Source: Alphaproteobacteria bacterium
GTDB lineage: Bacteria; Pseudomonadota; Alphaproteobacteria; SP197
DNA length: 64,000 nucleotides
Direction of reading: 5' to 3'
NCBI GenBank assembly: GCA_964291415.2
Contig: OZ219918.1
Location: 160,001-224,000 of the forward strand
In this document: positions 1-64,000 of the stretch, piece after piece
Layout: each line of letters begins with the position of its first letter
How positions within the stretch are numbered: the first letter of the stretch is position 1
Position numbers and translations under genes: made by a program
Notes under the pieces: generated by a model
Database searches by the model: none
Seen by the model: the letters and a program-made list of their open reading frames with translations, nothing else
What the model was told of the DNA's origin: nothing

Positions 1-83
1 CAGCCGGCGCGCACCAGGTGCCAGGCGATTGCGCAGCCGACGACACCGCCACCCACAATGACGACACGGGCATGGGACTTCAT
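1..83 (-). CDS. FAD-dependent oxidoreductase, GcvT/dimethylglycine-sarcosine dehydrogenase family (N-terminus only; runs off the window)
   Basis: The reverse complement reads MKSHARVVIVGGGVVGCAIAWHLVRAG, with a GxGxxG dinucleotide-binding motif typical of DMGDH-like proteins. A GAGGAAG RBS lies upstream. Not in the ORF track. Confidence 0.8.
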   Translation of the reverse strand, partial: MKSHARVVIVGGGVVGCAIAWHLVRAG

Positions 84-684
84 CAGGACACTTCCTCAGC
101 AATGGGGATTCCGGCAACCGCGCAATACTCCGGAGAGAAGGGCAGTGGGTGGCGACGACGCGCATCGTCCTTTCGGCAACCGGTCTGCATCCTGATCGCA
201 CGACACCAAAGGGGGCACACTACAAGAGATCAACCCGGCGGCAACTCCCTCAGGCTCACTCCCGAAATCGCGATTGCGGCCTTTGATCCGCACCGAACCA
301 ACAGGGCTGCCTTGATGCGGCCATCCGGAAGGTTGCGCACACGCAGCCGGAAAAGATCACGAAACCCCGGTCGCGTGTCGCCCCTTCGCGACCGTATTCC
401 TTCATGCGCGCCAGTCAGCCAAAGCTCCCCGCGATGTCGTGGAGAAGGCGCCCGCGGCCACCGGCGGGTCGCAGCGTCCCCATCCCGGCTGTGCGAGCAC
501 GCTATCGACGCAGACTAATGCCGCCTCGTCCGGCGCCGGCGGATGGACGCTCCCGGGGGTGTGTCAACACGCGGAGCACGTTACTCAGTGACAGTTCGAA
601 AAGACCGATCCTGCCCCGTCCCGCCGCCGCCTCGGTCCAACGGTCGCGGCAGTGCGCTGAAGGCGGATACGAGGACCTGGGGCT

Positions 685-924
685 TCAGGGATCTGCGTCC
701 ATGATGTTCCGAAGCGCGACACCTTTCGTCAGATCAACGTCCGGCTGCACGCCTTGCCCGTCGAACACCGGGATTGGTGGCGTACCTCCACCGGCGGCAG
801 CGGGATCTGCGAGAAGTTGCCGAAGCGCCTGCTCGAATGCGGCCTTCAGCGTCATGGACTCGCCTGCCGCATGGGACTTGACGGCCCGCAGCAGTTCGTC
901 GTCGACGTCTACGGTCACTTTCAT
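685..924 (-). CDS. VapB/CopG-like ribbon-helix-helix antitoxin (DUF2191-like)
   Basis: MKVTVDVDDELLRAVKSHAA...TLKAAFEQALR...IPVFDGQGVQPDVDL matches the typical VapB-type pattern. Start moved to the ATG at 924. Confidence 0.7.
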   Translation of the reverse strand: MKVTVDVDDELLRAVKSHAAGESMTLKAAFEQALRQLLADPAAAGGGTPPIPVFDGQGVQPDVDLTKGVALRNIMDADP

Positions 925-1385
925 GTGTGGATATGTAGCAGAAAGCGTGCCTCTGCGCAGACGATGCCTCCCGCGTGACGTCTCCGCGTTCCCGCCGGAC
1001 TGGTCCACGTCGACGTGTGCGGGCTGGAAGATGACCTGCAGCAGTCATCGTTCCGCGAGGTGATCGATGAACCGAGTGACCCGCTCCTGCCGTTCCGCTG
1101 TCGGGGAGGTCTGTCAACGGATCATGGACGCGGGGCATGGGCACGGTACGACCGTTGCCGACGTGTGATGTCGCCTGCCAGCCGTGCGAGGACGTCGCTT
1201 TCCGGTCGGCCGGGACGTGTCTCGACACCATTCCGGAAATCTGTGACGGGTATCGTCCGCAGCCTTTGAATTGCGCCTGATCGCAAGCCGAACGTTTCCA
1301 CGACGGGCAGCACATGCTTCTGGCGACACCCCGCGAGCCCGTGCATAGTGACGTTCTCGACCGGAACCGGCACACGGAGGCGCAG

Positions 1386-2378
1386 ATGGCGGACTACAGC
1401 AGCTTGAAGGCGAGATTGCGCGACAGGGAGGTCATCATTCTCGATGGGGCGGTCGGCACCCAGCTCCAGGCGACGGGCGTGCCCATGGACCCCTATTGCT
1501 GGGCGGCAATCGGCAACCACACCCACCCCTCCACGGTGCAGAAGATGCACGAGGACTACATTCGCGCCGGCGCCGACGTGATCACCACGAACACCTATTC
1601 CGCGGCCCGCCACAACTACGAATCGGCGGGTCTCGGCGACCTCGTGATCGAACTGAACATCCGCGCCGTGCAGTTGGCGCAACAGGCGCGGGAACGTGTC
1701 GCCGACCGGCCGGTGTACATCGCCGGCTCGGTTTCGAACTTCGGCGCCTGGAGCGAGTCCGAGTACCAGTGGTTCAGAAAGTCAGCTCCTTCCTCCGGGG
1801 GATCGGGACTGCGGTCACGCAGCCTCATCACGGAGGTGCAGGCACGACGCAATGTGGCCGAGCAGGTGGCCATTCTCGTCGATGCCGGGGTAGACCTTCT
1901 GATCGCGGAAGCGACGGGCAACGAGATCCAGCGCGAGTGGGTTCTGGAAGCGGTCACGGATGCCGGCATACCCTACTGGGCCGGCTTCAAGTGTCACGTC
2001 AACGAGGGAGAGGCGGAGCCCCGCTCCGGCTACATGTCCGATAGCCTGCTTTCCGAGGAGCTGGACGCGCGACTTCCCCTTGATGCCGACGTCCTGTGCA
2101 TCTTCCATTCGACAATCGAGGACACGGACCAGGCCATACCGGTGGTACGCTCGAAGTGGAAAGGCACGCTCGGTGCCTATCCCGAGGCGGGGCGCAAGGA
2201 CTACGTACAGGCATTCGCGGATCGCAACAGCGAGAACCCGCACACGATCGACGAGTGGGTGGCGACCGCCAGGCGATGGACCGACAACGGGGTGCAGGTG
2301 ATCGGTGGCTGTTGCGGCATGGGACTCGATCACATCCGTGCCCTCGATGGGCAACTGCCCCGACGACTGGCTGCCTGA
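1386..2378 (+). CDS. Homocysteine S-methyltransferase family protein
   Basis: Motifs ILDGAVGTQL, HEDYIRAGADVITTNTY and the C-terminal IGGCCG Zn site. GGAGG RBS before the ATG at 1386. Confidence 0.9.
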   Translation: MADYSSLKARLRDREVIILDGAVGTQLQATGVPMDPYCWAAIGNHTHPSTVQKMHEDYIRAGADVITTNTYSAARHNYESAGLGDLVIELNIRAVQLAQQARERVADRPVYIAGSVSNFGAWSESEYQWFRKSAPSSGGSGLRSRSLITEVQARRNVAEQVAILVDAGVDLLIAEATGNEIQREWVLEAVTDAGIPYWAGFKCHVNEGEAEPRSGYMSDSLLSEELDARLPLDADVLCIFHSTIEDTDQAIPVVRSKWKGTLGAYPEAGRKDYVQAFADRNSENPHTIDEWVATARRWTDNGVQVIGGCCGMGLDHIRALDGQLPRRLAA

Positions 2379-2708
2379 ACGACCGCTGCGCTACCACTTG
2401 GCCCGCAGGAGTGATCCGGCCTGGTCCGTTTTCCGTTGCCTGAAGTCCCCGGGAAGCACGGTGTTGCAGGAGTCCCGTTCTGGCCGTCGGGTTCCGGCTG
2501 ATGAGGATCACGTTCCGGTCAGACGCCAACAGGGCATGCTATGCCGATTCCGTCGCCAGGACGGCGCGCTCGAACACTGATGCGTCCGGACAGCCCGAGC
2601 GGATCCGGTGTCAAGCGCCGCCACCGCCGACACGGGCACGGGTCTTCACGGGAGCGCTGCCACGGCAGGATTGCCAGGAGATTGGTGGTGTCGCACCACA
2701 AGGGGGGA

Positions 2709-2885
2709 TCAGGGCGAGGTGCCCCGTCCCTTCATGAACCGGCTGATGAGAAAGGCGGTCCAGGCGATCCACACCACGAGAGCACCCCAGAGATCGACGT
2801 GTGGCTCGATGAATCTCAGCCACAGGAGGACGATCAGAACCAGCCCTGCGATGCTGTAGAACACCATGTCGCCGAACTCCAGCAT
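2709..2885 (-). CDS. Small (58 aa) two-TM membrane protein at the end of the carbohydrate ABC operon
   Basis: MLEFGDMVFYSIAGLVLIVLLWLRFIEPHVDLWGALVVWIAWTAFLISRF. Its ATG overlaps the permease stop (TGATG), suggesting translational coupling. Confidence 0.7.
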   Translation of the reverse strand: MLEFGDMVFYSIAGLVLIVLLWLRFIEPHVDLWGALVVWIAWTAFLISRFMKGRGTSP

Positions 2886-3724
2886 CACTTCACCGCGCCG
2901 AAGGTCAGCCCGCGCGTGAGGTGGCGCTGGATGAACCAGATCATGATGAGCACCGGGATCGACACCACCACCGACGCGGCCGCCAGTTGCCCCCAGTAGG
3001 TGCCGTGCGGTGTGACAAGACCGGGAAACGCTGCAGGCAGGGTCTGCGCACCGGTACCGCCGATCATGAAGGCGAAGAGAAACTCGTTCCATGCGAAAAG
3101 GAAGGAGATCATGGCGGTCACGGCAATTCCCGGGCGCGCCAGTGGCAGAATGATGCGCGTGAAGACCTGCCATTCTCCGGCTCCCTCGGTCAGCGCCGCC
3201 TCGTCGAGTTCGCGTGGTATGTCGTTGAAGAAGTTGCGCATCAGGTAGACGACGAGGGCTAGATTGAACGTGGTCTGGGCGACGGTGACGGCGGTCAGTG
3301 TTCCGAGCAGTCCGATCGACTGGAAGAACATGTAGAGGGGCAGCACGAGTGCGATGCCCGGTGCCATGCGCGTGGTCAGCACGTAGAAGTAGACGTGCTT
3401 TTCGCCATAGACCCGGAACCGCGAGAAGGCATAGGCCGCCGGGAGTCCGAGAACCAGGCACAGCAACGTGCTCGCGCTCGCCGTCACCAGGGAGTTGATG
3501 AGATTGGTCGTGAACGGACCGATGACAAATGCCTCGTGAAAGTTGCTCAGGGTGGGTGAGAACAGGATCTTCGGCACCGGCGACATGACATCGGTACGAT
3601 GCTTGAACGCCGTCACCATGAGCCACAGGAAGGGAGCCAGTGCGGCCGCCGTCACCACCCAAATGACGGCAAGTTCCAGCCGGTCGAGAAGGCGTACTCC
3701 TTTCTTGCGGGTCAGTACGCTCAT
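2885..3724 (-). CDS. Carbohydrate ABC transporter permease (MalG-like)
   Basis: Multiple TM helices, EAA loop (IPRELDEAALTEGA) and FAWNEFLFA. Confidence 0.93.
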   Translation of the reverse strand: MSVLTRKKGVRLLDRLELAVIWVVTAAALAPFLWLMVTAFKHRTDVMSPVPKILFSPTLSNFHEAFVIGPFTTNLINSLVTASASTLLCLVLGLPAAYAFSRFRVYGEKHVYFYVLTTRMAPGIALVLPLYMFFQSIGLLGTLTAVTVAQTTFNLALVVYLMRNFFNDIPRELDEAALTEGAGEWQVFTRIILPLARPGIAVTAMISFLFAWNEFLFAFMIGGTGAQTLPAAFPGLVTPHGTYWGQLAAASVVVSIPVLIMIWFIQRHLTRGLTFGAVK

Positions 3725-4602
3725 GCCTTGCCGCCCGACATGCGGTTGATCAGCTTCATGACCGTGAACGTCATGACGAAGCTGATGAAGAACAGCAGTG
3801 CCACCACGGCCGAGCCATAGCCGAGATTCCAGAACGCGAAATTCACCTTGTAGGCGAAGATGGTGAGGAGCTCCGTGGCCGCACCCGGCCCGCCACCGGT
3901 CATGATGAACACCTGATCGAAGACCTTGAAGGCATCCGTGAGACGCAGCAGGAGAACCACGCCGATGATCGGTTGCAGCATCGGCAGGGTGATCCGCCGG
4001 AACATGTGCCAGCGCGAGGCGCCGTCGACCACCGCGGCCTCATACGGTTCGCGCGGCATGCCGATGATGGCGGCCAGGAAGATCATGGTGACGAAGGGAG
4101 TCCACTGCCAGACATCGACCGCAACGATGGTCAGGAAGGCGTTGAACGGTGTTCCCAGCAACCCCTCGGGCGCGATACCCATTTCCCTCAGCATGATGCC
4201 GAGAAGGCCGAAGTCCGGATTGAGATTGAGACGGGCGACGAGACCGACCACCACGGGCGCCAGGACCATGGGAATCAGCAACAGCGGCATGACGATGCGC
4301 TTCAGCACCATGTGGTAGGAGATCAGCACCGCGAGTGCGAGGCCGGCGACGAATTCCACGGGCAGCGCGATCAGCATGTAGAGCAGCGTCACGCTGACAC
4401 CGTGGAAGAGATCGTCGTCGAAGACCGCCTTGCGGTAGTTGTCGAGACCGATGAACTGACCGTTCTTTCCGGGTTGGGTGTAGCTGAGATGGTGGACGGA
4501 CTGGTCGAGCATGACGAGAAACGGCCACAGTTCGATGATGAGAAGAAAGGCCATCATCGGCACGAGCCACTGCCAGCCACCCCATGATGTCTTGCGTGTC
4601 AT
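3721..4602 (-). CDS. Carbohydrate ABC transporter permease (MalF-like)
   Basis: Motifs FIGLDNY, DVWQWTPF, EAAVVDGA and MTGGGPG. Confidence 0.93.
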   Translation of the reverse strand: MTRKTSWGGWQWLVPMMAFLLIIELWPFLVMLDQSVHHLSYTQPGKNGQFIGLDNYRKAVFDDDLFHGVSVTLLYMLIALPVEFVAGLALAVLISYHMVLKRIVMPLLLIPMVLAPVVVGLVARLNLNPDFGLLGIMLREMGIAPEGLLGTPFNAFLTIVAVDVWQWTPFVTMIFLAAIIGMPREPYEAAVVDGASRWHMFRRITLPMLQPIIGVVLLLRLTDAFKVFDQVFIMTGGGPGAATELLTIFAYKVNFAFWNLGYGSAVVALLFFISFVMTFTVMKLINRMSGGKA

Positions 4603-5708
4603 GCGCGAATTCCCTCGATGGCCCGGCCGGACGACCGGTCGAAGAGCTTCAATTCCTCGAGGTTGACGTCGAAGGAAAGCGTCTCGCCTTCTCGCACTGT
4701 CCGGGGACGCACCATCTTGGCGATGGCCTCGCTGGGGCCGAAGTTCACGAAGAGCAGAGTTTCGCTGCCCAGAGGCTCAACGATGTTGACGACGCTTTCG
4801 AAGACCGCGCCCTCTCGTGGCGGGATACCGTGGCCTTGGGGGGAGATGTCGTCTGCCCGCAGACCGATCACGACTTCGTGGCCCGTTTCCACATGCGCCG
4901 CCAGGTGCCCGGGAACCGGCAACTGCCAGTCTGAATCCACCCGGAGGATCCTGCCGTCGTCGGTGTCGGCGACGACGCCGTCGAACATGTTCATGGGCGG
5001 TGATCCGATGAACCTGGCAACGAAGGTGTTGGCCGGATAGTGGAAGATGTCGTCCGGGGCGCCGATCTGCTCGACCTTGCCGGCACGCATGATGACGACG
5101 CGGTCGGCCAGCGTCATGGCCTCGACCTGATCGTGGGTGACGTAGACCACCGTGGTCTCCACCTTCCTGTGCAGGCGCTTGATCTCGGTGCGCATCTGGG
5201 TGCGCAACTGGGCGTCGAGGTTGGAGAGCGGCTCGTCGAACAGGAACACGTCCGGATGACGAACGATGGCCCGTCCCATGGCAACACGCTGACGCTCGCC
5301 GCCGGAAAGTTGGGCCGGCTGACGGTCGAGAAGTTCGTCAAGACCGAGAATGTCGGCGGCTTCCGCCACCTTGAGATCGATCTCCCGGCGCGGCACGCGC
5401 GCGAGTGTCAGACCGAATGCCAGGTTCTCCCGCACGGACATGTGGGGATAGAGAGCGTAGTTCTGGAATACCATGGCCACGTTGCGCATGCGCGGCGGTT
5501 CGTCGTTCACCACCCTGTCGCCTATGTGGATGCTGCCGCTCGAGATTTCCTCCAGTCCGGCAATCATGCGCAGGGTGGTCGACTTGCCGCACCCCGAAGG
5601 TCCGACGAGAACGACAAACTCGTTGTGATCGATCTCGAGATCGATCTCGCGGACGGCGACCACGTCACCGTAGACCTTCGAAACGTTCTCAAGCAGCACC
5701 TTCGCCAT
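4599..5708 (-). CDS. Carbohydrate ABC transporter ATP-binding subunit (MalK/UgpC-like)
   Basis: Walker A GPSGCGKST, signature LSGGERQR, Walker B FLFDEPLSNLD and a C-terminal TOBE region. Confidence 0.95.
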   Translation of the reverse strand: MAKVLLENVSKVYGDVVAVREIDLEIDHNEFVVLVGPSGCGKSTTLRMIAGLEEISSGSIHIGDRVVNDEPPRMRNVAMVFQNYALYPHMSVRENLAFGLTLARVPRREIDLKVAEAADILGLDELLDRQPAQLSGGERQRVAMGRAIVRHPDVFLFDEPLSNLDAQLRTQMRTEIKRLHRKVETTVVYVTHDQVEAMTLADRVVIMRAGKVEQIGAPDDIFHYPANTFVARFIGSPPMNMFDGVVADTDDGRILRVDSDWQLPVPGHLAAHVETGHEVVIGLRADDISPQGHGIPPREGAVFESVVNIVEPLGSETLLFVNFGPSEAIAKMVRPRTVREGETLSFDVNLEELKLFDRSSGRAIEGIRA

Positions 5709-5729
5709 GGCGATTCTCCCGGTGAAGCG

Positions 5730-6410
5730 TCAGCCACCGGCCCCCCTGCATGCATCGAGGACGTCACGGAGTTGCGATGTCAGCGCCCCCTTGCGTGGCG
5801 AGAATGCGCCCTCGAGTGCTGCCGTGCCAATGGTGAATGCATCGCCTCCGGCCTCGGCCACTGCCAGGATACGCTCCGAAGAGTCGATGCTGCCGGCGAC
5901 CACGACCTCGCCCGGAGTGCCCGCGCGGGCGGCCCGCACCAGGTCGAGGGGGTCGCACTCGGTAGCGCGATAGGCGAGGAGATCGACACCGGCACATCCC
6001 ATGTCGGCGAAGCGTCGGCAGTCCTCCTCGATCATTCTGGCAGTTCCGCCAAGTCTCGTGGGATGTCCTTCCGGACGGCCGGGGAACGGCAGGTAAGCGA
6101 TGCCGCTGCCGTCAAGTATCTCCAGAGTGTCTTCGACATCGGTGCCGCCGAGCAGGCGGTCCACACCGAGCGCCCGCGCTGTTCTCGCCGATTCGAGCGA
6201 GGCCTCACGTGAGGTGCTGACCACCTCCATGTAGCTGATCGCGCCGGATTCCCTGATGGACCGGTTGAGTGTTTCCAGAGTGGTCTTGTCGACCCCGACA
6301 TCCTTGAATCCCACGTGACCAAGACCGAGGTCGCGGATACCGTCGAAGACATCGAGGCAATCGACGATGGTCTGGTCGTGCCGGGTGAGCATGAAGATGA
6401 AATCGATCAT
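5730..6410 (-). CDS. Uncharacterised TIM-barrel protein with a probable phosphate-binding C-terminus
   Basis: MIDFIFMLTRHD...GFKDVG...YMEVVS...GVDLLAYR...VVAGSIDS...FTIGTA. Alternating beta/alpha pattern ending in motifs like the ribulose-phosphate-binding barrel. Start set at MIDFIF. Confidence 0.7.
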   Translation of the reverse strand: MIDFIFMLTRHDQTIVDCLDVFDGIRDLGLGHVGFKDVGVDKTTLETLNRSIRESGAISYMEVVSTSREASLESARTARALGVDRLLGGTDVEDTLEILDGSGIAYLPFPGRPEGHPTRLGGTARMIEEDCRRFADMGCAGVDLLAYRATECDPLDLVRAARAGTPGEVVVAGSIDSSERILAVAEAGGDAFTIGTAALEGAFSPRKGALTSQLRDVLDACRGAGG

Positions 6411-6548
6411 GACGGTGTCGGTCCTACTCCGGACCGGCAACTTGCCAGACACATCATCGATATGGCAACCGCCACGGCCGCTGTTCTATTGGTGAAAATG
6501 GCCAATTCCGCTATGGTCCGTCCGATTGCGATGACCGAAGAAGAGGTG

Positions 6549-8816
6549 ATGATGCAGGGGACGTCCGGCAACCGGTGGAAGCGCTACGATGTGTGGGACG
6601 ACAGGCCGCTGAGGTACGACCGCTTCACGCCGGACAGTCCCGAGGACGGCTTCTGTGCCACCAACAGCCCCACCGATCCGAAGCCGTCCCTCGTGGTGAG
6701 GGACGGCCGTGTCGTCGAGATGGATGGCGTGGCGGAAGGAGCGTTCGACATGATCGATACCTTCATCGCCCGCCACCATATCGACCCGGAAGTCGCCGGC
6801 GAGGCGATGGCGATCGACAGCGGGGATTTCGCGAGACGTCTTGTCGATGTCAACGTGGCAAGGGACGAACTGGTGCGGCTGGCCCGCGGGATGACGCCGG
6901 CCAAGCTGTGCGATGTCCTCGACAGCATGAACACCCTGGAACTTTCCTTTGCCCAGGCCAAGCTGCGGACCCGCAGGATGCCCGGCAACCAGGCCCACGT
7001 TACCAACGCCAAGGACGACCCGGTTCAGCTCGCGGCGGACGCCGCCACCGCGGCTGCCATGGGGTTCGATGAGATCGAGACCACCATGCGCGTGGCGCGC
7101 AATTCGTGGTCCAACGCCCTTGCCTGCCTCATCGGTGCGGCGGTCGGAAAGCCGGGTACGCTGTTCCAGTGTGCCTGCGAGGAAGCCGAGGAGCTCAAGC
7201 TGGGCATGGCCGGCCTGACATCCTATGCCGAGACGGTCTCCGTCTATGGGACTGAGGGATCGTTCGTCGACGGCGACGACACGCCTTGGTCGAAGGCCTT
7301 CCTGATTGCCGCCTATACATCGCGCGGCATCAAGGCGCGGTGTACTTCCGGCGGCGGCGCGGAACTGCTCATGGGATTTCACGACACGCGCTCGCTGCTT
7401 TATCTCGAGGCCCGCTGCCTGTGTGTGCAGCGGGCAATCGGTGTCCAGGGAACCCAGAACGGTGGCATCGATGGTGCTCCGGTCACCGGGTCGATGACAG
7501 GTGGCATGCGCGAGATCCTGGCGGAGAACGTGCTCGCCGCACTGCTCGATCTCGAGTGCGCGTCGGGCAACGACACACGGATCAGTGAATCGGAAATCCG
7601 GGTCGGCGCCAAGATCATGCCCCATCTCATGTCGGGAACGGACTTCCTGTGTTCCGGGTTCGGGTCCATCCCGGCCTATGACAACTCCTTTGCGGCCTCC
7701 CTGTTCAATGCCGAGGAGATCGAGGATTTCCTTGCCGTACAGCGTGACTTCGAACTCGACGGCGGCATCCATCACGTCCCCGAGGGTCATGTCATGGCCC
7801 TGCGCCGGCGTGCCGTCGATGCTCTCGACGCCGTTTTTCGCGACCTTGGTCTCGGTGATGTTGGTGAGGCGCAGAAGACCAGTGTGGTCCAGGCGAGTGG
7901 TTCACGTGACACTGACACCTTCCGGCTGAGCGAGATTGGTGTCATCTCGGAGACGATCGCCCGAAAGGGCATCACGCTTCTCGACATCATCGCCGCCCTG
8001 GGACGCACCGGTTTTGTTGATGTGGCCGAGAATCTTCTGCTCTTGCTGCGCTACCGGGTGAGCGGCGACTACCTGCAGACGGCGGCGGTTATTCGTGACG
8101 GACGCGTGGTCAGTGCCGTCACCCACCCCAACGACTACAGCGGCCCCGGAACCGGGCACCGGCTGACCGCCGAGCGCCGCGACGAGATCGCCGGCATCCG
8201 CAGTCTTCTCACGAAACGGGAGATCTTCGAGTCGGCGGAACGCCACGAGGCGAGAGAGAGGCGTCGGTATCACCTGCAAGCGATCGGGCCCGCCGCTGGC
8301 GGCACGTCCCGGGACGAGGTGGTCATTGCCGTCAGTCCGGCCTTCGGCCGCAAGCTGCATCAAACAACCTCGGGCCTGTACCTGTCCGACGTGATGGAGG
8401 CGCTGCTCACCGGTGTTCAGGAAGGCGGTGGCAGGGCGCGGGTCGTGCGGGCGTGGCACACGGCCGACACATCGTTTCTCGGTCTTACCGCGGCACGCCT
8501 TTCCGCTTCGGGGATCGGGATCGGAATCCAGGCCAAGGGGACCGCGGTCATCCACACTGCTGACGACTATCCTCATATGAACCTGGAGCTTTTCTCCCAG
8601 GCACCGATCACCGGACTCGGGCACTACCGGCGTATGGGCCACAACGCGGCCTGCTATGCTCGCGGCGAACGTCCGGAACCGGTCAGCATCCCCTACAAGG
8701 GGGAGGCCCTTGGTGCCCGCTTTCATGTGCAGACATCGCTCATCTATGCGCTGGAAACGGCCATGGTGAAGGCGGACGCAGAACCGGAGGAGCTGAGGGT
8801 GACGTTCCATGAATGA
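6549..8816 (+). CDS. pduCD: Adenosylcobalamin-dependent diol/glycerol dehydratase, large (alpha) and medium (beta) subunits fused
   Basis: Alpha motifs QAHVTN, GFDEIETT, YAETVSVYGT, DGDDTPWSK, LYLEARC and NDYSGPGTG run in frame into beta motifs DEVVIAVSPAFG, GIGIGIQAKGT and NLELFSQAP. AAGAGG RBS before ATG 6549/6552. Confidence 0.92.
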   Translation: MMQGTSGNRWKRYDVWDDRPLRYDRFTPDSPEDGFCATNSPTDPKPSLVVRDGRVVEMDGVAEGAFDMIDTFIARHHIDPEVAGEAMAIDSGDFARRLVDVNVARDELVRLARGMTPAKLCDVLDSMNTLELSFAQAKLRTRRMPGNQAHVTNAKDDPVQLAADAATAAAMGFDEIETTMRVARNSWSNALACLIGAAVGKPGTLFQCACEEAEELKLGMAGLTSYAETVSVYGTEGSFVDGDDTPWSKAFLIAAYTSRGIKARCTSGGGAELLMGFHDTRSLLYLEARCLCVQRAIGVQGTQNGGIDGAPVTGSMTGGMREILAENVLAALLDLECASGNDTRISESEIRVGAKIMPHLMSGTDFLCSGFGSIPAYDNSFAASLFNAEEIEDFLAVQRDFELDGGIHHVPEGHVMALRRRAVDALDAVFRDLGLGDVGEAQKTSVVQASGSRDTDTFRLSEIGVISETIARKGITLLDIIAALGRTGFVDVAENLLLLLRYRVSGDYLQTAAVIRDGRVVSAVTHPNDYSGPGTGHRLTAERRDEIAGIRSLLTKREIFESAERHEARERRRYHLQAIGPAAGGTSRDEVVIAVSPAFGRKLHQTTSGLYLSDVMEALLTGVQEGGGRARVVRAWHTADTSFLGLTAARLSASGIGIGIQAKGTAVIHTADDYPHMNLELFSQAPITGLGHYRRMGHNAACYARGERPEPVSIPYKGEALGARFHVQTSLIYALETAMVKADAEPEELRVTFHE

Positions 8817-9219
8817 GGGAGGCCGGTCAGACGAAAAACCGGCAGGGGTGCTTGCGACAACGGGTGGTCGGCCTCTTGAAGAACTGACACTCGCCAACGT
8901 GCTCGCCGGTACGGTGGATGAGAGTGATGTGGGCATCCGCCCCGCCGTGCTTCGCCACCAGGGCACCGTCGCCCGCGGTGCCGGCCGCGACCGGCTGGCG
9001 GACAATTTCGAGCGAGGCGCCGAGCTTGTCGGTGTCCCCGACGAAGAGATCTTCGCCACCTACGAGAAGTTGCGCCCGGGGCGGGCGCGGAGCCGGGCGG
9101 AACTGATCGAACTCGCCCGTCATTACCGGCAGACCTACGGAGCACATCGCATCGCCGAACTGATCGAGAGCGCGGCCGAGGTGTACGAACGCCGCCGTCT
9201 CTTCCAGAAGAGGTTCTGA
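8809..9219 (+). CDS. pduE: Diol dehydratase small (gamma) subunit
   Basis: Motifs GRPLEELTLANVL, LADNFERGAEL..VPDEEIFATYEKLRPGR, YGA and AAEVYERRRL. Overlaps the upstream stop. Confidence 0.9.
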   Translation: MNEGGRSDEKPAGVLATTGGRPLEELTLANVLAGTVDESDVGIRPAVLRHQGTVARGAGRDRLADNFERGAELVGVPDEEIFATYEKLRPGRARSRAELIELARHYRQTYGAHRIAELIESAAEVYERRRLFQKRF

Positions 9220-9221
9220 TC

Positions 9222-9998
9222 ATGATTCTCGACGACAGGATCGCCGTCGTCACGGCGGCAGGTTCCGGTATAGGCCGGGCCGGCGCCGAGGCCATGGCCG
9301 CCGAGGGAGCCTTCGTCATCGCCACGGATCTCGTCGCCGAGCGGGCCGCCGGAACTGCTGAGCGCATTCAAAAAGCCGGTGGCGCGGCGACCTCTCTCGC
9401 CGTCGATGCGGGTGATGACGAGGCCCTCGCATTGCTCATGAACCAGGTGGCGGCCGACCATGGCCGCATCGATATCCTTCACAGCCACGCCGGTATCCAG
9501 ATCGAGGGAGGTGTCGGCGACCTTATTGCGGCCGACCTCGACCGCTCCTACCGGTACAATGTGCATGCGCACTACGTCGCGGTGACATGCGCCCTGCCGC
9601 ACATGCAGGATGCTGGTGGCTCGATCCTCTTGACCTCATCCAACGCCGGTGTGTTCCCGGACTACGGCATGACCGGTTACATCACCACCAAGGCTGCCGT
9701 GGTCATGATGGCGGAACAGATGGCGCTTGACCTCGCGCCGCACGGAATTCGCGTGAATGCGCTGTGTCCGGGCTGGATCGACACGCCGTTCAACGACGCA
9801 TACCAGCGCCAGCTCGGCGGCAGGGAGGCGCTCGAGGAGGTTGTTGCCACGCGCGTGCCGCTGGGCCGCTTCGGAACGGTTGGGGAGATTGCCGACGCCA
9901 TTGTCTTTCTCGTTTCCGACCGTTCTTCCTACATCACCGGACACGCCCTCATCGTCGATGGCGGCGAGCGTCTCGTCGGTCCCGGACCTCGCAGCTGA
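9222..9998 (+). CDS. Short-chain dehydrogenase/reductase
   Basis: Motifs VTAAGSGIG, catalytic YITTK, RVNALCPG and ITGHALIVDGG. Confidence 0.92.
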   Translation: MILDDRIAVVTAAGSGIGRAGAEAMAAEGAFVIATDLVAERAAGTAERIQKAGGAATSLAVDAGDDEALALLMNQVAADHGRIDILHSHAGIQIEGGVGDLIAADLDRSYRYNVHAHYVAVTCALPHMQDAGGSILLTSSNAGVFPDYGMTGYITTKAAVVMMAEQMALDLAPHGIRVNALCPGWIDTPFNDAYQRQLGGREALEEVVATRVPLGRFGTVGEIADAIVFLVSDRSSYITGHALIVDGGERLVGPGPRS

Positions 9999-10099
9999 AG
10001 GCAACGGCCTCCGGGCACGTCATCAAGTCGCCGGCCGGCGTAGACGTCAGGGACTCGCGGGACATTCGCCAACGTCGAGGTCGGCAGGCGCGATGCGCG

Positions 10100-11191
10100 T
10101 CATGGTCCTGGATCAAGGCGTCGGAATGCGGTTGAGAGAGCATCCGGGTTGGCGACATGGAGGGGTGGCGCGCCTGTCAGCAGGCGCGCCAGACCATCGG
10201 CCAGCATGGCCGCCGTGCGCGCCGGAACATCACTCGAAATGCCGGCAACGTGGGGTGTGAGGAGAAGCCGGTCCGGGGTCACATCGAACAGTGGGCTGTC
10301 CGGCGGCAGCGGCTCATCGGGATAGACATCGATCAGGGCGCCAGCGATCCGGTCATCGCCCAGTGCTGCCAGGAGTGCATCGTAGTCAAGAGCCGTTGCC
10401 CGTGCGGTATTGACAAGCCAGGGGCGCTTCGCCATGGCGGCGAACTCGCTCTTGCCCAGCAAAGGCCGGCTTCCACCGGCAAGGCGCGCGTGAATGGAGA
10501 CGATGGTGCTTTCGGCAAGAAGGCGGTCCAGTGGTACTGCTTCGGCTCCGGCTGCCGCCAGGCTGGCCGGGTCGACGAAGGGGTCCGTCGCCATCACCCG
10601 GGCGCCGAAGGCCCGGGCGAGACGGGCCACCAGACAGCCGATCCGGCCGGCGCCGACGAGGCCCAGCGTCTGCCGGGACAATTCCGGGCCACTCGGTTTC
10701 TCGAAGGTGTCCTCCAGCGGTGTTGTCCATGACCCCTGGCGCACCCAGTCCAGCGCCAGGGGGATCCTGCGCATGAGGTTGATCATGCCGGCAATGACGA
10801 ATTCGGCGACAGCTTCCTCGTTGCGACCAGGAGCATGGAGCACCGGGATCCCGCGTTCGCTGGCGGCGGCAAGGTTGATGTTGATCGGACCGCCCCTGCC
10901 ACAACAGATGGCAACAAGCCGGGGCGCTTGGTCGATCAGGTCGGCCGTCACCGGCGCGAAAGTGGTGACAAGAAACTGGCAGTCGGCGACATGACGCGCG
11001 ATCTCGTCGACATCGCCGAACGCCTCGGACACCTCGCCGGAGCGGTATGCCGTGACGTCGTTGCTCTCGATGTCGATGCAGCGAAACGAAACGGATATCC
11101 CGTCAGCTGCGAGTCGGTTGCCGAGGACACGCTCGAAAAGCGCTGCCGGGGTGAAATCGTCGCCCAGAACGAGACACGTCCATTCCGTCAT
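10100..11191 (-). CDS. D-2-hydroxyacid dehydrogenase family protein
   Basis: Motifs GRNEEAVAE, LVGAGRIG, VNTAR, DVYPDEP and LTPHVAG. Start MTEWT overlaps the kinase stop. Confidence 0.9.
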   Translation of the reverse strand: MTEWTCLVLGDDFTPAALFERVLGNRLAADGISVSFRCIDIESNDVTAYRSGEVSEAFGDVDEIARHVADCQFLVTTFAPVTADLIDQAPRLVAICCGRGGPININLAAASERGIPVLHAPGRNEEAVAEFVIAGMINLMRRIPLALDWVRQGSWTTPLEDTFEKPSGPELSRQTLGLVGAGRIGCLVARLARAFGARVMATDPFVDPASLAAAGAEAVPLDRLLAESTIVSIHARLAGGSRPLLGKSEFAAMAKRPWLVNTARATALDYDALLAALGDDRIAGALIDVYPDEPLPPDSPLFDVTPDRLLLTPHVAGISSDVPARTAAMLADGLARLLTGAPPLHVANPDALSTAFRRLDPGP

Positions 11192-12663
11192 TTTCTGACC
11201 TCGAGACAGAGTTCCACGGCCCGGCACCACGCCTGGTAACGATCCTCCCGGCACGACCGCATGGCTTCCTGCGGTTCGAAGTGGGTGTCATCCTCAGGTG
11301 ATTCCGTCGCGTCCCCGGCCCACAGGCCGGCACCGACTCCTGCCATGCGGGCGACGCCGTAGGCCGTGAGTTCAGGGCGTGCGGACCGGATGACGGGGCG
11401 CGCGAGAATGTCGGCCTGCAGCTGGAGGAAGTGGTCACTTCGTGCCAGACCGCCATCCACGCGAACGGTGCCGTCGGTCTTCATGTCGTCGAGGACGCGC
11501 TTTACCTGGAAGCAGATGGCCTCAAGAGCAGCCAGGCAGACGTCGCTGTCATCGCTCGAGGCATCGAGGCCCATCACGGCGGCGCGGGCCCGTGGATCCC
11601 ACCAGGGTGACGCCAGTCCCTGGAAGGCAGGGACGAGCATGACGCCCGACGTCGTGTCGGCGCCTTGAGCCCGCTCGATGACCTCGCCGGCGTCGCCGCA
11701 CAACCTGAGGCGGTTGACGAGCCAGTCGAGGATGGCGCCGGCATACATCACGAATCCCTCAAGCGCATAGGTTGGCCGGTCGAGATGCCAGGCAATGGTC
11801 TCGAGACCTCCTGCCACAGCCGAAGACCGGCGCTCGTGGCCACCGTTCATCCACACGAATGCTCCGGTGCCGTACGTGCTCTTCACGGCGCCTTCATTCA
11901 GACAGCCATGACCGAACAGGGAAGCCTGCTGGTCACCCATGGCGGCTGTCAGAGGGACCTCCGCGCCGAAGTGCCTCGTCGCGCATGTTCCCATCATGCA
12001 TCCAGAAGGGACCACCCGCGGCATGGCGCCGGGGTCGATGTCGAAGAGCGCGAGGAGATCGCTGTCCCATGCCAGTGAGCCGATGTTGAAGAGCATGGTG
12101 CGGGAGGCATTGCTGTAGTCGGTGGCATGAAGGGCGCCATCGCTCAGGCGCCACAGGAGCCAGCTGTCAACCGTGCCCCACAACACCTCTCCACGTGCCA
12201 GCGCCCTTGCGATCTCCGGCTCGTGTCGCATGACCCAGCGCAACTTGGTTGCGGTGAAGGTCGGATCGAGATCAAGCCCGGTCCTGTCACGAATGAACCG
12301 GCGGTTGTCCGGTGTGTCGATATCCGCCGTGACACCGGTGCTGCGGCGACATTGCCAGACGATCACAGGATGAACGGGACGGCCGGTGTCCCGTTCCCAC
12401 AGCACCAGGGATTCGGTGTGATTGTCGATGCCCAACCCGGCGATGGCCGAGGCCGGAACAGTGGTGATGTCGAGAAGTTCCCGGGCGCAGTCAAGAACGT
12501 TCGCCACCATGGCTTCGGCATCCTGCTCCACCAGACCGGGCGCCGGATGGGTTGCCGGCAATGCCCTTGTGGTCTGCGCAAGTATGCTCCCCTTGTCATC
12601 GAGCAGGACAGCCTTGGTTCCGGAGGTACCCTGATCGATACCGATCACGTGATCCCGGGTCAT
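11188..12663 (-). CDS. FGGY-family carbohydrate kinase (glycerol kinase-like)
   Basis: Motifs IGIDQGTSGTK, IVWQCRR, TDYSNASRTML, GDQQASLFG, KSTYGTG and RVDGG. Confidence 0.92.
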   Translation of the reverse strand: MTRDHVIGIDQGTSGTKAVLLDDKGSILAQTTRALPATHPAPGLVEQDAEAMVANVLDCARELLDITTVPASAIAGLGIDNHTESLVLWERDTGRPVHPVIVWQCRRSTGVTADIDTPDNRRFIRDRTGLDLDPTFTATKLRWVMRHEPEIARALARGEVLWGTVDSWLLWRLSDGALHATDYSNASRTMLFNIGSLAWDSDLLALFDIDPGAMPRVVPSGCMMGTCATRHFGAEVPLTAAMGDQQASLFGHGCLNEGAVKSTYGTGAFVWMNGGHERRSSAVAGGLETIAWHLDRPTYALEGFVMYAGAILDWLVNRLRLCGDAGEVIERAQGADTTSGVMLVPAFQGLASPWWDPRARAAVMGLDASSDDSDVCLAALEAICFQVKRVLDDMKTDGTVRVDGGLARSDHFLQLQADILARPVIRSARPELTAYGVARMAGVGAGLWAGDATESPEDDTHFEPQEAMRSCREDRYQAWCRAVELCLEVRK

Positions 12664-12672
12664 TGATACTGA

Positions 12673-12718
12673 CAGGCCGGCTCCCGAACCCGTTGCGAAG
12701 GGTCCGGGAGCCGGCCTG
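12673..12718. terminator. Strong GC-rich stem-loop between the SBP and kinase genes (mRNA stabiliser or attenuator)
   Basis: CAGGCCGGCTCCCG...CGGGAGCCGGCCTG forms a perfect 14-bp inverted repeat immediately after the SBP stop. There is no clear U-tract. Confidence 0.65.
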
Positions 12719-12726
12719 ATATCACT

Positions 12727-14247
12727 TTACTGGTACTCGGCGAGTGCCGGAATCTCGGCGTAGATCTCCTCGACCGCGGCATCAAGGCCCTCCTTGGGCT
12801 CCATCTGCCCTGCCAGGACAGCACTCAGATGCTTCATGAGGATCTCTTCGAGAGTGGCGTACTCGGGGAAGTTCTCCAGCTTGAAAATCACCGGTTGTGT
12901 TTCGCCCGTCACCGGGTCGACGGCATCGACGTAACTCGCCGGAACTCCATCGGCCGCGCCGCTGCTGCGCAGGGCCGGCTGCCCGTCATACTCGGGAACT
13001 CGGCCGCTCAGCATGTAGTGGTTGGTGGCGGCATAATCGAGTGCCCTCACGAACTCCTCGTGATAGGCCGATTCGGTGAGCGAGATACTGCCCGTCGACA
13101 TCAGCTTCGCCTGCACGTCTGGCCGCTGAGTCCACTGCAGGAAGAGAGCGGCCGCTTCCGGATTCTTCGAGCTTGTCGGTATGAACATGCCCCACTGGTG
13201 CAGGTTGACGATCTTGCGGGCACCGATGGGTGTGCCGCTGAACGCGATTCTGCCGGCGACAGTCGACTGCTCTTCGTCGTGCGCCATGGCATATGACGCA
13301 TCGGCCCACAACAGGGTCTGGGCAGCGATGCCGCTCTGGATGGCGGCGAGCTGCTCGTCCCAAGTGTAGGTCAGCGATCCGGGCGGGCATGTCTCAAGCA
13401 GCAGGTCCCTGTAGAAGGTCAGGGCCTCGACGCCCTTCTCGTTGTTGATCACAACGGGTCCGTACTCGGGGCCTGAGGCACTGTCGATGACGAGACCATC
13501 GTAAGCATAGAGAATGTTGTAGAAGTTATAGAGCATCGAGACATGGCGCTTGCCCGAAAGGGTGAGGCCGTAGAAGGGCTGCTCCAGGGTCTCGCCGGCC
13601 AGCATGTCACCCGATTCACGGGTGAAGAACATTGCCGTGTCGCGAAGCTCGTCGAGCGTGACGGGCGGTGAGGGAAGGTCATAACCGTACTCTTCCTTGA
13701 ATGCAGCCTGCTCATCGGGGTGCTCAAACACGTCATAGCGCCAGTTGAGATAGATCGTGTGCGCCGAGAAAGGCACACCGTAGAGCGTACCTTCGTGGGC
13801 CAGTGACGCGTTGAGCCAGTCCTGGCTCAGCACCTGGTCGACCACGGCGAATTCCGGATCGGCAAGGGCCGGATCGTTGAGATAGGTTTCCAGAGGCAGA
13901 GCCCAGCCGTTGACCACGAGAGTCGGCACCCGCATCAGAGGGTTGAGCACCGCGTCATAGAAACCGGTGCCGCCAATGAAATCGGCCGACGTCTTCTGGA
14001 TGACCTGGTCGAAGGCATGCTGTTCGACCTCGACCATGATGCCTGTCTCCGCTTCGAAGGCCGCCTTCTGCTGGTCCAGGGACTCGAGAGGGGGAAGGGC
14101 TTCCCCGATGACGCGAATGGTCACCCCTTCGTAGGGCTTTGCGGCCTCGCTGAGAGACCACTCTTCTGCCGACGCACCGGATAGCACCACACTGCCGCCG
14201 GCCACCATCGCGGCAAGCAGCAGACTACGGGAACGGGTTCTGATCAT
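12727..14247 (-). CDS. Carbohydrate ABC transporter solute-binding protein
   Basis: Signal peptide, then AAKPYEGVTI, FEAETGI, YGVPF, WRYDVF and a C-terminal EPKEGLD, typical of sugar-binding proteins. Confidence 0.9.
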   Translation of the reverse strand: MIRTRSRSLLLAAMVAGGSVVLSGASAEEWSLSEAAKPYEGVTIRVIGEALPPLESLDQQKAAFEAETGIMVEVEQHAFDQVIQKTSADFIGGTGFYDAVLNPLMRVPTLVVNGWALPLETYLNDPALADPEFAVVDQVLSQDWLNASLAHEGTLYGVPFSAHTIYLNWRYDVFEHPDEQAAFKEEYGYDLPSPPVTLDELRDTAMFFTRESGDMLAGETLEQPFYGLTLSGKRHVSMLYNFYNILYAYDGLVIDSASGPEYGPVVINNEKGVEALTFYRDLLLETCPPGSLTYTWDEQLAAIQSGIAAQTLLWADASYAMAHDEEQSTVAGRIAFSGTPIGARKIVNLHQWGMFIPTSSKNPEAAALFLQWTQRPDVQAKLMSTGSISLTESAYHEEFVRALDYAATNHYMLSGRVPEYDGQPALRSSGAADGVPASYVDAVDPVTGETQPVIFKLENFPEYATLEEILMKHLSAVLAGQMEPKEGLDAAVEEIYAEIPALAEYQ

Positions 14248-14487
14248 GTTGTACTCCTCGTTGACAGTCTTCTGATTGAACGGCCCTCACCGACAACCGG
14301 ACCGGCTTCCGGCAAGCCATTGCGGGCACTATGCCGGTTCTCCGGAACCAAGTCACCCTGCGGTGCGCCGGGCCGGCAATGCCGGAAAGTCTTCGCCGAA
14401 CCCTTCAGTCCACTGGACCTCCTCCTGCGGCCCGGCGGAACCGATGAGGATGGGACGGGGCGGGGACGACCAGGGCGGTCGCGCCGG

Positions 14488-15228
14488 TCATCCGGCTGGT
14501 TGTGATGCTGCCGGAACATACGACACGGCGTCGGCGAGCGTGTCCACGAGGCGGGCGCGGCTGGCCTCGTGCCGGTCGTGCGGCGAGAAAGGCGGAACGA
14601 TGTCATCGTATTCCGCCATGGCGTCGCGGATCTCGCGGGCTTCTGCCGGCGAATAGGAGGTTCTCGTCCCGTCGTGCGTGAGCCGTTTCAGACGTTCGAC
14701 GGCGACAGTCTTGCGGGCAATGTTCCGGATGTCCCAGGAATCATGGACACAGATGCCCCATGTCCCGGCACGCCAGTTGGTCCAGACATAGGTTTCGAAG
14801 TGGTGGTCGAAGCCCGCCCTGTCGATGGCGCCGTCTTCAGCCATGAAGCCCCCGTAGGTGATGGCGGCGGCGCCATGGCGAACGAGGCCGTCGAGGAATC
14901 CGGTGCGAAGCTCCTCCCTGAGTACCGGAGCGAGGTGCCGGGGAGACGTTCCTTCGAGGCGAGGCGCGATCGACAGGACCCAGGTGATGACGTCCGCCGC
15001 GAAATGGCGGGAGACGGTCTTCAGCGACACCGTGTCGGCGTCGCCGTTGATGTGGGCCCATAACTCCTCGCGCTGGCGACGCTCGTAGCTGGCGCCCGGC
15101 ATGCATCCGGTGGCAATCAGGTCCTCAAGACGGTCGTCTGCCAGTCCTGTCCTCTCCGCGATGTCCTGAAGCGACACGTAGCGCTCTTCGAGATAGGATT
15201 CGAGTTCGTCGGTGGTCCAGTTCGCCAT
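14488..15228 (-). CDS. DUF6058-like protein
   Basis: N-terminal YLEERY...L....MPGASY, GTWGICV and C-terminal PFSPHDRHEASRARLV resemble DUF6058 as recalled. Confidence 0.6.
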   Translation of the reverse strand: MANWTTDELESYLEERYVSLQDIAERTGLADDRLEDLIATGCMPGASYERRQREELWAHINGDADTVSLKTVSRHFAADVITWVLSIAPRLEGTSPRHLAPVLREELRTGFLDGLVRHGAAAITYGGFMAEDGAIDRAGFDHHFETYVWTNWRAGTWGICVHDSWDIRNIARKTVAVERLKRLTHDGTRTSYSPAEAREIRDAMAEYDDIVPPFSPHDRHEASRARLVDTLADAVSYVPAASQPAG

Positions 15229-15275
15229 CTCAATCTCAGGTGGTCTGACATGTACATTTTATGTGACAATAAAGT

Positions 15276-15971
15276 ATGAATGTCAAGACATCGATGGTGA
15301 ACGTCGGGTCGATGATCGGCTCTCCGATCCGGGCAACGATGCTTGGAGCCCTCCTTGGCGGGCGGGCATTGACGGCAACCGAGCTTGCGCGCCTGGCGTC
15401 AGCATCGCCGGCTTCGGCAAGCCAGCACCTCGCGAAGCTGGTTGCAGCGGGACTTCTGGCTGTCGAGAGGCACGGGCGACATCGCTACTACAGCATGGCT
15501 TCCACCGACATCGCTGCGGCGCTCTCCGCGCTCGAAAGCCTCGGTGCGCCTCTTCCCAGGCCTCCGGTGCCTGAAAAATCCGACGCAATTCGAGAGGCGC
15601 GTCTGTGCTATGACCATGTGGCTGGCGGACTCGGTGTCGGCATCACCGACGCCTTGCTTTCGAACGGCTGGCTCGAATCAACGGGCCGCGACTATTGGCT
15701 GACAAAACCGGGTGAGATGTTCATGCAGCGCCTCGGGGTCGACGTCGATGGCGCCCGGGCGAAGCGCCGCCTCTTTGCCCGCGCATGCCTTGACTGGAGC
15801 GAACGCCGCCCGCACCTGGCAGGAGCCCTCGGCGCCGGTCTCGCCGCCCGGCTGTTCGAACTGGACTGGCTGGAACGTTCCGGACGCCCGCGCGAGATCC
15901 GCGTGACAGCCGGAGGCGAAGTGGAGTTGGTCCGCCTCTTCGGCATGACGCCCGCGACAAGGGACGAGTGA
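15276..15971 (+). CDS. ArsR/SmtB family transcriptional regulator
   Basis: HTH TATELARLA...ASQHLAKL, GRHRYY, ARLCYDHVAG and CLDWSERRPHLAGALG. Confidence 0.9.
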   Translation: MNVKTSMVNVGSMIGSPIRATMLGALLGGRALTATELARLASASPASASQHLAKLVAAGLLAVERHGRHRYYSMASTDIAAALSALESLGAPLPRPPVPEKSDAIREARLCYDHVAGGLGVGITDALLSNGWLESTGRDYWLTKPGEMFMQRLGVDVDGARAKRRLFARACLDWSERRPHLAGALGAGLAARLFELDWLERSGRPREIRVTAGGEVELVRLFGMTPATRDE

Positions 15972-16076
15972 CCGCCGACGCCTCAAACGCCTGTTCGAAA
16001 GCGGCGGGGCCTGTGCCATGGTATGAGGAGCGTCGCGGCGAAACCCTCCCACTGGAAACAGGACCCGGATCGAACG

Positions 16077-17264
16077 ATGCGCCAGCCTCCCCGGCGCAGG
16101 CCGTCCCTGCTTGTCCTGGTGATGATCTCGTCGATCGGTCCCCTGGCGCTGCAGGTCCTGGTCCCGGCGATGCCGGGCCTCGCCAGCGACTTCCACACGG
16201 ATTTTTCCGTCACCCAGATGTCTCTTTCGGTCTACCTGATCGGCATTGTGGCGGGGCAACTCGTCTATGGCCCCCTCTCCGACCGGTTCGGCCGCCGCCC
16301 GGTCCTCATCGCAGGGCTCGTGGTCTATGTCGGCGGCACACTCTTTTGCCTGGTGGCCTGGGACATCGGGGCGCTCATCATCGGCCGGGCGTTCCAGGCG
16401 TTGGGCGGCAGTGCCGGGATCGTGCTGGCGCGCGCCATCATCAGGGACATCCACGATCGCGAGGGATCGGCGCAGATGCTCGCCTATGTCACGGCGTGCA
16501 TGATTGTCGCTCCGATGATCGGCGCCATCGCCGGCGGCTACCTCTACGAGTGGTATGGCTGGCAGTCGGTCATGCTGCTGGCACTGGCCATCGGTCTTCT
16601 CGTCACCGGGGTCTGCATCGTTGTCCTGAGCGAAACCAACACGAGGCGCACGTCCCGCACCTCGATTCGGGACATGACGAGGGATTGGGCGCGCCTCCTC
16701 GGCAAGCGCCTGTTCCTGGGCTACGCCCTGCAGGTCTCCTTTACCACGGCAGCGTTCTTCACATTCCTGGGAGGCGCATCGGCGGTGGCGGTGGACATCT
16801 ACGGCCGAAGTCCGTCTGAGTACGCCCTCTTGTTCATGCTGGTTCCAGGCAGCTACATGACCGGCAACGTCATCTCCGGGCGCATCGGCCGGCGAGTCGG
16901 CATCGACCGGAAGATCACCATCGGGGCCTCGCTGTCGTCCGCGGCGGCTCTCGTGATGATGGTCCTTTTCGTTTCCGGCTGGTTCGGGCTGATCCACTTC
17001 TTCGTGCTGGCCGGCGTGATGTCCCTGGGCAACGGCTTCAGCATGCCCAACGGCTTCGCCGGCATCGTCAGCGTCGAGCCCGGCCGCGCCGGTACGGCAT
17101 CCGGCCTCTCCGGCGCCATGCAGATGGGCCTGGGCGCCACGGCCATGACAATCGTCGGCCACACCCTGACGGATAGCCCGATGCCGGTGATTGTCATCAT
17201 GTTCGTCCTTGCGCTGCTGGCGCTGATCGCCCATTTGCATGGCACGAGAGGGAACGTACCTTGA
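16077..17264 (+). CDS. Bcr/CflA family multidrug MFS transporter
   Basis: About 12 TM helices, GPLSDRFGRRPVL, GRAFQALGG and AGTASGL. Confidence 0.9.
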   Translation: MRQPPRRRPSLLVLVMISSIGPLALQVLVPAMPGLASDFHTDFSVTQMSLSVYLIGIVAGQLVYGPLSDRFGRRPVLIAGLVVYVGGTLFCLVAWDIGALIIGRAFQALGGSAGIVLARAIIRDIHDREGSAQMLAYVTACMIVAPMIGAIAGGYLYEWYGWQSVMLLALAIGLLVTGVCIVVLSETNTRRTSRTSIRDMTRDWARLLGKRLFLGYALQVSFTTAAFFTFLGGASAVAVDIYGRSPSEYALLFMLVPGSYMTGNVISGRIGRRVGIDRKITIGASLSSAAALVMMVLFVSGWFGLIHFFVLAGVMSLGNGFSMPNGFAGIVSVEPGRAGTASGLSGAMQMGLGATAMTIVGHTLTDSPMPVIVIMFVLALLALIAHLHGTRGNVP

Positions 17265-17289
17265 TGACGAAGAACCGGGAGATTCAACG

Positions 17290-18261
17290 TTGAAAGCCTT
17301 GCTGTGCCGCGCGTGGGGGGGACCCGAAAACCTCGTCGTGGGCGATGTGCCCGAACCTGAGCCCGGTCCCGGGGAAATCGTCGTCCGTGTCGAAGGCTGT
17401 GGAGTCAATTTCGCCGACACCCTCATCATCCAGGGCACGTACCAGGTGAAACCCGAACACCCCTTCACGCCGGGCATGGAAGTGGCCGGCACGGTCCTCA
17501 AGGCCGGGTCCGGGGTTGAGGACTTCAGACCAGGCGACGCGGTCATCGGCATGCCCGGCGTCGGTGGTTTCGCCGAGCAGGTGGTGTGCAAGGCCTCTCA
17601 GGCGATGCGGCGTCCCGCCGGAATCGATGCCGTGACAGCCGCCGCCATTCCCATCGTCTACGGCACGGCGCACATCGGCCTCGAGGTGCGGGGCATGCTT
17701 CAACCGGGCGAGAGTCTCCTCGTGCACGGAGCGTCCGGCGGCGTCGGCCTCGCCGCGGTCGAGGTGGGCAAGGCCATGGGCGCCCTCGTCATCGCCACGG
17801 CGAGCAGTGCCGACAAGCTGGAGACGGCACGCCGTCACGGTGCGGACCATGTCATCGACTATCGCGCCGGTGAGTTCCGCAACGAAGTCAAGGAAATCAC
17901 GAAGGGCGGCGCCGACGTCATCTTTGATCCCGTGGGTGGTGACGTCTTCGACCAGTCATTGCGCTGCATTGCCTGGGAAGGGCGACTGCTGACCATCGGA
18001 TTTGCCTCGGGACGCATCCCCCAGGCTCCTGCCAACATCCTGCTGGTCAAGAACATCTCCGTCATCGGCGTTCACTGGTCCAACTACCGCGAACGCCAGC
18101 CCGCACTCCTCAGGCACTCGTTCGAGCGGATCTTCGGGTGGATCTCCGAAGGCACGCTGCGCCCGCTGGTCTCGAGGACCTACACGCTCGCGGAGGCGCC
18201 GCAAGCACTCGCCGACCTCGCCGGCCGCCGGGCCCATGGCAAGATCGTGGTCACTCCCTGA
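17290..18261 (+). CDS. NADPH:quinone oxidoreductase family (MDR) protein
   Basis: Motifs GVNFAD, PFTPGMEVAG, VHGASGGVG, DPVGG and GFASG. Probable TTG start. Confidence 0.9.
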   Translation: MKALLCRAWGGPENLVVGDVPEPEPGPGEIVVRVEGCGVNFADTLIIQGTYQVKPEHPFTPGMEVAGTVLKAGSGVEDFRPGDAVIGMPGVGGFAEQVVCKASQAMRRPAGIDAVTAAAIPIVYGTAHIGLEVRGMLQPGESLLVHGASGGVGLAAVEVGKAMGALVIATASSADKLETARRHGADHVIDYRAGEFRNEVKEITKGGADVIFDPVGGDVFDQSLRCIAWEGRLLTIGFASGRIPQAPANILLVKNISVIGVHWSNYRERQPALLRHSFERIFGWISEGTLRPLVSRTYTLAEAPQALADLAGRRAHGKIVVTP

Positions 18262-18276
18262 CATGACGAGGACAAC

Positions 18277-19059
18277 GTGATGCGACATGAGGGCAAGGTT
18301 GCGGTGGTGACCGGGGCGGCCCAGGGAATCGGGCTCGCCTGCGCCAGCCGGCTTGCGGGAGAGGGTGCTCTGGTCGTCATGGGGGATATCCAGGGGGCGA
18401 AGGTCGCCGAAGAGGCAGAGGCACTGGGCGCCGTCGCCATGACCACGGACGTGTCGCGCCGCGAGGACGTCGACGCCCTGGTCCGGTGCGCCGTCGAGAC
18501 GCACGACCGCCTCGACATCATGGTCAACAATGCCGGCGTGGGCTTCAGCGCCGGCGTTCTGGACATCGAGGAGGAGGATTTCGACCGCATCCTCGGCGTC
18601 AATCTCAAGGGAGTCCTGTTTGGTTCACAAGCCGCTGCGCGCGTCATGGTGGAGCAGGCATCCGGCGGCGCCATCGTCAACATGTCGTCGGTCCAGGCCG
18701 AGCTTGCCATTCCCAACAGTGTCGCCTACGGCGTCTCGAAGGCGGGGATCAACCAGCTGACGAGGATCTTCTCCGTCGCCCTGGCAAGCCGCAATGTCAG
18801 GTGCAATGCCGTGGGGCCCGGCACCATCCTCACCGACATGGCGCGAGGCGCCGTCCTTTCCAGCGACGAGGCCTACCGGATGATCCTGTCGCGCACGCCG
18901 CTGGGTCGACTGGGCGCAGCGGACGAGGTCGCCTCCGTCGTCTCGTTCCTGGCAAGCGACGATGCAGCCTATGTCACGGGCCAGGTCATCTATCCCGACG
19001 GCGGACGCATGCCGGTGAACTACACCGTGCCGGTGGACACACTGCCCGCGATCGAGTGA
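18277..19059 (+). CDS. Short-chain dehydrogenase/reductase
   Basis: Motifs TGAAQGIG, NNAG, YGVSK and VTGQVIYPDGG. Confidence 0.92.
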   Translation: MMRHEGKVAVVTGAAQGIGLACASRLAGEGALVVMGDIQGAKVAEEAEALGAVAMTTDVSRREDVDALVRCAVETHDRLDIMVNNAGVGFSAGVLDIEEEDFDRILGVNLKGVLFGSQAAARVMVEQASGGAIVNMSSVQAELAIPNSVAYGVSKAGINQLTRIFSVALASRNVRCNAVGPGTILTDMARGAVLSSDEAYRMILSRTPLGRLGAADEVASVVSFLASDDAAYVTGQVIYPDGGRMPVNYTVPVDTLPAIE

Positions 19060-19062
19060 CGC

Positions 19063-20013
19063 ATGATCCCGGCGCTCCTCGACTGCGACACGGGCCATGA
19101 CGACGCCATGGCCATCCTCATGGCCGGGCAGCGGCTCGATCTGCGGGGAGTGACCACGGTCTTCGGCAACGCGACCGTCGCCGATACCACGGCCAACACC
19201 TGCCGGATCCTGGAACTCGCCAGACTCGTCGATGTTCCCGTCGCCGTCGGTGCTGCCGCGCCCCTGGAGGGCGCCTTTGTCCATGAAGCCGGAGTCCATG
19301 GCATGACGGGAATGGATGGACACGACCTGCCGTCACCGGCGGTCCGCCCCATCGACGAACCGGCTGCGGACTTCGTGGCCCGTACTGCTGCCGCCACCAG
19401 GGGACTCCATCTCGTCGCCACCGGCCCGCTCACCAACATCGCTCAAGCCCTGACGTCCTTTCCGGGAACACGGACGGCCCTCGCCGGAATCAGCATCATG
19501 GGAGGATCGACCGGTCTGGGCAACGCCACCCCGGTTGCCGAGTACAACATCCAGGCCGATCCGAAGGCTGCCGACATCGTCTTCGCCAGCGGCATTCCGA
19601 TTCGCATGGTGGGGCTCAATGTCACCCGCCAGGTGGCGGCAACGCCAGAGCGGCGGCGGCATCTGCGAAGCCTCGGCAACCGCACGGGCCAGGTGGTGGC
19701 CGATCTCCTCGACTACTTCAGCGAACGGCTCGAGGAACGCTATGGGCTCGCCGGGGCATCGATGCATGATCCCCTTGCCGTGGCGGCGCTTTGCGATCCC
19801 GACATTTTGCGATTCGAGGCCATGGAGGTGAGAATCGAAAGGGAGGGGGCCCATACCACGGGCATGACGGTGTGCGACCTTCGCCACTTGTGTCCATTGA
19901 CCCTGCGTCGTCAGCGGGATCCTCTGGGTTGTCCCAACGCCGAGGTTGCGGTGGCCGTGGATGCTGGTCTCTTCTGGGAGCGATTCATCGACGTGGTGGC
20001 AGACTGCCCATGA
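19063..20013 (+). CDS. Nucleoside hydrolase (IUNH family)
   Basis: Motifs DCDTGHDDAMA, TGPLTN, MGG..GN.TP.AEYN..AD and HDP. Confidence 0.9.
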   Translation: MIPALLDCDTGHDDAMAILMAGQRLDLRGVTTVFGNATVADTTANTCRILELARLVDVPVAVGAAAPLEGAFVHEAGVHGMTGMDGHDLPSPAVRPIDEPAADFVARTAAATRGLHLVATGPLTNIAQALTSFPGTRTALAGISIMGGSTGLGNATPVAEYNIQADPKAADIVFASGIPIRMVGLNVTRQVAATPERRRHLRSLGNRTGQVVADLLDYFSERLEERYGLAGASMHDPLAVAALCDPDILRFEAMEVRIEREGAHTTGMTVCDLRHLCPLTLRRQRDPLGCPNAEVAVAVDAGLFWERFIDVVADCP

Positions 20014-21161
20014 GAAACGAACCGGAATTCGACACCGACGAGATGCTGGAGGGCCTCGGCACATGGGTGCTCGTCGAGAGCCCCACCGACGTGCCCGAGG
20101 GCGTCAATGCCATGATGGACCTCGCAGAAGCCGAGATGGTGTCGCTGGGAGCGGCCATCAGCCGGGAACCGGGAGGCGACGGGTACGGCGACCTGCTCGT
20201 CGCCCGCGTGGAAGGCGCAAGCGAGGACAAGGGCATTCTGGTTCTCGGCCATCTCGATACCGTGCACGGCGTCGGCACTCTGGCCGGCCCACTCCCGTTC
20301 CGCCGCGACGGGGACCGGCTCTACGGTCCGGGCATCTACGACATGAAGGGCGGCATGTATGCCGCCTGCTATGCCATGAAGCAGCTGTTGCGCGCCGGCC
20401 GTACGCCCGTTCTTCCGGTGACCTTCATGTTCATTCCCAACGAGGAGGTGGGCAGCCCGACGACCCGGCAGCGCATAGAGGACGAGGCGCGGCGCCACCA
20501 GTATGTCCTGGTTCCGGAACCTGCCAAGCAGGGCCGGCTGGTGACCGGACGTCACGGCATCGCGCGCTACGTCGTGACCACCAGGGGCAGACCCTCCCAT
20601 GCCGGGGCGACCCTCGCCCGGGGTGCGAGCGCCATCCGTGAAATGGCCCACCAGATTCACGCCATCGAGACGAAGTCGGACCACCGCACCGGGACCACGA
20701 TGAGTGTCGGCATCGTCAACGGCGGCACGTTCGTCAACGTCGTTCCGATAGAGTGCCGTGCCGAGGTTCTGGCGGTCTTTCCCACCCGCGAGGCCTTCGA
20801 TTCCATTGCCGCCACCATGTCCTCCCTGAAGCCGGTCAACGCGGACGTCACGATCACCGTGGAGCCCGGACCGGTGCGGCCGCTCTTCGAACCGGGAGCG
20901 GAAACGCTCGCTCTCTATTCCCGCGCCGAGAAGATCGCCGGAGCAATCGGCTTCGTACCGGGCCATGGCAGCTTCGGCGGCGGCAGCGACGGCAACTTCA
21001 CCGGTGCGCTCGGCATTCCCACGCTCGACGGCCTCGGGTTGTGCGGCGACGGCGCCCATACGCACGACGAGCACATCCTCGTCTCCTCCCTGGTTCCCAG
21101 GGCGCGCCTTCTGGCCGGTCTTCTCGAAAGCCTCGGTGATCCGGAACCCGACACCCGATGA
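20010..21161 (+). CDS. M20 family metallopeptidase/amidohydrolase (glutamate carboxypeptidase-like)
   Basis: Motifs GHLDTV, GPGIYDMKGG, NEEVGS, GGSDGN and GAH. ATGA overlap with the upstream gene. Confidence 0.9.
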   Translation: MRNEPEFDTDEMLEGLGTWVLVESPTDVPEGVNAMMDLAEAEMVSLGAAISREPGGDGYGDLLVARVEGASEDKGILVLGHLDTVHGVGTLAGPLPFRRDGDRLYGPGIYDMKGGMYAACYAMKQLLRAGRTPVLPVTFMFIPNEEVGSPTTRQRIEDEARRHQYVLVPEPAKQGRLVTGRHGIARYVVTTRGRPSHAGATLARGASAIREMAHQIHAIETKSDHRTGTTMSVGIVNGGTFVNVVPIECRAEVLAVFPTREAFDSIAATMSSLKPVNADVTITVEPGPVRPLFEPGAETLALYSRAEKIAGAIGFVPGHGSFGGGSDGNFTGALGIPTLDGLGLCGDGAHTHDEHILVSSLVPRARLLAGLLESLGDPEPDTR

Positions 21162-21246
21162 ACGGCAGAGTCGCGACCTCTGCGTCGCGCTGTCCGTCCG
21201 GCGTGGTGAGCGACACAACCCACCGGGACATGCCATCACGTGACGC

Positions 21247-21273
21247 CATTGATTCCAATCAGGGGAATCAATG
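21247..21273. terminator. Inverted repeat between convergent genes (possible bidirectional terminator)
   Basis: CATTGATTCC-aatcagg-GGAATCAATG, a perfect 10-bp stem. Confidence 0.45.
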
Positions 21274-21485
21274 CCCCGGCTGAAGGGGCGATCAGCAACG
21301 CCGTTCGTGTCCGTTCGCCCGGGCCGAGACCCAGCTCGCCGCACGATCCCGCACTTGAGAGGCGCATCCCGAAGGCAGTGCTCATTGCCGTGCCCGCCGA
21401 AAATTCGGGGTCAATGGCCATTCTCGGGCGCAGAATTCGGGAAAGCGCAAACCGCAAGGTCTGTGACGCGGCAGTCCAGGCGCGT

Positions 21486-22604
21486 TCAGCCGCCGTGGCG
21501 TTCCAGAGCTTCGAGCACCTGTGAATGGAAGGTATGCAGCGGAACCTCGGAGAACCACGAGTCCTCAGGGTCGCAAACATAGCGTCCCTGATCGTAGCCC
21601 AGGCTCGACAGGCCTCGCTGGACGCTTTCGACGATGGCGATATCCTGCTGGTTGAAGTGATCCATGAACAGGCTCTTCACGGCAAGAAGCTTGGGATCGA
21701 CGGGCCCCTCGGGGGCATAGATGTCCACGCGTTCCGCGCATCGGCCGACACCGTTCGGGAGCATTCGCAGCACCAGCAGGTTTCTGGAACCCGGCAAGCT
21801 CAACATGTTCAGCGTTGGCCAGGCCATCCACGCGACGTAGGGGGAGCCGGCCTCGATCTCGAGACCCTCGAACCCCGTCCGGCTGCGATAGAGGAAATAG
21901 GAGAACCGTTCCTCCTGGACGAAATCGTCAAGGCCTTCGTCCAGCACCCGGGCAAGTTCCGGGTGCGCGACAGGAATGTGATAGGCCTCCGCGAAGTTGT
22001 CGACGACGACTTTCCAGTTCGCTTCGATATCGTAGTGGAGACGTTCCACCGCGACGAAGTTCTCGATGTCCGGCAGATGCCGCGTGATTGTCCCGCCGAA
22101 CCGGCCCATCGTCGTCTCGAACGGTTCGCATCCGGAATCGAGATTGACGAACAGCAGGCCCGCGCTCTCGGCGACGTTGATTCTCCGCAGGGAGAATTGC
22201 CCACGATCGAAGTTCGCGAGCGACTCGGTGTGCGGTGCGTTCCGCAGCGTGCCGTCAAGGCCGTAGAACCACGCGTGATAGGGACAGGTGATGCCGACCT
22301 TGAGTGAACCGCGTCCCTTGAGCAGTTCATGGCCCCGGTGCTGACAGACGTTGAAGTATGCCCGGACCTGACCGCCTTGATCGCGCAGCACGACGATCGG
22401 CTGTCCTGCGATGCTGTCGGTAAAGTAGTCCCCGGGGCCGGGAATGTCGCTGACATGTCCGACATAGCACCAGCTCTTGCAGTGGACGGCGTGAAGCTCG
22501 CGCCGGTAGATGTCGTTATCGGTGTAGTAGCGCGACGGCAGGGTCGGCGATTCCAGGTGGTTTGTCCGGAAGGACCCTCGTTCGCCGACGGGCTGCTCGG
22601 TCAT
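21486..22604 (-). CDS. Rieske non-heme iron oxygenase alpha subunit (CntA/choline-betaine monooxygenase-like)
   Basis: Rieske CQH...CPYH, mononuclear Fe site NWKVVVDNFAEAYHIPVAHP and C-terminal DIAIVESVQRGL. Confidence 0.9.
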   Translation of the reverse strand: MTEQPVGERGSFRTNHLESPTLPSRYYTDNDIYRRELHAVHCKSWCYVGHVSDIPGPGDYFTDSIAGQPIVVLRDQGGQVRAYFNVCQHRGHELLKGRGSLKVGITCPYHAWFYGLDGTLRNAPHTESLANFDRGQFSLRRINVAESAGLLFVNLDSGCEPFETTMGRFGGTITRHLPDIENFVAVERLHYDIEANWKVVVDNFAEAYHIPVAHPELARVLDEGLDDFVQEERFSYFLYRSRTGFEGLEIEAGSPYVAWMAWPTLNMLSLPGSRNLLVLRMLPNGVGRCAERVDIYAPEGPVDPKLLAVKSLFMDHFNQQDIAIVESVQRGLSSLGYDQGRYVCDPEDSWFSEVPLHTFHSQVLEALERHGG

Positions 22605-22609
22605 GCTGG

Positions 22610-24649
22610 CTATTCATCCCATGGTTGGGGCAGGGGCGGCGGCGTCATCCCGGTTGGATTGTCCAGGGCGCGGGCCCAACCATGCCCGGCGTGGACCGCG
22701 CCCGCAATCAGATGCGGCGCATCGCAATCGCCGATTTTCGAGATTGTGACCGGAGCATCCCGCGGCACATTGGCGCACAGGTCCCGATAGAGCGAGTCAT
22801 CGGGTGCGCGCGATGTCAGCAACACGACCGACGAGGCCGGCAGGTCGAGGCCTTCGCCCCCGTGAACGCAGTCGAGAACGACGTGATCATCGGCGATCCT
22901 GTTCATGGATTTCAGGCGCACGACCGGAATGTCGAGCTCGACCATGCGAGCGGCAACGACGTGCTGTTCCATCGTCAGGGCCAGGAAGGGAGCGATTTCC
23001 GATGCCGGTGTCACCAGCGTGACATCGAGCCCGATCGACTTGAGCAGCTCCGCAATGACGTTGCCGAGATACGTGCCGTCCTCGTCGTAGACGACGACCC
23101 GCCCGGTCGGAACCATGCCGTCCATGATGTCGTCGGGCGTCAGAACCTGAGCACCGGCAGAAACCGCCAAGGGTTCGGCCGACCATCGGCCGCGGCCGTC
23201 GCGCCGCCAGGTCGCGCCTGTCGCCACGACGATGTGCTGCGCGCCGAAGGAGAGTGCCGTCTCGGCATCCAGGGCGCTGGCGGAGTAGAGTTCGGCGTTG
23301 GCCATTTGCTGCAGTCCGTGGACGCGGTGATCGGCGACTCGCGACCATTCGCCCAGCCCGGGAAGAGCGCTTTCCCGCAGCACGCGTCCGCCCATCTCCT
23401 CGCGTGCCTCGGCGACCGTGACCGTGTAGCCACGGCGGGCGAGGACGTGGGCGCACTCAAGGCCTGCAGGTCCTCCTCCAATGACGAGGATCGTATCGTC
23501 CGAACCTGCTGACGGCAGGTTCTCGGGATGCCATCCGCGCCGCAACTCCTCCATCATCGTCGGGTTCTGCGTGCAGCGAATGGGCGAATAGGAAAACTCG
23601 CCCGAGACGCAGACGTTGCAGCCGATGCACTCGCGAATGTCATCGGATCGCCCCTCCCGGATCTTGCGAGGCAAGAACGGATCGGCGATTGACGGACGTG
23701 CCGCCCCCACAAGGTCAACGATGCCCCGCCGAACCTGCGACACCATGGTGTCGGGCGACGTGAAGCGCCCGACGCCGACCACCGGCTTGTCGACGACCGA
23801 TTTGACGAACGCCGTGTCCTGCTCCTGGAAGCCCTCCTTCGCAAAGCGGGATGTCTGGGAATCCGCCGGCCATTCGGAAATGTTGACATCCCACAGATCC
23901 GGGATGTCCTTGAGCATCTCCACCAGTTCACGGCCCTGGACGGGATCGTTGTCGATCTCGTTGACGGCAAAGCGCAACGCCACGGCGCAGCCATCGCCGA
24001 TGTCTTCCTTCATGTCCTCGAGAGCCTCGCGCAGCAACCGCGCACGATTCTCCAGAGAACCACCGTACTCGTCTCTCCTGTCGTTGAAACGCCGCTGCAG
24101 GAACTGGCTGAAGATCGACAGACCATGACTTGCGTAGGCGTAAACAACATCGAAGCCGGCGGAACGTGCGCGCCGGGCGGCGGCCCGGTGCTGTTCGCGC
24201 ACACGCCGGATGTCGCCAGCGTCCATGGCCCGCGACTGGAACGGTTCCACCGACTCGAGCGTGAGATGTGATGCCGGTGCCAGAACGGCGAGACGGTTCG
24301 CCCGGTTTCCGGAAGCCAGCCCAAGGTGTCCCAGTTCGACCGCGGCAAGGGCGCCGTGGAGATGAATGGCGTCGGCAATCCTGGCAATCGGGGCGATATG
24401 GTTGTCATTCCAGAGATGGAGGGACGGATACGGCCAGAACTCGGATTCGGGTCCGACCTCTGCGAGTTCGGTCGAAACGATACCCCAGCCGCCTTCCGCC
24501 TTGATCGCGCGCATGCGGGCAACAGCTTCCGGCGCCAGGTCGCTCACACCGGTGCAGTGAGGCACCTGAACGAAGCGATTGGGGGCCGTGACCGGCCCGA
24601 TCCGGACCTCCTCGAACAGTATGTCGTACCGTGGGTCACGTTGCGTCAT
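22610..24649 (-). CDS. Trimethylamine/histamine dehydrogenase family flavoprotein (6-S-cysteinyl-FMN, 4Fe-4S)
   Basis: RDPRYDILFE...NRFVQVPHC carries the flavinylated Cys. Also ARPSIADP, CIGCNVC...CTQN and GGGPAG. Confidence 0.9.
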   Translation of the reverse strand: MTQRDPRYDILFEEVRIGPVTAPNRFVQVPHCTGVSDLAPEAVARMRAIKAEGGWGIVSTELAEVGPESEFWPYPSLHLWNDNHIAPIARIADAIHLHGALAAVELGHLGLASGNRANRLAVLAPASHLTLESVEPFQSRAMDAGDIRRVREQHRAAARRARSAGFDVVYAYASHGLSIFSQFLQRRFNDRRDEYGGSLENRARLLREALEDMKEDIGDGCAVALRFAVNEIDNDPVQGRELVEMLKDIPDLWDVNISEWPADSQTSRFAKEGFQEQDTAFVKSVVDKPVVGVGRFTSPDTMVSQVRRGIVDLVGAARPSIADPFLPRKIREGRSDDIRECIGCNVCVSGEFSYSPIRCTQNPTMMEELRRGWHPENLPSAGSDDTILVIGGGPAGLECAHVLARRGYTVTVAEAREEMGGRVLRESALPGLGEWSRVADHRVHGLQQMANAELYSASALDAETALSFGAQHIVVATGATWRRDGRGRWSAEPLAVSAGAQVLTPDDIMDGMVPTGRVVVYDEDGTYLGNVIAELLKSIGLDVTLVTPASEIAPFLALTMEQHVVAARMVELDIPVVRLKSMNRIADDHVVLDCVHGGEGLDLPASSVVLLTSRAPDDSLYRDLCANVPRDAPVTISKIGDCDAPHLIAGAVHAGHGWARALDNPTGMTPPPLPQPWDE

Positions 24650-24713
24650 GTCGTCGGTTCCCGTCCAGGTTCAACGGGGCGGCAGCCTTGGGTGACCACC
24701 ACCCCGGGGCACG

Positions 24714-25814
24714 CTACAGTCCCGCCTTGACTTCCTCGAAAAGGAACTGGAGGTCGGACTCGCCCTGAATCGGCTGCTGGTAGATCCCCGCCGCGAGAAT
24801 CTCCTGGGGATTCTTCGACAGTCCGAGTGCCGTAAGCACATCTTCGCTCACGAGGTCGAAGGCCGACTGCGTGGCGGCACCGTAACCGAACACCTCCATC
24901 TCGTATGCGCGCGAGCGCGGATCGAGAAAGGCGTTGATCAACGCATGGGCCTTGTCCGGGTATGGACTGTCCGTCGCAATCGACAGGCCACAAACCCAGG
25001 TCATGGCGCCTTCCTTCGGATTCATGAAGGCGACCGGAAGACCCTGGCTCTTGAGGCGGACGACCGACTCGTTCCAGGTCGTGGCGGCGATCAGTTCGCC
25101 GCTGGCCAGACCCTGCTCCATGCCCGTGTAGTCATTCGAGTAGTAGCGCAGATTGGCGGTCAAATCCTCGAGATAGGGACGGATCGTGTCGAGTGCGTCC
25201 TGCGTGGAATAGTCAAATGGGTTGTCGAGACCCGCGACGATTCCGGCGATGACAACGCCATCAACGAGACTGTCGAATGCCGCCACCTGTCCCCTGTATT
25301 TGGGGTCCCAGAGAATCATCCAGGATTCGTCGTCGACATATTCCGGCGCGAGATCGGTTCGATAGAGAATTGAGGTGAGACCCCAGTCCACCGGCACCCA
25401 GTAGTGGTCGCCGTCGATGGTGCTTCCCGGAACGTCCTTCAATGCCGGGATGATGTCGCCCCAGTTGGCGAGGCGAGAGACATCGACAGGCTGGAGCAGG
25501 CCCGAATCGACCCACTTCTTGATGCTGTAGTTGCAGGGGAACACCACGTCGGGGGCAAAGCCCGCGCGCATCTTGGCGATGCCCTCTTCCTCGTCGCCCC
25601 AGAACGTGAAGTTCGGAGCACCGCCTTCCTGTTCGACATAGGCCTGCCAGAGATTCTCGTCATCGTAGCCGGCCCATCCGAAGTAGGTGGCCTGGCCGTC
25701 ATCGGCCCGCACGCCCTGGCTGGTCGAGGCAAGGTGGAACGTTGGAACGACGCCCGCTGCCGTCAACCCGGCCAACACGTTGCGGCGGTTCAGCGCAACA
25801 AGGGGATGTTTCAC
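24714..25814 (-). CDS. PotD/PotF-like amine solute-binding protein (Tat signal)
   Basis: Tat motif NRRNVL, then WAGY, VPVDWG and PKEGAMTW. GTG start with an AAGGAGG RBS. Confidence 0.85.
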   Translation of the reverse strand: MKHPLVALNRRNVLAGLTAAGVVPTFHLASTSQGVRADDGQATYFGWAGYDDENLWQAYVEQEGGAPNFTFWGDEEEGIAKMRAGFAPDVVFPCNYSIKKWVDSGLLQPVDVSRLANWGDIIPALKDVPGSTIDGDHYWVPVDWGLTSILYRTDLAPEYVDDESWMILWDPKYRGQVAAFDSLVDGVVIAGIVAGLDNPFDYSTQDALDTIRPYLEDLTANLRYYSNDYTGMEQGLASGELIAATTWNESVVRLKSQGLPVAFMNPKEGAMTWVCGLSIATDSPYPDKAHALINAFLDPRSRAYEMEVFGYGAATQSAFDLVSEDVLTALGLSKNPQEILAAGIYQQPIQGESDLQFLFEEVKAGL

Positions 25815-25949
25815 GGTAGCCTCCTTTGATCGTCTTCGCATGTCGGTGTGGGTTCCGGACCCACGATTGGCGACCAGTATCGGTTTGGCAGACGGCACGG
25901 TTCAATTGTCCCACTTGGGACACACGGCAATCAGCACTATGATTGTTCC

Positions 25950-26972
25950 ATGCAGGCCGTCACGGACATGCTGATGGAGGTTGCCGGTTCGATCGGAACC
26001 AGATCATTCTACAGTGACGTCATGCACGGGATGCTCGAGACAATGGCATCCGACCACTCTCAGGTCATTCATTACCCTGCAGGTGGTCGACCCGAATGCT
26101 TCATTGACGAACATACGTCAGAGCGCCTTCGCCGCCTCTATCGCAGGTTCTGTCCCTACGATCCCTTCTATCGCGATTGGCTCATGACCCATCGGGCAGG
26201 TCTGCGCCGGCTGCACGACGTCCAGCCACCGGACTATGATGAGGGCGGCTATTACACCAACTTCTACAGCGTCACGGGCTATGCAGACGAAGTGGGGCTC
26301 TTGTTTCCCGCCCTGAAGGGTTCGGCCATCGGTGTCTTCGTTCAGCGCGGCGATGTCTACCGCCGCGCCGAAGTCGAATTCCTGTCACGCCTGTTCCCGG
26401 CGCTCAGGCGTTTTCATGTCGCTCACAGGCGACAGTTGCTTTTTGCCTTGGCGATGAATCACACCGGCTTCGACTCCAGCGCAGTGGCCATTGTCGAGCC
26501 TTCAGGACGGATCGCCTATGCGACCGACTCGTTGCGGGAAGTTCCGCGGCACGAAGACGCCACCATCGAAGCGGTGCGGTGTCACGCCGCATCCGATATC
26601 GGGATCGTGTCGACAAGAATCGGTCCGGCGACGGTGACCAAACTCGATTGCTTCCCCCTGGCACCATCGGCATGGATCGTGGTGTTTGGCGCGGATTCGC
26701 ATCAGACCGACGGTCTTGACAGCGCATTGGCGAATTTCGGTGAAGGTTTGTTGAGCCGACGGGAGCACCAGATCTGTTGCCTTGCCTTTTCCGGTCTCGG
26801 CAACGTGCACATTGCGGACGTGCTCGGCATCAGCGAAGGCACGGTCAAGAACCTGCGCAAGAGGCTCTACTTGAAGATGGATGTCACGTGCGAACGCGAG
26901 CTGTTCGCGCTCTTCCTGGCGCACCTTCGAACCAGCCACAAGACGCAGACCTGGCCGGTCGCATTGACGTGA
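25950..26972 (+). CDS. LuxR-family transcriptional regulator
   Basis: C-terminal LSRREHQI...G.GN..IA..LGISEGTVKNLRKRLY HTH, with an N-terminal sensor region (DPFY). Confidence 0.85.
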   Translation: MQAVTDMLMEVAGSIGTRSFYSDVMHGMLETMASDHSQVIHYPAGGRPECFIDEHTSERLRRLYRRFCPYDPFYRDWLMTHRAGLRRLHDVQPPDYDEGGYYTNFYSVTGYADEVGLLFPALKGSAIGVFVQRGDVYRRAEVEFLSRLFPALRRFHVAHRRQLLFALAMNHTGFDSSAVAIVEPSGRIAYATDSLREVPRHEDATIEAVRCHAASDIGIVSTRIGPATVTKLDCFPLAPSAWIVVFGADSHQTDGLDSALANFGEGLLSRREHQICCLAFSGLGNVHIADVLGISEGTVKNLRKRLYLKMDVTCERELFALFLAHLRTSHKTQTWPVALT

Positions 26973-27125
26973 CGGGACACCGCAATTCTCCGGTGCGGGG
27001 CCTTGTTCCGAGCCGATCGAAGGACAACCGGCAGTCTGCGGCAAGGACGACGTCAAGCGTCGCGAATGCGCGATAGTCCGCGTGCCGTGGAGAGTGCGTT
27101 CCGGGAAGCTCCGGTGACCCGGAGT

Positions 27126-28244
27126 TCATCGCCCTATGAACGGCAGGTCCGTGACCTCTCCGTCACGCTCGCCGTCAGGCGTCGTGACCGTCACGCGCGT
27201 TCCCGCATCCCAGGCGTCGCGTTCCATCATGGCGAGGGCGATGTTGGCGGCAAGGTCGGGCGAGAAGGCCGCGGATGTCACCTGCCCCGCCGGTGCGCCG
27301 GAGCGCAGCACGGGCCAGGGGTCGATGCAGGCCGGCGCCGCTCGCCCTTCGAACCTGACGCCGCGGATGATCCTCGCCGGACCGCCCGAGTCGCGGACGC
27401 GTTCCAGGGCGTCGCGGCCGATGAACTCCACGGGTGACTCGAGATTCACGAAACGCTCGAGTGCACACTCGAAGGGATTGTTCTCAAGCGTCATGTCGTT
27501 GCCGTGCGAGAGGAGGGCACCCTCGATGCGCTCGATGAGATTCGGGCAGCCCGGCCCCACATGGAGGTCGCCGCCGACGGCGAACAGCGCATCCCACAGG
27601 GCCTGTCCGCTGGCCGAATCGTCGATGTAGATCTCGAATCCGCCCTGCTTGGACCATCCCGAACGCGCCACCACGAATGTATGGTCGGCAAAGGGCAGCA
27701 CCGCAAAGCCGAAGAAGCGGATGTCGCGCACCTGATCGCCGAGCACTCTCGAGAGGAGGTCGTCGGCCTTGGGACCCTGCACGGCGATGGGTCCGACACC
27801 CGGCTCGAAGACACGCGCGTCGAGACCCATGCCAAGGGCCAGGCCCTTGCCCCACAGCGCGACATCGGAATCGGCGAGGGAAATCCAGAAACGGTCCTCC
27901 GCCAGCCTCAAGATGACCGGGTCGTTGATCATGCCTCCCGTCTCGTCCACCAGCGGTGCATAGGCGCACCGGCCCGGAGCCAGCCGGGAAAGGTCGCGCG
28001 GCGTCATCAGCTGAACGAGGCGGGCCGCATCCGGGCCCACCACCTCGACCTGCTGCTCGCAGGTGACGTCCCAGACCTGCACATGCCGCTTGAGGTGATG
28101 GTAGTCCTCCTCGAGTCCGCGGAAGAACGTCGGCAGGAGCATGTGGTTGTAGACGGTGAACCCGCCGACACCCTGTGCCTCGATACGTGACGAGAACGGC
28201 GTGCGCCGGGTGCGGCGCGACACTGAGATGACTGGTTCGTGCAT
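27126..28244 (-). CDS. dmdA: DMSP demethylase-like GcvT-family aminomethyltransferase
   Basis: SRRTRRTPF, YNHMLLP, DYHHLKRHVQVWDV, GGMINDP, RSGWSKQGGFE and CPNLIERIE match the DmdA subgroup pattern. Confidence 0.8.
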   Translation of the reverse strand: MHEPVISVSRRTRRTPFSSRIEAQGVGGFTVYNHMLLPTFFRGLEEDYHHLKRHVQVWDVTCEQQVEVVGPDAARLVQLMTPRDLSRLAPGRCAYAPLVDETGGMINDPVILRLAEDRFWISLADSDVALWGKGLALGMGLDARVFEPGVGPIAVQGPKADDLLSRVLGDQVRDIRFFGFAVLPFADHTFVVARSGWSKQGGFEIYIDDSASGQALWDALFAVGGDLHVGPGCPNLIERIEGALLSHGNDMTLENNPFECALERFVNLESPVEFIGRDALERVRDSGGPARIIRGVRFEGRAAPACIDPWPVLRSGAPAGQVTSAAFSPDLAANIALAMMERDAWDAGTRVTVTTPDGERDGEVTDLPFIGR

Positions 28245-28329
28245 GGTCCGGGTCCTGGAGGCCGAGAAAACGGCGCAATCGTGCTATGGTCGAGGGGCGG
28301 TGTACAGTATCCCGCGAGAGGGGCAGGAC

Positions 28330-28971
28330 ATGGTGAAGCTCGACATTCTGCAGAAGGTCTACGAGTGCGGGAACCTCGACGAACTGCGCGGAATCTATGA
28401 TTCCTGGGCCGAAACATACGATGCGACAATACCAGGAGCACTGAACTACCGCGGTCACGAGTACATCGTCGACGCCGTGCGTCCCCATCTTGGCGACGAC
28501 GCGAGGATCCTTGATGCCGGCGCCGGAAGCGGCATGGTCGGACTGGCGGCGGCGCGGGCGGGATTCACCCACGTCGACGCCATGGATCTCTCGACGGGCA
28601 TGCTGAAGGTTGCGAGGGACCGCGGTGTCTACCGCGAGGTGCGCACCGGCATTCTCGGCGAGGCGCTGGACTATCCCGACGACGCCTATGATGCCGTTCT
28701 CAGTTCGGGTGTCTTCACGCCCGGCCATGCGCCACCGACCTCCTTTGACGAGATCATCCGCATCGTGAAGCCCGAAGGGCTTGTCTGCTTCACGTTGCGC
28801 CACGACCAGACACCACCGGGGTTCATCGAGAAGTTCGATGAACTCGCACAAGCCGGATCATGGCAGCGGGAGTGGGTGAGCGACCCATTCCAGTCCATGC
28901 CCGGGGGCGAACCGGAGATCCGGCACAGGACCTGGCTCTTCCGGGTGACATCGGAGCGCCCATCGGCGTGA
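28330..28971 (+). CDS. Class I SAM-dependent methyltransferase
   Basis: Motifs YDSWAETYD, motif I ILDAGAGSG, DLS.GML and GVFTPGH. Confidence 0.88.
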   Translation: MVKLDILQKVYECGNLDELRGIYDSWAETYDATIPGALNYRGHEYIVDAVRPHLGDDARILDAGAGSGMVGLAAARAGFTHVDAMDLSTGMLKVARDRGVYREVRTGILGEALDYPDDAYDAVLSSGVFTPGHAPPTSFDEIIRIVKPEGLVCFTLRHDQTPPGFIEKFDELAQAGSWQREWVSDPFQSMPGGEPEIRHRTWLFRVTSERPSA

Positions 28972-29648
28972 CGGGCGCGAACCCGGAGCCCGGCCGCCCG
29001 GTGCGCGTCTGGGATCGCCCGACGCGGGTGTTTCACTGGGTTCTCGTCGTCCTCTTCATCGTCTGCTACGTCAGCGGCGACCGTGGCAGGTTCGATATCC
29101 ACATCATTGCCGGCCAGGCCTTGCTGATCCTTGTCGTGGCGCGGATCATCTGGGGGTTCGTGGGCAGCGATACCGCCCGGTTTCGCCACTTTCTGCGGCC
29201 CCCGGGCGAGGTCATGGTGCATGTCCGGTCCCTTGGCGAGCGCCGGCCCGGCCACGACACCGGCCACAATCCCCTCGGAGGTCTGTCCGTTGTCCTGATG
29301 CTGTTCGTTCTCGTCATCCACACGGTGTCCGGGCTCTTTGCGGTGGATGTCGACGGATGGAACGAAGGGCCGCTGTCGCATGTCGTGAGCTACGAAGCGG
29401 CACGCAACGCTTCGGGCGTTCACGCCGTCACGGTCGACATCCTGCTCGTCCTTGTCGCCCTCCACGTCGCGGCTGTCGGGTTCCACTGGCTCTACAAGCG
29501 CGACAACCTCATCGTTCCCATGGTGACGGGCCGCAAGCACCTTCCTCCGGAGCGTGACGCCCCGCGTCTCGTCCCGGATCTCCTTGCCCTCGTCGCACTC
29601 GCCGTGGCCGCTTCGGTCGTGCTCGGGATCCTGGAGGCCGCCGGATAG
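28968..29648 (+). CDS. Cytochrome b (Ni-hydrogenase cytochrome b/b561-like)
   Basis: Motifs VWDRPTRVFHW, RIIWGFVGS..ARF, GHNPLG and LHVAAV. GTGA overlap with the methyltransferase stop. Confidence 0.88.
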   Translation: MTGANPEPGRPVRVWDRPTRVFHWVLVVLFIVCYVSGDRGRFDIHIIAGQALLILVVARIIWGFVGSDTARFRHFLRPPGEVMVHVRSLGERRPGHDTGHNPLGGLSVVLMLFVLVIHTVSGLFAVDVDGWNEGPLSHVVSYEAARNASGVHAVTVDILLVLVALHVAAVGFHWLYKRDNLIVPMVTGRKHLPPERDAPRLVPDLLALVALAVAASVVLGILEAAG

Positions 29649-29652
29649 ACGT

Positions 29653-30126
29653 TCAGTGATCCTCGGCGCGGAAAACCGAGTGACAGCCGCCGCACCCGTC
29701 GCGCCCAAGGGCCATGAAGGCCGCGGCCTGGGCGTCGTCACCTCCCGACGTCAGCGCCATCTCGAGCATGGCCGCCCGCTCTCCCAGGAGCTGCGCCGCC
29801 ATCTCGAAGTCCGACCAGTTCTCCCAGATGGCATCGAGAGCACCGGTCCGGGGCAGGGCATCCACGCCGGTCCCCGGCGGGAAGAGCGGTGGAATGGCAG
29901 TGGCTGCTTCCTTCAGGACACCGGTTGCCGCCAGCGCCTCCTCCGCATCGTTGCGGCCGGAGAGGAAGCCCTTGATGGTCCGCATGGATTTGCCCAGTTC
30001 CTTCATGAACACATGGCGCTCCTGGCTCAGCCTCTCGGCCTCCTCGAGGCTGACGATGTCGTCGCTTGACCAGGCCACGGACCCCAGCACAAGAGAGACA
30101 ACCGCCGTCAGGATGGTCATACGCAT
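29653..30126 (-). CDS. Cytochrome c'/c556 (class II)
   Basis: Signal peptide, R...MK, LFPPG, AIWENW.DF and a C-terminal CGGCH heme motif. Confidence 0.88.
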   Translation of the reverse strand: MRMTILTAVVSLVLGSVAWSSDDIVSLEEAERLSQERHVFMKELGKSMRTIKGFLSGRNDAEEALAATGVLKEAATAIPPLFPPGTGVDALPRTGALDAIWENWSDFEMAAQLLGERAAMLEMALTSGGDDAQAAAFMALGRDGCGGCHSVFRAEDH

Positions 30127-30402
30127 GCCCGTTCCTCCACGTCTTGAGATGTGCAAGAGACTGGAACAGGTTGCCCGGAGCCTGCAAGTCCCGGACAACG
30201 GTCTGGACGGAATTCGGCCGCCGGCAGCCCGCCACTGAGGTCTTGCGCAAGAGATCGAACGAAGGCGGGACTTGACCCGACCTCCCGATTGCGTGAATCG
30301 TGGGGCCTACCAGGGCCACGGCGAAATGGACACGGCGGCCGACGCAATCCCGGGTCATGGGCCAAGATCACCGGCGGTTCGACAGGACGGGGAGGTGCAG
30401 CA

Positions 30403-31836
30403 ATGAGCAGAGGCACCACCGTCTTTGCCCTGATCGTTTCCGTGCTGCTCATCGCCACGGCCGGTGTACTCAACATGCTGGCAAGGCAAAGCGACGACGC
30501 TGTGTTCGCCGATGCGGTCGTGATGGCAACGGAGATTCGCGACGGAGTCCAGGAAACAGGAGCGTCGGCGGTCGAAAGCGCCCTGGAGACGACAGCACGG
30601 CTGGTGGCGACCCTCGAATCCGTTCCCGACCTCGCCGGGGAGGCCGACGCATTGGGGGCGGAGCTGCAACAGAGAAAGCGCGCGATCGATGCCATCCGTG
30701 ATGCGGAAGCGGCGCTCTTCGAAGCAACGGATGCCTGGAAGTCAGCGGTGGACATGGCGGCCGACGAGACACCGGATCTGGCCGGACTCGCGGAGGACAT
30801 GGACCGATATCTCGCCGGGACCGGACCCGCTCCGACCCTTGAGGCCGTGCGCTCCCGTGGCGATGTGACACTCGTTGCGGCAGCAGACAGGCTGGTGACC
30901 GAAAGGCACGCTCTGGACGAGCTGCATCAGGAGCTGGCTGCCGACAGGGTGACCGGTGTGGCCGAGCAACTTGTCATGTCCCTGGAGATCGAGCGTGCCC
31001 GTCGGGCGCTGGTCGTACGCAACTATGACGATGGTACGGTTGCCGCCCTTGGCGCCCTGGTGCTGTTCTGGGTTCTGCTCGGCATTCGCGGACGCCGTCG
31101 CAGTGAGCCGCCGCATCGGAAAGCCGATCCCGTAAGGGGGACACTGTTCATCCGCGGTACGGCGGCAGCGGTGGCGATGCGGGCGCAACGTCTCGCTTCG
31201 CACACCAATGCGCTCAGAGAGTCTCGCCAGAGGCTTGGAAACGCCATCGCGGAGGCCGGGCTCGACCGGTCACTCAATGACGATGCCCCCCTTCACCGGG
31301 AAGTGGAGGCCATGGACGGTCATCTCGCCACCTTGCGAGACGAAACCGGTGAACTGTCGGCACTGGGCCAGCGTCTATGGACTCTTGCCGGGGAGACGGC
31401 GCCTGCGTCGACGGCCAGTATCAACGCGTGCGTCAGGGAAGCACTCGAGGCGATCAGGGCAGGCCACCGGATTCCCGTCATGACGGAACTTGCCGATGTC
31501 GGTGATGTCAGGGGGGTGGCGTCCGATATCGTACTGGCCCTGACGGCCCTCATCGAACGTGTCCTCAGGGCCTCCCGGGAATCGGGACGGGGCCACAGCG
31601 CCATTCGCGTCTTCACCACGGCCGGTGATGACCAGGTGCATGTCACCATCACCGGAGGCGCTCCCCTTCCGCGGTTCACGGAGCGCACGTTCAGGCCGTC
31701 GGGTACCTCCCACGAGCTGGCGCTGGCCATCGCTCTCCTCAGGCGTCATGGCGGCAGCGTGATCCTGGGTTCGTCCGTCGCCGGGGAAGCCTCGGCGCGC
31801 ATATCCCTTGCCGCCGCATCGGGAGACCAGACATGA
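30403..31836 (+). CDS. Membrane protein with a degenerate histidine-kinase-like (HATPase_c) C-terminal domain
   Basis: TM, helical periplasmic region, TM, coiled coil, then SINACVREAL...DIVLALTALIE...IRVFT...VHVTITGG...AIALLRRHGGSVI...ARISL. The kinase scaffold is visible but N, D and G boxes are not conserved. GGAGG RBS. Confidence 0.6.
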   Translation: MSRGTTVFALIVSVLLIATAGVLNMLARQSDDAVFADAVVMATEIRDGVQETGASAVESALETTARLVATLESVPDLAGEADALGAELQQRKRAIDAIRDAEAALFEATDAWKSAVDMAADETPDLAGLAEDMDRYLAGTGPAPTLEAVRSRGDVTLVAAADRLVTERHALDELHQELAADRVTGVAEQLVMSLEIERARRALVVRNYDDGTVAALGALVLFWVLLGIRGRRRSEPPHRKADPVRGTLFIRGTAAAVAMRAQRLASHTNALRESRQRLGNAIAEAGLDRSLNDDAPLHREVEAMDGHLATLRDETGELSALGQRLWTLAGETAPASTASINACVREALEAIRAGHRIPVMTELADVGDVRGVASDIVLALTALIERVLRASRESGRGHSAIRVFTTAGDDQVHVTITGGAPLPRFTERTFRPSGTSHELALAIALLRRHGGSVILGSSVAGEASARISLAAASGDQT

Positions 31837-33824
31837 AGGCGCTGCGCTTTCGGGTTCGCAACTATCGCAACATCGAGGACAGCGGCTGGGTGCCACTCGA
31901 TCCGGTCACGGTCCTTGTCGGACGCAACGAGTCGGGAAAGACGTCCCTTCTGAAGGCGCTCAACAAGTTCAATCCGGGCACGGCGGAAACCTATGATGCC
32001 CAGCGTGAGTTTCCACGTGACCGCTACACGCGCGACTACGTCCTTGCCGGTTCTGCGGGTGCGGAGTGGCCTGTCTGTTCCATAGAGTTCGAAATTCCGG
32101 AACAGCAGAAGAGCGATATCGCGACCCTGCTGGGCCCGGACCGGGACGTGCCCGAGACGGTCACCGTCACGCGCCACTACGATGGCTCCCTCGGTTTTTC
32201 CTACATGCCGCAGATCGGAGCCAAACCGGCACGGCCAGACCCTCTCATGGAGACCCTCGAGGATCTCGCGCTTTCGGACGACTCGCCGCGCCTGGCTGCA
32301 TGGTCCAGCGCGTGGCACGGCCGGTTCGCCGGACTCGATGACGTCACAAGCGCCACCGGCCGCGCCCTGCTCACCGAAATCGACGGCGAGATTTCCGGGC
32401 TCGATGATGAACGCCTCGGCGCTCTTGGCGCGATCGTCACCACGATGCTGCGGATGCCCTTCGGAAGCAGGGTGATCGATCACGTCAACGCCCTGGTGGA
32501 ACGCGAACTGCCGCGCCTCGTCTACTTCGAGAACTACGGGGTGCTCGACAGCGCCATCTGGCTGCCCGAGATGTTGCGCGGCCTTGAACGCGAGGATCCG
32601 GAGCCGCGTTTTCGAACCGCGCTGGCGCTCTTCCGTCATGCGGGCCTTGATCCGCAGGATATCGCGGCACTCGCCGCCCCGGGCAGCAGGGCATCGGGCG
32701 AGGACATGCAACGCCAGATGGAGGAGCGGGCGATCCGGCTCAATGCCGCGTCGGTCGACATCAGCCGTCGCTGTAGCGAGCTGTGGTCGCAGCGGCGCCA
32801 TCGCATCCGCTATCACGTCGACGGAGACTATTTCCGCATCAGGGTTGCCGACGATTCACTGGAGGATGTGGAGATCGAACTGGAATCCCGCGGCAAGGGC
32901 TTCCAGTGGTTCCTCTCGTTCTTCCTCGTCTTTGCAGCGGAGTCCGAGGGCAGCATGGGGGATGCCATCGTACTGCTGGACGAGCCCGGTCTCAGCCTTC
33001 ACCCGACGGCGCAACGTGAACTGCTGGTGTTCTTCGAGCGTCTGTCCTCGCAGAACCAGGTCATCTACACGACTCACTCACCGTTCCTTATCGACGGCGA
33101 TCACCTCGACCGGGTGCGTCCGGTGTTCGAGGACGACACGGGCCATGCCCGCATCCTCAAGGGTTCGTGGCCCGCCCATCCGGAAACGGTGTTCGCGCTC
33201 AAGGCGGCTGCCGGATATGCGATGTTCGATTCCCTTGCGGAACAGGATCGATCGCTGCTTGTCGAACAGGTCAGCGATGCGTGCTACCTGGAGGCGCTGT
33301 CGCGACAATGTGGCCGGACGGGAAGGAGCGCGCTGGGCAGTTCCGTCGACGTGGTGCCCTGCGGCGGTGCGGCCGTGTGCGGCTACCTGGCATCACTTCT
33401 CATGGCCGAGAACCGTCGTCCTCTCATCCTCTTCGACGGCACCGACGCCGCACGTCTTCGCCGGCATGGACTGGTGAGGGAACTCCTTGACGAGGGAGAC
33501 AGCTCGATTGTTCTCCTCGACGAAGCCCTCGGCTGGTCCGGACATGACGTGTGTCTCGAGGACCTGTTCGGAGAGAGCATCATCCTCGAAGGCCTCGGGA
33601 ATGCGACCGGAATCAGCCTGTCGCTTGCCGATGACGGACATCAGGCCGGCCTCGTCGGTCGCATCGAGAGCGCAGCGGCGGCGGCGAACATTGCGCTACC
33701 CCGCTCCTGGCGGCTGTCGACGGCCCTGGCGGTGACGTTGTCGGAGGCGTCCCTGCCGGATGACGTCCTCGATTCGGCCTCGCTCCTCTTCACCAAGCTT
33801 GCCGGTGACGGCCAGGGACGGTGA
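31833..33824 (+). CDS. OLD-family-like ABC ATPase with a C-terminal TOPRIM-like domain
   Basis: VRNYRNI, Walker A GRNESGKTS, signature SRGKGFQW, Walker B LLDEPG..LHP and TTHSP, then TOPRIM-like LLVEQVSD..YL, VPCGG and EDLF. Confidence 0.8.
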   Translation: MKALRFRVRNYRNIEDSGWVPLDPVTVLVGRNESGKTSLLKALNKFNPGTAETYDAQREFPRDRYTRDYVLAGSAGAEWPVCSIEFEIPEQQKSDIATLLGPDRDVPETVTVTRHYDGSLGFSYMPQIGAKPARPDPLMETLEDLALSDDSPRLAAWSSAWHGRFAGLDDVTSATGRALLTEIDGEISGLDDERLGALGAIVTTMLRMPFGSRVIDHVNALVERELPRLVYFENYGVLDSAIWLPEMLRGLEREDPEPRFRTALALFRHAGLDPQDIAALAAPGSRASGEDMQRQMEERAIRLNAASVDISRRCSELWSQRRHRIRYHVDGDYFRIRVADDSLEDVEIELESRGKGFQWFLSFFLVFAAESEGSMGDAIVLLDEPGLSLHPTAQRELLVFFERLSSQNQVIYTTHSPFLIDGDHLDRVRPVFEDDTGHARILKGSWPAHPETVFALKAAAGYAMFDSLAEQDRSLLVEQVSDACYLEALSRQCGRTGRSALGSSVDVVPCGGAAVCGYLASLLMAENRRPLILFDGTDAARLRRHGLVRELLDEGDSSIVLLDEALGWSGHDVCLEDLFGESIILEGLGNATGISLSLADDGHQAGLVGRIESAAAAANIALPRSWRLSTALAVTLSEASLPDDVLDSASLLFTKLAGDGQGR

Positions 33825-34492
33825 ACGGCAGATTCGCCGTCTACTACACGCCCGCAACCACGTCGGAACTGGCGCGATTCGCTGCGGACTGGCTGGGCGG
33901 CGAGGCCGCCGCCGGCATCCCGGAAGACCTTCACCGCGACATCGTCCGCATTCCCGCAGCGTACGGGTTCCATGCCACGCTGAAGGCTCCGTTTGCTCTC
34001 GCCCCGGGCGCGTCAGGGGACGAGCTCGCCACAGCCACCGCCGCCCTTGCCAGGGACCTTGCCGCATTCAGCGCTCCGCCGCTGGATCTCGCCACTGTCG
34101 ACGGGTTTCTTGCGCTCGTGCTTCGTGAACCATGTCCGGCCATGCACGACCTCGCCGCGGCGTGCGTGACGGTACTCGACCACTTCCGCGCGCCGTTGAC
34201 CGAAGGGGAAAGGGAACGCCGTGTCGCGCAAGGCCTGTCGGCGCGCCAGGAAGCGTTGCTCGACCGCTGGGGCTATCCATTCGTTCTCGACGAATTCCTC
34301 TTTCACATGACGCTGACCCGGCGCCTCGATGATGGTCTCAGCGCACGTATCGCCGACTCACTGGGGCGCAGGCTCGGCCATCTCATCGGGCGGCCGTGGT
34401 GCCTTGATTCCATCTCCCTCGTCCACCAGGCGTCGCGCCAGGAGCCCTTCACCATGAGGGCGCGCTTTCCACTCGGACATTCTGAAGGATGA
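33821..34492 (+). CDS. DUF1045 family 2H phosphoesterase-like protein
   Basis: Motifs RFAVYYTP, YGFHATLKAPF, WGYPFV and FHMTL give two HxT motifs. GTGA overlap with the upstream gene. Confidence 0.85.
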   Translation: MNGRFAVYYTPATTSELARFAADWLGGEAAAGIPEDLHRDIVRIPAAYGFHATLKAPFALAPGASGDELATATAALARDLAAFSAPPLDLATVDGFLALVLREPCPAMHDLAAACVTVLDHFRAPLTEGERERRVAQGLSARQEALLDRWGYPFVLDEFLFHMTLTRRLDDGLSARIADSLGRRLGHLIGRPWCLDSISLVHQASRQEPFTMRARFPLGHSEG

Positions 34493-34847
34493 CGGATCCT
34501 CAACGCCGATCGTACAGGGTGCCGCGGCCGAATGCTGTCTGACGGATGAGCAACGCGACCTGCAGGAACGGCTGATCGGGCCCCAGGCCGTCGTATCGGA
34601 GCAAGCCGGGGAGCACCCCTGAAAGGGTGTCGGGGCTCTCCAACGTCGCGGCATCCTTGTCCGCATCACTGCCGGACAGGAACCCACGTCAAGGACACGC
34701 CGGGGCTTGTCCGCAGGGGGCGTACGCATGTCGACTCCATCGGCCTCGGGACGGATTTCGCCGATCAGATCAGGGTTTGCATTGACGCCGAGAAGCGGCT
34801 ATAAGCATCAATAGCAGGAAACTTCGTTTCATCAGAGGAAACAGGCC

Positions 34848-35759
34848 ATGTGCGGAATTGCCGGTATCCTGTTGAAGAATGGAGACAGTGGAATCGATAC
34901 CGGGACGGCGCTGATCGACATGCTCGACGGCTGTCAGCACCGGGGACCGGACTCCACGGGGTTCGCCCTATACGAGAGCGGCGAGGACGGACAGCTGAAG
35001 CTGCGGTTCCATGTCGGTTCCGACAACGAGGCGGGCGACGCCATCGCCGCCCTCAAGACGGTCTTCGACGAACACGGCGCCGAGGTCATCGAGGAAGAGC
35101 GCATCGCCGGCAGCTACCGTGTCGTGGTGCGTTTCAGCGGTGACCTGCAGAAGTTCTCGTACGCCGTGGAACACGCCGCCAAGGTGGTGTCGATCGGCGA
35201 GAGCCTGGAGATCGTGAAGGACGTGGGCGGCGCCCATGATGTCGATGACACCTACGACGTCCATATGTTCAGGGGTTCGCACGGCCTGGGACACGTGCGC
35301 CTTGCCACCGAATCGGATGTCAAGCCGGAGGCCTCGCACCCCTTCTGGGCGACCGGGTTCGCCGATGTCGCGATCGTCCACAACGGACAGATCACGAACT
35401 ACTGGAAGATGCGCCGTCGTCTCGAGCGCCGCGGGTTCGCGTTCGCGACGGACAACGACAGCGAGCTCATTGCCGTCTATCTCGCCGACAAGATGAACCA
35501 GGGGATTCCCTTGAAGGACTCCCTGGCCTCGTCCATTGACGACATGGACGGGACATTCTCCTTCCTCGTGTCGACCCGCGACGAGATCGGCTACGCGAAG
35601 GACCGGCTTGCCGCCAAGCCGATGATCATGTTCGAGAACGACGACATCATTGCCATTGCCTCTGAAGAGGTCTCGCTCAATCGCCTGTTCCCGGGCCGCG
35701 CGCTCGACACCCGTGAACCGCCTCCGGGAAGCTACAGAACATGGTCACGATCGATCTGA
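34848..35759 (+). CDS. Class II glutamine amidotransferase (GlxB/MgsA-like)
   Basis: N-terminal MCGIAG nucleophile, HRGPDSTG, GHVRLATES, HPF, HNGQITN and TDNDSE. Confidence 0.9.
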   Translation: MCGIAGILLKNGDSGIDTGTALIDMLDGCQHRGPDSTGFALYESGEDGQLKLRFHVGSDNEAGDAIAALKTVFDEHGAEVIEEERIAGSYRVVVRFSGDLQKFSYAVEHAAKVVSIGESLEIVKDVGGAHDVDDTYDVHMFRGSHGLGHVRLATESDVKPEASHPFWATGFADVAIVHNGQITNYWKMRRRLERRGFAFATDNDSELIAVYLADKMNQGIPLKDSLASSIDDMDGTFSFLVSTRDEIGYAKDRLAAKPMIMFENDDIIAIASEEVSLNRLFPGRALDTREPPPGSYRTWSRSI

Positions 35760-37714
35760 AGGACCTGTCGACCCGCGAAGCCAACGAGAGCATTCGCGAG
35801 GCGGCGGCACGGGGCGAGACCATCGAGGTTCTCAATCCCGACGCTCGCCACCACATCGGTGTCGGCGTCATCCACCCGGTTGACATCCACGTCCGTGGAT
35901 CGGCCGGATACTTCTGCGCCGGACTGACCGACACGCCGCGCTTTCACATCGAACGCAATGCCGGCTGGGGGCTGGCAGACAACATGTACCGTGGATCCGT
36001 CGTCGTCGGCGGCAACGCCGGCGCCATAGCCGGGGTGGCGATCCGCGGCGCGGAAGTGGTGATCCGGGGCAACATGGGGTCGCGGGCCGGACAGGTCATG
36101 AAGAAGGGGACGCTGCTGTGCTGCGGCAATGCCAACTTCATGGCCGGCTACATGATGTATGGCGGGCGCATGATCATTCTCGGCGAATCAGGCGAGCGTC
36201 TCGGCGAGGACATGACGGGAGGCGAGATCTTCCTTGGCGGCGATCTGGTGTCACTGGGGTCCGACGCCATGGAGACCGATACCGCGGGAGACGAGATCGA
36301 CGACATCCGGGCCTTTCTCGACCGCTACGAGATTCCCTTCCGGGGCAGCTTCCGCAAGATCGTGAATGCCGGAAAGAAACTGCGCTACGGCACCCCGGAG
36401 CGGCAGGTGCGCTCGATTCCCTACTTCAACTTTTCCGGCGACAGCGACTACTGGAATCACAAGGTCCAGGAAGACGTCTACATCAAGTCCCAGATCGGAC
36501 GCTACCGGGTGAGGGGATACGGCGGCGCCCGCGAACTGCCGCACCTTTCCGACCTTGCCTTCGCCAGGGATGTCATTCCGGATGCAGTCGGCGACGATCC
36601 GGTCTCCAGGGTCCGGATGCACACGCTGATCGGCGGCAAGAACGGCGCCAAACCCCTTGACCTGACGATGCCTGTCCTCATTGCTCCGATGAGCTACGGC
36701 GCTCTTTCCCGTTCCGCCAAGCAGGCGGTCGCCATTGCCTCGGGCATGGCGGGAATCGCCGAGAACACCGGGGAAGGCGGCATGAGCGACGCCCAGCGCG
36801 ATGCGGCAGGTCAGCTCATCTTCCAGATGCTCGGTGGCCGTCTGGGCTGGAACATCCACGACATGAACCGGGCGGATGGCCTGGAGATCTACATTTCCCA
36901 GGGCGCCAAGCCGGGCTTCGGCGGTCAGCTCATGGCCAAGAAGGTGACGAAGGAACTGGCCGAGATCCGCGGCATCCCGGCCGGCATCGACCTTCGTTCG
37001 CCGTCACGCCATCCCGACATCCTCGGTGCCGACGATCTCGTCATCAAGGTCGAGGAGTTGCGCGAGGCGACGGGCTACCGTCTGCCGGTGAGCGTCAAGC
37101 TGGGGGCGGGTCGCATTCACGACGACATCAAGATCGCCGTCAAGGACGGCTTCGACTTCGTCGAACTCGACGGCATGCAGGGCTCGACCGGCGCCGGTGG
37201 CGCCGAGGTGATGGAGTATGTCGGCATCCCGACCATCTCTGCCATCTGCGAGGCGGAACGCGCTCTTGCATCCATCGGCCGCCGCCAGGACATCGAGATT
37301 GTCCTCATGGGCGGGCTGAGAGACGGGGTCGATGCCGTCAAGGCCATGTGCCTGGGCGCCGACGCCGTGGCGCTGGGGACCGCCGCCATCATTGCCGGCG
37401 GCTGCATTGCCTGCATGCAGTGTCATGTCGGCCAGTGCGTGACCGGTATCGCCACCCAGGATCCCGAGCACGAGAAGCGCTACAAGCCCGAAATCGAGGC
37501 GCAGCACATCTACACCTTCCTGGAGAGCGTGCGCTGGCAGATTGCGGCCGTCACATGGGGACTGGGATACGATGACGTACGCGGCCCCTGCCGCGACGAT
37601 CTCGTGGCTCTCACGCCCGAGGCGGCCGAGATCACCGGCCTTCCCCTCTGTCCCGAACGCCGGAATGCGGGGCTTCCCGAAATCGATGCGGCGATGGAAC
37701 GGGCTCTTCGATGA
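35741..37714 (+). CDS. Fusion of a GXGXG beta-helix domain (GlxC/MgsB-like) and an FMN-binding glutamate synthase domain (GlxD/MgsC-like)
   Basis: Glycine-rich repeats (GSAGYFCAG, GNAG, GNMGSRAG), followed by MSYGALS, TGEGG, QGAKPG.GG, RSP, DG.QG.TGA and CIACMQCHVGQC.TGIATQD. Confidence 0.9.
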   Translation: MVTIDLKDLSTREANESIREAAARGETIEVLNPDARHHIGVGVIHPVDIHVRGSAGYFCAGLTDTPRFHIERNAGWGLADNMYRGSVVVGGNAGAIAGVAIRGAEVVIRGNMGSRAGQVMKKGTLLCCGNANFMAGYMMYGGRMIILGESGERLGEDMTGGEIFLGGDLVSLGSDAMETDTAGDEIDDIRAFLDRYEIPFRGSFRKIVNAGKKLRYGTPERQVRSIPYFNFSGDSDYWNHKVQEDVYIKSQIGRYRVRGYGGARELPHLSDLAFARDVIPDAVGDDPVSRVRMHTLIGGKNGAKPLDLTMPVLIAPMSYGALSRSAKQAVAIASGMAGIAENTGEGGMSDAQRDAAGQLIFQMLGGRLGWNIHDMNRADGLEIYISQGAKPGFGGQLMAKKVTKELAEIRGIPAGIDLRSPSRHPDILGADDLVIKVEELREATGYRLPVSVKLGAGRIHDDIKIAVKDGFDFVELDGMQGSTGAGGAEVMEYVGIPTISAICEAERALASIGRRQDIEIVLMGGLRDGVDAVKAMCLGADAVALGTAAIIAGGCIACMQCHVGQCVTGIATQDPEHEKRYKPEIEAQHIYTFLESVRWQIAAVTWGLGYDDVRGPCRDDLVALTPEAAEITGLPLCPERRNAGLPEIDAAMERALR

Positions 37715-40227
37715 CGGACGCCAACCTCCTGCCGGAAGAACTCGCGGACGACACCGCGGACCGGCACTTCGTGCCCGCTCCCTGCCAGATCGCCTGCCCG
37801 GTCGGCACGGACGCGCCATCCTACATCGCCCACATCTGGGAAGGCAGGTTTGCCGAGGCCTTCGAGGCCATCACGGCGACCAACCCGTTCAGTTCGATCT
37901 GCGGGCGCGTCTGCGACGCACCCTGTGAACCGGCGTGCCGGCGTACGGCAAGCGACGGACCCGTGCAGATCCGCAATCTCAAGCGCTTCGTCATGGACAA
38001 GCTCGGGGCCGAGTGGGTGCCGCCGGCGGCTGAGGTCACCCGTGAAGAGAGTATCGGCATCGTCGGAGCCGGGCCGGCCGGACTGGTGGCGGCCCACGAC
38101 CTTGCCGTCGCCGGATTCAGGGTCGATGTCTATGAGATGACCGACCGTCCAGGCGGCATGATGATCTGGGGCATTCCGGCGTTTCGCCTGCCCGCCGGCA
38201 CCCTGAACGAAGACATGGAGCGGCTGCAGGCCCGCTGTCCCGGACTCGCCATCCACACGAACGTTGCCCTGGGCCGGGACATCACGCTCGCCGACCTCAA
38301 GAAACGCCACGCTGCGGTGGGGCTCACCATCGGTTCCTGGTGGGGCAAGACCATGGGGATCCCCGGTGAGGATGACGGCCGCGTGATCGACGGCGTCGAG
38401 TTCCTGCGCCGGGTCAACGCCGGAGAACGCCCGGCAATGCCGGCGAAAGTCGTCGTCGTTGGCGGCGGCGATGTCGCCATGGATGCCTGCCGGGCCGCCC
38501 TGCGCCTTCCGGGGTGCGAGGAGGTCACGGTCATCTACCGGCGCGGCCCGGAGGACATCCCGGCGCGAAAGATCGAACTCGAGGGCGCCATCGAGGAAGG
38601 CATCGAGTTCATCTACAACACGCAGCAGGTCGGCGTTCTTGCCGACAACGAGGATCGCCTGAGACTGCGTTGCGTGCGCACCACGGCCGGCGAACCTGAT
38701 GCAGACGGCCGTCGTCGGCCCGTCACGGTCGAGGGATCCGAGCACGACATCATGTGCGGCATGGTCATCGCCGCGGTCGGCCAGTACGGCGCCTGCGACG
38801 ACCCCGCCACCCGCAACCTCATGTCCGGCGATCGCGTGCGGACCGACTGGGAGACCATGCGGACCGATGATCCGCAGATCTTCGCCGCCGGTGACGGAGC
38901 TTTCGGGGGCTCCACCATCGTCATGGCCATGAGCCATGGCCAGCGGCTGGCCTACTACATCAAGGCGTGGCTCGACGGCATCGACGATCCCGTTCCCTAT
39001 CGTACGCCGTGGCGGACGCGGCGTGTGCAGGTGGCCCAGGATCTCAAGTGGGAACTCTTCGGCCTGCACCATCCGCCGTTCCACGGCGTCGGCGACAATC
39101 CGGTCGCATTCCCGGAAATCGAGTCGACCTACACCTGGGAGGAGGCGCGCAACGAGGCGGCGCGATGCTATCGCTGCGACGCCGAGACGGGCTCGGCCGA
39201 CTACTCTGTCGTCAACCGGGAGGACATCTTCCTGATGGCGCGGATGAAGCGCGAGGATACGGCGCGCCAGTCCGGCATGCTGGCCAAGCGCCTGCGGCCG
39301 CGTGACAATCCGTTTCCCGGGGACCGTCCGGCCACTGTCGACGACCTGGTGTTCCTGCCGGCCAATCTGTCGAGACTGGTGATCGACCCCTATCGCGAGG
39401 CCTGCAAGGTGGCGACGGATCTGGGGTCCGGACGCATGGAGGTGGCGCAACCCTTCTTCGTGACCGGCTTCGACAACGCACCGGCGGATGTGAAGCGGGG
39501 GGTCGGCCGGGGAATCGCGGAAGCGGCGGCAGGCTACATCGGCATGCAGCCGGTCGCCGACGATGTGGCGTGGTTGCAGCTGGTGGTGGAGGGGCAGATT
39601 CCGCCGCAGGAGGACGCCGCGGGCCTCATTCACGTCATCGGTCCCCGCTTCGAGGCGCCAACGAGGATCCGGCGGTTTCGCGAGGACCAGATCCTCGGCC
39701 TCGCCGTCTCCCACGGGAGCGCTCTCGAGGATGCCATCGGGTTTGCCCTCGATCAGGACCTCGACGTCCTCCTGGTCAACGGCAACACCGCCACCGGACG
39801 CGACTGGCCGGAACTCACCGGCGCGCCCGACCTCACGCTCATGCGCGACACCATCGCCTGCCTGCGTCGGCTCAACATGGAAGAGGAGATCGACATCCTC
39901 TGGTTCGGCGGTCTGCGTTCCGGAACCGATGCCGCCAAGCTCATTGGCATGGGTGCGAAGTCGCTGGTCATGGGCATGACCGTGGCCCTGGCGGCCGGAG
40001 CCGAGTTTGACGAGACCCACCGGCTTACGTTCGCCCCCGACGTTACGGCCGACGAGTGCTCCCGGGCGGTTGCCAACATTCTGAAATCCGCGGTGGGCGA
40101 GGCGTCGATGATGGCCCGCTGCACCGGCAAGACCAATCTCCACAACCTGGAACCCGAGGATCTGCGCGCCCTCACGCTCGCCACCGCCGAGGCCACCGGA
40201 CTGGTTCTCGCCGGACACACGTACTGA
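37711..40227 (+). CDS. GltD-like FAD/NAD(P)H Fe-S oxidoreductase fused to a degenerate glutamate-synthase FMN-barrel domain
   Basis: PCQIACP, CGRVCDAPCE..C, GAGPAG, GIPAFRL, GGGDVAMD.CR and EAARCYRC, then a C-terminal half ending in ARCTGK..LHNLEPEDL.AL, like the GlxD C-terminus. Confidence 0.85.
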   Translation: MTDANLLPEELADDTADRHFVPAPCQIACPVGTDAPSYIAHIWEGRFAEAFEAITATNPFSSICGRVCDAPCEPACRRTASDGPVQIRNLKRFVMDKLGAEWVPPAAEVTREESIGIVGAGPAGLVAAHDLAVAGFRVDVYEMTDRPGGMMIWGIPAFRLPAGTLNEDMERLQARCPGLAIHTNVALGRDITLADLKKRHAAVGLTIGSWWGKTMGIPGEDDGRVIDGVEFLRRVNAGERPAMPAKVVVVGGGDVAMDACRAALRLPGCEEVTVIYRRGPEDIPARKIELEGAIEEGIEFIYNTQQVGVLADNEDRLRLRCVRTTAGEPDADGRRRPVTVEGSEHDIMCGMVIAAVGQYGACDDPATRNLMSGDRVRTDWETMRTDDPQIFAAGDGAFGGSTIVMAMSHGQRLAYYIKAWLDGIDDPVPYRTPWRTRRVQVAQDLKWELFGLHHPPFHGVGDNPVAFPEIESTYTWEEARNEAARCYRCDAETGSADYSVVNREDIFLMARMKREDTARQSGMLAKRLRPRDNPFPGDRPATVDDLVFLPANLSRLVIDPYREACKVATDLGSGRMEVAQPFFVTGFDNAPADVKRGVGRGIAEAAAGYIGMQPVADDVAWLQLVVEGQIPPQEDAAGLIHVIGPRFEAPTRIRRFREDQILGLAVSHGSALEDAIGFALDQDLDVLLVNGNTATGRDWPELTGAPDLTLMRDTIACLRRLNMEEEIDILWFGGLRSGTDAAKLIGMGAKSLVMGMTVALAAGAEFDETHRLTFAPDVTADECSRAVANILKSAVGEASMMARCTGKTNLHNLEPEDLRALTLATAEATGLVLAGHTY

Positions 40228-40238
40228 AGAGCCCGGTT

Positions 40239-40772
40239 TCAGGTTCTCGTGGCGGGGGCGAGATCGATGACCCTGGGGTCGTATCCGCAGGCCGAAAGGA
40301 AGCGCAGTAGATCACGCGGATGGAGGGCCGTCGTCCGGTTGTTGACGAGCGGGTGCAGGTTGACGAGGTCCGTTTCCATGAGGGCGCGATCGATGTAGAC
40401 GCCGATCTCCTCGCCCGTGTCATTGACGAGCGCAAGGGGCGTCACGGCCCCGGGCTCGACACCGAGAATGTCGCGCACCCTTTCGGGGCGGGCGAAGCTC
40501 AGGCGGGCCGAGCCGATGAGTCCGGCGAGGGCCTTGAGGTCGAGTTCGCGTGACTCCTCGACCACCGCGAGCCACAGCCGCGCCTTCTTGTCCTTGAAGA
40601 ACAGTGTCTTGCAGTGGAGTCCAGGGAGGCTGCCGCGCAACGCGCGGTTGTCGGCCACGGTATGGACGGGTTCATGTTCGTGGGTCGTGCTGGGGATGCC
40701 GAGCTCCTCGAGTCTGGCGAGCAGGTCGCCGGGCGTCGCCCTGCCCGGCATCGTCGTCGTCGGTCGGTTCAT
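40239..40772 (-). CDS. YbaK/ProX-like aminoacyl-tRNA editing domain protein
   Basis: Motifs HEPVHTV, HCKTLF.KDKK, RLSFA, LGVEPGAVTP and HPLVN. Confidence 0.88.
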   Translation of the reverse strand: MNRPTTTMPGRATPGDLLARLEELGIPSTTHEHEPVHTVADNRALRGSLPGLHCKTLFFKDKKARLWLAVVEESRELDLKALAGLIGSARLSFARPERVRDILGVEPGAVTPLALVNDTGEEIGVYIDRALMETDLVNLHPLVNNRTTALHPRDLLRFLSACGYDPRVIDLAPATRT

Positions 40773-40905
40773 GGGGCATGTGATCCGGTCTGGTGATGCA
40801 ATCAGGTCCCGGCTTTCCGGCGGTCGACAAATGTCCTACACTTCCGGGGTCTTGATGCAAGGGATCTTGAGCCCTTGTTGATCACTTCTGGGAGGATCCA
40901 GGGAG

Positions 40906-42354
40906 ATGACTGATCAACTAGCTTCGCTTACCGTCATCTTCACGGAATTCTACTACTGGGTCACGGTCGTCATCATGTTCCTGATCCACGTAGGGTTCTG
41001 TGTCTATGAGGTCGGCGCCTCGCGCCGCAAGAATCTTCAACACACGCTGATGAAGAACACGATGCTGATCCCGCTGGTCACCATCACGTTCTTCTATTTC
41101 GGATGGTGGATCTACTTCGCCTTCCCCTACTTCCCGCTGATGGGCGGATTATCGGATGCGCCTTGGGCCGTGCCGTGGTCCGAACTCATGGGCACCCACA
41201 TGGGCGGTGCGGTCACCGTTCAGGCCGCGAGCCTGACGTCGGATGACACCATGTTCTGGGCCCGCATCAACGGGGTCTTCTGGGCAGCCTTCCTGCTGTT
41301 CTCATGGACCACCGCGTCCATCGTCTCCGGTGCCGTCATCGAACGCATCAAGACCCAGGCGTTCCTGCTCGTGGTCGTTCTTGTCGGTTCGGTGACATGG
41401 ATTATCGATGCCGCCTGGGGCTGGAGCTGGAATGGCTGGATGGTGCAGCTGTGGGGCTATCACGATGCCTACGCATCCTCGGTGGTGCACGGCATTGCCG
41501 GTGGCTCGGCGCTGGGCATCCTGGTCGTGCTGGGTCCCAGACTCGGCAAGTTCGCGGCCGACGGGACGCCGCGCAACATACCCCAGAACAATCCCTGGCT
41601 CGTCACGGTCGGGCTGTTCCTGATCTATACCGGGTTCTGGGGATTCTATGCCGCGTGCAACATTCCCATCATCGACTACACCGCTGATGTCATGGGAGCC
41701 GAGGGAGCAGCCTTCTTCACGGCAACCAACATCTACCTGACCCCGACATCGCTTTCCGCCATTACCTTCAACTTCCTGATGTCGCTCTCGGGCGGTCTCC
41801 TGGCAGGCTATCTGGTCTCGAGGGGGCAGCCGTTCTGGAGCTATTCGGGCGGTCTTGCAGGCGTCATCTGCGCCTCTGCCGGCAACGATCTCTATCATCC
41901 GATCGAGTCGATGGTCATCGCCATGGTCGGTGTGTGGATCGCCTACAAGATGCACCACTGGGTGGAGAGAAGGTTCAAGATCGACGATGCGGTGGGCGCC
42001 GTGGCCGTGCACGGCTACGCCGGCTTCGCCGGGACGGTGATCGCGGGCTTCATGCTCTGGGGTTATCCCTCCAACGTCGCCTACGAAGCGACGGGCTGGT
42101 TCGGCAACACCGACGGTGTGGCATCCATCAATCCGCTCGGCCAGTTCCTTGGCGCCGTGCTGATGTTCTGGGGTCTTGGCTTCCTGCCCTGCTGGGTGCT
42201 GGCCAAGGTTCTCGATGGCCTGGGCTGGTTGCGTGTGCCGCGCGAAGTCGAACTTGCCGGTCTCGATACCCATGACTACGGGGATGCCTTCCCGTACCAC
42301 GCCTATCGTGACACGGCGATGGAAGACATCGACCGCGATCTCGCGAAGAGCTGA
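40906..42354 (+). CDS. amt: Ammonium/methylammonium transporter (Amt family, atypical)
   Basis: Multi-TM protein with SGAVIER, VVHG.AG, GPRLGKF, IDDAVGAVAVHG and RV....E..GLD. GGAG RBS. Confidence 0.9.
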   Translation: MTDQLASLTVIFTEFYYWVTVVIMFLIHVGFCVYEVGASRRKNLQHTLMKNTMLIPLVTITFFYFGWWIYFAFPYFPLMGGLSDAPWAVPWSELMGTHMGGAVTVQAASLTSDDTMFWARINGVFWAAFLLFSWTTASIVSGAVIERIKTQAFLLVVVLVGSVTWIIDAAWGWSWNGWMVQLWGYHDAYASSVVHGIAGGSALGILVVLGPRLGKFAADGTPRNIPQNNPWLVTVGLFLIYTGFWGFYAACNIPIIDYTADVMGAEGAAFFTATNIYLTPTSLSAITFNFLMSLSGGLLAGYLVSRGQPFWSYSGGLAGVICASAGNDLYHPIESMVIAMVGVWIAYKMHHWVERRFKIDDAVGAVAVHGYAGFAGTVIAGFMLWGYPSNVAYEATGWFGNTDGVASINPLGQFLGAVLMFWGLGFLPCWVLAKVLDGLGWLRVPREVELAGLDTHDYGDAFPYHAYRDTAMEDIDRDLAKS

Positions 42355-42381
42355 GCGGTTCCGGAAAGGAGACAGGAAACC

Positions 42382-42615
42382 ATGTCTACCAATGTTGAAA
42401 GCTGGTCCGATGTTGCGTCTCTGGGCGCCATCTATCCCTTCCCGGGAATCGAATGGCTCCTCGTCCTTGCTGGCGTCGCCATCTGGGTGATCTGGCACGT
42501 CTGGCAGATTCGTTCGGAGAATTCCGAGTACGATGCGGCGGTCCAACACTACAAGGACGTCGGCATGGACAAGGCCCTCGATCATCGAGGGCGCCATGAC
42601 GCCATGCTCGACTGA
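42382..42615 (+). CDS. Small single-TM protein downstream of amt
   Basis: MSTNVESW...GAIYPFPGIEWLLVLAGVAIWVIWHVWQIRSEN. Strong AAGGAGACAGGA RBS and followed by terminators. Confidence 0.8.
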   Translation: MSTNVESWSDVASLGAIYPFPGIEWLLVLAGVAIWVIWHVWQIRSENSEYDAAVQHYKDVGMDKALDHRGRHDAMLD

Positions 42616-42633
42616 CGGGCAAGCAACCAATTC

Positions 42634-42708
42634 CAGGGGGCGGTGACCCACCGCCCCCTGTTTGACGCGATCGGGGGATGGCGCCATGCCGTCCCCCGAT
42701 CCTCTTTT
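42634..42708 (+). terminator. Two tandem rho-independent terminator hairpins
   Basis: CAGGGGGCGGT..ACCGCCCCCTG-TTTG and ATCGGGGGATGGC..GCCGTCCCCCGAT-CCTCTTTT. Confidence 0.7.
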
Positions 42709-43009
42709 GGGGGAAGCCACGCAGGCGGCGAAACAGCAGCCTGACGTACGGGGAAGAGCCGCCTCTCGTGCAGGTCCACGCTCCCGATCCCCGAACTGCT
42801 ATGGTTGATTCCGCCCGATGGCGATGGACGGCTGCGCATGGCCGCTGGCCATTCCTCCGCGGCCAAACGGACGTCAGCCACCTTGCCTCTGAGGGCAGGG
42901 TCGCAGCCATCCGGGATGTCACCGGAGAGACAAGGCACCGAACAGCCGAAGCTGGCAACATGACCCCGCATCTTCGGTCTGAGGGCGATCAGAAAGCAGA
43001 TGTCTATTG

Positions 43010-43038
43010 TTGACATTGCAACCAATTGAAAATATGAA
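43010..43038 (+). promoter_or_regulatory. Putative sigma70 promoter of the nucleotidyltransferase gene
   Basis: TTGACA, 17 bp spacer, TATGAA, within an AT-rich patch. Confidence 0.45.
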
Positions 43039-43080
43039 CATTGGTAATGAAACCTGTCAGATCGAACTCTTCTTTACCAA

Positions 43081-44111
43081 ATGATGAAATTCAGCGAACT
43101 CGGATCAAGGGTGGCCAGAGAGCGGATCGACATGGTTCAGCTCTGGAATGCCTGGTCGGAAACCGAGAGCCTGCGGCGGCACAGTTTCCTGGGCTCGATG
43201 AACTGGGAGACGAGGAACGAAAGACACTATCTCTATAGAAGAAGAGTCGGAGTTGTGAAATCCCTTGGCCCTCGCTCGCCGGAAACGGAGAGAATCTTCG
43301 CTGCGTTCACCGAAGGAAAGAAGGCCAATGCGGAGAGACTGAAGGCGTTGAACGAAGAGATCCGTATCCAGGCCAGTGTTCTCCGCGCACTGGGTGCGGG
43401 ACGGCTTCCGCTCATGGCTGCCCGGACTCTGCGTGCACTGCAGTCCTATCGGACGGACAGTATCCGGACGGTCGGCACGATTGCACTCTATGCCTATGAG
43501 GCGCTTGCCGGTGTCATGTTCAGCAGGGACTCCACCGCCACGGGGGACCTCGATCTGTTGGTCGATGACCGCAACAGGCTGCAGCTTGTCTCGGAGGACG
43601 GGAAGCGGACAGGCCTGATTGCCCTGATCCAGAAGAGGGTAGACAGGACATTCCGTCCGCGGGCCGCCGGAGACTTCCGGTTGATCAACGATGAGGGCTA
43701 CATGGTCGAATTCATAAGGCCGCAGCCCAGATCGATACATCGACGCATGCCCGGAGCCGAACCTCTCGAGGAAGGGGATGTTGAGCCTGCGCCCATATTT
43801 GGTCTGCAATGGCTCGTCAACGCGCCCGCCGTGGAGACGGTGGTTCTGGACGAGCGCGGGTTTCCGGTCCCGATGAGGGTGCCGGATCCTCGTTGCTGGG
43901 CTCTGCACAAGTCGTGGCTTTCCAACAGACCGGACCGTGCTTCCCTGAGGAGGTCTCGGGACAGACAGCAGGCGGAACTGGTCATGCGTCTGGCCAGGAA
44001 CAACTGCCGCATCTTCCGTTCGACGGTGAATGGATGGCAAGAATGCCGAAGGAACTGCGCCTGATGGTCCCGGAAAAAGGTCCTGACGGCTCCATCGAAC
44101 CCCCGTGGTGA
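43081..44111 (+). pseudogene. GSU2403-family nucleotidyltransferase-fold protein with a probable frameshift near the 3' end
   Basis: SLGPRSPETE, VGT.ALYAYE, AT.DLDLL and PDPR..ALHK.WLS.R..R. The expected C-terminus EQLPHLPFD...MPKELR continues in another frame after about 43996. Confidence 0.7.
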
Positions 44112-44321
44112 TCGGATAACTCGCTGCCGCATTCCCAGGGCAGGGGGTATGCCGGTGTTCAGGTGACTTTTGCGGACATCGTTCTCTGTCGGACACCTCT
44201 TGTCCTGACTCTCGCGGATGTCGCAGGGGCATTGCAGGGTATCGGGTTTGCGGATTGCGCAACACGGTGTGGCGCGGCGGGATGTTCGATCAGTGCGCCG
44301 AAGCAGCGGACGTCGTGACGC

Positions 44322-44738
44322 TCACAGGCGCACCGGCCAGCAGGGCTCCACCTCGGTCCACTCGTCATCCGAGTCTTGCGGCCATGGCGGCATGGTCACC
44401 GCGAAGGCCGAAAGTGCCGCCTCACGGCCGGCGCGGAACTGGAAGGACGTGCCGAGCGGGATGGTCAGGCAGAGACCGGGTGTCAGCGCGACGACCTCCT
44501 CCTGTTCGTCCGTGCGGCGCCACATCTCGCCGCGGCCCTCGAGGATGTACCAGATTTCTTCCACGCTCCGGTGGCGACCGGCGCGCGACACGCTGCCCGG
44601 CGCCAGGCGGAAATGTGCGCCACTGCCGCCGGCAAGGGAGCACAGGATGCGGACCTCCGCACCGTCGGGCGCGAGCGTGTCGGCTTCGTGGGGCAGCTGC
44701 CGGGCGGCGGGACGCCGATCCTGAGAGGCAGCAGTCAT
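44322..44738 (-). CDS. Cupin domain protein
   Basis: Motifs APDGAEVRIL, HRSVEEIWYILEGRGEMWR, IPLGTSFQFR and TMPPWP. Confidence 0.85.
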   Translation of the reverse strand: MTAASQDRRPAARQLPHEADTLAPDGAEVRILCSLAGGSGAHFRLAPGSVSRAGRHRSVEEIWYILEGRGEMWRRTDEQEEVVALTPGLCLTIPLGTSFQFRAGREAALSAFAVTMPPWPQDSDDEWTEVEPCWPVRL

Positions 44739-44900
44739 GGCAGGACGTGACGGGTGTCCATCAGGAGTGATCCCGGAGATTGCTCCAGGCCGACCCATAC
44801 CACGCGACCCCCTGTCTGGAGAAGGAGCTTCCCCCCGCCGTCCGGCACGCACGGGCGCCGGGGCTGGAGAACCGGGTCCCTGGCGGGTATCGTTGCGGCC

Positions 44901-45122
44901 ATGAAACAGGAACTCGATGTGCGGGGGCTCGCCTGTCCCTTGCCCGTGCTCAAGGCGCGCAAGCGCCTCAAGGAGATGGCGAGCGGGGATGTCCTCGTCG
45001 TTCATGCCACCGATCCCGGTTCGCAGAAGGACTTCGAGGCCTTTGCCGACACCACCGGCCATGCTCTGCTCGCCACGTCCATGGATGCCGGCGTCTACAC
45101 GTTCGAGATCCGACGCCGCTGA
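44901..45122 (+). CDS. tusA: Sulfur carrier TusA family protein
   Basis: Motifs LDVRGLACPLP and ATDPGS..DF. Confidence 0.88.
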   Translation: MKQELDVRGLACPLPVLKARKRLKEMASGDVLVVHATDPGSQKDFEAFADTTGHALLATSMDAGVYTFEIRRR

Positions 45123-45244
45123 TCCTTGTCTGTCGCCAGCAAGTAGAACTGTCCGGTTTTCGTAGCACATCAATTGGCCGCTTCTGTCGCCGCTGATCCT
45201 TGTCTTGCGGATCGTCGGTTCCTGGTCTAGGGTGGTTCCAGTCA

Positions 45245-45332
45245 CTCACGGGGAGCTCCTTGGGAGCTGAGAGATGCCGAGACGCATCGACCCGTTGAAC
45301 CTGATCCGGATCATGCCGGCGTAGGGATTGAG
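45245..45332 (+). promoter_or_regulatory. TPP riboswitch (THI element)
   Basis: GGGGAGC...GCTGAGA...ACCCGTTGAACCTGATCCGGATCATGCCGGCGTAGGGA matches the consensus and lies directly upstream of thiBPQ. Confidence 0.93.
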
Positions 45333-45392
45333 GCGACGGTCTTTTCCCACCAGAAAGACACCCTCCCCGGCACCGGCGCCGAAGGAGGAACC

Positions 45393-46388
45393 ATGTCAAG
45401 AACAGCGACCTTTCTGTCGGCCGCCCTGCTCACCATCGTGTCAGCGCGGGCCGAAACACTTGATATCTACACATATGAGTCCTTTGTCAGCGAGTGGGGC
45501 CCGGGACCGCAGATCGAGGAGGCCTTCGAGGCCCGCTGCGAGTGCACCATCCGCTGGACGGCGGTCGATGACGCCGCGATCCTGCTGTCGAGGCTGCGCC
45601 TCGAGGGGTCAGGCGGAGACGCGGACGTGGTGCTCGGGCTCGACACCAACCTGATGGCCGAAACCCGCGACCTCGGCCTTGTCCGCCCGCATGGCCTTGC
45701 CGGCCTGGAGTTCGATCTGCCCGTTCCATGGGACGATCCCGTCTTCGTTCCCTTCGACTACGGGTACTTCGCCGTGATCTACGATGACCAGGCGCTGCCT
45801 CAGCCACCGGCATCACTCGATGACCTGGTGTCGGGCGGCAACGGCGCCGATCTCATCATCCAGGATCCCCGTACCAGCACCCCGGGGCTGGGCCTCATGC
45901 TGTGGATGAAGGCTGTCTTTGGCGATTCCGCGGCTGACGCCTGGCGCAGGCTGTCGTCACGTGTTCTCACGGTCACGGCAGGCTGGAGCGAGGCCTACGG
46001 TTTGTTCCTGGAGGGCGAGGCGCCGATGGTGCTGAGCTACACCACCTCTCCTGCCTATCACCAGCTTGTCGAGGGCGAGACGCGATACCGTGCCGCCATG
46101 TTCGAGGAAGGCCACTACATGCAGATCGAGGTGGCGGCCATGGTCGAGGGCACGGACCAGGAAGACCTCGCCCGCGACTTTCTGAGCTTCATTGCCACGC
46201 CGGAGTTCCAGGGTGCCATCCCGACCGGCAACTGGATGTACCCGGTGATCGATCTCGGTGACGATCTTCCCGACGTCTTCCGTGAACTGCCGGCGCCTGC
46301 CGTGTCACTGCTGCTGTCGCCGGATGAGGCCGGCGCCATGCGCAGGCAATGGATCGACGAGTGGCTGGAGGCGGCCATCGGAGAGTGA
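45393..46388 (+). CDS. thiB: Thiamine ABC transporter substrate-binding protein
   Basis: Motifs YTYESFVSEWGPGP, DPRTSTPGLG, GWSEAYG and SYTTSPAYH. Confidence 0.95.
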   Translation: MSRTATFLSAALLTIVSARAETLDIYTYESFVSEWGPGPQIEEAFEARCECTIRWTAVDDAAILLSRLRLEGSGGDADVVLGLDTNLMAETRDLGLVRPHGLAGLEFDLPVPWDDPVFVPFDYGYFAVIYDDQALPQPPASLDDLVSGGNGADLIIQDPRTSTPGLGLMLWMKAVFGDSAADAWRRLSSRVLTVTAGWSEAYGLFLEGEAPMVLSYTTSPAYHQLVEGETRYRAAMFEEGHYMQIEVAAMVEGTDQEDLARDFLSFIATPEFQGAIPTGNWMYPVIDLGDDLPDVFRELPAPAVSLLLSPDEAGAMRRQWIDEWLEAAIGE

Positions 46389-47986
46389 TGGTCGGTTTGC
46401 GGCCCCTGCTATGGCCCGGAGTGCTGGCGCTCGTCGCCTCTCCGGGTCTGGCGGTGCTGGCACTCGTGGCGCTTCTCGAAGCGGCGCCTCTGGGAGAAAC
46501 GGGACGCCTGTTCGATCGCTATGCGCTTCACGTGCTCGCCTTCACGGTTCTCCAGGCGACACTCTCCACGGTGCTTTCCCTTGTGTTCGCCGTTCCTGTT
46601 GCCAGGGCCCTGGCGCGCCGTCCTTCCTTCCCGGGACGCGGCATCGTGATCCGCCTCTTCGGCATCCCGCTGGTCCTGCCTGCCATCGTTGCCGTGTTCG
46701 GGGTGGTGGCCGTGTGGGGACAGAACGGCGCCGTCAACACCGCGCTGGAAACGGCAGGATTGGAGCGGTTCGGACCGATCTACGGGCTCGAGGGCATTCT
46801 CATTGCCCACACCTTCTTCAACATACCTCTTGCCGTGCGCCTGCTGCTGCCGGTCTGGGAGTCCATTCCCGGGGAGACATGGCGGCTGGCAGCGCAGCTC
46901 GGCATGACCTCGTGGCCGATCTTCCGGTTGATCGAGTGGCCCCGCATTGCCGAAGTTCTGCCTGGTATCGCCATGCTCGCCTTTCTCCTCACATTCTCCA
47001 GCTTCACCGTCGTTCTCGCGCTTGGCGGCGGTCCGGGGGCCGCCACGCTCGAAGTGGCGATCTACCAGGCGCTGAGGCTGGACTTCGACATCGTCCGTGC
47101 CGTCTTCCTCGCCGTGCTCCAGGTCGTGATCTGCGGCACCATCGCCATCGTCCTCTTCCGTTTCGCCCGCTTTTCCCTGAGTGAGGCAGGGGCGGGCAGG
47201 GTCACGAGGCGCCCCGATTCCCATGACCGGCTGGGCCGCATCGGCGATGCCCTCCTGATCGCCGCCGGCATCTTCTGGGTTGGCGCGCCGCTGGCCGCGG
47301 TCGCGATTTCCGGCCTGGCCGGGCCACTGGCGGACGTTCTCGCCCGCCAGGATGTCTGGCTTGCGGCGTTGCGCAGTGTCGTGGTCGGACTTGGCGCCGG
47401 TGTCGTTGCCGTCACCGTCGGCCTCCTGCTTGGCGCCACCACCTGCGATCTGGCCATGCGCCGCCACCGCCGCCGTCTGGCCGATGTCCTCGAGATTGCC
47501 GGCAGCCAGACCCTGATCGTGTCACCGGTGGTGCTGGGTGCCGGCCTCTTCGTTCTCCTCCTCGGGCATGTCCGGGTGTTCGACTGGGCCCTGCCGCTTG
47601 CCGCCCTGATCAACGGACTGGTCTGCGTCCCCTACGTGCTGCGGCTCGTCTCTCCGGTCCTGCGCCGGACTGCGGCCCACCATGACCGGTTGTGCGCCAG
47701 CCTCGGTCTTGCAGGCATGCGCCGGATTGTCTGGCTCGAGGGTCCCCTGGCGCTGCGCCCGCTGGCGACGGCACTGGCCCTGGCGACGGCGCTGGCCGCA
47801 GGCGATCTCACCGCAATCGCGCTCTTTGGAACCGAGCGAGAGGCAACCCTTGCCCTGCTTCTCTACCGGGCACTGGGCAGCTACCGCATGGATGAGGCTG
47901 CCGTGATCGCGCTGTTTCTCGTGCTGGTGTGCCTTGCCATCTTCGTTGTCATCGAGGGCCTAGGCCGTGTCGCCGCCCGGACTTGA
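46388..47986 (+). CDS. thiP: Thiamine ABC transporter permease
   Basis: FT..QA.LS, ILIAH.FFN.P and TLEVAIYQA. Duplicated permease between thiB and thiQ. Confidence 0.92.
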   Translation: MVGLRPLLWPGVLALVASPGLAVLALVALLEAAPLGETGRLFDRYALHVLAFTVLQATLSTVLSLVFAVPVARALARRPSFPGRGIVIRLFGIPLVLPAIVAVFGVVAVWGQNGAVNTALETAGLERFGPIYGLEGILIAHTFFNIPLAVRLLLPVWESIPGETWRLAAQLGMTSWPIFRLIEWPRIAEVLPGIAMLAFLLTFSSFTVVLALGGGPGAATLEVAIYQALRLDFDIVRAVFLAVLQVVICGTIAIVLFRFARFSLSEAGAGRVTRRPDSHDRLGRIGDALLIAAGIFWVGAPLAAVAISGLAGPLADVLARQDVWLAALRSVVVGLGAGVVAVTVGLLLGATTCDLAMRRHRRRLADVLEIAGSQTLIVSPVVLGAGLFVLLLGHVRVFDWALPLAALINGLVCVPYVLRLVSPVLRRTAAHHDRLCASLGLAGMRRIVWLEGPLALRPLATALALATALAAGDLTAIALFGTEREATLALLLYRALGSYRMDEAAVIALFLVLVCLAIFVVIEGLGRVAART

Positions 47987-48698
47987 ACTCGACGGCATCA
48001 CGTTCGGCCAGGGCGGCTGGACTCTCGCCGCCGACCTTGCGGTGCGCCGCGGCGAGTTGCTGGCGCTCATCGGCGCCAGCGGCGCCGGCAAGAGCACGCT
48101 GCTGTCTCTGGCCGCCGGGTTCGAAAGGCCGCTCGAGGGGCGCGTTCTGGTCGATGGAACGGCGGTGACGGATCTTCCGCCCGCATCGAGACCGATCACC
48201 ACGCTCTTCCAGGAGCACAATCTCTTTGCCCACCTTTCGGCTCTCGACAACGTCGCCCTTGGCCTTCATCCCGGCCTGAGACTGACGGCAACGGACCGGC
48301 GAACGGCCCATGAGGCCCTCTCCCGCGTGGAGCTCGAGACCATGGCGCACCGGCGGCCCGGCGAACTCTCCGGTGGCGAGCGCCAGCGGGTCGCCCTTGC
48401 AAGGGCGCTGGTGATGAAACGCCCCGTGCTGCTCCTGGACGAGCCCTTCGCGGCTCTCGGACCGGCATTGCGGCGCGCCATGCTCGATCTCGTGTCAAGG
48501 CTGAGGAGGGAGTCCGGGCTGACCCTGGTGATGGTCACCCATGATCCCGCGGATGCCCGGCGAATTGCCGACTCGGTTGCCTTCATGGACGGCGGACGCA
48601 TTCTCCTCACCGGGCCCACGGACTCGGTTCTCGACACCCCGGAACTGCCGGAACTGGTGCGTTATCTCGACCCCGAGTCCGATCAGGATCCGTCGTAA
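47967..48698 (+). CDS. thiQ: Thiamine ABC transporter ATP-binding protein
   Basis: Motifs GASGAGKST, LFQEHNLFAHL, LSGGERQR and LLDEPFAALGP. Confidence 0.93.
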   Translation: MSPPGLELDGITFGQGGWTLAADLAVRRGELLALIGASGAGKSTLLSLAAGFERPLEGRVLVDGTAVTDLPPASRPITTLFQEHNLFAHLSALDNVALGLHPGLRLTATDRRTAHEALSRVELETMAHRRPGELSGGERQRVALARALVMKRPVLLLDEPFAALGPALRRAMLDLVSRLRRESGLTLVMVTHDPADARRIADSVAFMDGGRILLTGPTDSVLDTPELPELVRYLDPESDQDPS

Positions 48699-49096
48699 TC
48701 CTCCAGGGCGGCGGCAAGGGCCGCCCTCTCAGGCCCGGCGACGAGGGTGCTGGCGAACACCGCGTCCGGCTCCATGAACTGCATGTCGATCTCCTCGCCG
48801 GCGGGCACGCACGGAGAATCGTCCGACTCGACGAGGTAGTAGATGGGCGTGTAGGGCGCTCGTGTCCACGGGCTGATCAGGGTTCCCGGATCATGGAGTT
48901 CCCGCATGATCCGGATTTCCATGCCGGTCTCTTCCCGGAACTCCCTTCTGAGTGCCGCATGCGCGGTCTCGCCATGATCGACGCCACCGCCTGGATACTT
49001 CCACACGAAGAGCCCGCCGACGTATTCGGCGGCGACGAGGACCTGGCGGTTGCGCAGCAGGACGCCGTAGACGCGATAGTTCTGTGGATGGGTCAT
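48683..49096 (-). CDS. NUDIX hydrolase
   Basis: Nudix box PGGGVDHGETAHAALRREFREETG. Confidence 0.88.
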   Translation of the reverse strand: MTHPQNYRVYGVLLRNRQVLVAAEYVGGLFVWKYPGGGVDHGETAHAALRREFREETGMEIRIMRELHDPGTLISPWTRAPYTPIYYLVESDDSPCVPAGEEIDMQFMEPDAVFASTLVAGPERAALAAALEDYDGS

Positions 49097-49179
49097 GAGG
49101 CGGGCACCGACGGCTTTCGTGTCATGGAGGATCGCCTGTTGTACAAGCACTGATTGTCGGCTCTACCGGAAGATGCACC

Positions 49180-50550
49180 ATGGCAGCAAGCACGAACATT
49201 CTCGAGACCGTCGGCAACACGCCGATGGTCGAGGTGAGATCCTTCGACACCGGTCCCTGCCGTCTCTTCCTGAAGCTGGAAAACCAGAATCCGGGGGGAT
49301 CGATCAAGGATCGCCCGGCGCTGTCCATGGTGGAGGCCGCCGAACGATCCGGAGCCATCGGACCGGGCGGCACGCTGATCGAAGCGACGGCGGGGAACAC
49401 CGGCATCGGCCTTGCCCTCGTGGCGCGCCAGAAGGGCTATCGCCTGCTTCTCGTGATACCCGACAAGATGAGCCAGGAGAAGATCTTCAACCTGCAGGCC
49501 ATGGGAGCGGAAATCCGCCTGACGCGATCGGACGTCACGAGGGGGCACCCGGAGTACTACCAGGACCTCGCCAGCCGTCTGGCCGACGAGACCCCCAACA
49601 GCTTCTTCGTCAACCAGTTCGGCAATCCGGCGAATCCGCTGGCCCACGAAGAGGGAACGGGCCCGGAGATCTGGGAGCAGATGGACCACAAGGTGGATGC
49701 CGTTGTCTGTGGCGTGGGATCCGGCGGCACCATCACCGGGATCGGCCGCTTCTTCGCCCGGCGGGCGCCGCATGTCGAGATGATCCTCGCCGATCCCCTC
49801 GGATCGGTGCTGGCCGACAAGGTCAACACGGGCACGCCGGGACCGCTGGGATCCTGGCTTGTCGAGGGGATCGGCGAGGATTTCATTCCCGAGGTGAGCG
49901 ACCTTTCCCTTGTCTCGAAGGCCTACAAGGTGGCGGATGCCGAGGCCTTTGCCGCGGCGCGCAAGCTCCTCGTGGATGAAGGCATCCTGGCGGGCTCGTC
50001 GTCGGGCACCCTGCTGGCGGGCGCACTGGCCTACTGCCGTGAACAGGACGAGGAGAAGAACGTGGTGACACTGGTCTGCGACAGCGGCAACAAGTACCTC
50101 TCCAAGATGTACAACGACTACTGGATGCTTGATCAGGGATTTCTCGAGCGCGAGAGCTTCGGCGACCTGCGCGATCTCATCGCCCGCCCCCATGCCGACC
50201 GGGCCTCCGTCACGACGGCACCGGACGATACGCTCGCCGACGCGCTGTCACGCATGAAACTCTACGACATCAGCCAGTTGCCGGTCCTGGCGGACGACAA
50301 CGTGGTCGGCATCATCGATGAATCCGACATCCTGTGGGCCATTCACCGCCGTCATGGCGCCTTCACGGATCACGTGGCATCGGCGATGTCGGTGAGCCCG
50401 GAAACCGTCGAGGCGACCGCCGACATCGATACGCTGATGACCATCTTCCGCCGTGACCTGACGGCGATCGTCGTCGACAACGACGCCTTTCTCGGAGTGA
50501 TCACCCGCATCGACCTCCTCAACTGGCTGCGCCGGGAGCACCGCCTGTAA
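49180..50550 (+). CDS. Cystathionine beta-synthase (PLP enzyme with a C-terminal CBS pair)
   Basis: Motifs NPGGSIKDR, EATAGNTG, GVGSGGT, EGIG and KYLSK, then CBS domains (SQLPV, GVITRIDLL). Confidence 0.9.
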   Translation: MAASTNILETVGNTPMVEVRSFDTGPCRLFLKLENQNPGGSIKDRPALSMVEAAERSGAIGPGGTLIEATAGNTGIGLALVARQKGYRLLLVIPDKMSQEKIFNLQAMGAEIRLTRSDVTRGHPEYYQDLASRLADETPNSFFVNQFGNPANPLAHEEGTGPEIWEQMDHKVDAVVCGVGSGGTITGIGRFFARRAPHVEMILADPLGSVLADKVNTGTPGPLGSWLVEGIGEDFIPEVSDLSLVSKAYKVADAEAFAAARKLLVDEGILAGSSSGTLLAGALAYCREQDEEKNVVTLVCDSGNKYLSKMYNDYWMLDQGFLERESFGDLRDLIARPHADRASVTTAPDDTLADALSRMKLYDISQLPVLADDNVVGIIDESDILWAIHRRHGAFTDHVASAMSVSPETVEATADIDTLMTIFRRDLTAIVVDNDAFLGVITRIDLLNWLRREHRL

Positions 50551-50887
50551 GCATCGCGATGGTCACGTCCGGTACTGTGACCGCATAGCCTGGTGAACCT
50601 TGGCTTGAGCCCCGCATGCAGCAGATCAGTCCCGTTCGTTGTGTGGCGGTTGGCTGTGACCTGTTCCAGGATGGCCGTGAATGAGGTGTTCGGCGGTCCG
50701 TTCTCGACATCGAAGGCGACACGGGCGGTGACTTCCGGAATGGACACGCTGCAAGTCGACTGCGGCCTGTCGTGAAGTCAGGACGCCCGTCCGGTGTCAG
50801 TGGGGGTATTCACCGCCAGCACCTGGGGTACGTCGGTTCACAGTTGGAGTACTTCTCCAACCTCGTTGCGACGCGCCCCTTTTGATC

Positions 50888-50957
50888 GGATGGAATTGGA
50901 TGGACAATTGGATGTCGATGCGGCATTCTCGAATTGGATGGAATTGGATGGGACAAT
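50888..50957. repeat. Direct repeats upstream of fic (four AATTGGATG units within two ~21-bp repeats)
   Basis: GGATGGAATTGGATGGACAAT at 50888 and GGATGGAATTGGATGGGACAAT at 50936. AATTGGATG occurs at 50894, 50906, 50932 and 50942. Confidence 0.75.
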
Positions 50958-52014
50958 GGGCGCCGCCATCGACACCTCCACCTTGGAGGTCACCAACGAG
51001 ATCCTGTCGCTGATCTCTGAAATCGACGAGTTCAAGGGTGCTTGGCGGGCGCTCGGACGCATCGCGCCTGATCGGTTGACCAACCTCAAGCGTGTCGCCA
51101 CCATCGAGAGCATCGGATCCTCGACACGCATCGAAGGCGCGAAATTGACCGATCGCGAGGTCGAAAAGCTGTTTTCGAATATCGAGATCAAGTCCTTTGC
51201 GACCAGAGACGAGCAGGAAGTTGCCGGTTACGCCGACGCCATGGAAATGGTCTTCTCGAACTGGGAAGCGATCGATATCACCGAGAACCACATCAAACAG
51301 CTCCATCGTGATCTGCTGAAGCACTCCGTCAAGGACGAGCACCATCGCGGGGAGTACAAGACCCTCCCCAATCACCTCGAAGCCTTCGGCCCGGATGGAG
51401 AAAACCTGGGCGTGGTGTTTCGGACGGCTTCGCCGTTCGACACGCCTCGTCTGATGGCCGAACTGGTCGATTGGATCGGCCAGAACTCAAACGCTCGAGA
51501 GATCCACCCGCTCCTGGCGATTGCCGTGTTCGTGGTCGTGTTTCTGGAAGTCCACCCCTTCCAGGACGGCAACGGGCGCTTGTCGCGTATCGTGACGACG
51601 CTCCTGCTCTTGCGGGCGGGTTACGGCTATGTGCCCTACGGCTCCCTGGAAAGCGTCATCGAGCGAACCAGGGAATCCTATTATCTGGCCTTGCGCCGGA
51701 CCCAGGGAACCATCCGCACTGACCAACCTGACTGGCAACCATGGGTTCTCTACTTTCTGAAGTCGCTGAAACAACACAAGGATCGACTGGAGCGAAAGCT
51801 CGAGCGCGAGCGGCTCATTCTGGGGGATCTACCGGAACTGTCGGTGCAGATTCTGGAACTGGCCCGCGAACACGGCCGCACAACCGTTGCCGAAGCTGCC
51901 AGGGCGACCGGCTCAAGTCGCAATACCGTCAAAGGCCACTTTCGCACGCTGACCGAGGCCGGACACCTTGAACGTCATGGCGCCGGCCGCGGCACGTGGT
52001 ACTCCCTCGCATAG
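50956..52014 (+). CDS. Fic family protein with a C-terminal HTH
   Basis: Catalytic HPFQDGNGRLSR, inhibitory-type SSTRIEG, and a C-terminal winged HTH (SRNTVK...GAGRGTWY). Confidence 0.92.
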   Translation: MGAAIDTSTLEVTNEILSLISEIDEFKGAWRALGRIAPDRLTNLKRVATIESIGSSTRIEGAKLTDREVEKLFSNIEIKSFATRDEQEVAGYADAMEMVFSNWEAIDITENHIKQLHRDLLKHSVKDEHHRGEYKTLPNHLEAFGPDGENLGVVFRTASPFDTPRLMAELVDWIGQNSNAREIHPLLAIAVFVVVFLEVHPFQDGNGRLSRIVTTLLLLRAGYGYVPYGSLESVIERTRESYYLALRRTQGTIRTDQPDWQPWVLYFLKSLKQHKDRLERKLERERLILGDLPELSVQILELAREHGRTTVAEAARATGSSRNTVKGHFRTLTEAGHLERHGAGRGTWYSLA

Positions 52015-52036
52015 TCCCGGATCCCTCAAGTGGTGC

Positions 52037-52528
52037 TCAGGGTGTCGCCCGGTACATGTGGTAACGGCCCTGGGCGACGGCTGCGGGGAGATCGAGTGCG
52101 GTCCAGGCGGCGTTGGGGAGGGGTTGATCGCCAATGACGATGGCGCCGCCGGCGAGAAGGGGCGGCAAGGCTTCGGCGAGCCAGCTGGCGAGATCGAGGC
52201 TCGCCTGGCGATCGCCTGAGCCGATATCGGCATGGGCGAGGACGGCCGCCGGTCCGAGACGTTGCGCGGCAAGGGGAAGTGTCTCCGCAAGGTCGCCCAG
52301 AAACATGTGGCCGTCGTCGGGAACGCAGTCCGGATGGGCGGCGATCCGGCGGTCGAAACAGTAGATCTCCCGCTCCGGAAGGAGACAGCGCAGGTGGTCG
52401 TAGGTGCGGCCGTTGCCGAGCCCGATTTCAAGGATGTGACCGGGCCGTCCGGCGACGAGGCGGGCGGCCTCGTCGAGGCACAGACGCTGGGCCTGGAGGC
52501 GGCGGATGGCGCTGTCGAGCCGGCTCAC
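52037..52528 (-). CDS. Class I SAM-dependent methyltransferase-like protein (Methyltransf_17-type)
   Basis: Motifs MSRLDS.IRRL.AQR, ILEIGLGNGRTYDHLR and HADIGSG. Confidence 0.85.
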   Translation of the reverse strand: MSRLDSAIRRLQAQRLCLDEAARLVAGRPGHILEIGLGNGRTYDHLRCLLPEREIYCFDRRIAAHPDCVPDDGHMFLGDLAETLPLAAQRLGPAAVLAHADIGSGDRQASLDLASWLAEALPPLLAGGAIVIGDQPLPNAAWTALDLPAAVAQGRYHMYRATP

Positions 52529-52532
52529 CCTT

Positions 52533-52991
52533 CTAGGTGCCGGCCCGGGTGGCCATGGCGTCGCGCAGCATGGTCGTCGTCTTCTCCACCCGGCGGGCGA
52601 GTTCGCGCATGATCTCGATCGAGATCGACGGGAACTGGTTGATCAGCTGGAAGAAGAGCTCCTTGGAGATCATCAGCGTTTCCACCTTCGTCACGGCCTT
52701 CACCGTTGCCGTCCGCGGCACGTCGCACAGGATCGCGTTCTCGCCCAGGAGATCGTTGGGGCCCAGCGTCGCCACCTTCACGGGCCCGGACTCCGATTCG
52801 ACGAGGACATCGGCGTCGCCGGTGATGATGATGTAGGCGGCATCGCCCTCGTCACCCTGGCGGCACAGCAGATCCCCCGGGGCGAACGTCAGGCGCTGCG
52901 CCGTGAAGGCAAGGAGCTTGAGCCGACTCGGCTCGATCCTCGAGAAGAGCGGGATGGTGCGCAACAGGTCGACTTCCTCTTGCAGACTCAT
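52533..52991 (-). CDS. Stand-alone cyclic nucleotide-binding domain protein
   Basis: IPLF, QGDEGD..Y.I..G and the phosphate-binding cassette GE.AIL...PRTATV. No HTH. Confidence 0.9.
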   Translation of the reverse strand: MSLQEEVDLLRTIPLFSRIEPSRLKLLAFTAQRLTFAPGDLLCRQGDEGDAAYIIITGDADVLVESESGPVKVATLGPNDLLGENAILCDVPRTATVKAVTKVETLMISKELFFQLINQFPSISIEIMRELARRVEKTTTMLRDAMATRAGT

Positions 52992-53010
52992 CAGTCATGT
53001 CCTCCTCATG

Positions 53011-55689
53011 TCATTCATGTGCTACCAGACCGGCGAGAACCGAGTTGTCGCGTTCCATGAGCTCCCCGAAGGTACCCCTTTCGGCCAGCTTGCCGAACTT
53101 CATGACGAGAACCTGGTCGAACCGGGACGCATCGCTCGGCCTGTGGACCACCCAGATCAGGGTCCTGGCGCGAAACTCCTCGCGAAGATTGTTCATGACT
53201 GTGGCCTGGGAGGCTCCGTCGAGCACGGCTGTCGCTTCCGACAGGACCATGATGGCCGGGTGCTTGAGGACGGCCCGGGCGATGGCCGCTTTCTGCCGTT
53301 GTGCCGGCGTGAGCCGGGCGCCGCCGATACCGACCTCTGTCTCAAGACCGAGTTCGATCACCAGCGGGCGAAGTTCAAGGTCGCCGATGACGTCGGCCAT
53401 GAGGTTTCCCACCTTCGTCTGGGACCCGGCCACACCCCAGGCGACCTTGCCGAAGAGGATGTTGTCCTGGAGTGACAGCGCGGGATTGTACTCTGCCCGG
53501 TCGAAGAACGAGATGGCGCCCTTCAGGTCTTCGGGCAGGCCCCTGGCAAAGGCGTGACGAACCTCGAGAAGCCGCACCTGCATGGCGTCATCGATCAGTC
53601 CGAGACGATGGCGTGCGGGGGCGAGACGGAAAGGAAGCGAGAGGAACTGCAGGCGTTCCTCGTCATCGAGGCCCTGTTCCCCGCTGCGCTCCACCTTTGC
53701 GAGCAGTGCGCGGTATCCGGGAAGATCGTCCGGAGAAATGAAGGAGAACTGGGGGAAGAACTCGTGGTCCGCCGGCAGGTCGGCAAAGAGCTCGACCATG
53801 GTACGGGCCACCTCGCAGCCCATGGTCAGGAATTCATCCGTCAGCCCGGCATCGGCGAGGAGGGACATGACGTGTTCGTTTTCCGGCAGGCGATCAAGGT
53901 CGAAGGTGTCGCCGACGGGGGTGCCAAAGAGCAGGTTCTCGCCGACCGTCGCATTGGTGTTGTAGGTGTCACGATCGAAGGGCTCGACCAGTCCGGCAAG
54001 AGTGTCGGACGCGAAGCGCTCCTCGAGAATACGCCGTGCCTCGAGAAGCCTTTCCGCCTCCCGGGGGCTCGTTGCGGGATCAAGCTGGCGCCTCAATCCC
54101 ATGCGGTAGACGTCATCCTCGAAATCGGCGACCGCCAGGGCGTGACGCACCGCATCGCCCAGGCCGGACCTCGTGTCCACACCCGCCAGGCCAAGGTTGA
54201 CCCAGTCGTCCTCGACGTCATCAGGACTGTTGGCCGTCAACTGGCGCTCCCGCGCCTGACGGGCCACCACACCTTCCATCGCTTGCGGGACACTCCGGGG
54301 CGTTTGCGGGGTCTGGCGCAGCCCGTAGAGGAGATTGTCGAGGAGCGATGCGGAGAAGAGTGACGTCGCGGGTCCGACATAGCCGATCCGCCGTCCCAGA
54401 GTGATCTCCGGAAGATCACCGGCGTCTTCAGCGCCGTAGGCGAGACGGCCCTGGCTGGTGTCGATGAGGCGGGCCATCAGTGCCGCGATCCTGTCCCGTC
54501 CGCTCACCGCATCGCCGGTGATAGCGACGTGACTGCCGAGCGGAATGTCGAGATTGAGACCATCGATGAGGGTGTCATCGTCCTCGACGTACTTCACGTT
54601 GGTTGCCGCCAGACTCCCCGCAAACGGCGTGATCTCGCGGTCGTCGAAGACGACGGCGTCGCTTCTCATGCCGGCCGGCGCAAACTGGGTGACCACCTGG
54701 TCGTACTTGATCCTGGCGTCCTCGCGGATCTGGTAGTGATTGAGCAGTTCCTTCCAGGGAGGCGGCAGGTCCTTGTAGGCGGCCAGGACGGCAACCAGGC
54801 CACCAAGGGTGAGCGAGCCGTCGATCACGAACCAGCCGCCGATGGCGTAGAAGAAGAATGGCGTGATCTGCGCCAGGAAGTTGTTCAGGAACTTGATGAA
54901 GAACTTCTTGCGGTAGATCTGGTAGCGGATGTCGAAGATCCGTCCCATGCGCGCGGTAAACTCGGCCGCCTCCCAGCGCGCCATGCCGCTGGCGTGCAGC
55001 TCCTCGACTCCCTGAACGGTTTCCGAGATGCGCTCCGAGACCTTGCGCACTTCCTGGACGCGCTCCTTGGCAAGGAGATTCACCTGGCGCTGGAGTTTCG
55101 GAATGATCCAGCCCTGCATGGGGTAGAGCGCCACCGAGGCGAGGCCCATCAGGGGGTCCTGCATGAAGATGAAGAAGAGAGCGGTGACGAGGAGGCCACC
55201 CTGGTACATCGGCAGGGCAAGCGCATCGCCGATGAAGCCGCCGAGAGGCTCGACTTCCTGTGTCACCATGGGGATCAGTTCGCCGGAACTCACGCGGCGG
55301 AAGTGAGGAGAGGGAAAGCGCAGGATTCGGCTGTAGAGCTGGTAGCGCAGCCGCCGCAGCATGCGCTCCCCCAGAAGGCCCTTGTAGACATTGATGACGT
55401 ACTTGAAGCCGCCGTTGGCGAGCACAAGGGCCAGGAAGAGACCGCAGTAGAGGGCCAGCAGCGCCAGGCGTTCCATCTCGCCCAGGGGAATGCCGAGGAT
55501 GACGACAGGGCGAAGATCCGCCGAACCGGAAGAAAGGGAGTCCGGGTCCGCCAGCACGTGGTTGACGATGAGCTTGGGAATGTCGAGGGAGGCGTAATAG
55601 AACGGCAGGGAGAACAGCGTAAAGAGCAGGATGAATATCTGCTCCTTGCGCGAGTACCGGAAGATGAACTTGTAGACTGTGGATTCCAT
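53011..55689 (-). CDS. ABC exporter-type fused TMD and NBD with degenerate ATPase motifs
   Basis: N-terminal TM domain (GERMLRRLR, KFLNNF). The NBD has Walker A ITGDAVSGRD, signature LTPAQRQ, Walker B VLSEAT and a large insert. Confidence 0.85.
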   Translation of the reverse strand: MESTVYKFIFRYSRKEQIFILLFTLFSLPFYYASLDIPKLIVNHVLADPDSLSSGSADLRPVVILGIPLGEMERLALLALYCGLFLALVLANGGFKYVINVYKGLLGERMLRRLRYQLYSRILRFPSPHFRRVSSGELIPMVTQEVEPLGGFIGDALALPMYQGGLLVTALFFIFMQDPLMGLASVALYPMQGWIIPKLQRQVNLLAKERVQEVRKVSERISETVQGVEELHASGMARWEAAEFTARMGRIFDIRYQIYRKKFFIKFLNNFLAQITPFFFYAIGGWFVIDGSLTLGGLVAVLAAYKDLPPPWKELLNHYQIREDARIKYDQVVTQFAPAGMRSDAVVFDDREITPFAGSLAATNVKYVEDDDTLIDGLNLDIPLGSHVAITGDAVSGRDRIAALMARLIDTSQGRLAYGAEDAGDLPEITLGRRIGYVGPATSLFSASLLDNLLYGLRQTPQTPRSVPQAMEGVVARQARERQLTANSPDDVEDDWVNLGLAGVDTRSGLGDAVRHALAVADFEDDVYRMGLRRQLDPATSPREAERLLEARRILEERFASDTLAGLVEPFDRDTYNTNATVGENLLFGTPVGDTFDLDRLPENEHVMSLLADAGLTDEFLTMGCEVARTMVELFADLPADHEFFPQFSFISPDDLPGYRALLAKVERSGEQGLDDEERLQFLSLPFRLAPARHRLGLIDDAMQVRLLEVRHAFARGLPEDLKGAISFFDRAEYNPALSLQDNILFGKVAWGVAGSQTKVGNLMADVIGDLELRPLVIELGLETEVGIGGARLTPAQRQKAAIARAVLKHPAIMVLSEATAVLDGASQATVMNNLREEFRARTLIWVVHRPSDASRFDQVLVMKFGKLAERGTFGELMERDNSVLAGLVAHE

Positions 55690-55838
55690 GGTCCCGGCCG
55701 GCGATCCGTACCCGGGGATTCTAGGTTCGCATGGCGTCGGATCAAGGCTCTGCGAGTGTGCAGGCATTCAGCCGGTGACGACAGGACGGCGAGTGTGGCA
55801 GGATGCGCGCCGTTTTTTGGCAACACTTGGGTTGTCTC

Positions 55839-57062
55839 ATGAGCAAGGTGCCGGGGCGCCCGCGCGTCCTGATCTACAGTCATGACAGTTTCGGACTGGG
55901 GCATTTGCGCCGGTGCCGGGCCATCGCCCATGCCATGGTGGGAGCCGTCGACAACCTGGCCGTCCTCATCCTCTCGGGCCTTCCCATCATCGGCAGTTTC
56001 GATTTCCGTGCCCGGGTGGACTTCGTGCGCGTTCCTGGCGTCATCAAGCTGCGCAACGGGGAGTACTCGCCGCTCAATCCGATGCTCGGCATCGAGCAGA
56101 CCATGGCGTTGCGCTCTTCCATCATGCGGCACACCGCCGACATCTTCGATCCCGACATCTTCCTTGTCGACAAGGAGCCCCTCGGATTGCGGGGCGAGGT
56201 CCGCGAGACGATCGACATGCTCAAGGAGCGCGGCACCAGGATCATCCTCGGTCTGCGTGACGTCATGGATGACCCCGAACTCCTCAAGCCGGAATGGGAA
56301 CGCAAGAACGCCGTGCCGGCCCTGAGCGCTCTCTACGACGAGATCTGGGTCTATGGACTGCCCCAGATCCATGACCCGCTTGCCGAGATCGAATTGCCGG
56401 ACTCGGTGCGCCGCAAGGTGGTCTACACCGGATATCTCAGGCGCACGGTGCCCGAGCTGAGTCCGGAGGCGGCGCTGCCGGCATCCATCGAAGAGCCCTT
56501 TGTGCTCGTCACCACCGGTGGCGGAGGTGATGGCGATCTCCTGGTCGATCGGGTGCTGGCGGCCTATGAAAGCGCCATGGCGCCCGAACTGCCGGCTCTG
56601 GTCGTGTTCGGGCCATTCATGCAGCCCGAGGTCAAGACCGACTTTCAGACCCGAATCGACCGCCTTGAACGGGTATCGGCCATCACCTTCGAAACCCACC
56701 TCGAGTCGCTGATGGCGCGGGCGGCGGGGGTGGTGGCCATGGGGGGCTACAACACGTTCTGCGAGATCCTGTCGTTCGACAAGCCGGCGCTCATCGTCCC
56801 GAGACAGGCGCCGCGCCGCGAGCAGATCATCCGGGCCAGTCGCGCCCGCGAACTCGGTCTCGTCTCCATGCTGACCGAGGAGGCGGCCGCCCGGGCCGAT
56901 GCGATGGCGACGGCGATTCGCCAGCTTCCGCAACAGCGCCGTCCCGCCCAGGTCGTGGTCCCGGGACTCCTCGACGGCCTGGAGAATGTCAACCGGCTGG
57001 TCGGGATGCACCTCGCCGAAAACCGAGGGCACCGCCACCACGCTTTGCGCCAGCAGGGTTGA
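55839..57062 (+). CDS. GT-B glycosyltransferase (GT28 C-terminal-like)
   Basis: Motifs YSHDSFGLGHLRR, TGGGGDG, MGGYNT.CE and EQ..RA. Confidence 0.88.
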   Translation: MSKVPGRPRVLIYSHDSFGLGHLRRCRAIAHAMVGAVDNLAVLILSGLPIIGSFDFRARVDFVRVPGVIKLRNGEYSPLNPMLGIEQTMALRSSIMRHTADIFDPDIFLVDKEPLGLRGEVRETIDMLKERGTRIILGLRDVMDDPELLKPEWERKNAVPALSALYDEIWVYGLPQIHDPLAEIELPDSVRRKVVYTGYLRRTVPELSPEAALPASIEEPFVLVTTGGGGDGDLLVDRVLAAYESAMAPELPALVVFGPFMQPEVKTDFQTRIDRLERVSAITFETHLESLMARAAGVVAMGGYNTFCEILSFDKPALIVPRQAPRREQIIRASRARELGLVSMLTEEAAARADAMATAIRQLPQQRRPAQVVVPGLLDGLENVNRLVGMHLAENRGHRHHALRQQG

Positions 57063-57065
57063 CCG

Positions 57066-58283
57066 TCAGCTGGCGGCGCGGCGGTGGACGAGAGCACTTC
57101 GTGCGAGCCACAGCGCCGGTATGAGGAAGAGCGGTATCGACGTGAGGATGAATGTCGACCAGCCCAGGGTCACGGTCAACGCGCCCGAGGCAAAGGACGC
57201 CACGGCAGCGGCGAGAGCGATGAGAGTCTCGTTCAATCCCTGGACCCGGGACTGATCCTCGGGCCGGACATGCTCGGCGAGCAGGCTTGTCGATCCGATG
57301 AAGCCGAAGTTCCAGCCGACCCCGAGCAGGATGAGGGCAAGATAGAAATTCTCCAGCGCCACACCCGACCACGCGGCCAGGGCCGCCGCCGCCAGCAGGG
57401 CAAGACCGATGGCAATGACACGGCGCGATCCCCAGCGCGCGATCAGCGATCCGGTGAAGAAGCTCGGGCCGAACATGGCGACGACGTGCCAGCGCACCAC
57501 GTCGGCGGACTGATCGGTCGACAGCCCGCAGTCAGCCATCGCGAGGGTGGTGGGCGTCATCACGAACACCATCATGGCGTGGGCGGCGGCGGCGCAGATG
57601 ATGGCGGTCAACACCGGCGGGCTGCCAAGGATCCGGCCCAGCGGCCGGGCCGTTGTCCGTGAACGCGGCGGGGGTTTCGCAAGATCGAGAAAGGCGACCG
57701 GAAGACACCCGACAAGACAGATGATCACGATGGCCGCGTAGGCGCCGGCGAAGGGCACGGGGAAGAAGTGATCGCGGGTGTGGATCAGGATTTCCGGGCC
57801 GAGCAGCGCGGCAATCAGACCCGCGCCGGTGATGATGGCGATCGCCCTGGGTTTCCAGGGCCCGTGAACGGCATCGGCGGCGGCGAAGCGGAAGTACCAC
57901 AGACTGCTCTGCATGGCGCCAAAGCACACGTGGGCGAGGCAGAGATAGATGAAATCCCGTTCGAAGAGCGCCACCGCCCCCAGCCAGCCTCCGGCCATGG
58001 CGCACCCCGCACCGCCCAGAAACCCCACGCGGCGCCCGAATCGCCCCATGATCAGGGAAATGGGGGTGGCCGTGACCATGGCGCTCAGCATCTGCAGGGA
58101 AATGGCGACGGTGGCGAGGCTGGGCACCGGCGCCACGTAGGCTCCGGCAAGTCCCCCCATGATGATGAGCATGGGCATCTGGGCGCCAAGCACGGCATTG
58201 CCCGCGAACAGCAAGACAAGATTGCGTACTATGGTGCGCCGTCCGGGGGTTTCCCCGGGTGACGACAGGGAAGGGCTGTTCAT
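57066..58283 (-). CDS. MFS transporter
   Basis: About 12 TM helices, GRFGRR, YFRFAAAD, WHVVAMF.PSFFTG and GWNFGF. The start may be slightly downstream. Confidence 0.88.
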   Translation of the reverse strand: MNSPSLSSPGETPGRRTIVRNLVLLFAGNAVLGAQMPMLIIMGGLAGAYVAPVPSLATVAISLQMLSAMVTATPISLIMGRFGRRVGFLGGAGCAMAGGWLGAVALFERDFIYLCLAHVCFGAMQSSLWYFRFAAADAVHGPWKPRAIAIITGAGLIAALLGPEILIHTRDHFFPVPFAGAYAAIVIICLVGCLPVAFLDLAKPPPRSRTTARPLGRILGSPPVLTAIICAAAAHAMMVFVMTPTTLAMADCGLSTDQSADVVRWHVVAMFGPSFFTGSLIARWGSRRVIAIGLALLAAAALAAWSGVALENFYLALILLGVGWNFGFIGSTSLLAEHVRPEDQSRVQGLNETLIALAAAVASFASGALTVTLGWSTFILTSIPLFLIPALWLARSALVHRRAAS

Positions 58284-58374
58284 GACGGACGTGTCCAGAT
58301 GTCCGATGTCCGCAAGAGACTACTTCGCCGGCGCCGCGCCCGATACCGGCGCTCCCGCTGGATGTTGCTGACTC

Positions 58375-59613
58375 GTGCCCGGCAACGTTGCCTTCGTGGT
58401 GAAGGGCTGGCCCCGACTCTCCGAGACCTTCATCGCCCAGGAGATCCTGGCCCTGGAGCAGCGCGGACTCGACATCCGGATCGTCTCCCTGCGCCATCCA
58501 TCGACAGAGAAACGCCACGCAATCCACGATGCCGTGCGGGCGCCGGTCACCTGGTTGCCGGAATATCTTCACGAGGAACCGGTGCGGACGTGGAAGGCCT
58601 GGAGGCGGGCCCGGAAACTGCCCGGCTACGCCCTTGCGAGACGGCACTGGTTGGCCGATCTGTGGCGGGACCCGACCCGCAACCGGGTGCGGCGCTTCGG
58701 CCAGGCCTGTGTCGTCGCCACGGAGATCGCACCCGCCGTGAGCCATCTCCATGCCCATTTTCTCCACACCCCGGCATCCGTGACCCGCTATGCGGCGATG
58801 ATGACCGGGCTCTCGTGGTCGGCGTCGGCCCACGCGAGGGACATCTACACCACGCCCCGCCGCGATCTTGCGGACAAGATATCCGGCTGCTCCTGGCTGG
58901 TGACCTGTACGGCGGCGAACCGCGACTGGCTCGAGTCGCTGGTCCCGGGACGACGTGTTTCACTCGCCTATCACGGGATAGATCAGGCGCGGTGGCCATC
59001 GCCGGTTCGTTCCCCGGCGATCCGCGACGGCAGCAATCCGGACGATCCCGTGCGGCTCGTCACGGTGGGACGGGCCGTCGAGAAGAAGGGGTACGGCACG
59101 CTCCTTGCCGCGCTGGCCCTGCTGCCTGACGATCTTCACTGGCGCCTCACCCATGTCGGCGAAGGTCCGCTGCTCTCCTCCCTTGTCGAAGCGGCCGCCC
59201 GGAGGGGACTGGACAAACGGATCACGTGGCTAGGCGCCAGACGACAGGACGAGGTCCTTGAAGTTCTCAGGGAAGGCGATCTCTTCGTCCTGGCGCCCCT
59301 CATCGCCCGTGACGGGGACCGTGACGGACTTCCCAACGTTCTTCTGGAGGCGCAGAGCCAGGCCCTGGCGGTGGTCATAACGGACGTCTCGGCGGTCGGC
59401 GAGCTGGTGAGCGACGGCGTCAACGGCTGCCTGGTTCCCCCGGACGATGCCCCGGCGCTGGCTGATCGGCTGTGCCACCTTGTCCGCAATCCCCAGCTGC
59501 GCGACCGCATGGGTCGCAACGGCGAGGATCGCGTGAGAACGGACTTTTCCATGGAGAGCGGCGTCGACAGGCTTGTCGATCTCTTCGCGTCGAGCGGGGT
59601 GGCATGCGAATAG
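58375..59613 (+). CDS. Glycosyltransferase family 4
   Basis: Motifs KGWPRLSETFI..E, HAHF.H, GRAVEKKG and DGLPNVLLEA. Confidence 0.9.
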   Translation: MPGNVAFVVKGWPRLSETFIAQEILALEQRGLDIRIVSLRHPSTEKRHAIHDAVRAPVTWLPEYLHEEPVRTWKAWRRARKLPGYALARRHWLADLWRDPTRNRVRRFGQACVVATEIAPAVSHLHAHFLHTPASVTRYAAMMTGLSWSASAHARDIYTTPRRDLADKISGCSWLVTCTAANRDWLESLVPGRRVSLAYHGIDQARWPSPVRSPAIRDGSNPDDPVRLVTVGRAVEKKGYGTLLAALALLPDDLHWRLTHVGEGPLLSSLVEAAARRGLDKRITWLGARRQDEVLEVLREGDLFVLAPLIARDGDRDGLPNVLLEAQSQALAVVITDVSAVGELVSDGVNGCLVPPDDAPALADRLCHLVRNPQLRDRMGRNGEDRVRTDFSMESGVDRLVDLFASSGVACE

Positions 59614-60707
59614 CCTTCTATGCGCCCATGAAAGCGCCGGACCACGAACGGCCCTCGGGCGATCGAACGATGGCGCGGCAGTTCCTGCGCCTTCTGGATG
59701 AGCTCGGACACGACGTCGAAATCGCCTCGACGCTGCGCTCGTGGGAGGCGGGCGACGAGGAACGCCAGGAGGCGATCCTGGACGCGGCGGTCCGCGAAAG
59801 GGAACGCCTTCTCATGCGCTGGCAGGCCCGTCCGCCCAGGGTGTGGTTCACCTATCATCTCTACCACAAGGCGCCGGATCACCTCGGACCGGCCATCGCC
59901 GATGCCCTCGGAATTGCCTACATCGTTGCCGAACCTTCGATATCCCCCGCCCGGGCGAACGGCCGGTGGCGGCGCCCCTGGGCCCATGCCCGGGCGGCCA
60001 TCGAGCGCGCCGATGCCCTGCTGGCCATCACGCTGAAGGACGAACGGGGTCTCCTCGCCGCCGGTCTGCCGCGCCGGAAGATCGTGCGTCTGCCCCCTTT
60101 CATCGACGCTGCGGACGTGCCCATCGGGAGGAAGGAGGCGCGTCTCGCCACCGCCCGGGAATTCGGTCTCGATCGCGACCGCGTCATCGCCGTCACCGTG
60201 GCCATGATGCGCCCCGGCGACAAGCTCGAATCCTACCGGGTCCTGGCCCGGACCCTTGACGCGCTGAACCGCGACGACATGCAGTTTCTCGTCATCGGCG
60301 ACGGCCCGTCACGCGGCGAGGTCGAACGCCTCCTTGCCGGACGCGTCGTCTTCGCCGGGGTCCGCGACGAGGGGTCCATCCGCCGGATCATGGCAGGATG
60401 CGACCTCTTCGTATGGCCCGCCATCAACGAGGCCTACGGCATGGCGATCCTTCTCGCCCAGGCCTGCGGATGCCCGGTGGCCGCCGGTGATGCGCCGGGG
60501 GTCGGCGAGATCGTCAACCATGGCGATAGCGGCCTTCTGGCACCGGCAGGCGATGCGGCGGCGCTGGCGCGTGCCGTCTCCAGCCTGCTCGCCGATCCCG
60601 TCCTGCGCCGGTCCATGGGCGATGCCGGACGACGCCATGTCCTGCGGCATCACTCGAGCGATGCGGCCCGGCGCATTCTCGCCCGGGTGCTGGAGATGCG
60701 GCCGTGA
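59604..60707 (+). CDS. Glycosyltransferase family 4
   Basis: Motifs MRIAFYAPMK.PDH..PSGDR, YYHKAPD-like and EAYGMA...AQ..G.PV. Confidence 0.88.
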   Translation: MRIAFYAPMKAPDHERPSGDRTMARQFLRLLDELGHDVEIASTLRSWEAGDEERQEAILDAAVRERERLLMRWQARPPRVWFTYHLYHKAPDHLGPAIADALGIAYIVAEPSISPARANGRWRRPWAHARAAIERADALLAITLKDERGLLAAGLPRRKIVRLPPFIDAADVPIGRKEARLATAREFGLDRDRVIAVTVAMMRPGDKLESYRVLARTLDALNRDDMQFLVIGDGPSRGEVERLLAGRVVFAGVRDEGSIRRIMAGCDLFVWPAINEAYGMAILLAQACGCPVAAGDAPGVGEIVNHGDSGLLAPAGDAAALARAVSSLLADPVLRRSMGDAGRRHVLRHHSSDAARRILARVLEMRP

Positions 60708-61294
60708 AGTTCGCGCTTCTCAGACATGCGCCGACAACCTGGAACGAGGCGGGCAGACTCCAGGGGCTGAGCGACATACACCTCTCGAGGGTAGGCCGGG
60801 CTGCAGCCAGGACCTGGCGGCTGCCCGAAATTCTGTACGGCTGGCGGCGGCTATCGAGCCCGTTGCTGAGAGCGCTGGAAACGGCCGCGCTGACAGGTCT
60901 TCGAGATCCGGAGGTCGACCCCAGGCTGCGCGAAATGGACTGGGGAGACTGGGAAGGCCAGACACTCGACAGCCTGCGCCATGCCGATCCGTCGGCCATG
61001 GCCACCAACGAGGCAGCGGGTTTGGACTTTCGCCCCCCTGACGGCGAAAGCCCCCGGGAGGTCCGTGACCGACTCCTCGATCTTGTCCGGGATCTCGCGG
61101 CAGACGGCCGCGACACGATTGCCGTCACACACCGCGGCGTGATGCGCGCCGCCCTCTCGGCGGCCACCGGCTGGGACTTCACGGGCGCACCACCGGTCAG
61201 GATGCCGCGGTATGGACTGCTGATGCTCACCGTGGACGACAACGCGGCGCTCGTTCCCGACGATCCCCCCGTCATCGCGACGGGAGGAGCATGA
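60704..61294 (+). CDS. Histidine phosphatase family protein
   Basis: Motifs LRHA.T.WN, SSPL.RA.ET, LREMDWGDWEG, GES and VTH.GV. Confidence 0.88.
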   Translation: MKFALLRHAPTTWNEAGRLQGLSDIHLSRVGRAAARTWRLPEILYGWRRLSSPLLRALETAALTGLRDPEVDPRLREMDWGDWEGQTLDSLRHADPSAMATNEAAGLDFRPPDGESPREVRDRLLDLVRDLAADGRDTIAVTHRGVMRAALSAATGWDFTGAPPVRMPRYGLLMLTVDDNAALVPDDPPVIATGGA

Positions 61295-62424
61295 TGAAGG
61301 GACCGGTTCTCTTCTGGGTTCAGCATCTCCTGGGGAGTGGCCATCTCAAGCGCGTGGCGCGCATCGCGTCGGTGCTGGCCGAGAGCGGCACGGCGTCGGT
61401 GATCGCGTCGGGAGGCATGCCCGTGGCGACCCTCGATACGGGAAAGGCCCGTCTCGTCCAGTTGCCTGCGATCCGTGCCGGCGATGAGGGATTCTCGACG
61501 CTGGTTGACGACGCCGGGAGGCGGGTGGACGAGGCCTGTTTCGACGAGCGCGGCCGGCGCCTCGAAGACCTGGTCCGCCATCTGGATGCGCGCCTAATCG
61601 TCACCGAGACATGGCCGTTTGGCCGGCGCACGTTCACACCGGAAGTGCTGGCCCTCATCGATGCCGCCCGCCGTCATCGTCCAGACACGGTGGTGGTCAG
61701 TTCGGTGCGGGACATTCTTCAGCGTCCGTCGAGGCCCGAACGCCACGACGCGATGCGCGACCTGGCGCTGCAGCACTGCAATCACGTGATGGTGCACGGA
61801 GCCGAGCGCTTCGTGCCGTTCGGGGAGACCTTCCGACATGCGGGAGCTCTCGACCACCGGCTCCACTACACGGGCTACGTTGCCGACGTGCCGCCGTCCG
61901 TCAGCGATTGCGGACCCGGGCGGGACGAAGTCGTGGTGTCTGCTGGTGGCGGGGCCGTTGGAAGGGGGCTCTTCGAGGCAGCCATGGCGGCGGCGCCCCA
62001 TTCGAAACGGGCATGCCGGAGACGATGGCGCCTGCTCGTCGGCGACAGCGGCATCGTTCCGCGCGATGATCAGCGCATGGTCATCGAAGCCAACCGGCCC
62101 GACTTTCCCGAGCTTCTTCACCGCTGCGCCGTTTCGGTATCGCAGGGCGGCTACAACACGGTGGCGGAGCTCCTTGGCGCCCGCGCCCGGGCCGTCGTGG
62201 CGCCATGGTCGGGGGCCGGCGAAACCGAACAGAAGGAGCGCGCCGAGCACTTGCGCCGTCGCCGGCTTGCCGTGGTCCTCGATGACACGGCGCTGACGCC
62301 CCGAGGCATGGCCAGGGCTGTCGATGAAGCCTTCGATCTCGGGCCCGGCAACATGGAGGACATCGGCCTCGATGGCGCCCGCGAGAGTGCCAGGTTGATC
62401 CGTGAGTGGCTGCGCCATGGCTGA
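61291..62424 (+). CDS. GT-B glycosyltransferase (GT28 C-terminal-like)
   Basis: Motifs VQHLLGSGH..R, E.WPFGRR, SAGGGAVG, SQGGYNT and ETEQ..RA. Confidence 0.88.
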   Translation: MMKGPVLFWVQHLLGSGHLKRVARIASVLAESGTASVIASGGMPVATLDTGKARLVQLPAIRAGDEGFSTLVDDAGRRVDEACFDERGRRLEDLVRHLDARLIVTETWPFGRRTFTPEVLALIDAARRHRPDTVVVSSVRDILQRPSRPERHDAMRDLALQHCNHVMVHGAERFVPFGETFRHAGALDHRLHYTGYVADVPPSVSDCGPGRDEVVVSAGGGAVGRGLFEAAMAAAPHSKRACRRRWRLLVGDSGIVPRDDQRMVIEANRPDFPELLHRCAVSVSQGGYNTVAELLGARARAVVAPWSGAGETEQKERAEHLRRRRLAVVLDDTALTPRGMARAVDEAFDLGPGNMEDIGLDGARESARLIREWLRHG

Positions 62425-63193
62425 CTGGACGGCCCTGGCGCGGGAGCTCGACGCATGGGCGCAAGCCGGGCAAACGGCGACGTTCTGGTGGCGCGACGAC
62501 GATGCCGGGGCCGATGCCGCGAAACTGAAGAAGCTCCTTCATCTGCGGCAGGGTCTGGGCGTACCCCTTGCCATGGCCGTGGTGCCGGACTGGCTGACGC
62601 CCGACGTCGCTTCACTCATCGCCGGGGTGGGCGACATCCATGTGTTGCAGCACGGCGTCGCCCATGCCGACCACAGCGAGGGCAGGGGGCGCAGAATGGA
62701 GCTCTGCGCCGGGGCCCTGCCTTCCGGTCTCCGGCAAGCCCTGATACGGTCGCGCAACGTGCTTCGCACAACCTTCCCGTCGTCCCTGATCGAGGTCATG
62801 GTGCCCCCGTGGAACAGGATCGACGAGGCGGTTCTCTCCATCCTTGCCGGGAGCGGATTTCTTGGTCTGTCGACACTCGGTCCACGGAGAGGCGCACGAG
62901 AGCACGGTCTCGTCGTCAACAACGTTCACATCGATATCATCGACTGGAAGGCCGGGAGCCGGTTCGCCGGCGACGAGGCCTGCCTTGAGGCATCTATCCG
63001 GCATCTCGAGAGCCGCCGCCGCGGCGCCGCGGACCCTGCGGAGGCCACCGGACTGATGACCCATCATCTCGTCCACGACGTGGCATGCCATGCCTTCATC
63101 GACCGGTTCGTCCAGACCGTTGCGCGGCACCCGGCGTGCCGCTGGCTTTCCGCCGGCACGGTGTTTGACGCCGCCGGGAGAGCGGATCCATGA
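62417..63193 (+). CDS. Polysaccharide deacetylase-like protein
   Basis: Motifs WWRDDDA, QHG..H, VPPWNRI, H.DIIDW and GLMTHHLVHD. Confidence 0.85.
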   Translation: MADWTALARELDAWAQAGQTATFWWRDDDAGADAAKLKKLLHLRQGLGVPLAMAVVPDWLTPDVASLIAGVGDIHVLQHGVAHADHSEGRGRRMELCAGALPSGLRQALIRSRNVLRTTFPSSLIEVMVPPWNRIDEAVLSILAGSGFLGLSTLGPRRGAREHGLVVNNVHIDIIDWKAGSRFAGDEACLEASIRHLESRRRGAADPAEATGLMTHHLVHDVACHAFIDRFVQTVARHPACRWLSAGTVFDAAGRADP

Positions 63194-63723
63194 ATGAGCC
63201 CGGAGTCCTGCGCTATGACACCCGGAGCATCGCAGCCGACTATGCGCGCGCGGCGTTCGGGGCCGTGGTGTGTCTCGCGCCGCCGCTGCTTGTGGACGTG
63301 ACTGCCGTGCTGGCGTGGATCCTGGTGGCGGTGGGGGCGCTGTTCGTGGCGTTCGGCCTCAGAACCCTGCTGCGCCACCTGACCGTCTATGAGTTCTCGC
63401 CGGAAGGGATCAGAGCCGCGGGGCCCCTTGGCGCCACGGTCTCCTGGAAGAATCTGACAGCCATCAATCTCGCCTACTTCCAGACCCGCCCACGGCGGAA
63501 AGTCATTGTAAAGTCCCCCGGAGGCTGGATGGAGCTCACCCTTCGCGAGGGCCGCCGGACCATCAAGATCGATTCCTCTCTTGAAGGATTCGATGATGTC
63601 GTCGGCGAGGCCGCCCGGGTCGCCCGCGAGCGCGGACTGACGCTCAACCCGGTCACCCTCGCCAACCTGGCAGCCATGGGGTTCGTCCACGCGGCGGAAG
63701 AGGGCGAGGGGATGTCGTCGTGA
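63190..63723 (+). CDS. Hypothetical membrane protein (two TM plus a PH-like C-terminus)
   Basis: Coupled to both neighbours by 4-nt overlaps. Two hydrophobic helices and conserved-looking L.Y...R and GWM.L motifs. Confidence 0.65.
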   Translation: MNEPGVLRYDTRSIAADYARAAFGAVVCLAPPLLVDVTAVLAWILVAVGALFVAFGLRTLLRHLTVYEFSPEGIRAAGPLGATVSWKNLTAINLAYFQTRPRRKVIVKSPGGWMELTLREGRRTIKIDSSLEGFDDVVGEAARVARERGLTLNPVTLANLAAMGFVHAAEEGEGMSS

Positions 63724-64000
63724 CCCCTCTCATCGAGGTCAGCGATCTCCACATCCGCTTCCGGGTCGGCGACGGCACCGTCGAGGCTGTCAAGGGGGCG
63801 TCGCTCACCATGTGGCCGGCGCGCACCCTTGCTCTGGTCGGTGAATCGGGCTCCGGCAAGACCGTGATTTCCCAGGCGATCATGCGCATTCTGCCGCGCG
63901 CAGCCGAGATCACGTCGGGCCGCATCCTGTTTCACGATCCTCACAACCGTGATGGAGCGCCGGTCGACATCGTCTCCCTCGAGGAGAATGGCCGGGCGAT
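63720..64000 (+). CDS. Dipeptide/oligopeptide-type ABC ATP-binding protein (partial; runs off the window)
   Basis: VTPLIEVSDLHIRF...AVKGASL...LALVGESGSGKTV. Not in the ORF track. Confidence 0.85.
   Translation, partial: MTPLIEVSDLHIRFRVGDGTVEAVKGASLTMWPARTLALVGESGSGKTVISQAIMRILPRAAEITSGRILFHDPHNRDGAPVDIVSLEENGRA

Follow-up and report, generated by a model that had tools for sequence, protein, structure and literature searches.

A diol dehydratase with an altered substrate pocket inside a sugar-type ABC importer cluster: a candidate unit of polyol catabolism in an alphaproteobacterium

What would a B12-dependent diol dehydratase act on when its genes lie within the gene cluster of a sugar-type ABC importer? 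The question is raised by a 64,000-nucleotide stretch of DNA (here, the window) from an alphaproteobacterial genome bin of 4.44 Mb (completeness, 100%; contamination, 8.99%). A preliminary description of this DNA had named a dehydratase gene set, an importer, an FGGY kinase, a 2-hydroxyacid dehydrogenase, a short-chain oxidoreductase (SDR), and a TIM-barrel protein, and all of these gene types are present (by Pfam and NCBIfam searches and, for the barrel, by its predicted fold). Its left edge, position 2709, falls in an overlapping ORF (2709-3662) without a family, and we place the start of the cluster at 2885 instead.

Organization of the cluster

The cluster spans positions 2885-14247 and comprises the following features:

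2885..3724, minus strand: ABC permease 2, MalG/UgpE-like (PF00528, 8.2e-20)
3721..4602, minus strand: ABC permease 1, UgpA/MalF-like (PF00528, 1.8e-15)
4599..5708, minus strand: ABC ATPase of the MalK/UgpC type (PF00005 and OB_MalK; NF008653, UgpC subfamily, 479 bits against a cutoff of 432)
5730..6410, minus strand: 226-aa TIM-barrel protein of an unnamed family (ORF 5730-6452), first gene of the ATPase-permease operon
6411..6551, no strand: divergent intergenic region between the TIM-barrel/ABC operon and the dehydratase operon (sequence inspected directly)
6552..8816, plus strand: fused alpha-beta (large plus medium) subunit of an AdoCbl diol/glycerol dehydratase with a D/T pocket (PF02286, 2.3e-213; PF02288, 2.4e-24)
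8809..9219, plus strand: gamma (small) subunit (PF02287, 4.7e-35)
9222..9998, plus strand: SDR oxidoreductase, glucose-1-dehydrogenase/BudC-like (PF13561, 3.4e-54), third gene of the dehydratase operon
10100..11254, minus strand: D-isomer 2-hydroxyacid dehydrogenase, PGDH-like, start uncertain (PF02826, 3.8e-46, and PF00389)
11188..12663, minus strand: GlpK-subfamily FGGY kinase with an altered substrate site (TIGR01311, 491 bits against a cutoff of 590)
12727..14247, minus strand: periplasmic solute-binding protein, CUT1, 506 aa (PF01547, SBP_bac_1, 1.5e-24; signal peptide)

All components expected of a CUT1 system are encoded: the SBP_bac_1 protein carries a signal peptide, both permeases belong to BPD_transp_1, and the MalK-type ATPase includes an OB domain. 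The dehydratase-SDR operon sits between the binding-protein half and the ATPase-permease half of this importer. Permease 1 overlaps both of its neighbors by 4 bases and is therefore probably co-translated with them; the best NCBIfam matches of permease 2 (GlcU and MalG) are all below their cutoffs. The nearest solved chains of the binding protein are 5iai (1.9e-24), which holds ribitol (PMC8468352), and 4rya, which is titled sorbitol, although its likeness to these polyol binders is weak (89 bits). There is no regulator gene inside the cluster, and the intergenic region at 6411..6551 matches no Rfam family. In one RNA library, three contigs match positions 8652-8848, 13379-13593, and 13892-14130 with 0 or 1 mismatches, a weak hint of expression that DNA carry-over could also produce. 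Amine-catabolic genes are abundant in the remainder of the window.

The dehydratase pocket and the missing reactivase

PF02286 and PF02288 occur in a single plus-strand ORF (6315-8816), which is thus a natural alpha-beta fusion. This ORF opens at 6315; the real start lies at about 6534-6555, as similarity to two related loci (L003 and L004) sets in around residue 76-80 and a GAAGAGG stands upstream of the ATG ATG at 6552. The large subunit scores just above the cutoff of the propanediol/glycerol family in NCBIfam (NF011979, 799 versus 788 bits), and the medium subunit (183 versus 248) and the gamma subunit (best small-subunit model, 129 versus 196) fall below theirs. The gamma ORF and the end of the alpha-beta ORF share 8 bases.

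The fused protein is ~49% identical to Klebsiella DhaB1+2, and, in the numbering of glycerol dehydratase, it keeps Q142, H144, E171, E222, T223, Q297, D336, S363, and F375 of DhaB1. The metal ligands (Q142, E171, E222, Q297, and S363) and the catalytic H144 and D336, as listed in the available text of PMC7674605, do not vary between the window and 61/61 tabulated loci, so the same radical 1,2-shift chemistry is expected. The enzyme has its three Pfam domains in common with PduCDE (Klebsiella oxytoca/Salmonella) and DhaB123 (Klebsiella pneumoniae), along with the metal ligands and the catalytic His and Asp residues; it differs from them in being one alpha-beta polypeptide and in its pocket, where S302D and Q337T are accompanied by C303G and M374S. 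According to the same part of PMC7674605, Ser301 and Gln336 of diol dehydratase (Ser302 and Gln337 of glycerol dehydratase) touch the 3-OH of glycerol, and their Ala mutants are inactivated more slowly; its reference list includes Yamanishi 2012, the title of which describes a redesigned enzyme acting on longer-chain 1,2-diols. By alignment, both residues predicted to contact the substrate 3-OH are replaced (Ser by Asp, Gln by Thr), and the pocket, which appears to be widened, gains an Asp where canonical enzymes have Ser, Cys, Gln, and Met.

Gene content also sets the locus apart from pdu and dha. The 4.44-Mb genome has no reactivase (PF08841) over the cutoff (best, 20.8 bits, subthreshold), no GlmL/MutL-type PF13941 protein, and no match to the shell protein family PF00936, and the sole MIP channel is encoded on a different contig (C4). 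Families of shell proteins, MIP channels, propanediol or 1,3-propanediol dehydrogenases, and aldehyde dehydrogenases, the CoA-acylating type included, are absent from positions 1-20000 of the window. These searches bear out the earlier statement that the cluster lacks a facilitator, a reactivase, and a shell. A PduO-type adenosyltransferase is encoded elsewhere in the genome. In contrast, a Klebsiella plasmid dha locus carries gldA, DhaR, an adenosyltransferase, 1,3-propanediol dehydrogenase, and reactivase alpha.

Naturally fused glycerol dehydratases were reportedly noted in a survey by Liu et al. in 2010. Genome surveys list fused "glycerol dehydratases" in Mesorhizobium, Mycobacterium, and Hyphomicrobium (PMC7674605 and PMC4777399, available text), which resemble the window enzyme in combining an alpha-beta fusion with a gamma subunit, lacking a reactivase, and occurring in aerobic hosts. 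Their active site is called "slightly different" in the available part of PMC4777399; in these parts of the two papers, neither a substrate, a gene-context analysis, nor a residue list accompanies them. The Hyphomicrobium loci in our own survey are of the D/A type (residues 302 and 337). Thus, the alpha-beta fusion and the absent reactivase are already published, and neither the pocket signature nor its tie to gene context had a match in the literature searched.

Fused enzymes of the S/Q type from Propionibacteriaceae, Acidobacteriota, and Sporomusa (L048-L066 and L076) are likewise alpha-beta fusions, 42-51% identical to that of the window, but they retain the canonical Ser, Cys, Met, and Gln (Ala in 5 loci). 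PF08841 was found in 5/5 genomes with these canonical-pocket (S-type) enzymes versus 0/5 D-type genomes, the window's own genome also being without it; the S-type reactivases score >510 bits and share a contig with the dehydratase in 3/3 comparable genomes, 3 to 14 kb away. Since fused S-type enzymes have a reactivase, fusion alone does not account for its absence. Ala substitutions at the two pocket positions lower suicide inactivation, so a reactivase may be dispensable with a changed pocket.

Gene context and partner enzymes

We collected 78 dehydratase loci and tabulated 61, leaving out 17 in which residues 150-700 were not covered by one continuous tblastn segment. D302, G303, and S374 are present in 44/44 loci of the alphaproteobacterial clade (at least 60% identity), and S, C, and M are kept in 17/17 loci of a clade at ~45% identity. 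Twelve D/T loci besides that of the window include a MalK-type ATPase (9 loci), a solute-binding protein (9), an FGGY kinase (8), and a TIM barrel (7), none of which occurs in the 31 D/A or the 17 S-type loci. The D/A loci carry APH-family kinases (16), class-III aminotransferases (15), amino-acid permeases (14), and isochorismatase-like hydrolases (22). The presence of APH-family kinases and class-III aminotransferases at many D-type loci suggests that much of the clade acts on nitrogen-containing compounds. The sugar-type contexts are spread over several deep D/T branches in a quick tree. On plasmids of the cultured Agrobacterium cucumeris and Shinella zoogloeoides, the genes of a D/T dehydratase form part of a carbohydrate ABC operon, with the permease genes on one side and the ATPase gene on the other, and the operon ends with a phosphotransferase and a class-III aminotransferase.

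Full synteny is found only in four close relatives (L003, L004, L007, and L043), in which the dehydratase is 83-94%, permease 2 is 91-96%, and the binding protein is 88-97% identical. In L004, the block of binding-protein, kinase, and dehydrogenase genes is inverted, and the dehydratase operon still lies between the importer halves. Among 401 sampled alphaproteobacterial genomes, only 7 encode the dehydratase and 2 encode a strong ortholog of the binding protein; both of the latter have the dehydratase. In the sole other sampled genome with binding-protein and kinase orthologs (G084), the importer-kinase module and a D/T dehydratase are on different contigs, and the dehydratase context is of the amine type. 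In other lineages, the kinase and barrel are replaced by an unrelated XylB-like FGGY protein and a BtpA/SgcQ barrel (hhalign probability against the unnamed barrel, 0.85%). The expected conserved linkage therefore holds for the ABC genes, which recur in 9/12 D/T loci, but not for the kinase and the TIM barrel.

The closest relatives of the cluster kinase are glycerol kinases (1.1e-111), although it scores below the GlpK equivalog cutoff. Of the residues that we take to bind glycerol in the E. coli GlpK structure (R83, E84, W103, Y135, D245, and F270), R83 and Y135 are both replaced by Thr and the other four are kept; the two losses recur in 5/5 orthologs checked (four cluster orthologs and G084). 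A canonical GlpK retaining the Arg and the Tyr is encoded elsewhere in the genome (C2:837657-839117; 615.6 bits).

The SDR begins 3 bases past the gamma stop and scores 204 bits against NF005559 (cutoff, 215). Homologs with 52-59% identity flank D-type dehydratases in six loci (L021, L031, L033, L039, L046, and L051), at a distance of ~10 kb in L021, and the Agrobacterium and Shinella plasmids have, at the equivalent position, a gene annotated as glucose 1-dehydrogenase; no match was found in L003. The ORF of the 2-hydroxyacid dehydrogenase overlaps the kinase by 67 bases, with the Pfam match running from residue 79, and its best solved relative is a phosphoglycerate dehydrogenase (1wwk, 3.8e-43).

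The TIM barrel had been presented as lacking a characterized family, and ORF 5730-6452 indeed has no Pfam or NCBIfam match. Its true start is at 6410, since 23/23 aligned homologs begin at the MIDFIF start; K36, D37, E62, H116, D143, and R148 are invariant. The model has a TIM-barrel fold (AlphaFold2 pLDDT, 94.4), and there are >5,600 homologs, some labeled "related to proFAR isomerase." The best structural match is 3-hexulose-6-phosphate synthase (9lj9, Z 20.6; 3ajx, Z 18.6), with many other barrels within 2-3 Z units at 10-18% identity and phosphate-binding barrels at the next ranks. By fold, our protein is a putative relative of the OMP-decarboxylase suprafamily (3-hexulose-6-P synthase and 3-keto-L-gulonate-6-P decarboxylase), whose phosphate-binding (beta/alpha)8 barrels have a conserved Asp/Lys motif at strand 3. 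The barrel family occurs in 19/301 genomes (the window's own included), and none of 20 other loci examined has a dehydratase beside it. Its nearest homologs adjoin GlpD, glycerol-1-phosphate-dehydrogenase-like, DeoR, and FGGY genes, so its function may lie with a glycerol-phosphate-type module and not with the dehydratase. Erythritol and threitol loci, found via their binding proteins, combine an FGGY kinase, a GlpD-like dehydrogenase, and a DeoR regulator. The other loci of the barrel family resemble such gene sets, and loci of this type have a CUT1-type importer, an FGGY kinase, dehydrogenases, and a TIM-barrel enzyme in common with our cluster. To our knowledge, none of them uses a B12 radical dehydratase, and no paper tying a diol dehydratase to them was found in the literature searched.

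A candidate pathway and its alternatives

Three independent lines of sequence evidence, namely, the pocket, the kinase, and the recurrence of CUT1 genes in distant lineages, favor a pathway other than propanediol or glycerol fermentation. The earlier proposal of such a pathway, with a larger imported solute, is thus partly supported; its option of a phosphate substrate is the least favored, since the pocket changes introduce an Asp but nothing basic. With about even confidence, we suggest that the genes of the cluster act together in breaking down an imported polyol-like solute that is bigger or more polar than glycerol, probably a C4 to C6 sugar alcohol or a close derivative. The CUT1 system, whose genes are all present, would take up this solute. 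With its catalytic and metal-binding residues intact, the dehydratase would carry out the ordinary sequence of hydrogen abstraction, 1,2-OH shift, and water loss on the free solute, at a terminal vicinal diol, yielding a deoxy-aldehyde. The widened pocket and its Asp should admit and hydrogen-bond the remaining chain, and the same changes may make a reactivase dispensable. The co-translated SDR would then convert the aldehyde or its lactol, the GlpK-like kinase would phosphorylate the leftover glycerol-like end, and the 2-hydroxyacid dehydrogenase and the putative phosphate-binding barrel would take the phosphorylated intermediate to central metabolites.

A less probable, though still plausible, substrate is an amino-diol or amino-polyol, the ammonium group of which would pair with Asp302; the dehydratase would form an amino-aldehyde, to be converted by the SDR and later enzymes. 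The acidic residue gained in the pocket fits this reading, as do the amine-type gene sets of the D/A loci, the amine oxidase and arginase-family genes of two D/T loci (L006 and L012, the latter also with a PotD-like importer), the ends of the two plasmid operons, and the abundance of amine-catabolic genes in the rest of the window. However, APH kinases and class-III aminotransferases are absent from the cluster and from 60 scanned ORFs of the 64-kb window, the partner enzymes are of other kinds (GlpK-like kinase, 2-hydroxyacid dehydrogenase, and phosphate-binding barrel), the nearest solved relatives of the binding protein bind neutral polyols, and an Asp can equally hydrogen-bond hydroxyls. 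We consider it doubtful that the kinase acts first, so that the dehydratase would meet a polyol phosphate and act on its free diol end (e.g., pentitol 5-phosphate to 2-deoxypentose 5-phosphate) before an aldolase-like cleavage by the barrel. A kinase and a phosphate-binding barrel do occur near D/T dehydratases in two nonhomologous versions (GlpK-like/unnamed and XylB-like/BtpA/SgcQ), and the best structural matches of the barrel are sugar-phosphate enzymes, aldolases included; against this, an Asp and small neutral residues would be a poor fit for a phosphate ester, the partner in co-translation of the dehydratase is the SDR and not the kinase, and the barrel seems to lack a Schiff-base lysine at what we take to be the deoxyribose-phosphate aldolase position.

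Another reading, which seems similarly unlikely, is that an aerobe uses this enzyme simply as a dehydratase of glycerol or 1,2-propanediol, with ABC-imported glycerol split between kinase and dehydratase branches and with the fusion and missing reactivase as lineage quirks. The large-subunit score, the intact catalytic residues, the kinship of the kinase to glycerol kinases, the glycerol-phosphate genes that usually adjoin the barrel family, and the label given to fused enzymes in the available text of PMC4777399 and PMC7674605 all agree with it. It is opposed by the replacement of both 3-OH contact residues across the clade, the loss of R83 and Y135 from the kinase and five orthologs in the presence of a canonical GlpK elsewhere, the lack of a 1,3-propanediol dehydrogenase and an aldehyde dehydrogenase in the cluster, and medium and small subunits well under the family cutoffs. 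We regard as improbable the idea that the dehydratase-SDR pair and a sugar-alcohol importer/kinase cluster are unrelated neighbors. The barrel stands away from any dehydratase at 20/20 other loci, the two modules are on separate contigs in G084, and full synteny is confined to close relatives, but the position of the dehydratase operon between the importer halves is kept in L004 despite the inversion, ABC genes occur at 9/12 other D/T loci versus 0/48 other loci, and two plasmids place dehydratase genes within an ABC operon.

We therefore return to breakdown of an imported polyol-like solute as the preferred reading. The predicted remodeled pocket, the missing reactivase, and the altered kinase, found together between the halves of one importer, would point to a breakdown route that has not been described.

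Organization of the dehydratase-importer cluster

The source genome is a 4.44-Mb alphaproteobacterial bin. The cluster occupies positions 2885 to 14247 of the window and comprises three transcription units, with the following genes:

2885-3724 and 3721-4602, leftward unit: two permeases
4599-5708, leftward unit: MalK/UgpC-type ATPase
5730-6410, leftward unit: 226-aa protein with no Pfam or NCBIfam family
ORF opening at 6315, rightward unit, divergent from the ATPase-permease unit: fused large and medium dehydratase subunits in one ORF (PF02286, 2.3e-213; PF02288, 2.4e-24)
8809-9219, rightward unit: dehydratase small subunit (8-base overlap with the fused ORF)
9222-9998, rightward unit: short-chain dehydrogenase (SDR; start 3 bases past the small subunit)
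10100-11254, unit converging on the dehydratase unit: D-2-hydroxyacid dehydrogenase
11188-12663, same converging unit: FGGY kinase
12727-14247, same converging unit: binding protein (SBP) with signal peptide

In this order of units, the dehydratase-SDR operon splits a single CUT1 importer into two halves. Profile searches confirmed the gene content given in the preliminary description, i.e., a dehydratase, importer, kinase, dehydrogenases, SDR, and TIM barrel together, with the reactivase, shell proteins, and facilitator missing; the cluster starts at 2885 and not at 2709, which is part of an overlapping ORF without a family. Conservation of the dehydratase ORF in two syntenic loci (L003 and L004) starts near residue 76 to 80, and GAAGAGG lies upstream of ATG ATG at 6552, so that the protein is about 754 aa long.

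A whole-genome search for the reactivase large subunit (PF08841) gave a best match of 20.8 bits, which is sub-threshold, and the genome had no match to the shell protein family PF00936. Its sole MIP channel is on another contig, a PduO-type adenosyltransferase is encoded outside the cluster, and the genome carries one dehydratase. There is no regulator gene inside the cluster, and Rfam searches of the cluster and its surroundings matched neither a riboswitch nor any other RNA family. No solved relative of the SDR was found at E ≤ 1e-40, and the solved relatives of the 2-hydroxyacid dehydrogenase are generic PGDH-like chains only.

Genes for a DUF6058 protein (14488-15228, minus strand) and an ArsR-family regulator (15276-15971, plus strand) lie between the cluster and the genes for an MFS transporter and a Zn-dependent dehydrogenase. 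The former two genes are missing from L003, where the latter two lie about 0.7 kb past the cluster and may therefore be loosely associated with it. Elsewhere in the window, a TPP riboswitch (45239-45345, plus strand; 77.3 bits versus a gathering score of 54.3) is directly followed by genes for a binding protein, a fused double permease, and an ATPase (45393-48698); 45239-48698 is a thiamine-type ABC importer under riboswitch control. An amine-type gene stretch (21486-29648 and 34848-42354) encodes a Rieske oxygenase, an Oxidored_FMN+Pyr_redox_2 protein (trimethylamine/histamine-dehydrogenase-like), a PotD-like binding protein, a LuxR regulator, and GcvT, then three glutamate-synthase-like genes (GATase_6; GXGXG+Glu_synthase; Fer4_20+Pyr_redox_2), which as a set resemble N-methylglutamate synthase genes, and then an ammonium transporter. 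At 30151-33824, the stop of a gene for a 561-aa protein without a Pfam family overlaps by 4 bases the start of one for a 663-aa AAA_15/AAA_21 ATPase; together they resemble a defence-type module of two genes.

Active-site pocket and gene context of the dehydratase clade

Diol dehydratase is a textbook B12 radical enzyme. In its known physiological roles it acts on C2-C3 diols, and it is believed to depend on a reactivase, since it inactivates itself. The window's enzyme was aligned with Klebsiella glycerol dehydratase (whose numbering is used here) via solved chains and then with the natural DhaB1 from a Klebsiella plasmid. The metal ligands (Q142, E171, E222, Q297, and S363), the catalytic H144 and D336, and also T223 and F375 are kept, while the pocket differs from that of Klebsiella in S302 to Asp, C303 to Gly, Q337 to Thr, and M374 to Ser. 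Passages of PMC7674605 report that in diol dehydratase the residues Ser301 and Gln336 (positions 302 and 337 in the present numbering) touch the 3-OH of glycerol and that the S301A and Q336A mutants are inactivated more slowly with glycerol; they also cite Yamanishi 2012, the title of which reports activity toward longer-chain 1,2-diols. The clade with D302 has swapped exactly those pocket residues whose mutation cuts inactivation and admits longer diols. The alpha-beta fusion and the missing reactivase are already in print: for Mesorhizobium, Mycobacterium, and Hyphomicrobium, passages of PMC4777399 and PMC7674605 note both, together with an active site that is "slightly different"; the M. 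smegmatis papers give no more than a listing of three such paralogues. Neither the pocket signature, its Asp/Thr (D/T) versus Asp/Ala (D/A) split at 302/337, and its links to the reactivase and to importer or amine contexts nor a characterised substrate for the fused clade was found in the literature searched; supplements and Liu et al. 2010 may list the residues.

Of 78 related loci, we tabulated the 61 with a single tblastn segment across the pocket and left out the 17 without such a segment. All 44 loci of ≥60% identity (Alphaproteobacteria, apart from a small number of bins with other labels) carry D302, G303, and S374, with Thr (12 loci), Ala (31), or Ser (1) at position 337. In a clade of about 45% identity (Propionibacteriaceae, Acidobacteriota, and others; likewise fused), the canonical Ser, Cys, and Met are kept in 17/17 loci (S-type), of which 12 have Gln and 5 have Ala at position 337. 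The two clades separated (SH-aLRT 100) in a quick maximum-likelihood tree with SH-aLRT support only, which resolved the D/T loci as a basal grade and the D/A loci as a derived clade.

PF08841 scored >510 bits in all five S-type genomes tested, lying on the dehydratase's contig, 3 to 14 kb away, in the three that were comparable; it was found in none of the five D-type genomes tested. Because fused S-type genomes carry PF08841 whereas D-type genomes do not, the missing reactivase goes with the pocket type and not with the fusion alone. In L006, a D/T locus, a GlmL/MutL-type protein (17319-18719; PF13941, 8.7e-133) and a CbiX-domain protein (8885-9667) are encoded <6 kb from the dehydratase. Since GlmL-type proteins serve a different B12 enzyme as chaperones, this gene could be an alternative reactivase in some lineages; PF13941 has no match in the window's genome.

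Gene context tracks pocket subtype, as tabulated below.

Table. Gene context of related loci by pocket subtype (number of loci; window left out)
Gene; D/T (n = 12); D/A (n = 31); S-type (n = 17)
MalK-type ATPase; 9; 0; 0
CUT1 SBP; 9; 0; 0
FGGY kinase; 8; 0; 0
TIM barrel; 7; 0; 0
APH kinase (tblastn query); 0; 16; 0
Class-III aminotransferase; 3; 15; 0
Amino-acid permease; 0; 14; 0
Isochorismatase-like; 0; 22; 0

An APH-family gene was nonetheless found by Pfam in L006. The eight D/T kinases divide into four GlpK-like and four XylB-like proteins, the two types being 24 to 29% identical, and the seven D/T barrels into four of the window's family and three of BtpA/SgcQ; hhalign found no kinship between these two barrel families (probability, 0.85%). 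The D/T architecture recurs with non-orthologous parts. Two cultured bacteria, Agrobacterium cucumeris strain O132 (on plasmid pO132a) and Shinella zoogloeoides, carry plasmid-borne D/T-type operons in the order permease, binding protein, permease, fused dehydratase, small subunit, UgpC-type ATPase, "glucose 1-dehydrogenase" SDR, phosphotransferase, class-III aminotransferase, and GntR.

The D/A-type loci (L010, L028, L046, L021, and others; e.g., L010:8296-9744 and 16100-17116) hold Hyphomicrobium/Methyloceanibacter-type dehydratases with D302 and A337, neighboured by an APH-family kinase, a class-III aminotransferase, an amino-acid permease, an isochorismatase-like hydrolase, an SDR, and often an AMP-ligase. 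They look like a second, undescribed pathway, the substrate of which is probably an amino-alcohol or amino-diol. In L046, a second dehydratase copy upstream of the intact one (1435-3721) is split in two ORFs with PF02286 fragments only and is probably a decayed duplicate.

Kinase, binding protein, and TIM barrel of the window's version

Full synteny with the window was found in L007 and L043 (dehydratase identity, 94%), L003 (86%; no SDR match), and L004 (83%), where the SBP-kinase-dehydrogenase block is inverted yet still adjacent. Gap ORFs yielded only a GNAT acetyltransferase in L004 and no family match in L003. The kinase is nearest to glycerol kinases (1.1e-111) and scores 491 bits against a GlpK cut-off of 590. 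Among six glycerol-binding positions of E. coli GlpK, R83 and Y135 are both replaced by Thr, and E84, W103, D245, and F270 are kept. Both Thr residues recur in the four syntenic orthologues of the kinase and in a 49%-identical orthologue from another sampled genome (G084), while the canonical GlpK of the window's genome (615.6 bits; C2:837657-839117) retains Arg and Tyr.

The solved chains nearest to the binding protein, at weak similarity, are 5iai (1.9e-24), which holds ribitol according to a passage of PMC8468352, and 4rya (title: sorbitol). Among 401 sampled alphaproteobacterial genomes, strong orthologues of the binding protein occur in two and the dehydratase in seven, including both of these. 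In G084, a permease-SBP-kinase module is on a 6.1-kb contig and the D/T dehydratase on a different contig, in an amine-type context.

The TIM-barrel family is large (at least 5638 matches at E ≤ 0.001 among 8000 candidates scored) and is present in 19/301 sampled genomes, the window's own included. Foldseek against the PDB returned generic TIM-barrel matches only (TM about 0.65) and no specific family. For the predicted model (pLDDT 94.4), a wide structural search ranked 3-hexulose-6-phosphate synthase first (Z 20.6), not clearly set apart from the rest, followed by thiamin-phosphate synthase, KDPG aldolase, ribulose-phosphate epimerase, and related phosphate-binding barrels. Neighbours of the nearest homologues include DeoR regulators, glycerol-1-phosphate-dehydrogenase-like genes, XylB-like kinases, GlpD (538 bits), and ABC genes. 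Together with the structural matches, these suggest that the barrel probably acts on a small phosphorylated polyol or ketose. A dehydratase is absent from all 20 other loci of the family that were examined; the barrel is an add-on of the window's cluster and no universal dehydratase partner. The linkage anticipated in the preliminary description thus holds in part: ABC genes recur (9 of 12 D/T loci), but other lineages have unrelated kinases and barrels in place of those of the window. Distant homologues (43 to 48% identical; L125:9359-10354, L126:9308-10363, and L127:9333-10547) bear a C-terminal cupin domain; in L127 the neighbouring gene encodes a PdxA-family dehydrogenase, a hint that the protein may act with four-carbon acid-sugar phosphates.

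Occurrence and proposed route

A sponge metagenome run (X4) contains near-identical pieces of the cluster (0 to 2 mismatches), and the cluster may therefore use a host- or alga-derived polyol. In a sponge metatranscriptome library (X13), three contigs match 8652-8848, 13379-13593, and 13892-14130 with 0 to 1 mismatches, a weak hint of expression, as DNA can occur in such libraries; most of the cluster has no cover in this run. Deep cover at 5031-5804 in all four runs was rejected as a cluster signal, since it stems from other organisms, with which ABC ATPase sequence is conserved. The dehydratase, barrel, and binding protein are absent from two 2.8-Mb genomes of the same genus (G033 and G210); the cluster is thus accessory. 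The window's genome has an estimated contamination of 8.99%, and the nearest loci (94% identity) are in bins with a 4.1-Mb chromosome; given the 2.8-Mb relatives, its genus assignment or bin purity deserves a check.

Read from the gene content and from the catalytic and changed residues, the most economical account would be a route of five steps, in an order that may differ: (i) a polyol-like solute would be taken up by the importer; (ii) the variant dehydratase would strip water from a terminal vicinal diol; (iii) the SDR would then work on the aldehyde or its lactol; (iv) the altered kinase would phosphorylate the leftover glycerol-like end; and (v) the 2-hydroxyacid dehydrogenase and barrel would complete the route. 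The earlier proposal of a putative larger, imported substrate in place of propanediol or glycerol is partly supported by the pocket, the kinase changes, and the ABC context.

The main alternative keeps the same frame with an amino-polyol as substrate: nitrogen compounds are suggested by Asp302 and by much of the gene context in the clade, but the window's cluster has neither an APH kinase nor an aminotransferase. That the dehydratase acts on a phosphate ester is less likely, as none of the changes in its pocket brings in a basic residue. The altered pocket, the changes in the kinase, and the canonical GlpK encoded separately all speak against a plain glycerol route. Chance adjacency of dehydratase and importer fits poorly with the recurrence of ABC genes at D/T loci, and the strongest single argument that the two cooperate is the position of the dehydratase within the plasmid ABC operons.

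More broadly, it is possible, if doubtful, that the D302 clade consists of reactivase-independent AdoCbl dehydratases of aerobes that moved off C2-C3 diols to larger, ABC-delivered polyols or amino-polyols, yielding deoxy-aldoses for new deoxy-sugar routes; the window would hold one version, equipped with a GlpK-derived kinase of its own and with a new phosphate-binding TIM-barrel enzyme. If true, this would broaden the substrate range of B12 radical dehydration through a natural clade that has no reactivase and is tied to sugar-type importers. Suicide inactivation restricts the biotechnological use of glycerol dehydratase, and the D302 clade would represent a natural answer to that problem.

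What the first reader, a model, noticed from the sequence alone, without database searches (positions are those of the whole stretch)
7455..7700. Dehydratase substrate pocket rewired while the catalytic and metal ligands are kept
Seen: QAH, DEIETT, YAET, the Q of QNG, the D of ND and the S of CSG are present, matching the Klebsiella ligands Q141, H143, E170, E221, Q296, D335 and S362 (numbering from recall). The canonical QNGSVSC reads QNGGIDG here (about S301D, C302G), NDQTF reads NDTRI (Q336T, T337R), and DNMF reads DNSF. Established: S301 and Q336 flank the substrate C3 position in diol dehydratase. Inference: smaller residues plus a new Asp and Arg point to a bulkier or charged substrate, such as an amine, phosphate or sulfonate.
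Basis: partly seen in the sequence, partly recalled or inferred. Interest (0 to 1): 0.8.

Follow-up and report, generated by a model that had tools for sequence, protein, structure and literature searches.

The report
B12 diol dehydratase with re-lined pocket
This gene encodes a vitamin-B12-dependent diol dehydratase whose catalytic residues are intact but whose substrate pocket is lined differently, and it belongs to a large untested group of such enzymes that mostly sit among genes for breaking down amino alcohols.

Summary
ORF 6315..8816 (+) is a natural fusion of the large and medium subunits of a diol/glycerol dehydratase. The small-subunit gene (8809..9219) and an SDR gene (9222..9998) follow. 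All seven metal and catalytic residues are kept. S301D, C302G, Q336T, T337R and M373S are real in E. coli PduC numbering.

The changes are not private. D301/G302 occur in 74 of 74 relatives examined. On a tree, the QNGGIDG signature marks one clade (SH-aLRT 100), made of an alphaproteobacterial and an actinobacterial branch.

No reactivase gene lies near any of the 82 related loci or in the window.

In relatives the enzyme shares operons with an aminopropanol-kinase homologue, an amino-alcohol-phosphate phospho-lyase, an aminopropanol-dehydrogenase-like SDR, amine transporters and sometimes microcompartment shells.

The window's own locus has instead a sugar-type ABC transporter, a glycerol-kinase paralogue and a 2-hydroxyacid dehydrogenase. 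The substrate remains unproven.

The fusion and the link to amino-alcohol loci are already in print. The pocket signature and its substrate are not, as far as my searches reach. I rate it a new variant of a known kind, of moderate interest.

The parts
6315..8816 (+). Fused alpha-beta (large + medium) subunit of an AdoCbl-dependent diol/glycerol-dehydratase-family enzyme. The true start is probably between 6453 and 6531 (M50 = 6462, M73 = 6531).
   Evidence: Pfam Dehydratase_LU at residues 87-632 (710 bits) and Dehydratase_MU at 674-787. NCBIfam large subunit 799 bits against a cutoff of 788. Foldseek TM 0.90 to DDH/GDH alpha chains and 0.92-0.94 to beta chains. Relatives are 751-784 aa. The third-codon mismatch pattern against L001 places the start after 6452.
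6990..7235 (+). Conserved metal-ligand and catalytic motifs: QAH (Q141, H143), DEIETT (E170) and YAET (E221). Clade-specific R259 (=174), N263 (=178) and W265 (=180) lie just after E170.
7455..7475 (+). QNGGIDG: Q296 is kept. S299G, S301D and C302G follow, then I303A and G304P.
   Evidence: D and G are invariant in 74/74 relatives.
7569..7583 (+). NDTRI: D335 is kept, with Q336T, T337R and F338I.
   Evidence: Position 336 is A in 57, T in 13, C in 2, S in 1 and V in 1 of 74. Position 337 is R in 69 of 74.
7650..7691 (+). CSG (S362 kept) and DNSF (M373S, F374 kept).
   Evidence: S373 occurs in 72/74.
8809..9219 (+). Gamma (small) subunit gene. It overlaps the alpha-beta stop by 8 bases.
   Evidence: Pfam Dehydratase_SU 121 bits. 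NCBIfam small-subunit models all score below their cutoffs.
9222..9998 (+). SDR oxidoreductase, 2 bases after the gamma gene. It is 57% identical to the SDR that lies between the transporter ATPase gene (annotated ugpC) and the phosphotransferase gene in the Agrobacterium cucumeris operon.
   Evidence: It is only 29% identical to the aminopropanol-dehydrogenase-like SDR of the other subclade.
2885..5708 (-). Divergent operon: ABC ATPase of the UgpC/MalK type (4599-5708) and two sugar-type permeases (3721-4602, 2885-3724).
   Evidence: NF008653 UgpC subfamily, 479 bits against a cutoff of 432.
5730..6452 (-). Conserved gene of unknown function (P0272, 240 aa) at the head of the transporter operon.
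   Evidence: 38 of 54 mismatches against L001 fall on its third codon positions. There is no Pfam family. The Atlas label is '4-hydroxythreonine-4-phosphate dehydrogenase family', score 0.98. It is found only in the window and L001 among 83 sequences.
10100..14247 (-). Convergent operon: solute-binding protein (12727-14247), glycerol-kinase paralogue of the FGGY family (11188-12663) and D-2-hydroxyacid dehydrogenase (10100-11254).
   Evidence: The FGGY protein's best PDB matches are glycerol kinases at 1e-111, but it scores below the GlpK cutoffs. The binding protein's nearest solved relatives bind sugars or sorbitol.

Best explanation
The locus encodes a working adenosylcobalamin-dependent dehydratase of the diol/glycerol dehydratase family. 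It is built from a fused alpha-beta chain plus a gamma chain.

The radical and metal machinery is that of the textbook enzyme. The metal holds the two vicinal hydroxyls. A hydrogen is abstracted from C1, the C2-OH migrates, and water is lost to give a carbonyl.

What differs is the wall that faces the substituent on C3. It now carries Asp (301), Gly-Ala-Pro (302-304), Thr or Ala (336), Arg (337) and Ser (373).

I infer that the natural substrate is not propane-1,2-diol or glycerol. More likely it is a hydrophilic vicinal diol with a polar, probably cationic (amino), group beyond C2, of the 3-amino-1,2-propanediol or amino-polyol type. The neighbouring ABC transporter would import it. The co-transcribed SDR would process the (amino)carbonyl product.

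In related genomes the pathway continues through an amino-alcohol kinase and a phospho-lyase to an aldehyde, ammonia and phosphate, in some cases inside a microcompartment.

Shown: family membership, the intact ligands, the altered pocket residues, the clade, and the gene neighbourhoods. Inferred: the nature of the substrate, the order of steps, and the role of the SDR.
For: - **Family and fold:**
- **Catalytic and metal residues:** identical in the window and in 74/74 relatives, while the C3-side residues are replaced and themselves invariant. That is the pattern expected for a conserved mechanism with a changed specificity.
- **Pocket positions:** Ser301 and Gln336 are the residues shown to handle the C3-OH of glycerol (passages and Table 1 of PMC7674605).
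- **Clade:** QNGGIDG marks one clade (SH-aLRT 100, 41 of 48 rows) apart from the canonical enzymes.
- **Agrobacterium and Shinella plasmid operons:** one tight operon reads permease, binding protein, permease, alpha-beta, gamma, UgpC, SDR, phosphotransferase, class-III aminotransferase, with gaps of at most about 83 bases. That aminotransferase matches solved phospho-lyases 5g4i (1e-105) and human ethanolamine-phosphate phospho-lyase 6tor (2e-100). True transaminases score 5e-50 or weaker.
- **The window's SDR** is 57% identical to the SDR of that operon.
- **NDAR subclade:** 26 of 34 full-flank loci hold the kinase or a class-III aminotransferase-fold gene, 30 of 34 the SDR, and 23 of 34 an isochorismatase-family hydrolase. 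In all 64 loci of the subclade, 19 hold an amino-acid/amine permease.
- **Match to the aminoacetone pathway:** the kinase matches PDB 6ef6 at 7e-84 and the SDR matches 6ci8/6ci9 at 1e-89. I recall these as the M. smegmatis aminopropanol kinase and dehydrogenase of the aminoacetone-utilisation microcompartment.
- **Amino-aldehyde enzyme:** an ALDH of one locus (L057) scores as aminobutyraldehyde dehydrogenase above its cutoff (772 against 615); by ORF clustering ALDHs of its cluster lie in 10 of 81 sources, but only 3 loci hold one at 40% identity or more to it.
- **No reactivase:** 0 of 83 sequences searched, and no pdu or dha accessory genes in the window.
Against: - The 64-kb window has no amino-alcohol kinase, phospho-lyase, amine permease, isochorismatase or shell gene.
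- Its local genes (sugar-type ABC transporter, glycerol-kinase paralogue, 2-hydroxyacid dehydrogenase) suggest a neutral polyol or a glycerol derivative.
- In the grade to which the window belongs, only 4 of 12 full-flank loci (7 of 19 in all) hold the kinase or lyase.
- Co-location with the aminopropanol pathway can also be explained by a shared product, propionaldehyde, as Axen et al. 2014 already suggested for RMM2 loci (passages of PMC4207490).
- No structure-based check was possible. The model is of low confidence over the pocket loops, so D386 and R422 might pair with each other rather than with a substrate.
- No amino-diol is known to me as a common natural nutrient.
Confidence: 0.45

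Rival explanations
1. It is an ordinary propane-1,2-diol (or glycerol) dehydratase. It supplies propionaldehyde to the same downstream enzymes as the aminopropanol branch. The pocket changes serve to shut out glycerol or to slow mechanism-based inactivation, which lets the enzyme work without a reactivase.
For: - In the laboratory, S301A and Q336A lower the glycerol inactivation rate (Table 1 of PMC7674605). 57 of 74 relatives naturally read A336.
- No reactivase gene lies within about 10 kb in any of 82 loci or in the window. The canonical K. oxytoca and Halomarina loci have one directly downstream.
- Both the aminopropanol pathway and propanediol dehydration end in propionaldehyde. Axen et al. 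2014 raised a 'bifunctional' microcompartment for RMM2.
- Acylating ALDH and shell genes occur in 10-12 of 64 loci of the NDAR subclade.
- In two Ancylobacter loci the genes adjoin a glycerol-kinase-like FGGY gene and a transporter with a DUF2160 protein, which I recall as part of rhizobial glycerol uptake.
Against: - A hydrophobic methyl at C3 gives no reason for an invariant Asp plus Arg, Glu and a second Arg in the active-site segments.
- The dehydratase is co-transcribed with amine or sugar-type transporters, which a freely diffusing small diol does not need.
- No PduL/PduW/PduQ or DhaT-type genes were seen in the window, in the cluster representatives or in the loci of the window's grade.
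Confidence: 0.25
2. In the window's lineage the substrate is a neutral polyol or a phosphorylated or esterified glycerol derivative, for example a C4 polyol, glycerol-3-phosphate or a glycerophosphodiester. The FGGY kinase and the new arginines would handle a phosphate or extra hydroxyls.
For: - The window locus holds a UgpC-type ATPase scoring above its subfamily cutoff, sugar-type permeases and a binding protein, a glycerol-kinase paralogue and a 2-hydroxyacid dehydrogenase.
- FGGY kinases recur beside NDT-type dehydratases: the window, L001, L022, L040, L043, L064, L076 and L081.
- One database protein (P0081, 1269 aa) reads as an FGGY kinase fused to the dehydratase.
- A HAD phosphatase follows the kinase in Shinella and in L064.
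- Two arginines (174, 337) are new near the active-site strands.
Against: - The FGGY genes belong to different subfamilies (glycerol-kinase-like and xylulokinase-like, 28% identical). They usually lie in separate transcription units.
- P0081 is a single sequence on a 6.8-kb contig and may be an assembly or read-through artefact.
- An invariant Asp at 301 argues against an anionic group at C3.
- Dehydrating a 3-phospho-diol would give a product prone to eliminate phosphate to acrolein (my own chemical reasoning, not tested).
Confidence: 0.2
3. The substitutions are structural adjustments that came with the alpha-beta fusion, for instance a D301-R337 salt bridge or loop repacking. They say nothing about the substrate.
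For: - All QNGGIDG enzymes seen are fusions.
- The changes come as a co-varying block: 301-304, and 337 together with 373.
Against: - A second group of fused enzymes keeps the canonical QNGSISC (P0123, 749 aa; P0125, 726 aa), so fusion does not require the change.
- The actinobacterial QNGGIDG group has D301 without R337 or S373, so D301 does not need that partner.
- Engineered fusions of the Klebsiella enzyme keep the canonical pocket.
Confidence: 0.1

Closest known systems
Diol dehydratase PddABC / PduCDE (K. oxytoca, Salmonella, E. coli) and glycerol dehydratase DhaB123 (K. pneumoniae)
   Same: - The same three Pfam domains and the same fold (TM 0.90 and 0.92-0.94).
- 48-50% identity.
- Identical metal and catalytic residues Q141, H143, E170, E221, Q296, D335, S362 and F374.
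   Different: - The alpha and beta chains are fused.
- The C3-side pocket residues are replaced: S301D, C302G, I303A, G304P, Q336T/A, T337R, M373S. Also 174R, 178N, 180W, 287Q and 315E.
- No reactivase, adenosyltransferase, pdu shell or dha genes lie nearby.
Natural alpha-beta fused 'glycerol dehydratases' of Mesorhizobium loti and Mycobacterium smegmatis (Liu et al. 2010, seen only as cited in review PMC7674605)
   Same: The same architecture, an alpha-beta fusion plus gamma. Mesorhizobium loti CJ3sym (L026) lies in the same clade and carries the same signature.
   Different: The passages of the review that I read present them only as candidate glycerol dehydratases. They mention neither a pocket signature nor a different substrate. 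I could not read Liu et al. itself.
RMM2 microcompartment loci of Mycobacterium/Rhodococcus (Axen et al. 2014) and the aminoacetone-utilisation (Aaum) pathway of M. smegmatis
   Same: Diol-dehydratase homologues lie beside a short-chain dehydrogenase, a phosphotransferase, a class-III aminotransferase, an amino-acid permease, an ALDH and shell proteins. The same gene set surrounds most alphaproteobacterial relatives. Their kinase matches 6ef6 and their SDR matches 6ci8/6ci9.
   Different: - The window's locus lacks that gene set.
- In the alphaproteobacteria the dehydratase is co-directional with the permease and SDR. Axen et al. describe it on the opposite strand and judged it probably unused.
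- I could not check which signature the mycobacterial enzymes carry. The only named actinobacterial hits were Dactylosporangium and Microbispora.
Ethanolamine ammonia-lyase EutBC
   Same: Also an AdoCbl radical enzyme with a TIM-barrel large subunit. It acts on a vicinal amino alcohol, and Foldseek finds it at TM 0.58.
   Different: Only 11-12% identity. It has no metal-diol site. This protein keeps all the metal ligands for two hydroxyls, so it is not an EAL-type enzyme.

Membership tests
AdoCbl-dependent diol/glycerol dehydratase (PF02286 + PF02288 + PF02287) | Large-subunit domain scoring above the curated cutoffs | tested here: met
   Pfam 710 bits (cutoff 25). NCBIfam NF011979 799 bits (cutoff 788)..
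AdoCbl-dependent diol/glycerol dehydratase (PF02286 + PF02288 + PF02287) | Medium and small subunits present | tested here: met
   The medium subunit is fused at residues 674-787 (Pfam 85.7 bits, cutoff 27). The small-subunit gene is 8809-9219 (Pfam 121 bits). Both score below the NCBIfam subfamily cutoffs (183 against 248; 129 against 196)..
AdoCbl-dependent diol/glycerol dehydratase (PF02286 + PF02288 + PF02287) | Metal ligands Q141, E170, E221, Q296, S362 and catalytic H143, D335 | tested here: met
   Identical in the window and in 74/74 relatives. The ligand list is taken from passages of PMC7674605.
AdoCbl-dependent diol/glycerol dehydratase (PF02286 + PF02288 + PF02287) | Fold of the alpha (TIM barrel) and beta subunits | tested here: met
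   Foldseek against 1mmf_A, 1dio_A and 3auj_A gives TMt 0.90. Beta chains give 0.92-0.94. Model mean pLDDT is 78.9.
AdoCbl-dependent diol/glycerol dehydratase (PF02286 + PF02288 + PF02287) | AdoCbl-dependent dehydration of a vicinal diol | not testable with these tools
   Needs an enzyme assay.
Propanediol (Pdu/Pdd) or glycerol (Dha) dehydratase in the narrow, functional sense | C3-side pocket residues S301 and Q336 (with C302, T337, M373), as in the characterised enzymes | tested here: not met
   The window reads D, T, G, R, S. E. coli PduC, K. oxytoca DhaB1, Halomarina and the solved K. pneumoniae enzyme keep S, Q, C, T, M.
Propanediol (Pdu/Pdd) or glycerol (Dha) dehydratase in the narrow, functional sense | Reactivase (DdrAB/GdrAB/PduGH) and pdu or dha pathway genes encoded alongside | tested here: not met
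   tblastn with the K. oxytoca reactivase alpha subunit gave 0 hits in 82 loci plus the whole window. No BMC, PduL/P/Q or DhaT families were found in the window. The canonical loci have the reactivase directly downstream.
Aminoacetone/aminopropanol utilisation locus (RMM2/Aaum type) | Aminopropanol-dehydrogenase-like SDR, aminopropanol-kinase-like phosphotransferase and a class-III aminotransferase-fold (phospho-lyase) gene next to the dehydratase | tested here: not met
   None is present in the 64-kb window. The window's SDR is only 29% identical to the 6ci8-like SDR. The feature is met in relatives: 26 of 34 full-flank NDAR loci, and the Agrobacterium and Shinella operons.

The most novel reading that the evidence does not exclude
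The QNGGIDG clade would be the first diol-dehydratase-family enzymes that act on cationic amino-diols. The B12 radical dehydration of a 3-amino-1,2-diol would give aminoacetone (by reversed regiochemistry) or 3-aminopropanal. That would make the dehydratase the hitherto missing entry enzyme of the aminoacetone/amino-alcohol kinase-phospho-lyase pathway and of its microcompartments in Alphaproteobacteria and Actinobacteria. It would also run without a dedicated reactivase.
Probability: 0.3. Interest if true: 0.75.

Novelty: new variant of a known kind. Interest (0 to 1): 0.55.

Why it matters
Diol and glycerol dehydratases are textbook B12 radical enzymes and workhorses for making 3-hydroxypropanal, 1,3-propanediol and butanone. 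Their known substrate range is narrow, and they kill themselves on glycerol.

A large natural clade keeps the chemistry but re-lines the pocket, fuses two subunits and has no reactivase gene nearby. This scan alone confirmed 594 genomic relatives of the family, of which I read only the 80 best, all carrying the signature or a near variant of it. That clade would widen the known reaction space of the family. It would explain the unexplained dehydratase genes in RMM2-type microcompartment loci. It would also offer naturally fused scaffolds, possibly resistant to inactivation, for engineering.

If the substrate is simply propanediol, the finding still shows how nature solved the glycerol-inactivation problem that engineers attacked with S301A and Q336A.

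Tried and rejected
- **Pocket geometry from a model.** The AlphaFold2 model has pLDDT of only about 50-56 over model residues 341-400, which are the NDTR, CSG and DNSF loops. The tool hands out no coordinates. No distances, docking or D386-R422 pairing could be examined. The fold search confirms only the overall fold.
- **Cobalamin riboswitch upstream.** None found. The only Rfam hit in the window is a TPP riboswitch far away.
- **Window neighbours as conserved partners.** tblastn of the window's neighbours showed that the 2-hydroxyacid dehydrogenase (3 of 80 loci), the FGGY kinase (6), the binding protein (9) and P0272 (1 locus, L001) are not conserved partners. I turned to de novo clustering of neighbours instead.
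Taxonomy of the second QNGGIDG group therefore rests on two named hits.
- **Papers.** Eight literature searches, plus one aimed only at a PDB code, turned up no paper that characterises a fused or QNGGIDG-type enzyme or names an amino-diol substrate in the listings and the passages I opened. Mallette and Kimber 2018 (JBC) is not held. Liu 2010 and Yamanishi 2012 were seen only through the review. The identities of PDB 6ef6 and 6ci8/6ci9 as the M. smegmatis aminopropanol kinase and dehydrogenase are recalled; the tool names them only 'aminoglycoside phosphotransferase' and '3-oxoacyl-ACP reductase'.
- **'NDT' as a clade marker.** Rejected. A FastTree of the full alpha-beta proteins gave two clades. 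The IQ-TREE on the alpha part alone makes the NDT forms a basal grade.
- **Rejected reading: EAL-like ammonia-lyase.** All the metal ligands for two hydroxyls are kept.
- **Not looked at.** The single genome-contig scan kept only 80 of 594 confirmed relatives. The supplements of Axen 2014 and Sutter 2021, which hold the locus diagrams for RMM2 and PDU1D, were not opened.
Full report
**1. What is at the coordinates**

The finding lies in ORF 6315..8816 on the + strand. Pfam finds a dehydratase large-subunit domain over residues 87-632 (710 bits) and a medium-subunit domain over 674-787. NCBIfam's large-subunit model is passed (799 bits against a cutoff of 788). The protein is therefore a natural alpha-beta fusion.

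The small-subunit gene overlaps its stop codon (8809..9219). A short-chain dehydrogenase gene follows two bases later (9222..9998).

The real start of the fusion is later than 6315. Relatives are 751-784 aa. Mismatches against the 91%-identical locus L001 fall on third codon positions of a minus-strand gene up to 6452, and on those of the + frame after it. The start therefore lies between about 6453 and 6531.

An AlphaFold2 model built on 45 sequences (mean pLDDT 78.9) matches solved diol and glycerol dehydratase alpha chains at TM 0.90 and beta chains at 0.92-0.94.

**2. The observation**

I aligned the protein with three references:
- E. coli PduC (554 aa, fetched as L084);
- the K. oxytoca plasmid-borne glycerol dehydratase large subunit (L083);
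- a haloarchaeal enzyme (L085).

The window residue number minus 85 gives PduC numbering across this stretch.

- Q141, H143, E170, E221, Q296, D335, S362 and F374 are identical.
- S301 is Asp, C302 Gly, Q336 Thr, T337 Arg and M373 Ser.
- The solved K. pneumoniae enzyme reads QNGAVSC, NDQTFS and YDNMF in the same columns.

The ligand list, and the role of Ser301 and Gln336 towards the C3-OH of glycerol, are confirmed by passages and Table 1 of review PMC7674605.

**3. Is it a clade?**

The 120 best database relatives are all fused forms. With the query, 117 of 121 read QNGGIDG and 119 of 121 read ND[A/T/S]R.

In 74 relatives taken from genomes:
- D301, G302 and A303 are invariant;
- S373 occurs in 72 and R337 in 69;
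- position 336 is Ala in 57, Thr in 13, Cys in 2, Ser in 1 and Val in 1.

A search of 1.84 billion cluster representatives shows four signature groups in the family:
1. canonical QNG[S/A][V/I]SC + NDQ + YDNMF;
2. QNGSISC + NDA[I/L];
3. QNGGIDG + ND[A/T]R + YDNSF (this one);
4. QNGGIDG + ND[A/T/S/N]L + YDN[M/A]F.

Of the 119 hits to a member of group 4, 116 could be read at the anchor motif and all 116 read QNGGID[G/A/S]; nearly all carry both subunit domains. The two hits that carry an organism name are Dactylosporangium and Microbispora.

An IQ-TREE on the alpha part (48 rows, canonical enzymes as outgroup) gives these supports:
- all QNGGIDG enzymes form one clade (SH-aLRT 100);
- that clade splits into an actinobacterial branch (99) and an alphaproteobacterial branch (100);
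- within the latter, the NDT forms, including the window, are a basal grade and the NDAR forms a derived clade.

So the QNGGIDG part of the signature defines a clade. The NDT part does not.

**4. Surroundings in the window**

Three transcription units meet at the dehydratase:
- Divergent: a conserved gene without a family (5730..6452), a UgpC/MalK-type ATPase and two sugar-type permeases.
- The dehydratase unit itself: alpha-beta, gamma and the SDR.
- Convergent: a solute-binding protein, a glycerol-kinase paralogue and a D-2-hydroxyacid dehydrogenase.

The kinase paralogue has glycerol kinases as its best PDB matches (1e-111) but scores below the GlpK cutoffs. These assignments rest.

There is no reactivase, adenosyltransferase, shell protein or cobalamin riboswitch in the 64 kb.

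**5. Surroundings in relatives**

All are Alphaproteobacteria, and only L001 is closer than 67% identity. I clustered the neighbouring ORFs and named the clusters with Pfam.

The commonest order is: alpha-beta, gamma, isochorismatase-family hydrolase, an amino-acid-type permease or a PotD-like ABC system, then an SDR. A phosphotransferase (APH family) and a class-III aminotransferase lie next to it. An AraC regulator is often present, and sometimes an ALDH and microcompartment shell genes.

Counts use reference queries at 40% identity or more.

| Gene near the dehydratase | NDAR subclade, full-flank loci (n = 34) |
|---|---|
| Kinase or class-III aminotransferase-fold gene | 26 |
| SDR of the 6ci8-like type | 30 |
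| Isochorismatase-family hydrolase | 23 |
| Shell genes | 9 |

For the NDT grade:
- 4 of 12 full-flank loci (7 of 19 in all) have the kinase or lyase;
- 11 of 19 have the second SDR type;
- FGGY kinases recur.

The reactivase of K. oxytoca finds nothing in any locus.

What the partners are:
- The subclade's kinase matches PDB 6ef6 at 7e-84.
- Its SDR matches 6ci8/6ci9 at 1e-89, far above generic FabG proteins. I recall these entries as the (S)-1-amino-2-propanol kinase and dehydrogenase of the M. smegmatis aminoacetone-utilisation microcompartment. The paper is not held.
- The aminotransferase of the Agrobacterium-type operons matches the solved phospho-lyase 5g4i (1e-105) and human ethanolamine-phosphate phospho-lyase (2e-100). 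True transaminases score 5e-50 or weaker.
- A second aminotransferase type, which sits beside the 6ef6-like kinase, looks more like putrescine aminotransferase.
- An ALDH of one locus (L057) passes the aminobutyraldehyde-dehydrogenase model; its ORF cluster spans 10 of 81 sources, but only 3 loci reach 40% identity to it.

Two annotated plasmids of cultured strains carry a single tight operon. They are Agrobacterium cucumeris pO132a and a Shinella zoogloeoides plasmid. The order is: permease, binding protein, permease, alpha-beta, gamma, UgpC, SDR, phosphotransferase, class-III aminotransferase, then GntR. The window's SDR is 57% identical to the SDR of that operon and 29% identical to the 6ci8-like one.

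**6. Reading**

The mechanism is conserved and the specificity wall is not. That much is shown.

The company the enzyme keeps in most relatives is the amino-alcohol kinase and phospho-lyase route together with amine importers. So an amino-substituted diol is the best single guess. Its product would be an amino-ketone or amino-aldehyde, which the adjacent SDR converts before phosphorylation and elimination.

It explains an invariant Asp where Ser301 normally meets the C3 substituent.

Three things keep my confidence below one half:
- The window's own locus has no amine genes and looks like polyol uptake.
- Co-location could reflect a shared product, propionaldehyde. Axen et al. 2014 proposed this for the mycobacterial RMM2 loci that combine the same genes with diol-dehydratase homologues.
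- Removing Ser301 and Gln336 is known to slow suicide inactivation by glycerol. That would suit an enzyme without a reactivase.

A phosphorylated or polyol substrate is the third possibility. The recurring FGGY kinases, a HAD phosphatase, the UgpC-type transporter and one apparent kinase-dehydratase fusion protein suggest it.

**7. Known or new**

Two things are already in print:
- the natural fusion (Liu et al. 2010, for M. loti and M. smegmatis, as cited in PMC7674605);
- the association of diol-dehydratase homologues with amino-alcohol microcompartment loci (Axen 2014).

In the listings of eight literature searches (one search looked only for a PDB code) and the passages I opened I found no biochemical characterisation of any fused or QNGGIDG-type enzyme. 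I also found no description of the pocket signature and no proposed amino-diol substrate. The library lacks most subscription journals, and I did not open supplements.

I therefore file it as a new variant of a known kind.

**8. Limits**
- Only 80 of the 594 confirmed relatives were seen, and all are Alphaproteobacteria.
- No neighbourhoods were available for the actinobacterial groups.
- No coordinates were available for the model, whose pocket loops are of low confidence.
- The identities of 6ef6 and 6ci8/6ci9 are recalled.

Noticed in passing
window 5730..6452 (-): A 240-aa ORF with no Pfam family is a real gene. 38 of 54 mismatches against L001 in 5709-6314 fall on its third codon positions. 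It heads the transporter operon, divergent from the dehydratase. The Atlas labels its nearest clusters '4-hydroxythreonine-4-phosphate dehydrogenase family' (score 0.98), with a weak His_biosynth-like TIM-barrel hit. Among 83 sequences it is found only in the window and L001.
   Followed up: partly
P0081 (database protein, 1269 aa): A xylulokinase-like FGGY kinase is read in one frame with an alpha-beta dehydratase that carries QNGAIDG / NDTR / YDNSF. It may be a true fusion or a lost stop codon on a single 6.8-kb contig.
   Followed up: partly
window 21486..28244 and 34848..40227: Genes typical of methylated-amine catabolism: a Rieske oxygenase, an Oxidored_FMN + Pyr_redox_2 dehydrogenase, a GCV_T protein, then a GATase_6, a Glu_synthase/GXGXG protein, a Fer4_20/Pyr_redox_2 protein and an ammonium transporter (40906..42354). 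A homocysteine S-methyltransferase-family gene lies at 1314..2378. The organism seems equipped for small amines and betaines.
   Followed up: no
window 45239..45345 (+): A TPP riboswitch (77 bits against a gathering score of 54) lies directly upstream of a binding protein, permease and ATPase set (45393..48698). This is presumably a thiamine-related transporter.
   Followed up: no
window 30151..33824 (+): A 561-aa ORF without a family is followed by a 663-aa AAA_15/AAA_21 ATPase. The pair could be a defence-type ATPase system. A Fic-domain gene lies at 50794..52014.
   Followed up: no
L080 2105..4168: This relative loses register after Q296 (it reads QKGSDLI...) and is only 696 aa in the open frame. 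It is probably a frameshifted or broken copy in a MAG contig.
   Followed up: no
L022, L040 (Ancylobacter): The dehydratase genes sit next to a glycerol-kinase-like FGGY gene and an ABC system that includes a DUF2160 small membrane protein. I recall this arrangement from rhizobial glycerol uptake operons.
   Followed up: no
clade-wide, PduC positions 174, 178, 180 (window R259, N263, W265): The strand after the catalytic E170/T172 is rewritten in the alphaproteobacterial clade (ETTMRVARNSW, against canonical ETTVGIARYAP). It is rewritten differently in the actinobacterial QNGGIDG group (ETTVPVNADAP). This lies on the side of the substrate that faces the adenosyl radical and could bear on regiochemistry.
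   Followed up: partly

Follow-up and report, generated by a model that had tools for sequence, protein, structure and literature searches.

In a 64,000-nucleotide stretch of an alphaproteobacterial genome (contig OZ219918.1, positions 160,001 to 224,000; hereafter the window), three coupled genes at positions 34848-40227 of the forward strand raise the question of whether they encode a glutamate synthase, an N-methylglutamate synthase, or an enzyme that lies between the two. The best explanation of our results is that ORF1-3 together make up a single glutamate-synthase superfamily enzyme, descended from the split MgsABC/GlxBCD lineage and not from GltB. On the sequence comparisons reported here, we lean slightly towards a "methylamine GOGAT", an enzyme that couples NAD(P)H to the reaction of gamma-glutamylmethylamide with 2-oxoglutarate. 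We found no description of the trio enzyme in the literature searched.

Domain content of the gene trio

ORF1 (34848..35759, +; 303 aa) is a class-II (Ntn) glutamine-amidotransferase-type (GAT) subunit equivalent to MgsA/GlxB, with Pfam matches to GATase_6 (69.1 bits) and GATase_7 (64.8 bits). Its predicted catalytic residue, Cys2, lies in an N-terminus, MCGIAG, in which M1, C2, G3, I4, A5, and G6 are invariant across 14 sequences, and the protein shares 35-37% identity with MgsA from canonical mgsABC-gmaS loci and 43% with the GAT of a second split cluster in the same genome, described below. ORF2 (35741..37714, +; 657 aa) corresponds to a fusion of MgsB and MgsC. A GXGXG beta-helix domain (residues 35-165; 35843..36235, +; PF01493, 48.5 bits, cut-off 32.5), which FwdC-type beta-helix PDB chains also match, is followed by an FMN-binding synthase domain (residues 301-609; 36641..37567, +; Glu_synthase PF01645, 315.7 bits) that aligns with GltB PDB chains at E 4.6e-41 to 8.6e-33 and, in a motif alignment, retains PMSYGALS, NTGEGG, QGAKPGFGGQ, and GGLRDGVD. 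The placement of GXGXG ahead of the FMN domain, pointed out in a preliminary description of the locus, is thus correct as an arrangement but is merely the mgsB-mgsC gene order in fused form.

The N-terminal part of ORF3 (37711-40227, +; 838 aa) is GltD-like (residues 1-495; 37711..39195, +), with an Fe-S domain (Fer4_20, residues 23-98, 86.5 bits), FAD- and NAD(P)H-binding Rossmann folds (Pyr_redox_2, residues 116-410, 84.7 bits), and a C-terminal extension with CYRC. Eight cysteines are invariant (C25, C29, C64, C68, C72, C76, C486, and C489). The top PDB sequence matches are 9bov_A (residues 22-540, E 1.3e-92), 9n5u_A, and 8oh5_C, and the GltD chains 6s6s_G and 2vdc_G (E about 2.6e-63) are among the best solved relatives; scores stay below the family cut-offs of NF009410 (382 bits, cut-off 516) and TIGR01318 (255 bits, cut-off 483). 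The architecture is far beyond chance, the best 120 database relatives being 63-94% identical to ORF3 over 91-100% of its length.

ORF1 and ORF2 overlap by 19 nt and ORF2 and ORF3 by 4 nt, and the 19-nt overlap is also found in distant relatives (e.g., L016, 7130-8068/8050-9999, and L017, 7106-8017/7999-9957). Direct reading of the intergenic leader 5' of ORF1 (34493..34847, +) reveals a TTGCAT..17 nt..TATAAG-like stretch and an RBS-like AGAGGAAAC. The promoter is a candidate stretch only, because a consensus promoter scan of 34400-41000 returned 0 sites.

The second barrel and a predicted complex

The C-terminal part of ORF3 (residues 545-838; 39343..40224, +) is, by profile, fold, and motif comparisons, a degenerate FMN-type TIM barrel. 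PF01645 matches the last 338 residues at a borderline score (19.9 bits, cut-off 20.4, E 4.5e-4), and a 28-sequence profile aligns residues 670-838 to residues 457-639 of the ORF2 FMN domain with 97% probability (E 2.7e-11). The AlphaFold model adopts an FMN-type TIM barrel (mean pLDDT 74.1, pTM 0.74) that VIA-align superposes on IPP isomerase II (Z 16.7) and on residues 833-1172 of Azospirillum GltB (Z 14.7), a region belonging to the FMN domain and not to the central domain. The barrel retains LPANLSRLVIDPYREAC (549-565), GGLRSGTDAAK (733-743), and ARCTGKTNLHNLEPED (802-817), and has neither the substrate motifs nor the Fe-S motif; the N- and C-terminal MgsC motifs, gone from ORF2, survive in it. 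These sequence and model comparisons mark the second barrel as a duplicated and degenerate form of the MgsC/GlxD-type FMN barrel. The earlier assignment to the degenerate central domain type of GltB is not borne out: such a domain is not recognisable, PF04898 matches GltB alone in the genome, and the fold alignment falls elsewhere in GltB, as noted. With this correction, the three-gene architecture is confirmed in its domain inventory and partition.

Two types of GltD-family fusions were compared with ORF3, dihydropyrimidine dehydrogenase and NfnB/StnC-type proteins. The order of Fe-S domain, FAD/NADPH folds, and TIM barrel in ORF3 mimics that of dihydropyrimidine dehydrogenase (1gt8_A; Z 14.4 for the barrel, over residues 532-932). 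However, the ORF3 barrel is a relative of the Glu_synthase family and not of DHODH type, its substrate loops and lysine-bearing strands are gone, and ORF3 has no C-terminal di-cluster domain. The ORF3-type barrel differs further from these fusions in that it also occurs on ORF2 without a GltD part, in the natural fusion P0132 (1031 aa; GXGXG-FMN-barrel), and as a stand-alone protein. Another natural fusion, P0129 (1486 aa), runs GXGXG-FMN-GltD-barrel.

A complex model, which departed from the tool's calibration in running three chains on alignments of our own, and which may borrow from solved GltS structures, gave a median ipSAE of 0.68 against 0.38 for the best of 3 controls, a mark reached by 58/80 solved complexes and 2/110 mismatched pairs. 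At least 96% of contacts were common to the runs, with a partner pLDDT of at least 80. The modelled interface on the barrel consists of residues 546-563 and 803-816, which are invariant motifs held in common with MgsC-type proteins and lost from ORF2; they contact both ORF1 and the ORF2 FMN domain and lie opposite ORF1 residues 181-194 and 234-236, which are mostly invariant. The model suggests that the degenerate barrel could be a non-catalytic platform docking ORF1 against ORF2.

Relationship to glutamate and N-methylglutamate synthases

Like GltBD (EC 1.4.1.13), the trio holds an Ntn-Cys GAT, an FMN/Fe-S domain, a GXGXG beta-helix, and a GltD-type subunit. Since all true NADPH-GOGAT domain types are present, glutamine stays a candidate substrate, and the trio might be a GOGAT isoenzyme, assembled from split-type parts and acting as a further NAD(P)H glutamate synthase that depends on glutamine. 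It would serve nitrogen-limited ammonium assimilation with the neighbouring Amt, its proximity to gmaS reflecting only shared nitrogen regulation. We consider this rather unlikely. The complete set of GltBD modules, including a GltD-like part with its eight invariant cysteines, and the intact 2-oxoglutarate-type motifs of the ORF2 synthase domain are in its favour, whereas a canonical gltD-gltB pair is already encoded in the genome (C1:566438-572349). The trio also differs from GltBD in lacking the 1500-aa alpha chain and the PF04898 central domain, in distributing its domains over three proteins in another order, and in carrying a second barrel of FMN type fused to the GltD-like protein. Moreover, the ORF2 FMN domain forms a clade of its own (SH-aLRT 100, stem length 1.46) that is distinct from MgsC but clusters with split MgsC/GlxD-type proteins in the same superclade, at a branch length of 1.9 from GltB, a placement that speaks against a GOGAT isoenzyme.

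The trio shares with MgsABC the subunit order class-II GAT, GXGXG, FMN barrel. In contrast to MgsABC, however, MgsB and MgsC are fused, and a third gene brings in two parts that canonical loci do not have, the degenerate second barrel and a GltD-like module (NAD(P)H/FAD/2x[4Fe-4S]). The ORF2 FMN domain shares only 38-39% identity with those of gmaS-adjoining MgsC and falls outside their clade, which counts against our main reading. ORF2 lacks the 17-residue MgsC insert and keeps an Fe-S ligand motif (C555-x2-C558-x2-C561-x4-C566; 37403..37438, +), with all four cysteines invariant in 13 sequences, at the place where GltB has Cx5Cx4C. These cysteines are absent from four of the five gmaS-adjoining MgsC proteins compared.

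Ligand retention bears on another possibility, that the trio works as MgsABC does, as a redox-neutral N-methylglutamate synthase converting glutamate and methylamine or gamma-glutamylmethylamide into N-methylglutamate and ammonia while the GltD-like module re-reduces accidentally oxidised FMN, or else an oxidative enzyme that passes electrons from glutamate/N-methylglutamate to NAD(P)+. The classical N-methylglutamate synthase works by a flavin-mediated exchange mechanism, with which such a reading would agree, as it would with a locus position equal to that of mgsABC. The reductant and stoichiometry of the canonical enzyme are, in addition, unsettled according to the available part of PMC6237917. 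Nevertheless, we regard this possibility as improbable: repair would be a costly purpose for a subunit of 838 aa that has eight invariant Fe-S cysteines, FAD and NAD(P)H sites, and the high identity given above, and the lack of Fe-S ligands in four of the five gmaS-adjoining MgsC proteins points to a real mechanistic difference and not an accessory one.

Genomic context in relatives

The trio is strict among the relatives compared. Where a dereplicated cluster extends 4.5 kb or more upstream of the barrel, GAT, GXGXG-FMN, and GltD are all present (46/46); where it extends 1.6 kb or more, GltD lies directly 5' of the barrel (67/67), with a gap of 91-97 nt between tblastn hits at nearly every locus. 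The trio is likewise complete in 19/19 genome loci. Together with the natural fusions and a complex model that surpasses its controls, this co-occurrence supports the suggested association of ORF3 with ORF1 and ORF2.

In relatives, the trio takes the place of mgsABC between an HTH-cupin regulator and gmaS. Canonical loci read HTH-cupin, MgsA, MgsB, MgsC, GmaS in G039 and G142, and likewise without the regulator in G281; mgsC is immediately 5' of gmaS in 5/5 genomes checked. The variant locus of G191 reads SoxB, SoxA, HTH-cupin, ORF1, ORF2, ORF3, GmaS, a core repeated in G300, G155, and G097, so that, as with MgsABC, the enzyme genes follow the regulator and directly precede gmaS, with soxBDAG-like genes beside them. 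Regulators from both kinds of loci are 56-75% identical to the L017 regulator used as query. The ligase beside the trio at L068 matches PDB 7cql_A, identified in the available part of PMC7948447 as the characterised Rhodovulum GmaS, at 652.9 bits (E 1.6e-195, about 70% identity) and passes TIGR03105 (674 vs cut-off 469.6); judged by these matches, the neighbouring ligase in relatives is GmaS. The gmaS-type loci also hold FolD, SoxB/D/A-like, and Fhs genes, the SoxA carrying a GcvT domain. Both these C1 genes and the exact substitution for mgsABC argue against a GOGAT isoenzyme.

The methylamine link is frequent and not universal, because, of 60 dereplicated clusters with 1.5 kb or more of downstream sequence, only 15 carry a GmaS-type gene immediately 3' of ORF3 and 11 carry a LarA-like gene there instead, and 11/35 long-flank dereplicated clusters have no tracked neighbour. 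The 45/60 clusters lacking gmaS at this place are in keeping with a GOGAT isoenzyme. The varied contexts 3' of ORF3, which include LarA-like, MFS, and DAO genes, also leave a small chance that the substrate is the gamma-glutamyl amide of another amine (e.g., ethylamine) or an unrelated amide donor, methylamine being one of several substrates across the family. Characterised GmaS does accept ethylamine too (Table 1 in the available part of PMC7948447), and some loci also contain a second cluster, of GS-like/DAO/GlxBCD type. Yet the THF-linked character of FolD, Fhs, and the GcvT-containing SoxA fits a methyl group specifically, and ORF2 sequences from gmaS- and LarA-type contexts, 73-81% identical to that of the window, interleave in the tree, which argues for one activity.

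Co-occurrence extends beyond adjacency. In a class sample of 301 genomes, in which gmaS is found in 43 and the barrel in 15, gmaS is present in 14/15 barrel genomes vs 29/286 others (Fisher odds ratio 124, p 2.5e-12, values inflated by non-independence among related genomes). The lone barrel genome without gmaS, G081, is 79% complete, and the 15 carriers spread over 13 genera and 10 families. G191, G300, and G157 have just two PF01645 genes each at E <= 1e-40, one of them GltB; an ORF2-type gene adjoins gmaS in the first two, and in G157 the barrel does. This association is a further point against a GOGAT isoenzyme. Along with the mgsABC position and Fe-S ligand retention, it favours the role originally suggested for the trio from its sequence, probably that of an NAD(P)H-linked enzyme that acts on methylamine and is intermediate between GOGAT and N-methylglutamate synthase.

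Host genome and proposed pathway

The adjacency seen in the window itself is to a divergent Amt-family transporter (40906..42354, +; 482 aa; PF00909 170.8 bits), a recurrent neighbour of the trio. It scores below TIGR00836 (171 bits, cut-off 343) and TIGR03644 (136 bits, cut-off 514), and its top PDB match is only 6eu6_A (E 8.5e-21), with both pore histidines aligned. Homologues 60-69% identical to it occur at 14/35 dereplicated long-flank loci, making Amt the commonest tracked neighbour and, in the window, the sole one, which counts in favour of a GOGAT isoenzyme. It is possible that this Amt is a (methyl)ammonium importer. A nearby Amt had been offered as the methylamine context of the trio; the adjacency stands, but the methylamine link itself comes through loci in relatives and through genes of the host genome outside the window. 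These are a GmaS-type gene (C1:1057332-1058636; TIGR03105 655.5 bits) and SoxB/A-like genes (C1:431275-435906; 58% and 54% identical to their L068 counterparts), on a contig other than that of the window.

For our preferred reading, the methylamine-linked NAD(P)H-dependent enzyme, we infer substrates, reaction direction, and electron path as follows. Methylamine, possibly entering via Amt, would be converted by GmaS to gamma-glutamylmethylamide; Cys2 of ORF1 would hydrolyse this gamma-glutamyl amide and hand on the amine, which would condense with 2-oxoglutarate at the ORF2 FMN site, reduction of the imine giving N-methylglutamate. Electrons would flow, as in GltBD, from NAD(P)H through the FAD and two [4Fe-4S] clusters of ORF3 to the ORF2 Fe-S cluster and FMN, and amide nitrogen would likewise be channelled as in GltBD. 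The reading also gains from the literature, in which the reductant of N-methylglutamate synthase is left open. Overall, gamma-glutamylmethylamide + 2-oxoglutarate + NAD(P)H would yield N-methylglutamate + glutamate. N-methylglutamate would then be oxidised by a SoxBDAG-like dehydrogenase, which gives back glutamate and methylene-THF, so that methylamine nitrogen would reach glutamate without free ammonia. If this proposal is right, marine and sponge-associated bacteria most likely draw nitrogen from methylamine via the trio, with electrons delivered by an internal NAD(P)H-driven route that the known pathway enzyme does not have.

Between ORF3 and Amt lies a YbaK/tRNA_edit-like gene on the opposite strand (40239..40772, -; PF04073 105 bits). 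It is confined to loci with an ORF3 82-96% identical to that of the window and absent from those with a 60-76% identical ORF3 (L016-L019, L022-L024, and L026), and is probably unrelated to the enzyme.

The second split cluster of the host genome (C2:807888-814237) has the order DAO / GS-like / GAT / GXGXG / FMN. It resembles the trio in having GAT, GXGXG, and FMN parts on separate genes and an FMN protein that keeps the Fe-S cysteines, and differs in having neither a GltD-like gene nor a second barrel and in its link to a different GS-like gene, whose product shares 27% identity with GmaS. In the tree, the FMN protein of this cluster groups with MgsC as its sister and not with ORF2. A split GAT|GXGXG|FMN cluster of this kind, with the different GS-like gene and DAO, also stands beside the trio at L144, L087, and L024, and where present it, and not the trio, could be the true N-methylglutamate synthase, a point against our preferred reading.

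Three overlapping genes and their domains

The trio occupies window positions 34848-40227 on the forward strand and comprises ORF1 (34848-35759, 303 aa), a class-II Ntn amidotransferase, ORF2 (35741-37714, 657 aa), which carries a GXGXG and an FMN synthase domain, and ORF3 (37711-40227, 838 aa), a GltD-like module followed by a second barrel (residues 545-838). The overlaps are 19 nt between ORF1 and ORF2 and 4 nt between ORF2 and ORF3. The preliminary description had proposed this partition from the sequence, and it is confirmed by the ORF coordinates, Pfam and PDB matches, a profile of 28 homologues and an AlphaFold model. ORF1 begins with MCGIAG, matches both GATase_6 and GATase_7 in Pfam, and keeps its catalytic-type C2 invariant in 14 of 14 sequences. 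The GXGXG beta-helix of ORF2 spans residues 35-165 (PF01493, 48.5 bits), and residues 301-609 form a strong glutamate-synthase FMN domain (PF01645, 315.7 bits). In Pfam terms, the N-terminal module of ORF3 consists of Fer4_20, Pyr_redox_2 and an NAD(P)-binding fold, and its PDB matches include solved GltD chains (E ~1e-63) and 9bov_A (E 1.3e-92). We infer that its eight invariant cysteines (C25, C29, C64, C68, C72, C76, C486 and C489, of which the last two align with a CxxC of 9bov_A) bind two [4Fe-4S] clusters, and an IYRRG stretch past the second Rossmann motif may signal a preference for NADPH. Electron bifurcation was considered, given that the top PDB matches of ORF3 are Nfn/Stn-type, and was set aside for want of any other pointer. 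None of ORF1-3 attains a curated cut-off in the NCBIfam search, with ORF3 scoring 255 bits for TIGR01318 (cut-off 483), 181 for TIGR01317 (448) and 382 for NF009410 (516). A scan of window 34400-41000 for promoters and terminators established no regulatory element, returning no promoter-like site and a single terminator-like site, on the minus strand and below shuffle counts.

The trio fails defining features of both enzymes to which it is closest. Like GltBD, it has an amidotransferase of the N-terminal-Cys class-II Ntn kind and an FMN/Fe-S-Cys domain (PF01645), and its predicted chemistry is alike. However, GltBD consists of an alpha chain of ~1500 aa (amidotransferase, PF04898 central domain, FMN, GXGXG) and a beta chain of ~470 aa, whereas the trio lacks the central domain between amidotransferase and FMN, places GXGXG before FMN, and fuses the GltD-like part to a barrel. 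With N-methylglutamate synthase (MgsABC/GlxBCD) the trio shares the order amidotransferase, GXGXG, FMN, although the last two are fused in ORF2. In genomic role it resembles MgsABC, with a gmaS/sox linkage that is seen in relatives and not in the window. Yet MgsABC has three subunits without a dedicated pyridine-nucleotide reductase, while the trio carries ORF3, and ORF2 lies outside the MgsC clade. Our survey of the open-access literature found no description of a GltD-linked N-methylglutamate synthase or of such a trio. In the available text of PMC3160333, the SAR11 version is plain glxBCD with glnT, and the available text of PMC6237917 describes the redox cofactor of N-methylglutamate synthase as still unidentified, with NADH, NADPH and ferredoxin as candidates.

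The second barrel is a degenerate FMN domain

The last ~340 residues of ORF3 are nearly invisible to Pfam, where PF01645 scores 19.9 bits and so stays just under its cut-off of 20.4. The 28-homologue profile nevertheless aligns ORF3 670-838 to the FMN domain of ORF2 with 97% probability, and the AlphaFold model of the barrel (pLDDT 74.1) has the predicted fold of an FMN-type TIM barrel, which VIA-align matches to the FMN domain of Azospirillum GltB (residues 833-1172, Z 14.7). Foldseek against the PDB found nothing but generic FMN TIM barrels (TM ~0.47), and the ORF3 profile, whose alignment diversity is low (Neff 1.8), aligns to the GltB of this genome with a probability of 1%. Aligned with ORF2, MgsC-type proteins and other split FMN proteins, the barrel retains an N-terminal motif (LPANLSRLVIDPYREAC, residues 549-565), the phosphate-loop motif GGLRSGTDAAK (733-743) and a C-terminal motif (ARCTGKTNLHNLEPED, 802-817), and is without GMSxGALS, GEGG, QGAKPGxGG, SxxRHPD and the Fe-S cysteines. 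ORF2 has the reverse pattern, keeping all catalytic motifs together with C555, C558, C561 and C566 while its N- and C-terminal motifs have diverged. Because each keeps motifs that the other has lost, the two are complementary. At the level of sequence, these comparisons identify the barrel as a degenerate MgsC/GlxD-type FMN-domain copy.

The preliminary description also held that every GltBD domain type is present. This stands for the amidotransferase, FMN, GXGXG and GltD parts and falls for the central domain: PF04898 matched none of ORF1-3 in the Pfam search, and the GltB on contig C1 was its sole match in the whole genome. Since this model finds GltB alone, the barrel cannot be called a central domain, and it looks instead like a separate duplication and degeneration of an FMN barrel. 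We also considered ORF3 as a self-sufficient reductase resembling dihydropyrimidine dehydrogenase, with a catalytic barrel, and rejected this, as the substrate loops are missing and the barrel also occurs without GltD. Moreover, dihydropyrimidine dehydrogenase has a DHODH-type barrel followed by a C-terminal 2x[4Fe-4S] domain, whereas the ORF3 barrel is Glu_synthase-like and ends the protein, with no Fer4 domain after it.

Degenerate barrels also occur alone. Seven stand-alone proteins of 344-371 aa (P0138, P0142, P0166, P0172, P0184, P0192 and P0205) share LPANLTRLVIDPYRE and NLEPEDLR motifs with the ORF3 barrel, and the Protein Atlas holds, as leads only, clusters of stand-alone barrels of 320-384 aa in Pseudomonadota, Chloroflexota, Thermodesulfobacteriota and Thermoplasmatota. 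One possibility is that other split enzymes of the glutamate-synthase-like kind have such a protein as a fourth subunit that has gone unrecognised.

ORF3 travels with ORF1 and ORF2

ORF3 has numerous full-length relatives, the best 120 of which are 63-94% identical to it and come from MAGs and metagenomes, under generic names only. We examined 20 genome and 80 metagenome loci, dereplicated to 75 clusters. Amidotransferase, GXGXG-FMN and GltD are all present in the 46 of 46 clusters with enough upstream DNA, and every one of the 67 clusters that extend 1.6 kb or more upstream has the arrangement of ORF3, the GltD part immediately preceding the barrel. Searching 1.84 billion representative proteins with a barrel profile returned 108 proteins at E <= 1e-30, among them two natural fusions, one of 1486 aa (GXGXG, FMN, GltD, barrel) and one of 1031 aa (GXGXG, FMN, barrel, without the GltD part).

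We predicted a complex in which the barrel was the partner of ORF1 and ORF2 residues 240-640. Its median score was 0.68, against 0.38 for the best of three controls, in a model that used custom alignments and three chains and may have been helped by solved GltS structures; of 80 solved complexes 58 attain that mark, and of 110 mismatched pairs 2 do. The runs share at least 96% of contacts, with a partner pLDDT of at least 80. In the model, the interface comprises barrel residues 546-563 and 803-816, the very motifs that the barrel has in common with MgsC-type proteins; these residues would face the mostly invariant residues 181-194 and 234-236 of ORF1 and also touch the FMN domain of ORF2. The model supports, and does not show, binding of the barrel to ORF1/ORF2. 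Taken with the conserved clusters and the natural fusions, it upholds the association of ORF3 with the other two proteins.

ORF2 forms a distinct lineage that keeps its Fe-S cysteines

In a tree of 43 FMN domains, built by a quick method with SH-aLRT support from rows hand-picked among the loci examined, the 26 ORF2-type sequences all fall into a single compact clade (support 100, stem length 1.46). Five MgsC proteins, defined by their position next to gmaS and not by characterised activity, form their own clade (support 99) with ORF2 outside it, and GltB lies beyond a branch of length 1.9. These separate clades make ORF2 a third split-type synthase lineage in its own right, and not a fragment of GltB.

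The CxxCxxCxxxxC of ORF2 is invariant and sits at the site of the GltB Cx5Cx4C, with different spacing, whereas cysteines at that site are absent in four of the five gmaS-adjacent MgsC proteins. A cluster is needed by a synthase fed from a partner and not by one in which electrons only shuttle internally by way of FMN, so the retention fits ORF3 as a real electron donor to ORF2. We consider a rival reading, in which the trio is a redox-neutral or reverse-running N-methylglutamate synthase, improbable.

In relatives, the trio takes the place of mgsABC beside gmaS

The surroundings of the trio in the window are uninformative except for a divergent Amt transporter 680 nt downstream. Among relatives, a ligase follows ORF3 directly in 15 of the 60 dereplicated clusters with downstream DNA. 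It scores 674 bits, above the TIGR03105 cut-off, and matches PDB 7cql_A with 653 bits (E 1.6e-195); the available text of PMC7948447 presents 7CQL as the biochemically characterised gamma-glutamylmethylamide synthetase (GmaS) of Rhodovulum sp. 12E13. The ligase-bearing loci also hold FolD, SoxB/SoxD/SoxA-like genes, formate-THF ligase, an HTH-cupin regulator and Amt. Genome G191 has the contiguous order SoxB, SoxA, HTH-cupin, ORF1, ORF2, ORF3, GmaS, and two genomes with the canonical system (G039 and G142) have HTH-cupin, MgsA, MgsB, MgsC, GmaS. Among canonical loci, SoxA lies upstream in G142, the regulator match is absent in G281, and mgsC directly precedes gmaS in 5 of 5 genomes checked; loci L155-L157 have no GltD-like gene between mgsC and gmaS. 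Given the shared arrangement from regulator to gmaS, the trio therefore replaces mgsABC in an otherwise orthologous locus.

The association extends to whole genomes. In 301 evenly drawn genomes of the class, one of which (G240, flagged unpublished) lacks both features and carries no weight in any conclusion, gmaS occurs in 43 and the barrel in 15, with gmaS found in 14 of the 15 barrel genomes and in 29 of the 286 others. The exception, G081, is 79% complete. The Fisher odds ratio of 124 is inflated by relatedness, the 15 carriers representing 13 genera and 10 families. The barrel lies next to gmaS in G300, G191, G097, G164, G155 and G157, six of these carriers. Three of the six (G191, G300 and G157) have only two PF01645 genes each (at E <= 1e-40), one being GltB; the second was identified in G191 and G300 only, where an ORF2-type gene stands beside gmaS, so that neither of these two genomes can have a canonical mgsC as well. 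Action of the trio on other amines, which would suit the clusters in which another gene follows ORF3, is a reading to which we give little credence. Across the phylum, the barrel was present in none of 400 sampled genomes other than the source genome; the trio is a minority system, so far mostly from uncultured marine lineages.

A second recurrent context of the trio is a LarA-like neighbourhood: a homologue of the nickel-pincer 2-hydroxyacid racemase (NF033504, 334 bits, under the cut-off of 460) follows the trio in 11 of 60 dereplicated clusters (L018, L019, L057 and others), with an MFS transporter and a DAO/DAO_C oxidoreductase beyond it in L018. The Amt gene of the window (40906-42354, forward strand) has a best PDB match of E 8.5e-21, every NCBIfam score under its cut-off, and 60-69% identity across trio-carrying Alpha- and Gammaproteobacterial loci; it may represent a dedicated methylammonium-transporter subfamily.

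In this genome, gmaS and the sox-like genes are on contig C1, outside the window: a solitary GmaS-type gene at C1:1057332-1058636 (TIGR03105, 655.5 bits) and a SoxB/A-like operon at C1:431275-435906. The orthologous HTH-cupin regulator is at C2:745451-746005, and a canonical gltD-gltB is at C1:566438-572349. The trio could be a glutamine-dependent GOGAT isoenzyme, as its GltBD-like predicted chemistry would allow; with a canonical gltD-gltB already in the genome and gmaS beside the trio in relatives, we consider this unlikely. The genome further encodes a second split cluster at C2:807888-814237 (minus strand; L006 7888-14237), comprising a DAO-type FAD oxidoreductase (529 aa), a GS-like ligase (548-aa ORF, 27% identical to GmaS), an amidotransferase (311 aa), a GXGXG protein (281 aa) and an FMN protein (468 aa). 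The last keeps the Fe-S cysteines and is sister to the gmaS-adjacent MgsC clade, so that this genome has two candidate N-methylglutamate synthases. Locally, this is where the function assigned to the trio is weakest. Clusters of this second type adjoin the trio in three loci (L144, L087 and L024).

Proposed mechanism and implications

Observed are the architecture, the gene linkage, the co-occurrence with gmaS and the retention of the Fe-S ligands. On balance, we lean slightly towards an NAD(P)H-coupled mechanism that uses gamma-glutamylmethylamide, in which the substrates, stoichiometry and direction of the reaction are those that we infer. Methylamine would enter the cell, perhaps through Amt, and be converted by GmaS to gamma-glutamylmethylamide, which ORF1, docked on the ORF3 barrel, would hydrolyse. 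The amine would travel to the FMN site of ORF2 and condense with 2-oxoglutarate; FMNH2 would reduce the imine and be recharged from NAD(P)H through the FAD and Fe-S clusters of ORF3 and then the ORF2 cluster. The products would be N-methylglutamate and glutamate, and a SoxBDAG-like dehydrogenase would then yield glutamate and methylene-THF. More tentatively, it is tempting to hypothesize that the trio is a "methylamine GOGAT" with its own NAD(P)H:Fe-S reductase, moving methylamine nitrogen to glutamate without release of ammonia, and that amidotransferase docking has passed to the barrel, as a newly evolved duplicate of the FMN domain without catalytic function.

Methylamine is a widespread marine source of nitrogen and C1 units, and to our knowledge no part of the pathway is less well understood than the step that follows GmaS. 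The trio would be a version of the synthase with its reductase attached, making the reductant question testable in vitro with NAD(P)H and, if the proposal is true, answering for one lineage what reduces N-methylglutamate synthase. The available text of PMC7948447 treats gmaS as a methylamine marker gene and places it in ~23% of surface-ocean genomes; surveys of methylamine use based on canonical mgsABC would miss some organisms, three of the 15 carriers having no further candidate gene by the count of PF01645 genes. Although within glutamate-synthase design, the architecture is notable as a clear case of duplication, degeneration and interface transfer in the superfamily. The GltB central domain is thought to stem from a duplication; the trio bears on this possible origin, and the barrel would, if the proposal holds, be an independent re-run of that event. 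The enzyme is also of interest for the enzymatic production of N-alkyl amino acids.

Habitat and other features of the window

Two sponge-metagenome runs from two studies, X4 and the RNA library X20, contain contigs ~89-99% alike to window 33500-42500, consistent with a sponge-associated bacterium or lineage. Further runs with a sponge, coral-reef or marine label contain 0.21-0.30 of the sampled words, by word match only, and are not counted here. X20 has short contigs 97-99% alike to parts of ORF1, ORF2, ORF3 and Amt, although contigs cannot show transcription and may derive from DNA; X20 leaves both bins across the intergenic stretch upstream (34403-35004) uncovered, while the DNA run X1 covers them.

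Just upstream of the trio, at 30151-34492 on the forward strand, are three mutually overlapping genes, conserved in close relatives only: a 561-aa ORF, an AAA_15/AAA_21 ATPase (663 aa) with weak PtuA and retron-effector-like matches, and a DUF1045/2H-phosphoesterase-like protein (TIGR03223, 240.8 bits against a cut-off of 248.95). They may include a defence-type ATPase pair. Genes for a Rieske oxygenase alpha subunit (weak GbcA-like match, 159 bits against a cut-off of 670), an OYE/FadH-type Fe-S flavoenzyme (679 aa, Oxidored_FMN and Pyr_redox_2) and a PotD-like binding protein are grouped at 21486-25898 on the reverse strand. As a module they may demethylate N-methyl or quaternary amines, a function that would be in keeping with amine scavenging. 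Finally, B12-dependent diol/glycerol dehydratase genes lie at 6315-9219 (forward strand), with the large and medium subunits fused in an 833-aa ORF (Dehydratase_LU and Dehydratase_MU) that is followed by the small subunit.
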